Assembly (NCBI GenBank): GCA_049999805.1 | Contig: JBNGIO010005849.1 | Coordinates: 1-43,564, forward strand | From: Folioceros fuciformis | Taxonomy: Eukaryota | Direction: 5' to 3' | Length of the DNA stretch: 43,564 nt | Shown: positions 1 to 43,564 of the stretch, one piece after another | Position numbering within the stretch: position 1 is the first letter of the stretch | Layout: each line of letters starts with the position of its first letter | Made by a program: the position numbers and the translations under genes | The notes under the pieces: generated by a model | What the model was told of the DNA's origin: nothing | The model's input: only the letters and a program-made list of their open reading frames with translations | Databases searched by the model: none

Positions 1-10
1 GGAGGGGGAG

Positions 11-229
11 GGGCGCCACGCAGGCGCCACCTCGACGCCATGCAGGCTCCAGCTAGGCGCCATGTGAGAGCCACTTGGGTGCCACCTAGGCGCCATGTGA
101 GCGCTAGCGGGTGCCACATCAGCGCCACTTGGGCGCCACGCGGGTGCGACTTGGGCACCACGCGGGCGCCACCTAGGCACCACTTGGACGCCACCTAGGC
201 GCCACTGGGCACCACGTGGGCGCCCATGA
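11..229. repeat. GC-rich 11-bp tandem repeat (~20 units, consensus RGGCGCCACYT) in the 5' leader of copia element 1
   Basis: Consecutive units are readable: gggcgccacgc aggcgccacct cgacgccatgc aggctccagct aggcgccatgt ... gggcaccacgt. Confidence 0.85.
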
Positions 230-512
230 CGCGCAAAACGAGCGTGCCAGTGAAGCGAGGACCCGATTGCCGAGCGCCGGAAAGTGAACAAATCGCAGAC
301 GCCGGGAGCGAGAGTGTGGGCGCCGTATTGACCCCGGCTGAGGAAGTCAGGATCTCGATCAGACGTAGGAGGACATTCCTGTTATGAGCGACAGAGGCCC
401 AAGTTGTGGACATACGATTCGGAAGAAGTTGTGAGGGTGACCTGTAGAATCTACATTTCATTTCGACCAATTTCAAACCAGCTTTTTGGTTGATTTCGAT
501 CGATTTTGAAGC

Positions 513-3500
513 ATGACGTCCTCAGAAAACGTCATGTTCAATATCGAGAAGTTAGATGGTACTAACTTCCCGTTCTGGAAAGAACAAGTGTATAATGTTC
601 TAGTACAGAAGAAGTAGATCAAGCCCATCAAGCTGCTAGGAGTGAAACCTGTTAGCATGACTCAGGATGAGTGGCAGGGTCTAGATGAGCTTGCTAGGTC
701 TACCATCATGCTAACAGTGTCGAAGTCGGTCTACTTCAACGTGAAAGACAAGACCACAAGTTTCGAGCTATGGCAGAAGCTGTGTGACTTGTATGAGAAG
801 CAAAGTGCGGCTTCTCAGGTGTATTGGTTGAAACAGCTGGTGGACTTGAAGATGAAGGAAGGGACGAGGATGTCCGATCATCTGAATGAGTTCAATACCA
901 TTTTCAGCCAGCTCTCATCTCAAGGTATCTCGTTCCCAGATTCCGTGAGAGCTATGTTTCTGCTGGTCACATTACCAGAGAGCTGGGACACCTTCCGTAC
1001 GACTCTGAGTAATTCCGCTCCTGCCAGTGGTCTTACCGTTGTAAATGTAGAAGGTAGCCTGTTAACAGAGGAGGTGAACAGGAAGAATATGGAACCTTCG
1101 AAAGGTTCTAATGCCCTCATGGTGAGAGGAAGGTCCACTTCAAAGGGGAAGTACAAGGAGCGAAGTTCTTCCCGTAGCAAATCTTGTAGTCGTAACAATG
1201 TTGAGTGTTACCATTGTCACAAGAAGGGTCACATCAGAAGGGACTGCGAGAAGTTCAAGAAGGAAAAAGGCAAGGAGAAGAAGCAGAGCGACAACAAGGC
1301 AGATTCGAGTATCGAGCGTGATGAGGTGAACTCTGTTGACGATGAAGATGTTCTTATCTCTTCTTCTTTTGGTTCTGCACAACTTACAACCATGGAGAGT
1401 CACTTATTCTCTAATTGGATAATTGACTCTGGAGCATCTTTCCATGTTACTCCGCATAGGGAGTGGTTTAGCACTTATGATGCTACTAGGAAAGGATGTG
1501 TTCGGCTTGGAAATAACTATGCGTGCGAGATAGCAGGCGTTGGTGATGTGCAGCTGAAGTTCGACAACGGATCTTCATTCACACTAAAGGATGTCAGGCA
1601 TGTTCCGAAGTTGACCAAAAGCATGATTAGCGGAGGGTAGTTGGATGACGCTGGCTACCACTGTTGGTTTGGAGATCGTCCTTGGAAGATCTCCAAAGGT
1701 TCTCTTGTGATAGCTCGTGGATCGAAGTGTGGCACTTTGTACTCACTTCAGATAACCACTGTCAAGGATCATGTGATTTGTGTAGCGGAACAGCCAAGTG
1801 TTTCCTTGTGGCATAGTCGGTTAGGACATATGTCTCAGAAAGGAATGAAGATCTTATCTCGTTTTGGTTACGTCCCTGCTCTTGACTTCTCCGATTTCTC
1901 CGTGTGTGAGCACTGTTTGTATGGAAAACAGACGAAGTCACCACATGGAGCAAGAGGTAAACACAAAAGTAAACCTCTTGAATTGGTTCACAGTGACATT
2001 TGTGGACCTATGCCCACTGTGTCGTTAGGCGGTGCATCTTATTTTGTCACTTTCATTGAGGACTTCTCACGCAAGGTGTGGGTTTATCCTTTGAGGAAAA
2101 AGGATGATGTTCTGATAGTGTTTCAGAAATTCGTCACCCTTGTGGAGAAACAGTCTGGCCTCCGGCTGAAGTGTCTAAGGACAGACAATGGGGGAGAGTA
2201 TGTCTCGAAGGCTTTCTAGTCATTCTGTGATTCCAAGGGAATCAAGAGAGAATTGACTGCACCGTATACTCCTCCCCAGAATGGTGTGGCTGAGCGGATG
2301 AACAGGACCATCCAGGAGAGGATGCGTAGTTTGTTGTCAAACTCTGGATTGCCTAACGGATTTTGGGCAGAAGCGGTGGTTACGGCAGTGCATCTTATTA
2401 ACAGATCTCCTAATAGGGCTGTGGATGAACAGGTTCCAGAGGAGATGTGGTCTGCAAAGAAGCCGTCATACAAACATCTACGAGTGTTTGGCTGCGAGGC
2501 ATACTACCATGTTCTGAAGGAGTTTCGCGACAAGTTGGCTCCTAAGTCAAGAAAATGTATTTTTCTTGGCTATGGTGAATCTGGTGAGATGGGACACTGT
2601 CTGTGGGATCCAGAAGCCAAGAGGATGGTTCGTAGCAATGATGTGTTCTTCAATGAGACCAAGATGCACAAGAATCCTACTCCAACTGTGGAGGTGCGAC
2701 GGGTGGTCTTCCAAGAAGATGGACTTGACCGTCCCGCGCAGGCTGAACATCGTGATGTGCAGGAACAAGTTCCTCCACTTGTAGACGAGGAGAGAGTGCA
2801 ACCAGCTCCGGTCGAGGCGCTAGTGCTTCGTAGGTCAGGAAGGATCTCACGTCCTCCTGACAGGTATGTTGCATCTCTTGATTATGTCATGCTGACGGAT
2901 TGTGGGGAGCCCTCTTGTTACCAAGAGGCCATGTCAGTGACTGACAAAAACAAGTGGGAGAAGGCGATGTAGTCGCAGATGGATTCGCTCCATAAGAACC
3001 AAACTTGGGAGTTGGTTTGGTTGCCTAAGGGCAAGAAGGCGTTGCCATGCAAATGGGTGTATAAGATGAAGGACATACCCCATTATGGCAAACCCAAGTA
3101 CAAGGCACGATTGGTTGCTAAAGGTTTTAAGCAACAGCAAGGTATTGACTTTGATGAGATTTTCTCACCAGTTGTCAAAATGACTACCTTGAGATGTGTT
3201 CTTGGTCTGGTTGCGAGGAACGACATGGAACTTGTCCAGATGGATGTGAAGTCGGCATTTCTGCATGGTGATCTCCAGGAAGAGGTATACATGCAGCAAC
3301 CAGAGGGTTTCATTGAGAAGGGCAAAGAGAGTCTGGTGTGCAAGTTAAAGAAGAGCCTTTATGGTTTGAAGCAGGCACCCAGGGAGTGGTATTTCAAGTT
3401 CCACTCATTTATGCTTTCTCAAGGCTACAAGCGTAGCGATATGGATCATTACCTCTATACGAAGCAAGCTAAGGATGGAAGCTTGCTCATTCTAGTCCTC

Positions 3501-4460
3501 TATGTGGATGACATGCTAATTGCTGGGACTAACAGTGATGAGATTTCAGCGTTGCAGTCAAAGTTAAATGGTCGCTTTGACATGACAGACTTGGGGGAGG
3601 CAAGCCATATTCTTGGCATGCGTATTCGTCGAGACAGACAGAAGCGTGTGATGTACTTGTCTCAGACAGAATACATTAACAAGGTGCTTCAACGTTTCAA
3701 TATGGAGAAGGGGAAGGTCTTAAGTACTCCGTTGCCTCCATATGTGAAACTTTCGAGCAAGGATTGCCCAAGTTCTGCGGAGGATAAAGCTGAAATGGAG
3801 AAGGTTCCATACTCATCAGCTGTAGGGAGTTTGATGTATGCAATGATTGCTACACGTCCTGACATTGCTTTTGCAGTGGGAGTGGTTAGCAGGTTCATGT
3901 CAAACCCTGGCAGGAAGCATTGGGAGGCAATGAAAGGGGTTATGAGGTATTTGAATGGTACAAAAGCTTTGTGCTTATGTTTTGGTAGTGAAGATGCATC
4001 TGTAGTGGGATATACGGATGCTGATTATGCAGGGGATATGGACAAAAGGAGTTCCACATCAGGTTATGTCTTCATGTGCACTGGAGGGGCAGTCTCATGG
4101 CGATCTCGTTTGCAATCGTGCATAACGCTATCTACCACAGAGGCCGAGTATGTTGCAGCGACTGAGGCTTGCAAGGAAGCCATGTGGCTTGCTCGTTTAG
4201 TGGGAGATTTGGGGATCAAGGGTGAGCTGCCAGTGTTGCATTGTGATAGCCAGAGTGCTATCCAGTTGGCGAAGAATTCAGTGTTTCATGCGAAGACCAA
4301 ACATGTGGAAGTGAAGTATCACTTCATTCAAGAGGTGTTGGAAGACAAGAGGGTACAGCTTGTCAAAGTTCACACCAGTCAGAACCCTGCAAATGTTCTT
4401 ACCAAGGGGCTCTCTACGGAGCAATTCGCACAAGCTCGGACACTCATGGGCATGAGCTAG
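513..4460 (+). pseudogene. Copia gag-pol polyprotein in one frame, interrupted by four in-frame TAG stops
   Basis: ATG 513 MTSSENVMFNIEKLDGTNFPFWK; zinc knuckle CYHCHKKGHIRRDC; protease WIIDSGASFH; integrase LWHSRLGH..CEHC, LELVHSDICGP, LRTDNGGEY, NGVAERMN; RT YKARLVAKG, LYVDDML; RNase H YTDADYAGD, STTEAEY, NPANVLTKGL. Stops at 615, 1638, 2217 and 2970. Confidence 0.97.
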
Positions 4461-4502
4461 ACCACTCTCTTATGAAGGTAAATTGGCCTTTAAGTGGGAG
4501 GT

Positions 4503-4829
4503 TGTAGGGTTATTAAAGCCCAATGTGCTTAGGCTAATGTGTTTAGTCTAATATTAGTGTCTAGTTAATGTGCTTAGACTAATGTGTTTAGTCTAAGATT
4601 AGTGTCTAGTTAATTATCATTAGTTTAGATTAGCTTAAGCTAATCTGTAGGAAGCTTCTTGCGCAGCTTCCTGTGAGCTTCTTGTGAAGCTTCCTAGGGA
4701 GCTCTTCTAGAGGGTATAAATACCCCCTTGAGCTCCCTTGCCAACTACTCTCAATGTGACCTCTTTTTCTCCTCTCCTCTCTGCCTCCTCTTCTCCTCTC
4801 CTCCACCATGCTCCTCTAGTGATCCTACA
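4503..4829 (+). repeat. 3' LTR of copia element 1 (327 bp)
   Basis: Starts TGTAGG two bases after the PPT and ends CCTACA (6-bp terminal inverted repeat). Contains TATAAATA at 4715-4722, a CT-rich tract after it, and a 45-bp internal tandem duplication at about 4522-4612. Confidence 0.9.
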
Positions 4830-5939
4830 AGTTGAGGGAGTTGAGAAGAGAAGAAAAGAAAGAGAGAAGCGTAGCCTCGCACTTAATGTGGCGTGAGGTG
4901 TGAGGCAGAGGATTGAGATGGAGAGTTGACTGAACTAACTGGAAAACGGTATGAGCTTCTTGGAAGATTGAGGAAGGTTGTGGAGGATCGCTGGAGATTG
5001 GGCCGGATTGTTGAAAGGTTTTCGAGTGTTTTCTAGTCCTTTGTGAGAGACTACTAAAGATTGTTGAAGGGTGCGAGAGATTGTGGAGGGTAGCTGAGAG
5101 ATTGGTGGGAAGTTGTGGCTGTTGCTAGGGGATTAGAAGCACTTGGAACCCGGCCTGGGGGAAATGATTGTGCATCAAAGTTCTTGTGTGTGTGTTTTAT
5201 GTGAGGGAGTGCGGCTTACCTGTGGGGTCTTGCTTCCCAAGGGTTGGCCTGTGCATGTGTGTCTAGCACCCAATAAGACCATCTCTATAAGTCCAAAAGC
5301 CCTGAAGAAGAAACCCGGGGTGAAAACCCATGGCGGCGCATATGCCAGAGAATATTAGTTAGGGTTTTGGGTGGGACGCATCGTGGTCGTGGGAATGGCT
5401 ACCGGTCATGGAACCCGCGACCATGGTGGTAGAGTCGGAACTGCGGACATAGAGTAGGGTCAGTAATAGCTGGGTTACCTAGAAGTAGTGGTAGGGAGCT
5501 AGTCGGTGATAGTGTGGTAGTAGAGGAGTCTTGACCAAGGTAAGAGTTAGCAATAGTAGAAGCCCATGTTACTTGGCAAAAATCATTCCCTTGAGAGTGA
5601 ATCTCACGACTACAACAACATAGAGGGTGAATGTCGACCTCACGGTGTCCTCGGACACAACATTTCACTCCATAGCAGGCAGGGCGGGGAATGGGGTGCC
5701 AGCCAGCCCATCCGCGAGGGCAGGTAGGGCGGGGCACGGGGTGCCGCAGCCAAGCCACGAGGGCAGGGCGAGGCACGGGCGCTAGCCCGCAGCCCAGCCA
5801 CTGGCGCAAGGCGAGGCGTGGGGCACCAACCCATAGAACGGCCGTAGCCGCAGGGTGCGATCGCGGGGCGCCAGCCCCCAGCCTGGCCGCGGGTGCAGGC
5901 CCCCATCACGGGGCCCCAGCCTGGTTGTAAGGGTAAGGA

Positions 5940-6070
5940 AGCCTACCCGACTGAGAGCCTACCCAAGGAGCTTACCCAGTGGGTAGCCTACCCGGTGGGG
6001 AGCCTACCTAACAGGGAGTGTACTTGGCAGGTAGCTTAACTAAAGGTAGCGGGTAGCTTACCCGAGTGGT
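5940..6070. repeat. Degenerate short tandem repeats (agcctaccc...ggtag)
   Basis: About 7 imperfect copies of agc(c/t)taccc spaced 13-20 bp apart. Confidence 0.6.
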
Positions 6071-6493
6071 GTATTAACAAATTATTAGGAAAAAAAAGAA
6101 AAGAAAAGAGTCTAGAGGGCATTGCTTATGAGGATTACTACTTTATGACACACATAGGCTCGTTAAGTCGTGTGAATGCCTAGTGTTGATGGTGGCAAAA
6201 GTGATTAGGAGTATGGATTAGAGTTGGAATAATTCTTACCGGTGAATGGCCCATGGTTCAAGTATTCAAGAGGCACGTGGCGACGACGAGAAGAGGAAGA
6301 GGTTGAACAACCAATCACGAAGGCAAACTTGGAGAGTTTGGAGCAAGGAGGCAAGTATGAGGTGTTCACAGGAAGACCCGGAAGTTTGATGTTTGAGACT
6401 TTGAGGACAAGATTATCTTGGAGGCGAGGTGTGGGCTGCTTATAGGAAGCATAAGGCGGAGCTTTGTATGTCTATGGCCTTTCATCTTGAGAT

Positions 6494-7216
6494 AGATTGT
6501 GCTACAGAGCACGCTAATCAAGTTTTAGAGGATATGCTTGGTGCTTATATAGGTGTGAACCAAGCTTGGTGGCTCGACTATTTTCACCTTGTCAAGTTTG
6601 CCTAATGCTCCTAATTCCTTGATGTGAGTTCCTCCATTCCTATCCAATAGAAATTTTCACCCTCATACACTACTTCTTGATTTCTTGCCTTCTATTGCTT
6701 GTGTCCTTGCTGGTGTAGAGTTCCTCAACCTGCGTATCTAGATTCAACAACAAGCTTGTTAATTTTCCCATGAAGCCCAAAACCACCAAGCCCATTTTGC
6801 CAATCACCATCATCGTTCTTAGGAACTCACACTTGGTGTTGGCTATGTCTTGTCGTCTGCCCAAAACTTGTCTCTTCTTAGCCAATGAGCTTGCTCTTCC
6901 TCCTGAATCTCGCATTCATCTTATCTTTCATGTAACTTCCTTGCTCAAACCTCATCATGGCTCCCCACCTTCTATGCCAACCTCAATTAATACTTGTAAT
7001 GGTCCTCCTTACGAAGTTGAAAGCCTCCTTTGCCATTGGTGTGTCGTCGTCACTAAGAATTCTTAATGTTGTGGAAAGGTTACCCCCTTCGAGATGCCTT
7101 TGGGACCCCCTTGCCAACCTGTCCCGTTCTTCTGACCTACTCCATGCCTACACTCATGGTCATCAACTACATCTCCTTGGCTTTGAGGTCGAAGCCTCTT
7201 CTCCCTAAGGATGAGT
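6494..7216 (+). mobile_element. Degenerate Ty3/gypsy (chromovirus-type) integrase C-terminus plus chromodomain, followed by a PPT-like tract
   Basis: TEHANQVLEDMLGAYIGVNQAWWLDYFHLVKFA resembles the gypsy integrase TERxNQxLEDMLRAY motif. ELALPPESRIHLIFHVTSLLKP resembles the GPY/F-region IHPVFHVSLLK. YEVESLL..LWKGYP..DAFWDPLANL is chromodomain-like and frameshifted. Purine tract aaggatgag precedes TGTTAC at 7217, a probable LTR start. Confidence 0.8.
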
Positions 7217-7519
7217 TGTTACGGATAAGCTATGGGGGCGCTCAATCTTCCGGAATAACAAGTTGCATAATTTGTTGTTGTGATCACGGCAAGTTTATCA
7301 TTACAATCTATGGCATGTACTGCAGAAGTTTGTGCATAAGAGCTAGGCTTTCCTTCTAGTAAACATGTGCTCAAGGGACATAAACGTAGTTTCCCCTTAC
7401 TCTTTTGTTTGCAATGTCCAGATGTGTAGTGATTTCTTACACCCAAGAACCACCAAAGGGCCACACTTCCCCTTATTGTCGTTGTAGTCTTATGATTCGC
7501 TCCCAAGGGAGTGAACTAG

Positions 7520-10302
7520 TGTCAAGGGTACCTACAATTTCCTACTCTCACCCTATCTATCAGCCGGTTCCTAACCTTGATCGTACTCCAGCAAAAAGGT
7601 CAGAATTATTAGCCTATCCTCAGCTCAACCCACTAATTCCACACTCCAGCACTTCAGTCCTTCAATCCTTTATGTCTCCACTTCAGCCCATCACTTCACT
7701 TCAGTCACGCACCTCTTCACTTCAGCTCACACTTCTGCACCCCAGCAACTCACACTTCACTCCACCTCACTCCAACACCTCCACACTTCTCTTCAACTCA
7801 ACCTTGGATTTTGGGACACAACAGCCTTGCCTCTCGAATTCTTCAAGCAAAGAGATGGGGACTAGGACTGGATAGCCCTCCTAGCTCACGGCCCTATCAC
7901 TTCACCTTAGCCGGCCTGCGAAATGATCAGTCGTTACAGATCCGGCCACACGGATCTCGGCAGTCTTGGGATCCACCACGTCCCCCTAGTGGCAAGGGGA
8001 ATCAAGTCCTTGGTTCAATCCCAACCGGCTCAGCACCCTAAGTCGGGAGTCTGCACACAAGGCCAAGGGAAATCACACCGTAGACTACCCCCTCCTCAAT
8101 GACAGGTCTGGCCACTTATACTACCTTGGCCCAAACCTCCATCTCTGTCTACTAGGGTTAGCCTCAGTCAACCGCCCTGCAGTCTCTCTCTGTCCTAAGC
8201 CGCCACTAACTCTGACCTAATCCTAATCCTAACTCTGACCTAACCTTAATCCGACCTAATCCTAACCTTGACCTAAGTCGAGCATAACTCTAACATAATT
8301 CTAACCCTAATTGCCCGCTACCCCTAGGACACTGCTAGTTGCCCCTACCAACAATCATCAGTGCCTCTCAAAACTGCCCTTGACTCCCTCAGACCTCCCC
8401 GGATGCACTAAGATAAGTTAACAGTAGCTCAAGACTAGGAATTCAGACTGTCATCCTTGGAGTGTCACTCAGAACACCCCCTTCTTCCCCCTGGACAACA
8501 AGCCTACTCCCTCTTAGCCCCAGCAGGATTTGAAACTCGGGCCCACTGCTTCCCCCCCTTCAGCGAGGGCACCTGGAACTCCACACCGGCCACTCGGCCA
8601 AACACTTCCACCGCTGCTCATTCTCCAAACCCAGAAAGTACTCATGCACTGCACGTTGCCTAGAACCGCTGATAGTTGAAGACGCTCCTCACTGATGCAT
8701 ACGGTCCCCTATCCGATTATACACGTCGCTACCATGGGACCCGTATTCTTCCCTAACACCAGCCCCCGCTTCGCACTGCCCCGATTCAGCACCCCTCCAC
8801 AGCGCTGTCAGAGCCCTTCGCCATCACGTGCCTTTCGACCTGGCTGTCTACCGAGCGCCTGTGCCTGCCTGGATCCGCCTGCAACCCGACTGCTAGATGC
8901 ATGGCTAGACCCGGCCAGCCAGCCACCCACCAGCTGATCGCTTGTCCAAATGTGCGTCCACTTGCAATCACCCCTACTAGCCGATCAGCCCGGCCACCTA
9001 CCTGGCTCCAGCCACGACCAGCCGCTTGTCCAGCCTCCAATAGGCTGACTACTGCGGCCACGATTCAGCAGGCCACTGACTGGCCACTATCAAGCCAACC
9101 GGCCTGGCTGCCTAGATCCAACTGCCAGCCCCTTGCCTGGCCTGCCAATCCACCCACCTCAATCCAACATGCTCGCCAGCCCACTGTGTTCCAGCCCGCC
9201 TAGACAGCTGGTCCGGATCCCACCACCTGCTCGGCTGCGTGGCCTGGATCCTGACTAGACCGGCCACTGCCCGCCTTGGCAATCCGGCCTTCTCCTACGC
9301 ACACCTCGCTTGATCCACTTCGGCCTGCCACAACTTGCTAGTCAGGTTAGTCCACCTCCCTGTCTGCCAAAATCCGGTGGCTACCCGCCTGGTCCGGCTC
9401 TAACTGCCGCTGGGCCACCTGCTGGCTCCCAGATCTGGCAGCTGCTGAGCCGCCTGCCAGCCTCCCGATCCGGCCCCAGCTGCCTACGTTCCATGCTCTT
9501 GCCCGCATGTCGGCCACCCCCCTTCCTACCAGCCGGTGTGTTCGGCTCCAGTATGGCACCCTTGGCTAATTTTCCCAGCCGCCAGCGCCTCGATCTGCTA
9601 GCGTGGTCTCTCCCCCCGCGGGTTTAGGGTCTAGCTCGGCCGGCCCTTGCCGCTGCCTGTATGCAGCTGGTCCACCCGGTTGCTGGTCAGGTTCCTTAGC
9701 AGCCAGGGGGCCCCTGGCTTGCTCCCGGCTACCCGTCTTGCCAGTCTACGGGCTAGCTGAATTCGGTCAAAACCCCAGCCTGGACCCAGCCAAGTCACCT
9801 AGCCGAACTTGCCCCCTACAGCCTGGCGACTTCGGCCCTTCCACCCGTACGTAACCGCTCACATGCTCCCTTGGCTACCTAGCTACCCCTCGGATCTGAT
9901 GCTTCCACAGCCTTAGCCCCTCCCTACGTGGACGCCTGCCCTCAGGGCCTCGGCCCCAGCACCTCTATCTCTATCTCCCGTTTCCACCAGCACCTGCCAA
10001 AGGGAACCCGACTTACCTCCACGCCCAGTTCTAGGGTTCCCAGTTCATCTGGACATCCTATCATGAGGAACCCGGCCTGTGTCCTATCTACCGCTCATCC
10101 TGCCTAGACCCTATCGACTCACCGTTAACCTAACCTCTAATCTAACCCAATCTCCTGACCACTCCCCTACGAAATTCAATCAAAAACCAAAAAAAAAACA
10201 AACTCTGCCATTTTTCCAAGAGATTTATTCATCATGTGGACTCCACACCAGACCATGACAGGAAGACCCTCATCAAAAGTGTACATGTCTTCAGGGTCTT
10301 AC
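7520..10302. repeat. Long non-coding low-complexity, repeat-like segment, probably retroelement LTR or leader DNA
   Basis: CT-rich tract 7620-7800, (CCTAA)-like tract 8207-8310, ccagcc-rich GC tract 8830-9900, A-run near 10190, and an LTR-end-like gggtcttaca at 10294-10303. No matching start or TSD found. Confidence 0.35.
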
Positions 10303-11056
10303 ACATCGTAACCTTGGAGATGGTGCACTCGAGACAGTAGGATTGAAAATAGAAACAAGGTGGCTACACCCCCTCTCACTCCCTTTGGATATATCTTCTA
10401 TATGTTGTTATTCATGGTGCACTAGTTGCCTAGCATATTATTGTTGCTCTCTTGCAAAGTTGGTTGACCGGATGTGCTATGAGTCAAACCTACACTTACC
10501 ACCATACAGTTGATCAATCACTACCTATTCCCTTTTCATCCATCTATTTGTGTGGTACAAATACTCTTGTCCAAAGCCATGTAGCGTGGAATGTGTTGAA
10601 CACATATCCACTGTCTTTTGAACTTGATGAAACTTGGTATCGCTCATTCGTTACAAGGAGGCAACGAAAGTGACGACCAGAATTGGTGAGCCTGCAATCT
10701 GTCCTTTTATGAGAGAAAGTTCTTCTGGGATGCTGCCTACATATTTATCTCCTCTTGAGACATTTTGAAAAGACTCATGCAAAGCACTATTGGAGTTCAA
10801 TTATATGAGCAATTAGGAAAGGGGACTTGGGTGGAATAACCTGTCCACCCTCCTTAGGTCAACTCATCCAAAAAGGGGGCCATTCCGAATCTCGAACTTT
10901 TTTAATTACGCATCAACCTAACTGCGTATACAGAAATAATGCATTTAAAATAAATTAGTAGATCATATTAAATTAATTAATAAAAGTATAATTGTATGAT
11001 TTGAGTTCTTCGTGATGATTGTGAGCATTGGGTAGGGGAGGGAAAGACCATGGTAC

Positions 11057-11425
11057 ATGTATAGCTCTTTCACCCTGAGAAACCGTGGGTTGTTGAAACC
11101 CTTCTTGTCGCCGGATAGGCTGCTACATCGTGTCGCGAAGGTTGCAGGAGAGATGGGGTTCATAATGGAGTTCGCGGAGCACTGGATTCGAAGCAGGATG
11201 GAGCATCCAGATCACCGAGACACTGTTTTTCGTGAAGACCTACGGAAGATCAAGGCCAAGTGCGAGGAACTGAAGGACTCCTGGGCGCTGCCGGTGAAGC
11301 CTTATGGATCCTGGGTCGCGGACAAGAACAACCACAAGCTGATCATGGATTTGAAGTTCAGCCGCATGCCGGGCCGGATGGATCCGTATGATCAGATTCG
11401 CGACCCGGTTGCACCAAAGCGGTAG
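11057..11425 (+). other. Unidentified protein-like ORF or exon (122 aa)
   Basis: Globular, charged composition and higher GC than the AT-rich flank at 10900-11020. No motif recognised. Confidence 0.35.
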
Positions 11426-11869
11426 TGAATTAACAGCAGGGCGGAGCTCAGTCCTGGCATGGGGCCTCTTGGTGCGAGGACGTTGTCTGGGTTTCGATGG
11501 TTAGAGGACTGCTGAGGAAGCTCAGGCGACCGCGTATGGTTAAGTCACATGGTGGATACCAACTTAGGTCTTCGCAGGGTTTGTTGCAGATGTGAGGGGT
11601 CTGCTGTGTTCCTCATAATAATCAGAGATTAGTTGTGATTGATGTCAGGGTTCTGGTAAGTCTTGTCTGCACCGGCGCAGTGGTGAATTTTCATAACTGG
11701 GGCTTCTCGACGTTTGCTGGGTAACTTTAGTGGCATCGGCAGCATCTGCAATGGGTTCTCCAGAGAGTGCAGGGCTTGCGAAGCCCTTGGGATGATAGCT
11801 GAGGGCAGAGCAGGCCGCACTGTCTGACACTGCCGATAAATTGTTGCCTAAAGTGAATATGCATTTTCA

Positions 11870-13140
11870 AAGGTATACACTCTTCTCTTTTCCTCTGGAA
11901 AGGGCAATCCAATCCCTGTGGTGGACGCTGAGAAGCCCTACGTCGCCAGGGCCATCTTTACTTCCCAATCTGTTATTTGGCACCAACTGATGAAGACTGA
12001 CTTTTTTTCCCCTCCTCTGCTAGAAAGTCATCCATACTGGAGTCTCAAGAGAGTGATTCTGAAGAATGATGATGCCCCTCCTCTTCCTTGGAAGTCATCC
12101 GTCCTGGTGACTATGAGGAAACAATTCCTCTTCCTGGTTGATTTCTTGTGCCTGCTGTATCTATTCTTGGTGGGCATCTGGCCTCCACGCGCACGTTCAG
12201 GATCCGGCTGATGCCTCTCGCGTGAACGTCACAAGATTGTGGGGAAGGACACCCGACTTGCTCCACCGGAAGCCCCAGATCCGCTGACCGTCCTCTAAGA
12301 CCTAACTCGAAGTGGAAATGCTGTGTGACCCACTTACCGTGGTCCGCAAGGGGACCTTGATACGTCTACCTGGCCACAGTATACGTATATCCACAATTCT
12401 GTTCCTACTTCTCACAAAGATGCAGTGTTCCACGACACACACTTGCATCCACTTTGTTCAGTTTAGAGCAGTTTCTGACTCTCTTACCGAGCTCCCCTCC
12501 TCCTTATGGTGTAGGAAGAAGACTACGTGTTTCAGACTTAGAACATTTGAAAACTGAAGCATTCGGGAACCCCGTTCTCATATGTCATCTTATTGAGTTG
12601 AGGAGAGATGTATGAACAGCAAATGCTTGGCATTGTTCTTCTTTCAACCGCTTGAAACCTGTACTCCACTCCGCTGGCTGCCAACTGCTCAGAGAGACAC
12701 TCAGTGCGTGGTTCACAGCCAACCGGTAAATTGGGGCGAAGCTGGTCATGATCTTACTGAAGTTTGGTGTAAAGGAAATCACAGATATACGTGAACTGAC
12801 CAAAATCCCCCCTCGATCTCATTGCTCTATCGAAAACTAATTGGAAAAGTGGTAATCCTCTACTTCAGAAAGCTTTGGAACTTGATGCTATTCCTGCCTT
12901 GCTCTAGGCGCAAGATTGAAGGGAGCACTTTGCCAAATGGGGCCATCATCCGGTTTTGACGATGACGGAAGCCAAGCTCGTTGCGTTGCCCTGTTTGCAA
13001 ACGTCCTTAAGGACATGGCATGCCATCGTGGACGGCATGAGAGTGAGGTTCAGAATAAAGAAGTTTGTATATTTCATTTACAAGAGATGGGAGATCCCAT
13101 CTACCTCGAACAAGAGGGGGAAGACACCCTGCAATTAGTT
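11870..13140 (+). pseudogene. Possible decayed coding sequence of unknown family
   Basis: Protein-like segments VYTLLFSSGKGNPIPVVDAEKPYVARAIF... (11873-12211) and RRDV*TANAW...KFGVKEITDIRELTKIP / LDLIALSKTNW...HFAKWGHHPVL...FVYFIYKRWE (12601-13138). Joining them needs 4 stops and one frameshift at a C6 run. Confidence 0.3.
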
Positions 13141-15161
13141 GCATTCCAATTAGTGGCTGGTTGGGGCAGACAAGTAAAGGAACTCGCTTGTCGCACTTCC
13201 GAAAGCTTCCATGAGTTTCTGTTAGTCCAAGGAGATGGAGATTCCTATCTAAGCTACCAAATTATAGCCCACATTGATTACAAAATATTTGCATACTCCT
13301 TTGATATACCAAATATTCTGAGATTGTTCTCTGCCATGCAAGAAAACTTGTTTATTTGTGCCCAAATGATCTTCTGCTTCAGAGCTTCCTTGTGCGAAAC
13401 GAGGAAACGATGGATTGGATTGTGAGGACAGTTCCAGCCAATCCCGTTCCAGCCACGTTGTGCGGAAGCTAGAGCTACTCCCACCGCCCAAATCCCGTGC
13501 ACATGTGCTCGCCTTGGGTCCCAATTCTGATATCGTTCTTCAGAACAGTGTTTTTGCTGGTTGTTTACTGTATAATGGTTGCCGTCGGAGCGGGAGTGGG
13601 AATGTTATGGCCATGTAGAGCGAGCCCATTCGCAGCTTCCTAATTTGCTGTAAAAAGCGTGACGTTTTCACTCTCCATGGCCGCCCACGATGGCCTTGCC
13701 GGCAACTTCAGAGTCAATATTGTCCCCGCAAGAGAGGCAAGAGGGACATGAGGATTTCCGCAATGGAAAAAAAAGAAAAGAGAAGCACATGGGGAAGCTG
13801 AGTCGAAAGTCGCTTAGAAAGTTCCGGAGAGCACGAGGAAATGCTATCTGTAACTGGTTACAGTATTGGTAGTGGGACACGCGGCCTGCCGGCCTGGCCC
13901 TTGCCCTTGCTTGAAGTGAACAGGAGTGTCCATAGGAGGTTGCGGCACACCATGAACAAAGCAAAGCACCTGGGGGGCAAGTGCAGTGGAGGTCCATGGC
14001 TTGGAATGTTGTTGCTGGACGAGCTGAGCCGAATCTCCGCATCACATGAAGCTGCCGATGATTGCAGGCTGTTAGAGAACCCTGGCACGGTCCCGGACAC
14101 AATGAACCCAAAAGCAAGCTGAGAAAGCACATTAGCAAGTGCGAGAATGCTCACTTGCCTTGTCTCATATCGGGGTCTGCAGGGTGCCCTTGCCGCACTC
14201 ACTGCACTGCGTACAGTACGCCAACATTTGCCAAATAAAGAACGGGAGACCGGCGAGATGCCCTGTGAGAAGAGTGGAGCCCGAGCGCGAGCCTGGATTG
14301 GAGAACAATCTCAGAGCAGGCTGTTGCAACCTCATTTTGCGAAAGAGGCCGGGGAGGAGCATCTGGCGAGTGAGGTGGGGAGTCAGTCACATGTGGGGAA
14401 CTGTGCAGGGCACTGTGCACGCCTGGTGACAAGGTGACGAGGGGGACAGGAACGGTGTGCACGTCTTGAGAGAGCGTGGCAGACGCCAGCACCAAGTACA
14501 CGCAGTGCCGCTGCTAACGAAAGCTCATCCGGATGGGTGGTGATGCCGTCGCCCACCTGTGCCCGGAGAGCAGAATTTGCAGGTGAAATTGCAACATGTG
14601 TACAGTGCTATAGATGGCGTGTCAACCAGAGAGCGACGCTGCAAACCGGGTTGTCAACCCTCGCTACCCTGTCCAAGCCGCAATCCCACAGACACGATGC
14701 CCTGTGCCCGAGTCGTGGATCCCGGAGAATCTGCCTGCTGACGTCTTGCTGCACTATATTAAGGCGCTGCAGAGAGAAGAGGGCGGCGTGTTGCCCAAGC
14801 TTTGCTGCTCGAACCCGCGTATAAAAATGGGCGGGTTGGCACAGCAGGATCTGAGTCCACGGATTCCTGAAGTCTTAGCTTCTTGTCGCCGTGTGCCAAC
14901 AGATTTCTGTTGCAAGGCCTTAGGTGGTATCCGCGCCTGGAGTTGCGAGCGGTGAGACGTCTCGCCAAAGGCTGGCTCTCGAAGAGGTCTCATCGCCGAT
15001 TCGTGGCAGCGCCAGCCCTGGAGCTTGGAGACGCGATTCGCGCATCGATGAGACGCGCGACAGTTTGCCGCTTTCGACAGCCTGGGGCTGTCTGTCTCCT
15101 TGCACTCCATTAGTTGGCTGCCCGCACCAGCATCTACAGGACGGGCCCGAGGGAAGCTGCC

Positions 15162-18100
15162 ATGGACGCGGGCGACGTCGGTGGCAAGGCGGTACAAGAT
15201 CAACGCCAGAGGGACGAGGGTGCGAGGTCTGAAGCGGACAAGGACGACGAGAGCGCGGCAGGTGATCCAGCCATGGCGCCTGCAGCGGCAGCGGCAGCAG
15301 CAGCGCCCGACGCCGGGACGAAAGGGAGGGCGAGCGGGGGCCCGGGGAACAGGACGGCGGTACCCTTCCACCGCCTCTTCCGCTTCGCGGACGCACAGGA
15401 CTGGGGTCTGATGCTGCTGGGCATAGTGGGGGCTATCCTGGACGGCCTCTCCCTCCCTGTGATGCTGCTGGTGATGAGCGGGCTCATCAATTCCTTCGGA
15501 GAGAACTCGCAGGGGGTGAAGTCCGACTTCATGGACGAGATCCGGAAGTACACCAAGGAGTTCACCTACATCGCGGTCGGCACCATGGTGGCCAGCTACT
15601 TGGAGGCGGCCTGCTGGATGCGGACTGCGGAGCGGCAGACGAGCCGGATCCGGCACAAGTACCTTCGCGCCATTCTCCGCCAGGACGTCTCCTTCTTCGA
15701 CCTGGCGGGGACGTCGACGGCGGAGGTGGTGAACTCTGTGGCCGTGGACTCTATGGTGTTCCAGGAGACGCTGGCGGAGAAGATTGCACACTTCGTGATG
15801 AACGTGTCGGGCTTTATAGGGGGCTACGCGGTGGCATTCTTTCTGGCCCCGAAGATGGCAGCGTTCATCCTCGCCTTTTCCCCGCTGCTCATCGCGCCCG
15901 GGGTGCTGTACGGGCGGACCCTGATGCAGCTCTCGCGGAAACTGCAGCAGCAGTCCGTGAAGGCAGGGGCTGTGGCAGAGCAGGCGTTGTCCGCCATCCG
16001 CACCGTGTACGCATTCGTCGGGGAGAAGCGCAGCAGCACCGCCTACAGTGCAGCGTTGGCGGAGACGGTGCAACTCGGAAAGCAGCAGGGCCTCGCCAAG
16101 GGGCTCACCATCGGCTTCAACGCCGTCTCCTACATCATCTGGGCATTCGCCGCCTACTACGGCGCGCGCCTCTCCATCAACGAGGGCGTGAGTGGGGGGA
16201 AGATCGTGGCCACCGGACTGGCCTCCATGGTCGGGGGGCTCGACCTCGGCCTGGCCCTCCCGGATTTACGCTACTTTGCGGAAGCCGCGGCGGCGGCCGC
16301 CACGATGTTCTCCATGATCGACCGCGTCCCCGCCATCGACAGCGATAACCCGGCTGGTACCCAGCTGGAAACGGTGCAGGGCGAGTTGGAGCTGCGGGGG
16401 GTGGAATTTCGCTACCCTGCCCGGCCCGACACAGTCGTGTTCCAAGACATGAATCTCGTCATCCCCGCGGGGCAGACGGTAGCCTTGGTGGGCGGTAGCG
16501 GCAGCGGGAAGTCCACCGTGGTGGCGCTCCTGGAGCGGCTCTATGACCCGGTCGCCGGCGAGGTGCTGCTGGACGGGGTGAACATCAAGAATATCCAGCT
16601 CAAATGGCTGCGGCTGCAGATCGGGCTGGTGAGTCAGGAGCCGGCGCTGTTCGCCACCTCCATCATGCAAAACATCCTTCTGGGGAGAGAGGGCGCCACG
16701 GAGGAGGAGGCCATGGCCGCCGCGCGCGCCGCCAACGCCCACGACTTCATCTCCATGCTCCCCGCTGCCTACGACACTCAGGTCGGGGAGCGCGGAGTCC
16801 AAATGTCCGGCGGGCAGAAGCAGCGCATCGCCATCGCCCGCGCCCTCCTCCGCAAGCCCCCCATCCTCCTGCTGGACGAGGCCACGAGCGCGCTGGACGC
16901 GGAATCGGAGCGGGTGGTGCAGACCGCGCTGGACAGCGCCGCCCTCGGGCGGACCACCGTTGTCGTCGCTCACCGCCTCTCCACCATCCGCCACGCCCAC
17001 AAGATCGCCGTGGTACAGGCCGGGCGGGTGGTGGAAACCGGGGTCCACGACGAACTGGTGAACCGGGAAGGTGGTGCGTACGCCGCCCTGGTCCGCCTCC
17101 AGCACACCCGCGCGTCGCAGAAGGAGCTCCACGACGAGATGGCCAGGGTATCCTCCTCCAGGGTGTCGTCCTCGCATGGCCCGCGCCTGAGCTCGCACCG
17201 CATCTCTAGCGCCCGCGTGTCCAGCGCCAGAGCCCCTGGCACCCTGCCCTTGGAGGAGGTGAAGGCAGCAGGAGTCGCAGCCCCGAAAGCGCCGTCCTTC
17301 AAGCGTCTCCTGGCCCTGAACAAACCGGAGTGGAAGCACGCAGTGCTGGGATGCGGGGGCGCTGCGGTGGCAGGGTTCGTGCAGCCGTTGTACGCTTTCC
17401 TGCTGGGGACGCTGGTGTCCGTGTTCTACTACACGGACAAGGAGCGCGAGAAGCGGACGGTGTCCAAGTTCGCGGGAGCCTTCGCCGCACTCTTTGTGGG
17501 CGCCGTGCTGGTGAACCTGATGCAGCACTACAACCTGCAAGTCATGGGGGAGAAGCTGACGCGGCGGATGCGTGAAATGGTGCTGGAGAAGGTGCTCACG
17601 TTCGAGGTCGGGTGGTTCGACAGGGAGGAGAACAGCTCGGGCGCGGTGTGCGCGCGGCTGAGCAGCGAAGCGAATGTGGTGCGGTCTCTAGTGGGAGACC
17701 GGGTAGCGCTGGTGGTGCAGGTGACGGCGGCGGTGCTCTTCTCGGCGGTGGTGGGGCTGGTGGTGGCCTGGAAGCTGGCCTTGGTAATGATCGCCATGCA
17801 GCCCCTGGTGGTGCTGGCCTACTACGGGAAAAAGGTGGTGCTAGCATCGGAGTCCGGGATGGCGATGCGAGCGCAGCAGGAGTCGAGTGCGCTGGCGAGC
17901 GAGGCCGTGTGCAACCACAGGACTATCACAGCCTTGTGCGCGCAGGACCGGATCGTTAACCTCTTCGACGCCATGCAGGACGGGCTCCGCAAGGAGAGCG
18001 TGGTGAGGGCAAACGTGGCGGGTGTGGGCCTGGGGATGGCGCAGTTCATCCTCTACTCCAGCTGGGCGCTGGATTTCTACTACGGCGGGAAGCTGGTGAA

Positions 18101-19087
18101 GGACGGGGATATATCCTTCCGCGCCATGTTCATCTGCTTCTTCGTGCTGCTGTCCACCGGGAGGATCATCGCGGACGCCGGGAGCATGACCTCGGACCTC
18201 GCCAAGGGCGCGGGGGCGGTGGCCGTGCTCTTCGCCATCCTAGACCGGAAGACGCTCATCGACCCGGACGGCCCGGGAGAGAAGCTGGAAAATGTGACGG
18301 GACACGTGGAAGTGAAGGACGTGGATTTCGCGTACCCGGCCCGGCCGGACATCATCATCTTCCGGAACTTCAGCCTCAAGGTGCGAGCGGGAACCAGCGT
18401 AGCCCTAGTGGGCCAGAGCGGCTCTGGCAAATCCACCATCATCGGCCTTATCGAGAGGTTTTACGATCCGCTGCGGGGCAAGGTGAAGATCGACGGGAAG
18501 GACATCTCCTCGCTGCACCTGCGAACCCTGCGCAGGCACATCGCGCTGGTCGGGCAGGAGCCGACGCTCTTCGCCGGGACCATCCGAGACAACATTTTGN
18601 NNNNNNNNNNNNNNNNNNNNNNNNNNNNNNNNNNNNNNNNNNNNNNNNNNNNNNNNNNNNNNNNNNNNNNNNNNNNNNNNNNNNNNNNNNNNNNNNNNNC
18701 TTCATCTCCGCGCTCGCGCATGGCTACGATACCAACACCGGGGAGCGGGGGCTGCAGCTGTCCGGCGGCCAGAAGCAGAGGATCGCCATCGCGCGGGCCA
18801 TCATCAAGAACCCCGCCATCCTGCTGCTGGACGAGGCCACCAGTGCGCTGGACGCGGTGTCGGAGAAGGTGGTGCAGGACGCGCTGGACAGGGTCATGGT
18901 AGGGAGGACTACCATCGTTGTCGCGCATCGGCTCACTACTATCCAGAACGCCGACTCCATCGCCGTGCTTCAGGACGGGGCCATTTTGGAGCAGGGCCGG
19001 CACCAGGAGCTCTTGAGTAAGGGCGAGTCCGGAGCCTACTTCCAGCTGGTGCAGCTGCAGCAGAGCAAGATGGTGGAGGAGTCGTGA
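15162..19087 (+). CDS. ABCB: Full-size ABC transporter subfamily B (P-glycoprotein/MDR), most like the plant ABCB15-22 clade; apparently intronless; spans a 100-N gap
   Basis: TMD-NBD-TMD-NBD layout. Walker [10 protein letters not shown] and [10 protein letters not shown]-loops VSQEP and VGQEP, signatures [13 protein letters not shown] and [13 protein letters not shown], Walker [12 protein letters not shown] twice, H-loop VAHRL twice. [33 protein letters not shown] resembles the ABCB15 clade. First ATG 15162; after the gap the frame resumes [11 protein letters not shown] and ends at TGA 19085-19087. Confidence 0.95.
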
Positions 19088-20055
19088 CCTTCCTTCCCTG
19101 ATCCCTTTTTTTGCCTTCCTTCTCATTTTTCCATCTTCCCCCGCTTCCACCATGCATGTGCACCTAGTCAGGGGACGGATCCGGATGAAGACTACTCGTA
19201 ACATTCGCGGCTTGTGGTAGATCTAACGGAGCCTGATGTTTAGCGGGTGGCACATGTAATCGATTCCTAGGCGCTCCACTCAGCACCACAGTAGCTGTGT
19301 CGGGCATGCCTGGTAAATCTTCTCTCCGTGCGGTATGCTGGTGGTGTCGTCTCTCCTCCATGCAAGGACAAGCATGCGTTCCTTCCACGATGGAAGCGGA
19401 GCCCGGCACCAGATCTGTAGTCCTCCCTTGGAGTACGTGGAGAGGCTTTCTTCGTTTATCTAGACCTGTTCATGGAACCTTAGAATACAGCATGTGGAGG
19501 ACTCCGAAAGGAATTCCATAATCGTCAGCGACATATCTTGTTTAAAATATGGTACGCAGTTCTATGAATGAATAACATGGTACAGGCGATAAAGAATATC
19601 ACCATGCATGGCCTCGTCAGCGAATTTTTTCGCCTCCAATTTTCACGTCCATCTTTCACTTATTTTAAATATGTTATTTCTATAAATTAGTACTTTTTGA
19701 CAGAAAATATGAACGTTTAACGTATAATGTCCATGAAACATGGTGCAGCAAAGAGTATAAGTTGCGAATCCCAAATATGAGATAGTTTGTTATTTTATAT
19801 ATATATTAATTTAATTTAAATAATTTATGAGTAATATTTAACATAATCTATTCCCAGAGTGCAAGAGTATTTTATTAAGAAGAAGAAGATATAAGAAGTG
19901 TAATAAGAAAATAAAAAATTATCCATAATGCATCCTTCCCTTCAAACACCCCACTTCCATGATGCTTTATCTTTAAGCGCCCTATCCAAGTACCAATCCA
20001 TGCATTAGATGCTTCATCTTTAAGCACATTCAGATATTTATTAGATATTTAATCT

Positions 20056-20348
20056 TTAAGCACTCCATCCAAGTATAATCGAAGCCGATCGACGATAAAT
20101 ACATAAGCACCCTAGGTATCCATCCAAGTATCCATCGAAGACTATCGATGATACATATATAAGCACCCTAGACATCCATCCAAGTGGAGATGTGCCAAGC
20201 TTCACCCTTTGACCTACACTATTAGATGCTAAATATATAAGCACCCTAGGTATCCATCCAAATGGAGATGTGCCAAGCTTCACCCTTCGACCTCTGCTAT
20301 TAGACCCAGCGAGTTCACACTGCTATTAGACCCAGCGAGTTCACACTG
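20056..20348. repeat. Composite tandem repeats (about 57-78 bp units with taagcaccctaggtatccatccaag, then two 26-bp units)
   Basis: ataagcacccta(g/a) occurs at about 20103, 20159 and 20237. tgctattagacccagcgagttcacac occurs twice at 20295-20346. Confidence 0.8.
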
Positions 20349-20359
20349 GTCAAGTGGTT

Positions 20360-20485
20360 GAAATCTTGTCTTCAGGCAGTAGCATTTCAGGTGACTGAAA
20401 TCTTGTCTTCAGGCAGTTGCATTTCAGGNNNNNNNNNNGTTGCATTTCAGGTGACTGAAATCTTGTCTTCAGGCAGTTGCATTTC
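20360..20485. repeat. 37-bp minisatellite spanning a 10-N gap
   Basis: gaaatcttgtcttcaggcagt(a/t)gcatttcaggtgact starts at 20360, 20397 and 20457. Confidence 0.8.
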
Positions 20486-21042
20486 TACGAAATTCCGTAA
20501 ATATGAAATGAACAATGACTTCCGGCTCACCGATCAAGTCATGGAACAGTTGTTTCCAGACACTTGACTTGAACAGTTGTCTCCAGGCACATCCGTAATG
20601 TGAAGTAAATCCGACTGCCAGCGTCACGAGGGGGACAGGGGTGAAGAAGTGAAGTCGGTGAAGACCAGTCAGTCCAATACACAGCATGAGGGTGGACAAG
20701 GCACTCAAGTTATGGACGGATAATAGTTATCATTCAGAATAAAGCTCGGATTTGGTCAGCCACGGAACACACATCGACCATAATTTGAGGTGAAACAATA
20801 GAAATACCAATCCTTACTAAGCCAAGCGTTTGACCGCAGTAATGGAATCCTTAGTAGCTCTTCGGTGAGAGCTTGCAATGACAACTACAGCGGAACTGTC
20901 ACAATTGGATATTATTACCCACCACCACGCCCCCATTCTGGTCCAAATAGATAGAGAGATGAGCGCTGTCCCTTTGGACCCTAGTTGTGGTGTGCTATGG
21001 TAGTTGATTAGCCCCCAAAGCTTTAGTCTGCTCTCAACATCC

Positions 21043-23998
21043 TCAGGGCTGCCCAATGAGGCTTGCTATGTTCACATGTGAAGTGCAAAGAAAGCTCCTC
21101 AATGCCTTTGTCTGCTGTTGCCCGTAGAATTCAAGCATTTGAGCAACAACATCTGCAATCAGTACGACCACAACAATCGTTAGCCCAGAATTCATTTGGA
21201 GGCAAACTAAGCCACATAACAAAACGAGGGTGTGCACAACAGATATACTGCACCAGAAACCTCATGCAGCCAAGTTTTGCCAGGTTGATACAACTATAAC
21301 AGGTGCAGAACTCACTCCCGTGTCATACTTTCAAACACGGCAAACTAAGCCATACAACAAGCAAAGGGCGTGCAAAAGATCTCCTGCAGCAGAAACCTCA
21401 TGCAGCCAAATTTTGACAGGTTGATACAAACTATGACAGGTGCTGAACTCCTACTCTTGTGTCATACTTTCCAACACAAGACAATTTACAAGCTTTCATA
21501 ACACAAGACTCCATTCCTCCATGTTACCAGACCTCACCAGCACAACCGATTAGAGACACGTTCTCTCACTAATCAGATAGTACGCAAAAAGCCTTTGGAA
21601 GCATTAGGCTGAGATCATACGACCCAAAAATCGACACAACCCACTTAAGCCCAAACTTCTCAGACAGACACGATCCGCCAGGCTCCCACATTCCTCTGCC
21701 ACACAAGCCACTGTATGATGGATTCTTGAGATTGACCCAGGCTGGTTGAAGCAAGAAGCATAAACTTAAGTCACAGATCATGGAATCCAGGTCCATGCTA
21801 GCTACCCCAACTCTTGGGTATTAACAAATTTCAAAAGTATCAGATGTGTCCACCGTGTCAGGTGAGTTCATCATCTTTACCCTGTCAGATATAATAATGC
21901 AGGCAGGTTATCCCACTTGGAAAGCCCAAGTGCAAGAGATACGCCAAAGCCGTCAAGCGGCATAGAGACAATCCCTGATAGTTCACTTCACAATCCGAAA
22001 CAGTGTCGACTGTCGAGGTAAATCACGGGCAGTACCTGTCAGAATATCCGGAGTTGTTTGAAACTCAGTCCACCAGGGAATCTTTCCATTTATGAAAGGC
22101 AGTTCAATATGTAGAACCTTAGAAGCTAGAAACGCAGCCCCAGCAGCTAGGTGCTCAGGATGGAATTGAAGACAGAGAGTAGTTCGCAACCTGCACAAAG
22201 ATCCAAGATCGAAAAGGTATTGAGAATTGCTCAATCATGCCAAGGTATGAGCAGAAACAATGCGTTTAACAACTACTCACCCATCGTTGACAAAGTTGCA
22301 AGCAACTTGCCAAAACGGTCCATGGCCGAGATCCATTTTGTTCAACACTTCGAGTAGAGACTTGTATGGATGATGCACGGTGAGTTCAAAGTCCAAAGTC
22401 GTAAGCACCAATTGCTCTCCTCCCAGAACAATCTCTCTCTGTCTCTCCATCTCCTGCTCAGAGAGGCACAGCAGATGTAACTCCTGCGTGTGACAGCAAC
22501 AGGAGAGCTTCCTCCAAAGTACAAACATAAACACAAACACAAATGCGATTGGATTATACTTACCCTTTGAAATCTATGCTGAAACATATTTGGTGGCCAA
22601 TTGTGGCATAATTCATAAGCAAGAAATATCACGTCATTCAATGGACGAGCTGTTTCTTCTAACTTTGCTGCCAAAAACATGCAGCTTGTGGCAATAATCT
22701 ACAAAGACAACGACCATATCAGACGAGGGGGCTGATCACAATTTTGCAAGAATACGGTTTAGAAGACATATGTTGAGAGCCCATGCTGTGAAGGCGTACA
22801 AATCTGTCATTTGAGGCATGGGATTGCCGTAAGAAAAATCTGTGGCACAGTACAATCGAAGTTGCAATAGCTGTCTGCGGCCTGCACATATTCAATATAT
22901 CTGTCAGGAAAAACCCCGACTGGACTGTTTCCGTAGCTCCCCACTCATGACTAGTCTTGACTGTCCAGAGGACATGAATACGTACCCTGTAAGAAAAAAT
23001 TTTGAGACATCGCTTTCCCCTCATATACAGCATCTCCCTCAGTTCCTAGTATAAGGCTTCAGCTTGAACAGGCAGGTAGCCAAGGAAGAAGACACAGTTG
23101 CAGCTGCTTGCAGTTGACTGGTAGGTATGCAATCACCAATGGAGGTTCACAGATTCTGACAGAAAGGACAAAGTCCTCTCAAGCTGTTTGAAGAGGTTTC
23201 TTACCATTAAAAGCCTTCAAAATGAGGGCACTTGACCTAGGGTCACGACTTATTCAGCTCCCTGCCACTTTATGCACTCGGGTTTCTAGGTGAAGCAAGA
23301 TGGGGAGGGGACCCGCCTAGCTAGACCTTTCCGGGACGCAAGGAATTAGATATCACAGCTATCGGACCTCATCCAGGACCTTGTTCTTTCCACTCAAACT
23401 GCAGGCATATATCCGCATATGGTAATGCTCAACCGAAAACACTAACTCACAAGCCCCAAAAACATGGCCGTAACACTGCTCCCACAAGAGGGAGACTGCG
23501 CAAAGTTACTTCACTACAGGAAGGAGTACAGATTCCTCATGCAAGTCCAGTACTCAGATGTCCAACTCTGACGCTCAATGAATGCTTCCAAGAGCTACGA
23601 ATCCGTGGCAGTAAAGCAGAAGACCAAGCACAGTATAACCACTGCCATTGATTCCTGACCAGCATGAAATTTAGGGCATAACGTGTGAGTGCATATCTTG
23701 GCGCACAACAGCCAGCCAGCAATGGGTGGATCACGAATACTCACAGTTGCAAGCGCATTCCGAGATTCTGTAGAAAGGTACAGTAAGAGTTCCGCAGATT
23801 TATCTCCTTCCGCAAGTCGATTCCGTCCCTCCGCGATGGCGAAAACCTTTCAATCTTGTCTCTCGGGAAATAGAACCCTGCACTGTCCGTGGAACTGCAG
23901 CTTGCGGAGCTGTTGCCATCCGAGCTTGTAGAGCCGGCCGATGGGCATGCGTTGGCTGTGTCTCGTTCCATCTGCAGAAAATCCCTCGTGGTGGCCAT
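21043..23998 (-). CDS. CYCT1: Cyclin T-like protein (P-TEFb cyclin family), 6 coding exons, about 302 aa
   Basis: Exons 23998-23745, 22881-22800, 22698-22564, 22453-22281, 22190-22036 and 21152-21043 (909 nt, phases compatible, GT-AG). Motifs [106 protein letters not shown]. The exon 4 acceptor and the C-terminus are less certain. Confidence 0.88.
21201..21477. repeat. Two-copy 138-bp tandem duplication in cyclin T intron 5
   Basis: ggcaaactaagcca...gtgtcatacttt..aacac at 21201-21338 and 21339-21477. Confidence 0.9.
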
Positions 23999-25741
23999 CC
24001 TGCAGATGGAGACAAGGAAACACCAACCTCAGCTACATAACCCACGCTCTGCGGCAGAAGGGCGGAAACCTGGAAACAGCCCACACCGTTGCGATCTTTG
24101 ACGAGCACATCCTGACAGGGAAGATTCACACACCGGGTGCTGGGATTCACAAGCTCCGTGACGCCATCGCGGACAGCAGCCGGGGAGGAGGTCAACTCCG
24201 ACGACGCCGTCAGGGCTGTGGAAGCTTGTTGGCAGCCACGCTAGCTCCAAGGAAGCGCTGTTCCGAGTTCCGATGGCTGGGCGGAGAGGGGACAGATTTC
24301 CAACAACAGGCGAGCTCCTCTCCAGAGCTCTGAGAATGCTATGCCCAAAAATATAGGTTCACCCGTCAGGTGTGGGGATGTAGCGACTGGTAACTGGCCA
24401 CACAACCCCGTGACTAGTCCTTGGCAGCCACCAAAGCCGAAAGGACAAGGGAAAGGAAACGGAAAAGGAATCGACGACGATACTCCCGCAACCAGCCATA
24501 CGCAGTTCTTGCCAAACGATGGACACAGTGTGGCCCACGAGTCCGCTTTGAAGGAGACAGGAATCACGATTTCCTACTTCATCGGCCAGTTACCCTACCA
24601 CATCCTGTATGTCCTGTACATATATACTTACATACATACATGCATACNNNNNNNNNNNNNNNNNNNNNNNNNNNNNNNNNNNNNNNNNNNNNNNNNNNNN
24701 NNNNNNNNNNNNNNNNNNNNNNNNNNNNNNNNNNNNNNNNNNNNNNNNNNNNNNNNNNNNNNNNNNNNNNNNNNNNNNNNNNNNNNNNNNNNNNNNNNNN
24801 NNNNNNNNNNNNNNNNNNNNNNNNNNNNNNNNNNNNNNNNNNNNNNNNNNNNNNNNNNNNNNNNNNNNNNNNNNNNNNNNNNNNNNNNNNNNNNNNNNNN
24901 NNNNNNNNNNNNNNNNNNNNNNNNNNNNNNNNNNNNNNNNNNNNNNNNNNNNNNNNNNNNNNNNNNNNNNNNNNNNNNNNNNNNNNNNNNNNNNNNNNNN
25001 NNNNNNNNNNNNNNNNNNNNNNNNNNNNNNNNNNNNNNNNNNNNNNNCACTAGACTTGAGAATAACCTTGTTGCTTTAAATCTTCAGAATGGAGTAAATT
25101 TTAAAATCAAATAAATGTCGTGTGGGACAAACAAACAAAGTTCGGTTAAGGTGTTTCTCTCCAGATTGCAGCTGCCAGCAATGTAGCAGCCCTCAAGCCA
25201 TGAACATCAGTTGATCTACACATACACATGATCAGCAGCACACAATGTGCTGAGCACAGAAGGAAGCAAGCAAAAATGTGAATCTCCTACGCGACATAAA
25301 ACCAGCTCATACATGGTTTCTTAGACGTTGTAGGAATGCCACGATTGATGGGCTGCCGTTGATGGGCAACCTAGAGTAGTGTAAGTCACGTCGGAGCTGC
25401 CAATGAACATAGAAAATCCACAAGCTTTACAACACTCCTGCCCCAAATCGGGTTGGAAATTACAAACTCAAAGCAAGCAAAATCCTTGGTGCGAGGTCAG
25501 GCACTCTCCCTTGGTGCAATTTAGATGACTGCCTTCTACGGCACCCTTTCTAGGGTTTAGCGCTAGCCGCTATGGCTTATGTCAACGACGATTTCAAGTA
25601 TCAGCGGCGATCATGTCACCGTTGGGCTCACACTCTTGGTGTGAGCCCACAAGCAATTCTAAGTGTAATATGAAGCTATATAATTAGTGATAGTGAAGGT
25701 GAGTCCCTATCCTTTCTTTTTGCCCTCTTTAGGGTTTTTTT

Positions 25742-25876
25742 TAAAGGAATACGTGTGTTGGATAGATTATTAGAGTTCAGTAGCTTAGTTAAGCCAAAAG
25801 CTTCATAACATGCCTTTTCATTAGGGTTATGTCGTTTGATTAGGTCAAGATGTTTCATATGTGACTTAAGTTATTT
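25742..25876 (+). repeat. Left LTR-like direct repeat of copia element 2
   Basis: taaaggaatacgtgtgttggatag...gtgacttaagttattt aligns without gaps to 33116-33250 with 10 substitutions by my count. Confidence 0.85.
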
Positions 25877-25877
25877 C

Positions 25878-26530
25878 CCCTTCTTTCAGACTCATCCATC
25901 CCTAGGTCTTCTCGAGCTCGTATTCGATCTTGTTTAAGTAAAGGAGTGGGCTCTTGGCTTTTAGCTCGACCTTGCATCCAGGCGTTTCGAATCGCACCAG
26001 CAACTTTCGCCACCACCATGAGATTTTGCTTAGGTTTGGCCCACCCCTTGGCTTTTTCTCTCTCTACATGCAGTTGTGGGGTTGCCACTGTCGGTACAGG
26101 GTCCTATTTGGCACGTTGTCTCATTGGGGGGCACCGCATTACTACTCATGATGCAGTTCGAGATGTGATGTTCTCAATGGCTAGGGAGTGTGGGTTTCTT
26201 CCGTATAGGGAGCGTCCATATACTTTGCGCAATGGAGTTTCACTTAGAGCCGACCTTTTCTTCACTAGGGGAGAACAGGTTTGTGTTGCTGATGTGGTTG
26301 TTACGGATCCCACTAGGGATTCAATTTGTGATCACATCATCATCAACCCCCATGGTTGGGCAGCAAAGGGTTGTGCAAGTGCCAAAGTCTATAAGTATTC
26401 TCCCTTGCAACACGGGCATACTTTCATCCCCCTTGCTCTTGAGACTCATGGAGCTATGGGCAAGGACTTTTCAAGGTTTATCAAGGAGTGCGCCAAGGTT
26501 TATCAGAGCAATAGGAATGGTGTAGTAGGA
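25878..26530 (+). mobile_element. 3' fragment of a non-LTR retrotransposon with zinc knuckle and restriction-like endonuclease (CRE/R2-group-like)
   Basis: GVGSWLLARP, MRFCLGL, CSCG..YLARC (CCHC-like), THDAVRD (RHD motif), LRADL..VCVADVVVTDP (PD..D core), AKVYKY, FIPLALETHGAMG. This motif order is typical of RLE-type element C-termini. Confidence 0.8.
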
Positions 26531-26911
26531 TGCAAGTTGTGTTGTAATGAATGCACATTTAAAAATGTATTTGAAAGAATACATTTATATTATTTTTTTG
26601 TTTGTTTTGATTTAGAAATAAAGTTTCTTGATCAAGAAACAAGAAATATAAAGAACATATTGTTGTGTTGATTGTTTATATAAATGCACTTATAGTTTCT
26701 ATTAGATTAAGGGAGTGATCCCGATGCATCCCCTCTGATTTGCTACTTCAGCAAAATGAGCAGGAATGCCCTACGATAACTACCTAATCTATAGTTAGAT
26801 TATTAGTGGCATCTATATAGAAATTAGAATGTTTAAAAGAAAATTCTAACAACACAAAAATCTAGCCTGATGAATGGCCGATCGAGTGGATGGCTGGCCT
26901 TGCCTTGCTGA

Positions 26912-27433
26912 ACGGATTCAATATCAAAATCGTCACAGGGGCCAGAAGTCATTGCGCAAACATCATGGAATGTTGTAGCAGAACAACTTTCACAAAGAAA
27001 CCACAATCAGAGAGGTTTTCTAATAACTCATGTTTCCCAATCACCTACTATTGACCAATTGATAAACAGGATCGAGGCACATCAACAAGTTGACAAACGT
27101 TTTGACACTATCTCACATAGAATAATTGCAGTGACTGTTGATCTGCATGATTTGATCGAAAAGATAGATCATTTGGACTTTAAGTTGCTAACCTTATTTA
27201 AGCCTACTCCACTTGCTAATCCTGCATTCAGAGGAGTAGCTTGTAAGCACGCTAAGAAAACAAGTAGAGCTCACACATTTAACAGTCCAAATTCGTGCCT
27301 CTCTTGTACAACGTATGCGTACAATATGTGGGAGATTAGAAACCAGAAAATTGGGAACATTGCACAACATCAGGGGTTAGTAAACACACCAGTAGACAAC
27401 AGGTTGCCTAACCTTGCTGCTAACATTCTCTGA
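26912..27433 (+). other. Extra open frame (173 codons, no upstream ATG) immediately before gag of copia element 2
   Basis: Stop-free from 26912 to TGA 27431-27433. Heptad-like stretch FDTISHRIIAVTVDLHDLIEKIDHLDFKL, followed by C-K-H and C-L-S-C. Confidence 0.4.
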
Positions 27434-27546
27434 CTTTGCTTCTGAAGTGGTATGTGCCTGAGGTCCTAGAGAACAGACCAACAAGGTTAGTCATTTTAGC
27501 ATCTTAGTATTTTGGGAGTAGCTAACCCAAGGTTCAAAAGAGGAAA

Positions 27547-30500
27547 ATGGCTGATCCCTCATCTAACTATGGTGAGGAAGGGTTTAGGGAAAAGGACAGA
27601 TTTGATCGGTATGATTACGACATATGGATAATCAAAATGCGTGGAGCTTTACAAAACAAAAAAGCTTCAGAAGATAGCTATGGGCGATGGAGATTTCCCA
27701 GCAACTTCCACCACACCCACCACTGCTAAAAAGATGAAACAGGACGAATGGGTGGCTAAGGATGAAGCTGCCATGTTCCTGATCCGAAGTGGTTTAACCT
27801 CAGATATGCTGAGGCAGACATCCGGATGTAAAACCTCAGCTGAAATCTAGACACAACTTCAGAACCTATACTTAGGCAGCAACACAACAAGTCAGTTGAC
27901 AGCCTTGCGAAATTTGCAAAATTGCAAGATGAGAGATGTAGAATCAGTAGAGAAGCACCTCGGTCATTTCAAGACACTTGTCTCCAAATTGGAGAGTGCC
28001 TCTAATAAGAGTGTCAAGGAAGACATGCTAACCTTGTACTTCTTACTATCTCTCCCAGAATCATGGTCACATTTCATGACATCTTTTAATGCTTCACATC
28101 TTCAGACCTCAAAATTGGCAAAGGCTGCGAATGTTACACTTCCAGAAACCACCTTTATAGAGTTAGTGGGATGGGATCATTGCTCTAAGAAGAAGCAACA
28201 AAGGGTTCCAGTAGACGTTCTGGAAAACAGCAAGCCCTCTACACATCCAATAAGGGACGTGGAGGAGGAAAACCCTACAACAGAGGTGGAGGCAGTTCAT
28301 CTAGAGGTGGTGGCTCACAAGGACAAGGAGCCAGCCAAAGGAAACCAAAAAGGACAGGAAGCTGCAATTGGTATAAGTTATCTGGTCACTAGGAACATGA
28401 GTGTAGAAAGAAGCAAGTTGGTGTTCCTCGCAAGGAGGGTTCATCTGTTGCTAAAACTCACGTGGTTATGAAGAAACAACCTATCCCTTCAGCCCTCACA
28501 GTAGGTACACGAGTTTTTGCAAGTTCATACTTGCTTCCTACTTGCCTATCAACAAAATTAGAGGTTAGACCAGTTGTGGACTAGTACTTAGATACAGGTG
28601 CTACAGCCCACATTTGTTTCGACAAAGGATCTTTTCAAACATATTAGTCATTTAAGGATCAATATCTTTACCTAGGTGATGACAAATCCCTAGTGTCCCT
28701 TGGTTGTGGCACAATAGTCTTATCAGTTCCGTCAGGTGTAGTACTAACTCTACATGACGTTTATTACATGCCAGGCATGACTAGAAATTTAATTTCAATC
28801 AGAAAGTTGAATGCTGACAATAATTGTTACATGCTATTCACGAGAACAGAATGTCAATTGCTGGATGCATTTGATCATAGAGAGATACTTGCCTATGGTT
28901 ATGAAGACCATGATTGGTTTCGTCTTCATATTAATAGTGGTGTCCCAACTTCTCACTTCACTCGAGACGTCACCACTATGTCTGCACAACAAATTGACAA
29001 ATCTAAGTTGTGGCATACAAGGTTAGGTCACCCTCACATAGCAAAACTACAGAGGTTGTTTAGCGGATTGTAAGCTCATCAGGATTGTAAACCTGCAAGC
29101 TCTGATACCATTTAGCGGATTGTAAGGTCATCAGGATTGTAAACCTCCAAGCTCTGATACCATTTAGCGGATTGTGTGTGTGCTGATGCATGGGCACGGG
29201 AACGAGAGAGCGCAAGGGGCAAGCAAGCAAAAAAAACGGTTATATTTCATTTCACAAGAAAGTATATATATATAACTAGGTATTTAATTAAGTATATAAC
29301 CTGATTACAAAACTAACCTACTTACTAACATGATTTCCTTTAGGTTGGCTGTTAGTGACTTTTACCAAGATGGATTAATTGGAACATTGGCTCCACTTTC
29401 ACTTTGTGAATCTTGTGTTCTTTCCAAGGGACAGCAAGCTGCTTTTAAGAATAAAGCACCTCACAGGGCTACAGAGGTTTTAGAACTTGCTTCATACATA
29501 TCTGTGTGGCCCACTCTCACAGGAGTCTATAGGTGGTGGGAGATACTTCCTTACTTTTACAGATGACGAAAGCAGGTTTGTCACCACCTACATCCTGAAG
29601 CAGAAAAGTGAGTGTTTTAGACATTTCAGAGATTACCTCAAGTATGCTGAAAGGTGGATTGGAAAGCAACTTAAAACCTTGAGATCAGATAATGGGGGAG
29701 AGTTTACCTCAAATGAATTTCAGGCTTTTTGTGGGCTGAAGGCATTGGTCGACAACAATAGTTGTCTATACTCCTCAACAAAATGAAGTCGCTGAGCGTC
29801 TTAACCTAACTTTGCGGGAGATGACATCTTCCTTGCTACATCATGCTCAGCTTCCCTTGTCATATTAGGCAGAAGCCATTGTGACTTCAACATATCTCAA
29901 AAACCGGTTACCCACAACTTCTATTGTTGACCAAACCCCTTATGAGGCTTTCACAGGTCGCAAACCATCAGTTCAACACTTGCGAACTTTTGGTTGCGTG
30001 GCTTAAGCCTTCATACCTAAGGAGAAGAGGAAAAAGTTGTCTGATAAGGCTAAAAAACTTCTCATGTTAGGCTACACATAAGGAATCAAAGCCTACAAGC
30101 TTTATGATGTCCGTAAGAACAAGATTGTGTATGCTAGAAGTGTTACTTTTGATGACAATCGCACCTGGGCATCAGTGGAATATGTTGAGGATCATGTTCT
30201 CAACGATAATGAAGACTCAACAGGTTTTGTTGATTCACATTTTGATCAAATAGATCACGGAACTCAACCCATTCAACATGAGAACGTTGTTACTACAGGT
30301 GGGGAAGACATAGCAGATTTTGAGTTTGTAGACACTAACGAGGCAGGTGTAGTTGAACCCGAAACCATACCTACACCTGAAGATCCAAATCAGCCAGTCT
30401 TACATGAACAACATCCTTCTGTTGTTGCAGAAGAACAAAATGCTCAAGCAGTACTGGAATTGGATGATGATCCTAGTTCCACCCAGCCTATACAAGAACC

Positions 30501-31981
30501 TCAGCCTGTAGAACCATCTAGACAATATCCATCTCGTCATAGGCAACCTCCAGATTATTACCGTGCATCCGATTTTAGAGTCACTTCCTCACATGTGGAA
30601 GTTAATGCTACAATGTCCCTGGATCATGTCGAACCACAATCCTATCAAGAAGCATTGCGTAGACCTGACCACATCGAGTGGGAGAAAGCTATTCAATCAA
30701 AATATGACTCCTTAATCGAAAACGGCACATGGGAGCTTGCAGAATTGCCACCAGGCAGAAAGTTGGTTTCTTGCAAATGGGTCTTTAAGTTGAAAGTAAA
30801 GGCAGATGGTACCTTTGATAGGTACAAGGTTCGCTTGGTCGCAAGGGGTTTCTCTCAAGTCCCTGGACTGGACTATCTTGATACTTTCGCTCCATTCGTC
30901 AAGCTTGCCACCCTCAGAACAATTCTTGCTATATCCACACACTATAATTATGAGCTGCAAATGTATGACGTCAAAACAGCATTTCTACAGGGGAAATTGG
31001 ACACAGAGATATACATGCAGCAACCTCTAGGATATGAGGTAAAAAGAAAAGAGAATCATGCTTGCCGGCTAATTAAATGCTTGTATGGCTTGAAGCAATC
31101 AGCTATGAAATGGAACGCAGCTTTAGATACAAAGTTGTTGGAGTTAGGCTTCACCAAGAGCAAGGCGGATAGCAGTCTGTATGTTTACATAAAGGGAGAC
31201 GTGATATGCTACCTTGTAGTTTATGTGGACGACCTGATCCTCTCCAGCAATAGCCAAGTCTTTATAACAAGTATTACAGATATGCTAGCCACAAAATTCA
31301 AGATGTCTAGCCTAGGCCCCTTACAGAGCTGCCTAGGTATTCATATTCAAAGAAACAGGTAGACTCATGTAATGACACTATCTCAGCCACGTTACCTTAT
31401 GGATAGTGCTGAGTAGTTAGGCCTTAAGGATGCAAAGCCCGCTTCTACCCCTCTGACCACATGACTTAAGCTCAGTCGGAGTATGTCTCCCTCTCCACAA
31501 GTAGAAAAGGATCAAATGTCAAAGATACCTTACAAAAATGGAGTAGGTAAGTTGATATATGCATCGAATACAACAAGGCTAGAGGTGGCTTATGCAACGA
31601 GTGCTTTATCACAGTTCTTGGAAAATCCGGGTCCAGAACATTGGGCCAGTCTGAAATGTGTCTTTAGGTACTTGAAAGGGACACCAACTTTGGGGATCTC
31701 CTACAGACAAAAGATTGGACAAACCCTAGACATAGAAGTCTACACAATGCTGAAGGTACATACTCGAGTGCTATAGACCTTTTGAACCATAGCACTCGAG
31801 TATGTATCCTTTTGACACTCGAGTACCTTTTAGCGCTCGAGTATGTATCATAACACAAAGCAACCCAGCAGACATTCTCACAAAGGCACTTAGCAGAGAT
31901 GCTCACCAAAGACATGTCCAATGCTTAGGGATGGGAGAGTCAGCAGCTCTCTTATCCAGAAGCAACAGCAGTTCGATATAA
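27547..31981 (+). pseudogene. Copia gag-pol of element 2 with multiple stops and frameshifts; most of RNase H deleted
   Basis: Gag DYDIWIIKMRGAL, LLSLPESW; knuckle CNWYKLSGH*EHEC; protease YLDTGATAH; LWHTRLGHP..CESC; LRSDNGGEF; RT YKVRLVARGFSQ, YDVKTAFL, VYVDDL (31219-31236); RNase H remnant NPADILTKAL at 31862; stop TAA 31979-31981. Confidence 0.95.
29059..29342 (-). mobile_element. Nested solo-LTR-like insertion with two tRNA-iMet PBS copies and a 5-bp TSD (ggttg)
   Basis: ggttg at 29054-29058 and 29343-29347. Removing the insert restores HPHIAKLQRL-AVSDFY...LCESC. gctctgatacca (reverse complement of TGGTATCAGAGC) lies at 29099-29110 and 29151-29162. Confidence 0.88.
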
Positions 31982-31992
31982 TGCCCTAAGGC

Positions 31993-32830
31993 CTAAAAAC
32001 ACGAGTCAAAGCTACTATGGTCAGAGGAGTAGCCAAAGTCTACTGACTCTCTAGAACGCGGAGACTCGGGTTCGGACTCCTCCTCTTCTTCGTAGGAGTC
32101 ATGGCCATAACTACTAACAAGGGAAAAACTTTCATATGATCTTGGAGAGTTGCGGCGACAACGTTCTTCATAAGAAACATGTTTCTCATACTCGAGATCA
32201 GCTTCTTCCTTGAGTCTTATATTAGACCCTGTACAAAAGAAGTGGGAGCAAGCGTAAGATATTACCACAAGACAGAATAACAGGATCAACCAGAACATGA
32301 AAGGTTCACAGATGCTTACTATATGGGCTCACGATGTAACAAGGATAGGTTCTACAGATGTGCACGCCAACTCTTTTCATGGTGATCTCTGTGCAGCCTA
32401 GCCACACCTTGTACCATACAGGTGAGCGAGGGTGCTTCATAGTCCCACAACTGACAATTCTTGTCTCACGATCTGTGCCAGTAGGTTTAGGGAACACAAT
32501 AGGTAAAGCAGAACGAGACTCATCATTATAGTAGGCAAAATTGGGTAGTTTCAGTGTCGCAGCCGCCGTCTTTGCCTTGGGCGCAGGTGGGGCAGAAGGG
32601 CAACCCATGTCCCAGTTTGCCTTGAACACAATAGCCTCAATGGTCTTGCACTGCTCCAGGAACTCCTTAGTGGTACCCTTGGGCCTCTGTACTCCCCGCT
32701 TAACACCTTTTGCAGCAGTCGGTGTCGAAGCTCCAAGAGTGGTAGTTGTCTTAGCAGCAAACCTGCCCTTGGAATCTTGTATCTAGTGGCACTTAGGACT
32801 AGGCTCATAGTTGCAATCTGAGGAAGCCAT
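31993..32830 (-). pseudogene. Antisense extra ORF between pol and the 3' LTR of copia element 2
   Basis: caccATGGCT at 32830 gives MASSDCNYEPSPKCH*IQDSKGRFAAKTT..., in frame with ORF 32306-32629. It continues past TGA as TFHVLVDPVILSCGN, then shifts frame to an acidic, Ser-rich tail ending at 31993. Confidence 0.65.
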
Positions 32831-32879
32831 GGTGATGAGAAGGAAAGAGATCCTGTGTTGTAGTAGCTCGGAGAGTGAG

Positions 32880-32915
32880 AGTGAAATGAAATGAAAAAAA
32901 GCCAGCGTTATATAA
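32880..32915 (-). promoter_or_regulatory. Putative core promoter of the antisense ORF
   Basis: TATATAA (32914-32908), followed on the minus strand by pyrimidine-rich ttcatttcactctcactctc and an ATG about 80 nt downstream. Confidence 0.55.
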
Positions 32916-33115
32916 GGGACGCGCACCTCATCTCTACCAACTTCACACTAGCGCATATCATCTTGATCAGAATTGACAAGAATGCGAGAGCGAAACCGAG
33001 TACAGGAGATGTTGGCTATGAAGCTTGAAATTGAAGGCACAGTTGAACCACAGTCTCACGAGTAGCCTCCAGCAGATTGAAGACTGTACAAGAAATCATT
33101 ACCAACAAGTGGGAG

Positions 33116-33250
33116 TAAAGGAATACGTGTGTTGGATAGATGATTAGGGATCAAAAGTTTAGTTAAGCCAAAAGCTTCATAACGTGCCTTTTCATTAGGG
33201 TTACGTCATTTGATTAGGTCACGATGTTTCATATGTGACTTAAGTTATTT
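33116..33250 (+). repeat. Right (3') LTR-like direct repeat of copia element 2
   Basis: Directly follows PPT aagtgggag (33107-33115), the same 9-mer as the PPT of element 1. Confidence 0.85.
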
Positions 33251-34827
33251 TCATGACACATATACATACGAATGTATTCTTGACATAATGTAATTATCTT
33301 ATATGTTTAATTGATTTGTATCTACCTAAATTTGTTAGTTTTCTTAAGTCTTGGGATAGAAAGACCTTTCCATCCTTTTTCCAAAATGAAGGCTCCATTT
33401 TATTAACCAAGGGCATCCTTCCCTTAAACAACCTTATCGAACTACTTTCCTTTTAGGGACCTACTTCTAAATATTGAGTTATTTCTTAAAGCATATGGTT
33501 TCCCTTATTTACATCCATGAGTACTAACATCCCACTATTGGGAGGAGAAAGGTCTATTGTTGATGCCAACTCTCTTATTAAACTATATTCCTTGCTAAAA
33601 AAATAGACTAATATACGAGTATAAATACTCGTAGATAATGTATGAATGAACTAATATAGAATAAATCTATTAAATATGAAATATTATGAGCAAGAAGTAA
33701 AGCTTTCCTCACGGAAGATGAGTAGGTGCATAGTAATTATCAGAGTAGTGTAGGAGTCCATGTCTTTCGAAACGGCGTTCCTAAGTTCTTGCCAGACAAA
33801 CAGTACTTACTTGTGCGGGATGCAAATGCGGAGCGGATCTACCTTAAGAATATGAGATACCATGCGTAAGAAGTGAAGCTTTCGTAACTGAAGGTGAGTA
33901 GGTGCATGTTAGTTACCCCCGGTTATAGGTTGCGTACAGAAAGCCACGCGTTACTTCCGAGCGTGCTAAGCGGGATAAACCCCAAGGTGTTTAAACCGGG
34001 CCAGAGAGTCTATTTAGAGTATCCGCCCCCGTCAGCAAAACCATCTTGGATCCTACGCACAGCACCGCACGACTCCAACTTAGCAGCTGACCTTGAGACC
34101 AGATTGCTTTGTTCCTGACCGCTTCGCCCTGCCTGTGATACAATCAAGACCTGGTATACCGTGTTGTCGAGCTCGCACCCCTTGCTGAGCTCACCCCGCC
34201 ATCCTGTCCTTCGCGTTCCCGCCATTTTTATCCTTTCGGCTCGCAGGCAGCACTTGGCGGGGCCGCCCGCCCATCCTCACCCGACCTGCCCGATCCCTAG
34301 GTTGCACAGCAGCGAGCAGGTACAATGCCGCTACGTCGGCTCGTCTGGTCGCCGTGCACGGTCCAGCGGCTGCCCGATCCGATCCGCACTTGGGACTGCC
34401 CTTTCTTTTCCTTGTTATTTTTGCTCACCACTGGTCGGTCCCGTTCCCATCAGAGCTTGGTTTGTGTGTTTGATTTGTGTGTTTGTGTGTGTGTCACGGA
34501 ATCACAGGTTGGAGATCTTGCCGAAGAGCACGAGCTTGAGTCGGGGTAGCTCAGCATTTGGTCCTCGAAGCTGACGGGTAACGCGGTGTGGATAGGGGAT
34601 TCATGTTCTTGGAAAGATCGGTGAAATCGTGCGCTCGTGTGAGCGGGTTGGGAGGGAGCTCATGTTTTTGGCAGTGGCATTATGCTTCGCAGGGTGTGGT
34701 TGTCGGGAGCGCGGTGCGCCGGCGTCGTTTGAGGTCGGCGGGATCGGAATTGTAGAATTTTGCACCGGAGTAGCCTGGAGTCAGGAGGTAATCGACGAGA
34801 GGGGATGTATGAGGCGGGAGAGATTGG

Positions 34828-37800
34828 ATGCATTCCTTGTGCTGCATGTCCTCTGTCCAGCTGGAGACGAGGCCACCTTCTAGGGTGAGAGCATCTGAAA
34901 CGCATCATAGGATGTCCCTTGCTGTAGAAAGTAATGCTGCACCAGCTAAGGTTCAGAAGGCTGGGCCGCCTGTGAAACTTTCGCCTGCTGCTGCGATTTC
35001 GCCTCCTCAGATCAGCAACCAACACCAAACGCATCATTCCATGGCAGAGCTAAACCTCGACAGTGACGACGGCAAGTCTCCGTTGGGGACCAGCTCCCGG
35101 CCGAAGCCTGTAGACACATCCACAGGCCTCAAAATCAGCGGGGTGCCTGGGGAGGTCCTTGACACGGCGGATGCTAGATTAGTGCCCAGCTCTGGGACAA
35201 ATGTGGCAGGAATCCTGTACAAGTGGGTCAACTATGGCAAGGGCTGGAAGCGCCGTTGGTTTGTGTTGCAAGAGGGCGTTCTCGGGTACTACAAGGTACA
35301 TGGCCCGGACAAGGTGTCCGTGAACCATGAGAGACACAAAGGCCTGCGATTGATCGGTGATGAGGCACAGCGGCTGATGAAGAAGCAGAAGCAGGGTCAC
35401 GTAGATGAAAAGCGCCCCATGAAAGCATTTGGGGAGGTGCATTTGAAGGTGCGTTTCTGGGACTGTTAAAGGTATCGATGGTCTCCCTTTTTTGCACCAT
35501 GCCCTCTCAAGTCCCTCTTCTTTCTTCCAGTCATTTTTCTGATACCATCTCACGCAACAGTGTGTCTGCCCAGGTATCTTCTCTGCGCGAAAGTAAATCC
35601 GATGACAAAAAGTTTTATATTTATTCTGGGACAAAGACACTTCACCTGAGAGCAGAAACTAAAGAAGATCGAAGTGCTTGGATGGATGCTCTGCATTCGG
35701 CTAAAGACTTATTTTCGCCCTCATCAGCTATTTTTGCTATGCCCCCACACGACGAGGTTGTTATTTCTACAGACAAGCTTAGGGCTCGTTTACTTGAAGA
35801 GGGACTGAGTGAAGACGTGGTTAAGGATTGTGAGAAAATCATGTTGAACGAGTTTTCGGCGGTTGACGACCTCTTGAAAGTGCTACAGGCCAATCGTTTT
35901 GTTCTGACTGAAAGGGTGCGGCAGTTGGAGGTAAGAGTCTGAGACTTGTGCTATCTCATCGTTGACATCAACTTACAGCTTTTTGGAAGTTCAAGGGCAC
36001 GTGACTGCAACTATAGACAGCTGACAGGGTTTTCCATCTATACAGGCTGAGAAAGTGGAGCTTGAAACAACTGTGGTGGATGAAATGCAAAATCAAGCTT
36101 ACGAGGCCCAGAATGCTAGGGTCCCTGGTCTTGGTAAATGCCAAGGTAGGTGAGCCTGGACACCCATTTTCTTCACTGAAAGTTTGCAGCTCATATTAGG
36201 AGATCCAGTTTGAATTTGTGGTCCATTAGTTGTTGTGTAAGTAAGCTGCATCTCCTCCCTTGTAATGTACGAGCTGAATAGTTGATTATTGTGCTAGGTA
36301 CAAGTGAGACAGAATCTGATGATGAGAATGAGAAAGCTGGAATTGCTGATGCCGAGACAGATGAAGATGACGATGTCTTCTTCGATACTAGGGAATCTTT
36401 GGTCTCGGATTCTTTCCGTGGGTCTTCGGCTACCCTGCGCTCCGTATCATCTGAGTGGGGCGGGGAAGGTTCAGATGGTCTATACTCTCCGGGTCCAAAG
36501 GGTCGGGAAGTTGGTATGGACCTTGTTGGCTTTGACTACCCTGCCGTGAGAAGGAGAACTAAACTTCCTGACCCGAAAGAGAAAGAGAAGGGTGTTAGTT
36601 TATGGTCCATGATCAAAGATAACATTGGGAAGGACCTTACAAAAGTCTGTCTCCCTGTTTACTTCAATGAGCCTCTGTCATCATTGCAAAGGTGCTTTGA
36701 AGATTTGGAGTATTCTTTCTTGCTTGACAGAGCTTACGAATGGGGAAAAAGGGTAAGCAGCCTTGGTTCTCGTTTGAGGAAGTGGTCTTTTAGGGTGAAC
36801 TGGTCTGACAAGGTCAAGGAGAAGGCAGCTTACCTTTGTAGGAACTAAGTTTGTAGGTCTGTAGAAAATCCACAATTTTTTGTCTAATACTTTGATTCTA
36901 CAAAAAGTCCACAATTATCTGTCTAATATGATTCTTGTATTTACCTTGTGCCATGGAGTGACAGGGAAACGGTCTTCTAAGGATTTTGAATGTAGCAGCT
37001 TTTGCTGTATCTGGATATGCATCCACCGAAGCGCGGACTTGCAAACCATTTAACCCTCTTCTGGGTGAAACATACGAGGCAAGCTATCAAGATAAAGGGC
37101 TTCGGTTTTTTTCTGAGAAGGTGAATCCTGGCCGCTCCAAATGCAGGTCTAGCTGCAGGATTGTCTCATGTTCAACCTTGGTAAGTGCAAACTGGTGCCA
37201 CACTTGTCTTGGCTGACGTGAGCTGTTCCTTCACCCAGGTCAGTCATCATCCGATGGTAGTTGCATGTCACTGTGAGGGTCGAGGATGGAAGTTCTGGGG
37301 AGACAGTACTCTGAAGAGCAAATTTTGGGGTCGATCGATTCAATTGGACCCAGTTGGCACACTCACTCTTGAATTTAGTGACGGTGAAGTTTTTCAGTGG
37401 AGCAAGGTGCGAAGGATTGTTCTTCGTCGTGCACTACCCATAGTCTTGGTTGATGTTCTGTGGAGTGTAATGAACTGTAGGTGTAAAACCGATGCTGGCC
37501 ATTGTTGACAGGTCACAACATCAATATACAACCTCATACTGGGGAAACTTTACTGTGACCATTACGGTACTATGCGGATTCAAGGGAATAGAGACTACTC
37601 CTGTAAGCTGAAGTTCAAGGAGCAGTCGCTCATAGATCGCAATCCCCATCAGGTACACCCTCAACTGTTTCTGAGGCGATTATTGCAAGCCCACCCTGAT
37701 GCGTGGGAGACTGCGTTTTCCTGCGTTATAATCATCCGGTGGCATGCCTTGTGAACCAGGTGCAAGGGTATGTTCATGATAAAACCGGAGAGAGAGCTGC

Positions 37801-38470
37801 CACCTTGATTGGAAAGTGGGACGAGGGTATGTCTTACGTGATTGGTGATTTGGCGACCAGGCCAAAAAACTATGATCCTATGACAGAGGCAGAGACGCTG
37901 TGGCGAAAAAACCCACCACCAGAGAATCCTACACGCTATGGACTAACAGCATTTGCTATAACGCTGAATGAACTGACAAATGGATTGAAGGTAAGGCCAT
38001 GGCATATTTACGCACGCTCATTCTTTTGGAAGGGCCTCTTCTCTCCGGACTTCTGATCATGGGCCACCAATTTCCGGACAGGAGAAACTGCCACCAACGG
38101 ATTCTCGGCTGAGACCTGATCAGCGACACTTGGAGAATGGAGAGTACGAGGAGGCATTTGCGGAAAAGCTGCGCTTAGAACAAAGGCAACGGCAGGTACA
38201 GTTGTCCTTAAGTGTGGCTTAGCTGGCAATTGATTCCCTGGAAAGTAGTCTGACAATGTCTTAATAAACTGCTCCGCGTAATCCCAGGCTAGAAAACTAC
38301 AGGAAACGGGGTGGCAGCCACAGTGGTTCCGCAAAGACAACGAGAAGGACCAATACCTGTACAGGGGAGGTTATTGGGAGGCAAGAAAACAACGTCAGTG
38401 GACTAACTGCCCTGACATTTTTGGACCAAACTTGCCTGACGTGTCGGCAGCTCCAGTCGCAGCTGGATGA
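34828..38470 (+). CDS. ORP1: Oxysterol-binding protein-related protein with PH domain (plant ORP1/ORP2 subfamily), 10 coding exons
   Basis: Exons 34828-35448, 35574-35930, 36046-36145, 36298-36752, 36965-37120, 37239-37406, 37512-37652, 37760-37990, 38082-38195 and 38288-38470, all GT-AG. PH domain [29 protein letters not shown]-like [53 protein letters not shown]; signature [20 protein letters not shown]. The N-terminus MHSLCC resembles plant ORP1 starts. Confidence 0.96.
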
Positions 38471-39150
38471 TTTATCTCCAGCAATTGGCTGGGCATCGCT
38501 GGTGTAGGTAGCAGTCTTAGAGGAGGCGGTGCTACGCACTGCCCTGCCTGTTGTGACTTCACAACATGGCATGTTCTTTGTGCCTTGGCTCTCTCTTCAC
38601 GAGAAGTGGTCTGGTATGTGGGCCACACTTAATTAGTACGTGAAGAGCCTCTCAAAGCCTTCAATTGTTCGTCACCACCTGTCAGAAAGCGGGTGACCGA
38701 CATACATACATATATATGTACATAAGTTTGTTTGGAGTGCAACACATAGCCGTGGCAAGATGCGGGATATCGGATGAGGACCGGGGATCAGCTTTTTGGC
38801 CTGGCCACGTCCGGCCGCCAGCTTTGTGACGGCCAACGTGAGGAATATCTACAGTTGTAGGAAGCTCGTTTGATTGTTAACCGGAAATGCAACAATTTTC
38901 TGCCCGCCCACGTACGCTACCAGTCTTTCGGCAACAAGCGTAGCAAACGCGTGTCCCCAGCTGGTTTTGGGGGCGTCTCCGACTTATGCATAGGCTGGGC
39001 TCGATATCAGGAATGTTGGTTGCGTGTGGCTGTGAATTCCACCTCTGCTCACCATCGGCGTCGTCTAGCCAAGGCTTGCCCTGTATTGAACGCTGTGAGC
39101 AGCAGGAGCTGCGAGGTTGAGCCGCTCGGGATGGCAGGAGAGTGAAGGAC

Positions 39151-42100
39151 ATGGAGGGCCCAGGGTGTTGGAGTACGGTTCTTCGTAGTCACGCAGGTGG
39201 GGTGCTGTTGCAATTGGAAAGCCATAAGCTTGGCGGACATGTCAGTCATGGGGACGTGTGGGCAGTTGCATTGGGTGTCTGTCGGATGCGCCCGCACGGA
39301 AGACAACGATTCTCTTACTGGGCGGGCTGGGATACAAGTCTTCTCGGCCTCTCGGGGCTGACTTCAGGACGTAGGGCGAGGCAAAAGCCTCGATGCTCCG
39401 GTAAGGGAAAGGGAATTTCGTGAGCAGGATTTCCTCTTTGGTACGTGTGTTGCGGAGCTGACCAGGGACCAGGGGCGGTACATGTGCAGGAACGGACTGG
39501 AAGAGCGCCGGGCAGTTTGTCAGTGACAAATTCTGGGATTTGAGGACTAAAGGGTTTTGGGAGGGAGCGCCGATCCCGTTCGGAGGATTGAGCTTAGTGA
39601 GTAGACAGCCTGACGCTGAGGTGCAGTTTGATTGGTTGGAGACGGAGTTGTACTTTCCCAAGGAGCAGGCCGTGGATGCGAGGACTACGCGAGGGGACTT
39701 GTCGCCAGCTGCAATCAACGTCATCGAACAATTTAGCAGGCAAGTAAGGGTCCACGTTCCTGCTTGGTATGGGATGTTGTGGGCTCAATGCTTGTCTCCC
39801 TTGAGAAGAGATTAAGCTTGAAGGGTGTTTCTCCAGTGTTTTGATTGTAGGCTGTGGGACACCTTTCCAGGATGAATGGGTTGACAGGGAAGAAGATGAG
39901 GGCCAACTTTGAGGCTATTGCTCCGGTTGGCATTCAGAATGATGCACGGAATTTGGTGGAGTTCTGTTGCTTCAGATACCTAGTGAGGAGTGGAATTGAA
40001 TTTCATCCTGGGATGAAGGTTAGCCTGTCACTGCTTTCACCCACTTTCTGCCTCAGGTTTTCTGAGCCTCAACCTGCTTTGCTTTGCATGGTGTGCGGAC
40101 GGTGCCCGTAGAGGCGAAACCAGGATGGTTCGTTGCAGCGTTTCTGACCTCTGTCATGGTCTGCCAGGACGCTGCATTCCGCCGGCTTACATTCACAGCG
40201 ATGCTGGCTTGGCAGCGTCCTTACCAAGAAGATACGATTCATGATGGTCAGCGGAGCAGTTTACCCGTATGTGTAATCACAGCCTGGGGTGCTAAGACTG
40301 GATTCCAGTTGGCTTGGCTTCATTGTTGATGAAGTTCCACCTGACTTGTGTGTGACAGAGAAAGGGGCTTGTAGCAGAAGATGCGTTTGTTCGAATTGCG
40401 CCAGCCATTGCAGGCGCTGCGGATAGACCAACAGCCCATCACTTGTTCCACGCACTCGTGCAAGATCAAGAAGGGCTCGTTTTGGATGTCTGGGACAAGT
40501 ATTTGTCAGAGTTGCAGGCGTAAGGCTGCCTGCCCAACCTCCTGTATGTGCTGCTTTTGAGGACAGGTTCCCTTAGGAAGCAAATTGGTTTGACGATGCA
40601 GGTACTGAGGCTAACATCGGCGTGCAGAGTGCATGAAGAACGGGAAGCCCATCGACAACAGGAAAGTGCCACTTTAGGATTGGTGGCTGGTGAATGCGTG
40701 ATATGTGTTGGAGCTAGCAGGAGACAACCTGTGCAGATGTGGAGCAAGAATCTAGCCTGGCCTGGCAGATTGACTTTGACTGACCGAGCCCTGTACTTTG
40801 AGGTCCTACGCTTTTCTTTTCACCGTGTGTCAGCTGTGGTTGGAAAAGACGGTGCTCGTAGTTTTAGCGAGATGTTGAAGCACACTGCACTCAGCTCAAC
40901 GTTCTCCATCGCAGGGTAATGCATTGACTGGTCACAGCAAGCCCATCAAGGTAGATCTTACAGGGGAGTCTGCAAGAGTTGAATTGAAGAAGGTCGGCCC
41001 ATTCGGTGCAGGACTTTTTGATTCGGCCATTTCAGTCTTCGCCAGTGAAGGGTAATGGATCTGTCTTGTTTGTGTGGACCGTTGGCACTGCTCTATGGCA
41101 CAGTCGGTCAGCTTCATCTGTGTTGTGCTGTGCATTTGCTTCAGATCTGAGCCCTGGGTAGTGGAGTTTGTCGACTTTGGAGGAGAAAAGCGGCGGGATG
41201 TCTGGTTTGCAGTTCTTAACGAGATCATCGCTGTTCATTCCTTCATTCGTGAATATGGCCCGAAGATGGATGATCCTTCGATGCACTCCGTATATGGGTC
41301 AAGGAATGGACGGAGGAAGGCCCTGAGGAGTGGGGTTGAGGGCATTGCTAGACTGCAAGCAGTGCAGTCAACCATAGGAAAAGTCCCTACGTATCCAGAA
41401 CGGTTGCTGCAATTTTCTTACATGTCTAGTGCCCCTGGTGGTGATATCGTGTGCCAGGCTTTGGCTGTTGGGTTCTGGGCAGGGCGGGTAGAAGGAAAAC
41501 GAAAAGTAGCGGATAATGCGTCTCAAAATGCTCAAGAGAATAGTGCAGAAGATACATCTGCAATTGGCCCTCCTATTATCAATGTCGATGGCAATGTTTA
41601 CCTCAGGAAATGGATGACATCACCTTCCTGGTCGACGAGCAAGTCTATTGCCTTCTGGAAGAGCAGAGGGACTAGGGGTCTAGTATTCGGGAAAAACCAT
41701 GTGGTCGGAGGCCTGACAAGCTTAGAACGGGCTGTCGAAACTTGCAGGGAGCAAAGCCGAGCCGTCGAGAGGACCAAAGCAACAGTAGATGGAGCACTCC
41801 TCAAGGGCATTCCGGACAACATAGACCTTCTCAAGGCAAGTATATATCATACGGAGCTTCCCCTGCTCAAATGCAACTAAAGGCTGCCGTCAGTCAGGTG
41901 TTTACGTGTCCATTTTGTGCAGGAACTTCTGAATCCCTTTGTCATCATCGGAGAGTACTTTCAAAAGCTGAAGCGGTGGGAAGATCCACCGGCGACAGGT
42001 TTTTTCCTCGTGACCGTCATGGTGCTCCTGTACAGGTGACAGACCTCAATCCCAGCCCCCTGTTACTTGTCAATAAGCTGTGTTTTACATGTAGCTCTGC

Positions 42101-42825
42101 GATGCTAAGGATGCGTTGCCTTTGACTTCCAGGAACTGGTTTCGTTTCGTCTTCCCGACTATGCTGCTGGTAAGTGCCGCAATGATCTTTGGCGTCCGGG
42201 GTATGAAAGCCCGTGGACGACTGGGCCAGGACTTCGGCAAGGTGACAATTCTGGAGCAACCTCAGTCCAACACCATCCAACAGATCATGGCACTCAAGGA
42301 CGCCCTTTCGTCTCTTGAGCACTTTCTCCAGGGCGTCAACATCGGTCTCCTCAAGTGCAGAACCTTGGGCATCTCTGGGCAACCGCAGGTGATTGAGCAG
42401 ACTCCAGACCTGCTGGCCTCCACTCCCAATTCAAGAAGCACATTCTCATACCCCGCTTACTAACATTTATTTTCTTCTGTTGCCCCTCCCATCAGGCAAC
42501 AAACGTGGTCGTCCTGGGCCTTGTGGGGCTGAGCTTGACCCTCTTCCTGGTTCCATTCAGGCTATTGTTTGCCGCGTTCCTCCTGGACCAGTTCACCAAC
42601 GAGTTGGAATTCCGAAGGGAAAACGTGCGGAAGACTCTGAAAATGGTCGCAGACTGGTGGGCAACCATCCCGGCCTCCCCAGTGCTGGTTGTCCCGCGTC
42701 CCAAACCTGAGGGTGGGACTCTCAGCCTTCCTTCGCCGCCCGTAACTGGATCTCCCTCTGCACCAGCAGCGACCAGCGACGCTGTCGTACAGGCTCTTCG
42801 GGAGTGGCTCGGTGACGAATTGTAA
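39151..42825 (+). CDS. Plant DUF639 family protein with C-terminal hydrophobic segments, 11 coding exons, possible N-terminal transit peptide
   Basis: Exons 39151-39400, 39490-39739, 39871-40018, 40168-40266, 40359-40519, 40628-40802, 40915-41051, 41144-41835, 41923-42035, 42133-42388 and 42496-42825, phases compatible. Motifs ARNLVEFCCFRYL, FRRLTFTAMLAWQRP, EDAFVRIAPAI, AWPGRLTLTDRALYFE, GPFGAGLFDSA, TKATVDGALLKGIPDNIDLLKELL, WWATIPASPV. Start exon less certain. Confidence 0.88.
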
Positions 42826-43429
42826 AACATAGACTCTCACCTGGTCTGCAGGTATGCGTCTGGCTTGTACATACCATGCAACAGAGATATCATCAGCATT
42901 CACAGAGCCAACAGCACCCTTTTGGAATGCTACGCCTGCCATTACTGGCCGGTCGTGTGTCTCTCGCCCCGAGGCGTTTTGAGTACAACAAGATAGGCGG
43001 ACAAGACTCTCAGCTGCCTCAGACTAACGGCCTGCAATGGAGATCGGGGCAGGACGTAGCATCGCTCCCTCGAGCCGAGGAGGAGTACGATAACACAGAT
43101 GTGGAGCCGCCGCACGCGACCTGGAGAGCTGGGGCGGGAGGCGAACAGCGTCGGCAACGCGTCGGGCAGTCTTCCCACGTGTAGAGGAAAACGCCATGGT
43201 CCACGCTGTCGGCAATCTGGTCCCGTCATGATGCCCAATTCAATCCCGCATACACCACCGAAGCGCAGAGTCTGCGGTTCGCGGGCATTCAGTGCGCATC
43301 CACTGTGAATACTACTGGCCAGATGGATGACGCTGCGGCCTGCGCCTGTGCCTGTCCATGTGCGCGTGCTTGGACCCAATCAAAGCCAGCCCTTGTGCGC
43401 TCCGCAATGTACCTGTTACTTATATAGTG

Positions 43430-43451
43430 GCAGCAGCAGCAGCAGCAGCAG
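43430..43451. repeat. (CAG/AGC)7 microsatellite
   Basis: gcagcagcagcagcagcagcag. Confidence 0.9.
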
Positions 43452-43564
43452 TTGCGCAAATCGCAGCACTTCTTTCATCCCGCGTGGAGGCTGCAAGAAG
43501 CGGGGTTCCGCATTGCAAGAAAGGGAGGGAGGAGGGAGGTGAGCTGGGACGAGTTGGGTTGGGT

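Follow-up and report, generated by a model that had tools for sequence, protein, structure and literature searches.

A dead Ty1/copia element of Folioceros fuciformis with two extra gene-like regions, one possibly the relic of an opposite-strand accessory gene

In the 43,564-nucleotide stretch of Folioceros fuciformis DNA analysed here (the window), positions 25742-33337 hold one Ty1/copia element of 7.6 kb, larger and more damaged than earlier described, which carries an extra gene-like region on either side of gag-pol. Both regions lie inside the element and are present in sibling copies, which bears out the original prediction of a single copia element. The explanation that we favour, with about an even chance of being right, is that of one dead Ty1/copia insertion with, at its 3' side, the relic of an accessory gene encoded on the opposite strand; the sense frame on the 5' side may, to judge from its sequence, be a second accessory ORF, and is less supported than the antisense unit. 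A full three-gene copia plan, in which a sense ORF on the 5' side precedes gag-pol and an antisense gene with promoter and spliceosomal intron follows it on the 3' side, both accessories being under purifying selection across active copies, would be a plausible but unproven reading, and in this complete form we hold it to be rather improbable.

Boundaries and sibling copies of the element

The element is delimited by the following features, in which the target-site duplications are candidates.

25737..25741, no strand: left candidate target-site duplication TTTTT; four of five letters match 33338-33342, a match weakened by the T-rich left flank
25742..25876, plus strand: truncated 5' LTR, the first 135 of 222 bp
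25877..26523, plus strand: piece of an unrelated repeat of very high abundance; many contigs part from the window sequence before 25878 and behind 26523
26499..26513, plus strand: TTATCAGAGCAATA, a PBS-like remnant or microhomology at the right-hand edge of the foreign fragment, resembling the sibling sequence TGGTATGAGAGCAATA... in a by-eye comparison
26524..27546, plus strand: leader from PBS to gag, 1023 bp, placed by the sibling joints of LTR end, PBS and 26524
33107..33115, plus strand: polypurine-tract-like AAGTGGGAG, adjoining the 3' LTR, read from sequence
33116..33337, plus strand: 3' LTR, 222 bp; start from the repeat edge, end from the sibling joints 33337, PBS, 26524
33338..33342, no strand: right candidate target-site duplication GTTTT, read from sequence

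The predicted direct repeat of 135 nt is there (25742-25876 and 33116-33250, 92.6% identity), and both of its edges are sharp. It proves to be only a part of the LTR. Sibling contigs from public runs pass from the LTR end through TGGTATCAGAGC to base 26524, in three contig variants, and because they join 33337 to 26524 in this way, the LTR measures 222 bp, of which the left copy lacks the end. The element lies between two LTRs in direct orientation, whose full length follows from these joints. The termini are TA...TA, not TG...CA, with TA at the start of both LTR copies and at the end of the 3' LTR at 33337; this is a non-canonical detail and no ground for exclusion from the Ty1/copia superfamily. 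By contig depth, the right flank is unique from about 33416.

The sibling PBS, TGGTATCAGAGC, presumably pairs with tRNA-Met. This reading agrees with PBS types that have been described (PMC6317226). As had been predicted, no PBS is visible behind the left repeat of the window copy, where TGGTATCAGAGC finds no match at up to two mismatches; an Rfam scan over 25500-33600 gave zero matches. In the window copy the PBS and the final 87 bp of the 5' LTR have given way to about 650 bp of the abundant unrelated repeat. Contig depth sums to about 4500 over this repeat and to 9.7 over the unique right flank. The fragment carries most of a 268-codon frame (25865-26671), which has no match in Pfam or the PDB and is placed by the Atlas among unnamed eukaryotic clusters (0.96-0.97); the nearest family-bearing Atlas cluster is zf-RVT (0.87), which is a lead only. 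One sibling contig has TGGTATGAGAGCAATA... between the LTR end and 26524. The original prediction had allowed that the upstream ORF might belong to this foreign insertion, a doubt that can be dropped, since in the siblings the PBS leads straight into base 26524 and the upstream frame is therefore not part of the insertion.

Diverged contigs span 32303-32745, 32735-33182 and 32806-33238, and the 3' region is therefore contiguous with the LTR in other copies. Because siblings join LTR end, PBS and 26524, the family as such has the 1-kb leader and the 1.1-kb 3' region; both extra regions are part of it and are carried by several sibling copies. These observations are best explained by a low-copy Ty1/copia family with 222-bp LTRs, a tRNA-Met PBS, an unusually long leader of 1.0 kb and a region of 1.1 kb between pol and the 3' LTR.

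Decay of gag-pol

27547..31981, plus strand: decayed copia gag-pol; ATG at 27547, stop at 31979-31981, Pfam domains in copia order
29055..29343, plus strand: 289-bp insertion in the integrase N-terminal region, with flanking direct repeat AGGTTG

The gag-pol is that of a copia element by Pfam, and it is dead. Pfam finds Retrotran_gag_2, Pol_BBD, gag_pre-integrs, rve and RVT_2 (the last at E 1.7e-59), which follow the copia order of GAG, protease, integrase, RT and RNase H; full-length relatives are colinear with gag-pol in tblastn, and the closest database relatives, which bear no lineage labels, are just 34-50% identical. The copia domains and the coordinates proposed for gag-pol can be retained, though it is no open frame: the least-cost path through it meets 20 disabling events, stops or frame shifts, at a density of about 4.5 lesions per kb. 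With a full-length query, residues 1164-1303 of the relative P0029 are unmatched by tblastn between window positions 31683 and 31853, from which it follows that the RNase H core is mostly missing. At two of the gag-pol stop codons of the window copy, all or nearly all other contigs have another letter; these stops are private, and the lesions of the window copy therefore need not be the state of the family.

Removing the 289-bp insertion restores both the frame and the pre-integrase motif. We rejected its interpretation as a sense intron as less simple, its GT..AG ends belonging to the 6-bp flanking direct repeat. Inside the insertion lie two 52-bp tandem units, in both of which the minus strand carries an exact TGGTATCAGAGC; ARAGORN gave zero matches over 28900-29400.

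The two extra regions and their possible origins

26870..27433, plus strand: sense extra frame; ATG 26870, TGA 26909-26911 (codon 14), 173 open codons 26912-27430, stop 27431-27433
32908..32915, minus strand: TATA-like box TTATATAA, 78 nt upstream of the antisense ATG and followed by a CT-rich stretch, read from sequence
32320..32830, minus strand: putative exon 1 of the antisense unit; ATG 32830 in ACCATGG, premature TAG at 32785-32783 (codon 16)
32229..32319, minus strand: putative antisense intron of 91 nt, GTAAGC...TTTTGTACAG, that is GTAAGC...CAG|G, frame-restoring
31993..32228, minus strand: putative exon 2, an open frame with stop codon 31995-31993

Both regions are more open than expected by chance. 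On the plus strand of the leader, where stops per frame number 0/14/16, none of 2000 dinucleotide shuffles reached 173 codons, and the 158-codon frame on the minus strand of the 3' region was reached by 18 of 2000. The minus frames of exon 1 hold 0/5/12 stops and the frames of the third of three regions checked 0/6/14; any frame was fully open in 2, 5 and 7 of 5000 shuffles, respectively, in the three regions. These frequencies weigh against the view that both regions are non-coding, UTR-like filler, in which composition, with post-hoc selection, would account for the long frames and coincidence for the TATA, ATG and intron. We consider this view unlikely, though it has points in its favour: four of the six frames are open over 32535-32821, so that composition contributes to openness there, and the extra ORFs of LTR elements are reported to be highly heterogeneous and of doubtful function (PMC6317226). 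A further observation counts against both frames as genes, namely that each has a premature stop 14-16 codons past its candidate ATG. We also rejected a comparison of gag-pol with the extra frames in the density of their lesions, the frames having been picked for openness.

Of the predicted 173-codon sense frame (26912-27433), the absence of stops stands, and exceeds chance as given above, while the frame lacks a start: it has no ATG at its beginning, its first in-frame Met is close to its end, and the upstream ATG at 26870, which would give 187 codons with one TGA, is cut off by that TGA. Some sibling contigs have 1-base indels within the frame, at 27210 (about one third of the depth) and at 27297/27301. 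Codon usage was scored with stops ignored, against 83 control open frames and with three trainings; the sense frame scores 0.073, which is inside the control range and is reached by 11 of the 83 controls, a result that, like the missing start, sits well with filler. The leader's upstream frames and those antisense to it look like random sequence, with 12 events per kb on the least-cost path of the minus strand. The leader holds 19 ATGs, equal to a rough composition-based estimate of about 19, and is therefore unlike a scanned 5' UTR.

The antisense unit has stronger codon signals, which speak against filler. Its exons score 0.172 (exon 1) and 0.177 (exon 2), above all 83 controls (maximum 0.142) and at or above held-out pieces of real gag-pol (0.05-0.16); an overlapping frame, taken as the alternative, has a negative score, and for exon 2 another frame scores higher in one of the three trainings. 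The predicted ORF at 32830-31993 carries gene-like signals and codon usage, and the TATA that had been assigned to it is found upstream of ATG 32830. It is not one frame: its 838 nt are no multiple of 3, a TAG stands at codon 16, and the frame changes near 32306-32328. In our gene model, removal of the putative intron restores the frame and gives 248 codons. This intron is 43% T, against 24-29% T in the exons; on a crude home-made splice score its acceptor ranks first of 67, its donor ties for first of 55, and the pair ties for first among 1045. That the region's best acceptor pairs in phase with one of the top donors again speaks against coincidence. The exon 1 product is basic (pI 9.8) and the exon 2 product acidic and Ser-rich (pI 4.5).

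Neither extra product has a homologue, in the searches made, or a confident fold, which favours filler. The sense frame had 0 matches among 1.84 billion representatives in a full HMMER scan. For the antisense frame no match was found among near or longer proteins by word-index searches, which are word-limited and could miss distant relatives, and an Atlas search found nothing. Both frames lack a Pfam match at E up to 10 and a match to PDB sequences, and tblastn and blastn found nothing in 79 metagenome loci of related copia elements, where the best E was 0.049, and no second copy of either region in the window. Single-sequence AF2 folds of the two frames have low pLDDT values of 47.6 and 32.2, weak evidence either way.

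The same searches bear on the idea that one or both regions come from host genes, of which an ancestor of the family had picked up pieces that have since travelled along passively with no role in the element. The antisense promoter, ATG context and intron are host-like, and gene capture by LTR elements is documented (PMC7264820); nevertheless, no related protein appears in very large plant-containing collections (the antisense search being word-limited), the window has no second copy, and the regions occur in several diverged siblings, so that any capture predates the spread of the family. We judge such an origin improbable. Still more doubtful is the notion that the sense frame is a former N-terminal Gag extension cut off by decay and not a separate gene: it is on the same strand, just 113 nt upstream of the gag ATG in a copy with so many lesions, yet two more events, within about 115 nt, are required to connect it with gag, the Pfam gag domain starts some 50 codons from ATG 27547, which is a normal distance, and the relatives aligned by tblastn have nothing upstream of gag.

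For the relic of an opposite-strand accessory gene, transcription, splicing, translation and any function would, on sequence grounds, take the following form. If the 3' region is the relic of a real gene, it would have been transcribed from its own TATA promoter, convergently with pol, and the 91-nt intron would have been spliced from the antisense transcript; such an intron could survive retrotransposition only by lying antisense to the genomic RNA. In one sequencing run guessed to be RNA, 6 pieces could be placed and none of them covered the leader past 26584 or the 3' region, which speaks neither for nor against transcription. The product, some 248 residues long, would have begun with a basic part and ended in an acidic, Ser-rich tail. 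On the model of gypsy antisense ORFs, we would guess at a nuclear regulatory factor, or at a source of antisense RNA, that modulates the element. If conservation of the frames is not borne out, what is left is an old and broken copia copy whose untranslated regions are long.

Comparison with known accessory ORFs

The background on which the original prediction drew holds, in that antisense extra ORFs have been described for gypsy elements and sense env-like ORFs for SIRE-type copia elements (PMC7264820, PMC4093653). In these sources, the plant LTR retrotransposons with antisense accessory genes all belong to gypsy lineages, and the function of such genes is unknown; the Ty3/gypsy Tat-type families with an antisense ORF include maize Grande gene23, rice RIRE2, Silene Retand, bean pvRetro13 and 14 other families, and an internal promoter of the antisense ORF has been shown for Grande (PMC7264820, PMC4093653). 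Like these ORFs, the unit described here lies between pol and the 3' LTR in opposite orientation, with its own promoter and an orphan protein, both of which are putative here. Unlike them, it stands in an element with copia domain order, has a putative intron and is broken in the window copy. At 248 codons its frame is on the short side compared with the bean ORF2s, which range over 211-939 aa (PMC4093653).

With the SIRE or Sirevirus copia elements (SIRE1, ToRTL1, pvRetro3/4) the element shares a long region between pol and the 3' LTR with an extra ORF (PMC4093653, PMC6317226). Its 222-bp LTRs are unlike those of pvRetro3/4, which are about 1.7 kb (PMC4093653). In contrast to the env-like sense ORF of SIRE, the longest plus-strand frame in 31982-33115 has only 90 codons, no more than chance gives (reached by 519 of 2000 shuffles).

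On the 5' side, Ogre ORF1 is a sense extra ORF of a gypsy element. So is ORF0 of rice Retrosat2, also gypsy (PMC4093653). The frame described here differs from both in lacking an intact start and, in the searches made, a homologue. Its place between PBS and gag in sense orientation is that of the eORF-5'F class of Neumann et al. 2019 (PMC6317226). That survey reports extra ORFs of at least 250 codons in 582 Ty1/copia elements, in 45 similarity groups classed by position and orientation (PMC6317226). Consequently, what was predicted as an undescribed three-gene copia architecture survives as one element with both regions, and its novelty was overstated. The frames here resemble the surveyed ones in being heterogeneous orphan ORFs, and neither would qualify under the survey's threshold of at least 250 codons in a single open frame (PMC6317226). 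For the aORF-3R type, position and strand match; the antisense frame is broken by the TAG and needs the putative intron, and its region is present in sibling contigs.

If the three-gene plan were true, the strategy of an antisense accessory gene would extend from gypsy Tat-type elements to copia, and the intron would be a built-in marker of long transmission on the non-genomic strand. An independent antisense gene with intron and promoter in copia would show that this layout has arisen repeatedly, and the function of antisense accessory genes could then be studied in a family that is compact, at 7.6 kb with 222-bp LTRs.

Extent and setting of the element

The anatomy of the copia retrotransposon is settled. 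The original prediction had placed it at 25742..33250, between two 135-nt direct repeats; the repeats are confirmed (25742-25876 and 33116-33250, 92.6% identity, sharp edges) and the left edge stands, but the right edge moves to 33337. Aligning contigs from four publicly available runs, all of this organism, to 25100-34000 (likeness of at least 80%), we observed three contig variants from sibling copies of the family that link 33337 (or 33338) to base 26524 through TGGTATCAGAGC or a close variant, which we take to be a PBS of the tRNA-Met type. From these joints, the LTR of the sibling copies runs 87 bp beyond the 135-nt repeat, to 33337, for a total of 222 bp; the PBS comes next, with base 26524 immediately after it. 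The element is thus 25742-33337. The PBS types in the excerpted text of PMC6317226 agree with a tRNA-Met type for TGGTATCAGAGC. The parts of the element are as follows.

25742-33337: the copia element
25877-26523: fragment of an abundant repeat
26524-27546: leader, from PBS to gag
26912-27433 (+): sense frame, within the leader
29055-29343: insertion at the integrase N-terminus, 289 bp, with AGGTTG at either side
31982-33115: 3' region, from pol to the 3' LTR
32830-31993 (-): antisense unit, within the 3' region

In the window copy the 5' LTR is without its last 87 bp and the PBS is also missing, no PBS word with two or fewer mismatches being found after this LTR. The LTR termini are TA...TA, not TG...CA, a purine run (AAGTGGGAG) adjoins the 3' LTR, and the flanks TTTTT and GTTTT agree in four of five letters. 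Between the two LTR parts, 10 of 135 positions are mismatched, which points to an old insertion.

The repeat whose fragment replaces the 5' LTR end and PBS is very abundant: contig depth there, which should not be read as a copy number, sums to ~4500, whereas the unique right flank has 9.7. Numerous contigs part from the window before 25878 and beyond 26523. The right junction of the fragment, TTATCAGAGCAATA (26499-26513), is similar by eye to the PBS region of one sibling, which suggests that the repeat may have been joined at a microhomology. The fragment holds most of a 268-codon frame (25865-26671) that matches no Pfam family and whose Atlas neighbours are unnamed eukaryotic clusters (0.96-0.97); the nearest Atlas cluster with a family, zf-RVT (0.87), is a mere lead, and the 'non-LTR' label of the original prediction is accordingly tentative.

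As a whole the window is eukaryotic scaffold sequence, interrupted by three N gaps, with genes of plant type (NDUFB11, DUF639, an ABC-B transporter and an oxysterol-binding/PH gene). Over the left flank of the element, 25100-25741, diverged contigs are numerous (depth summing to ~90-110, against 9.7 in the right flank), and therefore the element probably lies at the edge of another repeat; a 400-N gap (24648-25047) adjoins this flank. The unique right flank holds two direct repeats of 67 nt (33673-33915, 81% identity, spacing 176 bp). The ABC-B-type transporter is a full one, read in an uninterrupted 1262-codon frame (15114-18902, +) with two ABC_membrane and two ABC_tran matches; the gene appears intronless, in contrast to the split genes next door. 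It lies within a 57-68% GC island, the high GC opening long frames on the opposite strand too, and the N gap 18600-18699 crosses it.

Decay of gag-pol

The Pfam order between the repeats is canonical for copia: Retrotran_gag_2, Pol_BBD, gag_pre-integrs, rve and RVT_2 (E 1.7e-59). The gag-pol of the window copy is dead, its least-cost reading path having to cross 12 stops and 8 frame shifts; 4 of these 20 events fall within the insertion at 29055-29343. This insertion contains two 52-bp tandem units, each of which terminates, on the plus strand, with the complement of the PBS word of tRNA-Met type, the word itself reading exactly on the minus strand; after the units come an A-run and then a tail that is AT-rich and includes TACTAAC. 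It may be a reverse-oriented fragment of a small retroelement, or a by-product of reverse transcription. In a tblastn search with P0029, a full-length relative, residues 1164-1303 (the RNase H core) were unmatched across only 170 nt of the window. A 59-nt imperfect palindrome (31753-31811, 80%) sits exactly at the site of the missing core, and may be a trace of the deletion.

Some of the lesions are private to the window copy, since the stops at 27848-27850 and 29866-29868 have another letter in all or nearly all other contigs, and many other contigs differ by one letter near the frame breaks at 29490 and 29733. In one run, X3, C>T (548) and G>A (214) lie far above all other changes on 25100-34000; X1 and X2, from the same sample, have no such excess, and X3 looks like a cytosine-conversion (bisulfite-type) library.

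A second copia polyprotein, unrelated to the studied element, lies at 618-4460 (+), with all Pfam domains in a single frame throughout, interrupted by only three in-frame stops and one shift at the extreme end. We found no DNA similarity between the two, and no LTR pair for the second in a search of 1-8000; upstream of it is a GC-rich tandem array of 11-bp units (GGCGCCAC-like, 1-227).

The two extra regions

The leader and the 3' region are internal parts common to the siblings, and diverged contigs over 32303-32745, 32735-33182 and 32806-33238 run into the LTR. These two extra regions are features of the family, and their openness goes beyond chance. The predicted 173-codon sense frame is borne out, with no stop across 26912-27433, where the remaining two plus frames have 14 and 16; a plus frame of this length arose in 0 of 2000 dinucleotide shuffles of the leader (maximum 158). 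For the antisense unit, 18 of 2000 shuffles reached its 158-codon frame. Composition adds to the openness there, as four of six frames are free of stops at 32535-32821, and a rival reading takes both regions as non-coding filler.

The antisense unit had been described as a single ORF at 32830-31993, which does not hold: these 838 nt have a TAG at codon 16 and a frame change near 32306-32328. The TATA ascribed to it corresponds to a TATA-like box (TTATATAA, 32908-32915), which, followed by a CT-rich stretch and then ACCATGG at 32830, lets the unit read as a gene model. A putative intron of 91 nt, from a GTAAGC donor at 32319 to a TTCTTTTGTACAG|G acceptor at 32229, contains 43% T, against 24-29% in the exons; its removal brings two frames into phase, giving 248 codons and a stop (31995-31993). 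This stop and that of pol are 11 nt apart, and the two genes would be convergent. A crude home-made splice score puts the acceptor at the top of 67, the donor jointly at the top of 55 and the pair jointly at the top of 1045; among the three tied pairs, only 32319/32229 restores the frame. Such an intron could persist because the unit would be antisense to the genomic RNA.

Codon usage was scored, with stops left out of account, by a measure trained on the pair of copia polyproteins in the window. Exons 1 and 2 score 0.172 and 0.177, above all 83 control open frames (maximum 0.142), and an overlapping 118-codon alternative frame scores negative; exon 2 favours another frame in one of three trainings. 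In the predicted product, the exon 1 part would be basic, with a pI of 9.8, and the exon 2 part rich in Ser and acidic, with a pI of 4.5. No homologue was found in Pfam, PDB sequences, the Atlas, word-index protein searches or 79 related copia loci, and AF2 gave no confident fold (pLDDT 32.2). A further rival is that one or both extra regions come from a captured host gene, passively carried. On balance, the antisense unit seems to us likelier than not to be what remains of a genuine gene of the element.

The case for the sense frame is weaker. This frame scores 0.073 per codon in frame and negative out of frame, within the 0.05-0.16 of real held-out gag-pol pieces, and 11 of the 83 controls score at least as high. 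It is without a start of its own, the in-frame ATG at 26870 being followed by TGA at codon 14, and upstream the same frame has 10 stops in 129 codons; some sibling contigs carry 1-base indels inside it. Scanning all 1.84 billion representatives with HMMER returned no homologue, and AF2 predicts long helices at low confidence (pLDDT 47.6). A rival reading specific to this frame is that it is a former Gag extension.

The element is an old and broken copia copy, and its family carries two gene-like orphan regions. A three-gene copia plan is plausible, if unproven, with the antisense unit as the stronger candidate.

Comparison with known elements

Extra ORFs in copia are not new as such: the excerpted text of Neumann et al. 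2019 (PMC6317226) reports extra ORFs of at least 250 codons in 582 Ty1/copia elements, in 45 similarity groups, and emphasises their heterogeneity. Our full-text literature search surfaced, in the passages returned, no description of an antisense 3' ORF in copia. The cited excerpts report antisense ORFs located between pol and the 3' LTR in the gypsy families Grande, RIRE2, Retand and pvRetro13 (PMC7264820) and in 15 bean families, all gypsy (PMC4093653), while the copia cases are sense, env-like ORFs in SIRE-type elements (PMC4093653, PMC6317226). Unlike the SIRE-type elements of these excerpts, the studied copia has a putative antisense 3' unit, which occupies the position between pol and the 3' LTR described for the gypsy families.

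What the first reader, a model, noticed from the sequence alone, without database searches (positions are those of the whole stretch)
31993..32915. Antisense gene with its own promoter, tail-to-tail with copia pol
Seen: TATA, pyrimidine-rich leader, good ATG context and about 280 codons. It has a basic N-terminus (PKCH*IQDSKGRF, KGVKRGVQRPK), a Cys/His-containing middle (CRTYPC...DPVILSCGN...CSHFFC, loosely RING-like) and an acidic Ser-rich tail. Its stop is 11 bp from the pol stop. The two internal stops (TAG, TGA) fit CAG and CGA deamination. Inference: a once-functional retroelement accessory protein, perhaps nuclear, for anti-silencing or targeting. The RING resemblance is weak.
Basis: partly seen in the sequence, partly recalled or inferred. 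Interest (0 to 1): 0.7.

Follow-up and report, generated by a model that had tools for sequence, protein, structure and literature searches.

The report
Dead spliced antisense gene behind copia pol
Behind the polymerase gene of a decayed copia-type jumping gene, apparently in a liverwort, lies a small two-exon gene on the opposite strand that matches no known protein, is itself broken, and looks like one more example of the poorly understood "extra" antisense genes some plant retrotransposons carry.

Summary
The sequence features are real, but the gene model needs correcting. On the minus strand there is a TATATAA (32914-32908), a 75-nt pyrimidine-rich leader, an ATG in good context (32830) and a stop (31995-31993) 11 nt from the copia pol stop (31979-31981). 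It is not one 280-codon frame. Two frames (158 and 111 codons) are joined by the only frame-compatible GT..AG intron (32319-32229, 91 nt, T-rich). This gives 248 codons with a single defect, TAG at codon 16. The TGA "stop" and most of the "RING-like" cysteines are intronic or out of frame, and the exons contain no CxxC. The protein is an orphan: no match in Pfam, PDB sequences, a word-indexed search of 5.8 billion proteins, or 1.84 billion cluster representatives. DNA contigs from the same organism carry diverged copies (87-95 % alike) of the ORF, its promoter and the adjoining 135-bp repeat, so the region is repeated, not unique. Two things are not shown: that those copies also sit behind a copia pol, and that their frame is conserved. 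The LTRs were not found and no RNA data exist. Best reading (about 0.5): a decayed copy of an element-borne antisense extra ORF, a known kind. Interest is modest.

The parts
32908..32914 (-). TATA box (TATATAA), 78 nt upstream of the ATG
   Evidence: Direct reading. Two of the sister contigs are 2 letters shorter here (table 4: 32908 and 32910 left out).
32831..32905 (-). Putative 5' leader of 75 nt, 73 % pyrimidine, with no upstream ATG
   Evidence: The transcription start was not mapped.
32320..32830 (-). Exon 1 coding part (ATG 32830-32828; ends in phase 1). It holds the basic, T/A/K-rich front and a Cys/His-containing middle.
32783..32785 (-). In-frame TAG at codon 16, the only defect in the spliced reading frame
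32229..32319 (-). Predicted intron of 91 nt: GTAAGC donor, pyrimidine tract plus CAG acceptor, 43 % T, GC 0.41. It contains the TGA 'stop' and the 'SCGN...CSHFFC' stretch.
   Evidence: By my reading, the interval has only one other AG (right after the donor), and the alternative GTGAGC donor at 32332 is out of phase. Splicing was not observed.
31993..32228 (-). Exon 2 coding part (acidic, Ser-rich tail; 77 full codons) plus the stop TAG at 31995-31993
31982..31992 (.). 11-nt spacer between the two converging stop codons
27547..31981 (+). Degraded Ty1/copia gag-pol in the order gag, protease barrel, pre-integrase, integrase core, RVT_2. Most of RNase H is missing. The natural C-terminus and the TAA stop at 31979-31981 are present. 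There are about ten frame changes or in-frame stops.
   Evidence: Pfam hits; translations.
33116..33250 (+). 135-bp direct repeat, 93 % identical to 25742-25876 and 7374 bp from it. A purine-rich 17-mer (33107-33123, 15 of 17 purines) runs into its start. It may be the start of a 3' LTR; this is not shown.
   Evidence: Sister contigs run from the ORF's 5' end through this repeat (records 7, 8, 15, 16).
25742..25876 (+). The second copy of the 135-bp repeat, upstream of the copia. Its flanks on both sides are unlike those of the other copy.

Best explanation
This is a decayed copy of an extra, antisense protein-coding gene carried in the 3' part of a Ty1/copia retrotransposon family of a liverwort-like plant.

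Proposed working form (inferred). The gene has its own TATA promoter facing the pol gene. Its transcript has one 91-nt intron, and the spliced message encodes about 248 residues: a basic, probably disordered front, a Cys/His-containing beta-rich middle, and an acidic Ser-rich tail. The intron is a GT..AG intron only on the antisense strand. It therefore cannot be spliced out of the sense-strand genomic RNA and is copied faithfully at each retrotransposition, which is why an element-borne gene can keep it.

No AATAAA-like hexamer from a small set I searched follows the stop for 390 nt, and the stop is 11 nt from the pol stop. The antisense transcript would therefore have to end inside the pol coding region and be complementary to the 3' end of the element's own RNA.

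Most likely role (inference by analogy only): a regulator of the element's own expression or replication, acting through the protein, through the antisense RNA overlap, or both. In this copy the gene is dead (TAG at codon 16), as is the adjoining gag-pol.
For: - Anatomy (shown): TATATAA, a pyrimidine-rich leader without uATG, and caccATGG, with that ATG in the same frame as the 158-codon ORF.
- Open frames: a frame of at least 158 codons arose in 12 of 2000 shuffles.
- Intron: a second 111-codon ORF on the same strand is joined by the only frame-compatible GT..AG pair, and the interval is T-rich (0.43, against 0.24 and 0.29 in the exons).
- Packing: the two genes end naturally and converge to within 11 nt. 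The pol C-terminus still has its usual end motif. That fits a compact designed arrangement better than two random truncations.
- Repeated in the genome: contigs of runs X1-X3 (one sample of the same organism) align at 87-95 % over 32060-33238. In X2, two different contigs cover exon 1 (records 13 and 14). In X1, three contigs differ from the window at 32936-33012. Contigs run from the ORF's 5' end through the promoter into the 135-bp repeat and on to at least 33300.
- Gaps: contigs over the coding part show 0-1 gaps (records 4, 5, 6, 13, 14). Those over the upstream non-coding part show 3-9 gaps in four of five contigs (records 7, 8, 15, 16) and 0 in the fifth (record 24, run X3), at similar divergence.
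- Equal decay: about ten disruptions in 4.4 kb of gag-pol against one in 744 nt here.
- CpG depletion is like the transposons in the window: 0.50, against 0.38-0.54 for the copias and 0.78 for the host stretch.
- The kind is documented. Antisense extra ORFs between pol and the 3' LTR, with their own promoter and no database similarity, are described for Grande, RIRE2, Retand and PvRetro13 (passages of PMC7264820). [quoted passage not shown]
Against: - No LTR pair brackets the unit. The only direct repeat is 135 bp, with unlike flanks on both sides and no target-site duplication. It is therefore not shown that the ORF lies inside the element.
- None of the contigs listed bridges the pol stop and the ORF stop, so linkage in sister copies is not shown.
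- One sister sequence (records 6 and 13) has one extra letter inside exon 1, which would shift its frame.
- The protein has no relative anywhere. The 3 hits among 1.84 billion representatives are tandem-repeat artefacts.
- The ESM recognition score is low: 1534, where 91 in 100 known-family proteins reach 2300.
- The single-sequence AlphaFold model is unconfident (pLDDT 31.6).
- After allowing for the size of the window, the 158-codon frame alone is not rare.
- GC3 does not discriminate: 0.38-0.49 here, 0.33-0.54 for transposon ORFs, 0.43-0.84 for host ORF pieces.
- The other copia in the window (618-4460) has nothing similar behind its pol.
Confidence: 0.5

Rival explanations
1. It is an unrelated repeated sequence, either part of another transposable element or a member of a lineage-specific multi-copy gene family. 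It merely abuts a 3'-truncated copia. The gene-like structure is real but has nothing to do with the copia.
For: - No 3' LTR matching the region upstream of gag lies behind the ORF.
- The neighbourhood is a patchwork of transposon pieces: a second copia, gypsy-like integrase fragments, an unrelated 268-codon ORF and an assembly gap.
- Sister contigs link the ORF to the 135-bp repeat and beyond. No listed contig links it to pol.
- The 135-bp bin has a higher summed depth than its neighbours (178 against 50 and 90 in X1). The tool warns that summed depth is not a copy number.
Against: - Both ORFs end at natural stops only 11 nt apart, which would need two precise coincidental breakpoints.
- CpG depletion and decay match the copia.
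- There is no similarity to any transposon protein family in Pfam.
Confidence: 0.22
2. There is no protein-coding gene. The open frames are chance features of the non-coding stretch between pol and the 3' end of the element. That stretch may still hold an antisense promoter that makes a regulatory RNA.
For: - It is an orphan with no relative in any search.
- The fold model has low confidence.
- An in-frame stop at codon 16 and a frameshifted sister copy.
- Several overlapping open frames on both strands show the region is generally poor in stops.
- About 0.3 chance ORFs of this length are expected in a window of this size (my extrapolation).
- Non-coding antisense transcripts of retrotransposons are documented (micropia; passage of PMC7264820).
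Against: - Several features coincide: two long ORFs on one strand, one frame-compatible canonical T-rich intron, and an in-frame ATG with A at -3 and G at +4 behind a TATA box.
- Sister contigs show fewer gaps over the ORF than over most of the upstream region.
Confidence: 0.2
3. It is an ordinary single-copy host gene or pseudogene next to which the copia happened to insert.
For: It has a promoter and an intron like a host gene. Host genes lie 2 kb away.
Against: - Several diverged copies exist in the same organism's DNA.
- There is no relative among the annotated liverwort proteomes that answered for the neighbouring ORP gene at 62-69 % identity.
- CpG depletion is transposon-like.
Confidence: 0.04

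Closest known systems
Antisense additional ORFs between pol and the 3' LTR (aORF-3R / eORF-3'R) of plant LTR retrotransposons: maize Grande gene23, rice RIRE2, Silene Retand, Phaseolus PvRetro13
   Same: The position (just behind pol) and the orientation (antisense) match. The promoter is its own, as shown for Grande gene23. The proteins have no clear database similarity. Basic patches suggest a nuclear role, and nuclear localisation is reported for the Grande protein (passages of PMC7264820).
   Different: The examples whose superfamily I could check are Ty3/gypsy (Retand lineage, PMC11963269), whereas this neighbour is Ty1/copia, apparently in a liverwort. The ORF is shorter (248 codons), is split by an intron, and sits 11 nt from pol rather than in a POL-3'LTR region of several kilobases. 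No sequence similarity was found. Membership is unproven because the 3' LTR was not found.
Retand antisense ORFs with the Transposase_28 domain (PF04195)
   Same: An antisense ORF behind pol, proposed to bind DNA and regulate the element (PMC11963269, abstract and passages).
   Different: There is no PF04195 hit, even at E up to 10. That domain is reported only from flowering plants.
Extra ORFs of Ty1/copia elements catalogued in REXdb (Neumann et al. 2019)
   Same: Extra ORFs occur in Ty1/copia: 582 elements in 45 mutually unrelated groups, mostly without known domains, taken as independent acquisitions (PMC6317226, passages).
   Different: That survey counted only uninterrupted ORFs of at least 250 codons, so a spliced 158+111-codon gene would have been missed. 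The one copia type stressed in the passages I read is the sense-strand eORF of SIRE. Per-lineage tables are in supplements that I could not open.
HTLV-1 HBZ, a retroviral antisense gene
   Same: An antisense gene at the 3' end of a retroelement, with its own promoter, encoding a nuclear regulator (as cited in PMC11963269 and PMC7264820). That HBZ has a spliced form is my recollection.
   Different: It is an animal retrovirus. Its promoter lies in the 3' LTR and its product is a bZIP protein. No bZIP or any other domain is detectable here. The comparison is an analogy only.

Membership tests
Antisense extra ORF between pol and 3' LTR (aORF-3R / eORF-3'R) | The ORF lies downstream of pol on the opposite strand | tested here: met
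   pol stop at 31979-31981 (+); ORF 32830 to 31993 (-).
Antisense extra ORF between pol and 3' LTR (aORF-3R / eORF-3'R) | The ORF lies inside the element, that is, upstream of the 3' LTR | tested here: inconclusive
   The only repeat found is a 135-bp direct pair (25742-25876 and 33116-33250, 93 %) that brackets gag-pol and the ORF. A purine-rich tract lies at the 3' copy. The flanks are unlike and there is no target-site duplication.
Antisense extra ORF between pol and 3' LTR (aORF-3R / eORF-3'R) | Present in all or most copies of the retrotransposon family | tested here: inconclusive
   The ORF region is repeated at 87-95 % in the same organism. No listed contig bridges pol and the ORF, and no whole genome is held.
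Antisense extra ORF between pol and 3' LTR (aORF-3R / eORF-3'R) | Operational REXdb criterion: an uninterrupted ORF of at least 250 codons | tested here: not met
   The longest uninterrupted frame is 158 codons; the spliced frame has 248 codons with one stop. This is a survey threshold, not a biological definition.
Antisense extra ORF between pol and 3' LTR (aORF-3R / eORF-3'R) | Antisense transcription from its own promoter | not testable with these tools
   Only a TATA box and a leader are seen. No RNA run holds the stretch.
Transposase_28 (PF04195) antisense proteins of Retand | A match to PF04195 | tested here: not met
   0 Pfam families for either exon at E up to 10.
RING finger (C3HC4 zinc finger) | Eight Cys/His ligands with paired C-x2-C motifs in the RING spacing, and a Pfam zf-RING type hit | tested here: not met
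There are 0 CxxC motifs in the spliced translation. No Pfam hit. The RING spacing itself is recalled.
Ty1/copia LTR retrotransposon (the neighbour) | gag, then protease, integrase and reverse transcriptase in that order (integrase before RT) | tested here: met
   Retrotran_gag_2, Pol_BBD, gag_pre-integrs, rve and RVT_2 occur in this order on the + strand.
Ty1/copia LTR retrotransposon (the neighbour) | Two LTRs, a primer-binding site and a polypurine tract | tested here: inconclusive
   No LTR pair. The canonical tRNA-iMet PBS motif (recalled) is absent upstream of gag. Bryophyte copias are reported to use a half-tRNA-Met PBS (PMC6317226), which I did not test.

The most novel reading that the evidence does not exclude
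A liverwort Ty1/copia family carries a conserved, intron-containing antisense gene for a protein with no relatives anywhere. The gene is packed 11 nt from pol, so its mRNA must overlap the element's own 3' end. The intron survives retrotransposition because it is invisible on the genomic RNA. The protein (basic front, Cys/His middle, acidic phosphorylatable tail) would be a new retrotransposon accessory factor that tunes the element's expression or silencing. That would be an independently evolved analogue, in an early-diverging land plant, of retroviral antisense genes.
Probability: 0.25. Interest if true: 0.55.

Novelty: new member of a known kind. Interest (0 to 1): 0.3.

Why it matters
Antisense extra ORFs of plant retrotransposons are common, but their function is unknown. 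The examples in the passages I read whose superfamily I could confirm come from flowering-plant Ty3/gypsy elements.

A spliced antisense gene in a bryophyte copia would widen the taxonomic and structural range of the phenomenon. It would also show that surveys which demand long uninterrupted ORFs miss split ones. Finally, it would give a compact case, with converging stops 11 nt apart, in which protein function and antisense-RNA function could be separated experimentally.

This particular copy is dead and its family context is unproven, so its immediate value is as a pointer to look for intact copies.

Tried and rejected

- No whole genome is held for the window.
These are the per-lineage eORF tables, which might show whether bryophyte copias with reverse eORFs were already recorded.

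**Homology searches that found nothing usable**
- Word-indexed search of 5.8 billion proteins: 0 of 51 candidates.
- HMMER over 1.84 billion representatives: 3 hits, all tandem-repeat proteins with 15, 10 and 4 weak stretches. In pairwise blastp the single stretches score E 0.015-0.97. Rejected as artefacts.
- Pfam at E up to 10: 0 families.
- PDB sequences at E up to 10: 0 matches.
- ESM Atlas: no usable hit.
- tblastn of both exons against the window: only themselves.

**Searches for related loci**
- Metagenome contigs: 144 pattern matches, 0 confirmed.
- A degenerate pattern for one Trp-rich peptide of the window: 0 matches.
- Viral contigs: 7 and 9 pattern matches, 0 confirmed.

**Structure**
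- The single-sequence AlphaFold2 model of exon 1 has pLDDT 31.6, with 0 of 154 residues at 70 or more. It was too poor for a fold search, so none was run.

**RNA**
- No RNA holder is listed for the stretch.
- The one run guessed to be RNA (X4) laid 4 contigs, all on conserved gag-pol parts at under 95 % likeness.
- This says nothing about expression.

**Other scans**
- Rfam: 0 matches in 25100-34000. tRNA genes: 0.
- The bacterial promoter and terminator scan is irrelevant for a plant.
- LTR search by self-blastn down to word size 7 found only the 135-bp pair.
- GC3 as a host-versus-transposon discriminator was dropped, because the host ORF pieces overlap the range.
- Summed contig depth was not used as a copy number, as the tool warns.

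Full report
**What is at the coordinates**

- TATATAA at 32914-32908.
- A 75-nt leader that is 73 % pyrimidine and has no ATG.
- ATG at 32830 in the context caccATGG.
- A stop TAG at 31995-31993.

On the plus strand the copia pol frame ends with its usual C-terminal motif and TAA at 31979-31981. Exactly 11 nt separate the two converging stops.

The neighbour is a Ty1/copia. Retrotran_gag_2, Pol_BBD, gag_pre-integrs, rve and RVT_2 follow each other on the plus strand from 27547. It is badly decayed, with about six frame changes and at least four in-frame stops, and most of RNase H is missing.

**The gene model has to be changed**

Translated in one frame from the ATG, the sequence meets TAG at codon 16 and TGA at codon 175, and then runs into a dense series of stops.

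Between them lies a GTAAGC at 32319. A pyrimidine tract ending in CAG ends at 32229.
- Removing these 91 nt joins the frames exactly (phase 1, A|GG).
- The result is 744 coding nt, or 248 codons, whose only defect is the TAG at 32785-32783.
- By my reading, the interval has only one other AG (directly after the donor), and the nearby GTGAGC donor at 32332 is out of phase. This is therefore the only canonical frame-compatible intron.
- The interval is 43 % T, against 24 % and 29 % in the flanking exons, as plant introns tend to be.

The TGA and the 'DPVILSCGN...CSHFFC' residues are therefore intronic. The spliced translation has no C-x2-C at all, so the RING idea fails.

**Is it more than chance?**

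An open frame of at least 158 codons appeared in 12 of 2000 dinucleotide-preserving shuffles of the 923 bp. One of at least 111 codons appeared in 219 of 2000.

Scaled to a 43.6-kb window, the first figure alone would not be remarkable. The weight comes from the conjunction of features:
- two long frames on one strand;
- one compatible, well-formed intron;
- an ATG in the same frame with A at -3 and G at +4;
- a TATA box 78 nt upstream.

I put the probability that this was once a real gene at about three in four. This is a judgement, not a computed figure.

**What the protein is**

Nothing known.
- Neither exon matches a Pfam family, even at E up to 10, or a PDB sequence.
- The word-indexed search of 5.8 billion proteins scored 0 of 51 candidates.
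- The exhaustive HMMER pass over 1,835,955,588 representatives gave 3 proteins at E up to 0.001. All three are translated tandem repeats hit in 15, 10 and 4 weak stretches. In pairwise comparison the single stretches are insignificant.
- The ESM Atlas gave no usable neighbour and a low recognition score of 1534.
- A single-sequence AlphaFold2 model was unconfident (pLDDT 31.6).

In composition:
- The front of exon 1 is basic (pI 9.8) and rich in T, A, K and P.
- The middle holds Cys and His in C-x4-H and C-x4-C arrangements.
- The last 77 residues are acidic (20 D+E) with 18 Ser.
- The 'KGVKRGVQRPK' patch is basic but, by my recollection of the consensus, is not a textbook nuclear localisation signal.

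**Where the window comes from, broadly**

The PH-domain and oxysterol-binding gene 2 kb away finds its best named relatives in liverworts (Marchantia, Riccia, Calypogeia) at 62-69 % identity. In that search 275 proteins scored E up to 1e-5 among 542 candidates.

The organism is therefore liverwort-like, and its own proteome is not in the protein collections. The absence of homologues thus excludes relatives in annotated liverwort proteomes, but it does not exclude paralogues in this genome.

**Sister copies**

No genome is held. Two DNA runs of the same organism (one sample) hold the stretch, with 0.81 and 0.51 of its sampled words. Laying the contigs of four runs on 27400-33400 at 80 % likeness placed 687, 612, 314 and 4 contigs. 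Most are under 95 % alike, so they come from other copies.

Over the antisense gene the listed pieces are:

| Record | Range | Likeness | Gaps |
|---|---|---|---|
| 4 | 32060-32325 | 91 % | 0 |
| 5 | 32213-32499 | 87 % | 0 |
| 6 | 32403-32719 | 89 % | 1 |
| 13 | 32303-32745 | 89 % | 1 |
| 14 | 32303-32609 | 95 % | 0 |

Upstream of the gene:
- Records 7, 8, 15 and 16 run from 32735-32870 to 33182-33238 at about 90 %, with 3-9 gaps.
- Record 24 (run X3, 32870-33088) has no gap.
- Indel rows show that sister contigs continue to at least 33300.

This leads to four points:
1. The region is repeated and diverged, so it is not a fragment unique to this copy.
2. The ORF, its promoter and the 135-bp repeat travel together.
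3. Gaps are scarcer over the ORF than over most of the upstream part. This is a weak hint of coding constraint.
4. One sister sequence carries one extra letter inside exon 1, so at least one other copy looks frameshifted.

Two things were not obtained. No listed contig bridges the pol stop and the ORF stop. The letters of the sisters at the TAG were among the 1524 rows not shown. All of these runs are one sample and may be the source of the assembly. That does not matter for within-genome copies, but it is not independent confirmation.

**Is it inside the copia?**

This is unresolved.
- Self-comparison down to 7-base words finds no LTR pair.
- The only direct repeat is 135 bp (25742-25876 and 33116-33250, 93 %), 7374 bp apart. 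It brackets gag-pol and the antisense gene.
- A purine-rich 17-mer runs into the 3' copy, as a polypurine tract would.
- However, the sequences on both sides of the two copies are unlike, and there is no target-site duplication.
- The canonical tRNA-iMet primer-binding motif (recalled) is absent upstream of gag. Bryophyte copias are reported to use a half-tRNA-Met site instead (PMC6317226, passage), which I did not test.

In favour of belonging together:
- the 11-nt packing of two natural ends;
- a similar CpG depletion (0.50, against 0.38 for the copia and 0.78 for the host stretch);
- a similar degree of decay.

**How it most likely works**

Shown: the anatomy.

Inferred:
- A TATA-driven antisense transcript is spliced once and encodes a 248-residue protein.
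- An intron on the antisense strand reads CT..AC on the element's genomic RNA and cannot be removed from it. It is therefore inherited through reverse transcription. This makes an intron compatible with, and mildly diagnostic of, an antisense cargo gene.
- No AATAAA-type hexamer from the small set I searched follows the stop for 390 nt. The transcript should therefore end within pol and overlap the element's RNA.
- By analogy with the documented antisense ORFs (own promoter and nuclear protein in Grande; the dsRNA idea discussed in PMC7264820), the likeliest role is self-regulation of the element by the protein, the RNA overlap, or both.

This copy is inactive.

**Comparison with what is known**

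- Antisense extra ORFs between pol and the 3' LTR are an established, functionally unexplained kind (PMC7264820, passages).
- In the Retand lineage, 97 % of clusters carry a Transposase_28 domain (PMC11963269, abstract and passages). That domain is absent here.
- In Ty1/copia, extra ORFs of at least 250 uninterrupted codons were found in 582 elements of 45 unrelated groups (PMC6317226, passage). A split ORF like this one would have escaped that screen.
- My two literature searches (listings only, apart from the three papers above) showed no report of an antisense ORF in a liverwort copia. That is a narrow search and no proof of absence. The supplements that list eORFs per lineage could not be opened.

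**Verdict**

The RING and TGA-deamination details are rejected, and membership in the element is unproven.

It is best filed as a probable new member of a known kind. It is dead in this copy and of modest interest, unless intact, pol-linked copies with a conserved frame turn up in the full genome.

Noticed in passing
window 15114-18902 (+): An uninterrupted 1262-codon ORF encodes a full ABC transporter with two ABC_membrane and two ABC_tran domains. It lies in a stretch of about 65 % GC (GC3 0.84) among DNA of 41-47 % GC. An intronless, GC-rich gene of this size is unusual for a plant locus. It could be a retrogene, a horizontal acquisition or an assembly chimera.
   Followed up: partly
window 618-4460 (+): A second, much better preserved Ty1/copia of a different family. 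Its four consecutive ORFs are separated only by in-frame stops, and RVT_2 is complete. Only short stretches are 71-73 % alike to the first copia. Nothing resembling the antisense ORF lies behind its pol.
   Followed up: partly
window 25865-26671 (+): A 268-codon open frame starts at the edge of the upstream 135-bp repeat. It has no Pfam family and one unnamed relative (42 % identity over 60 % of the query). By recollection only, its Cys/His and acidic motifs resemble the restriction-like endonuclease end of some non-LTR retrotransposons.
   Followed up: partly
window 26912-27433 (+): A 173-codon open frame lies on the sense strand just upstream of the copia gag, behind a TATATAAA at about 26680. 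It has no Pfam match. It may be a 5' extra ORF or chance.
   Followed up: no
window 29059-29162: Two tandem 52-nt units sit inside the copia integrase region. Each ends in the exact reverse complement of the canonical tRNA-iMet primer-binding motif (a recalled motif). Sister contigs show joints that skip about 29038-29530.
   Followed up: no
window 31745-31880: A cluster of short repeats containing ACTCGAG sits where most of the RNase H domain should be. Sister contigs show joints at 31349-31862 and 31745-31784.
   Followed up: no
window 6400-7100 (+): Short open frames look by eye like Ty3/gypsy integrase and chromodomain remnants. This rests on recalled motifs and was not scanned.
   Followed up: no
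window about 24650-25050: An assembly gap (510 N in the window) lies about 700 bp upstream of the first 135-bp repeat. It limits what can be said about the left boundary of the transposon cluster.
   Followed up: no
run X3 laid on window 27400-33400: The differences in this run are dominated by C>T (362) and G>A (157), unlike the other runs of the same sample. A bisulfite-converted library would look like this. If it is one, it could report methylation over the element.
   Followed up: no
window 35041-36848 (+): A host gene for a PH-domain oxysterol-binding-protein-related protein lies here. Its best named relatives are in liverworts at 62-69 % identity. The transposon cluster ends about 1 kb upstream of its start.
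   Followed up: partly
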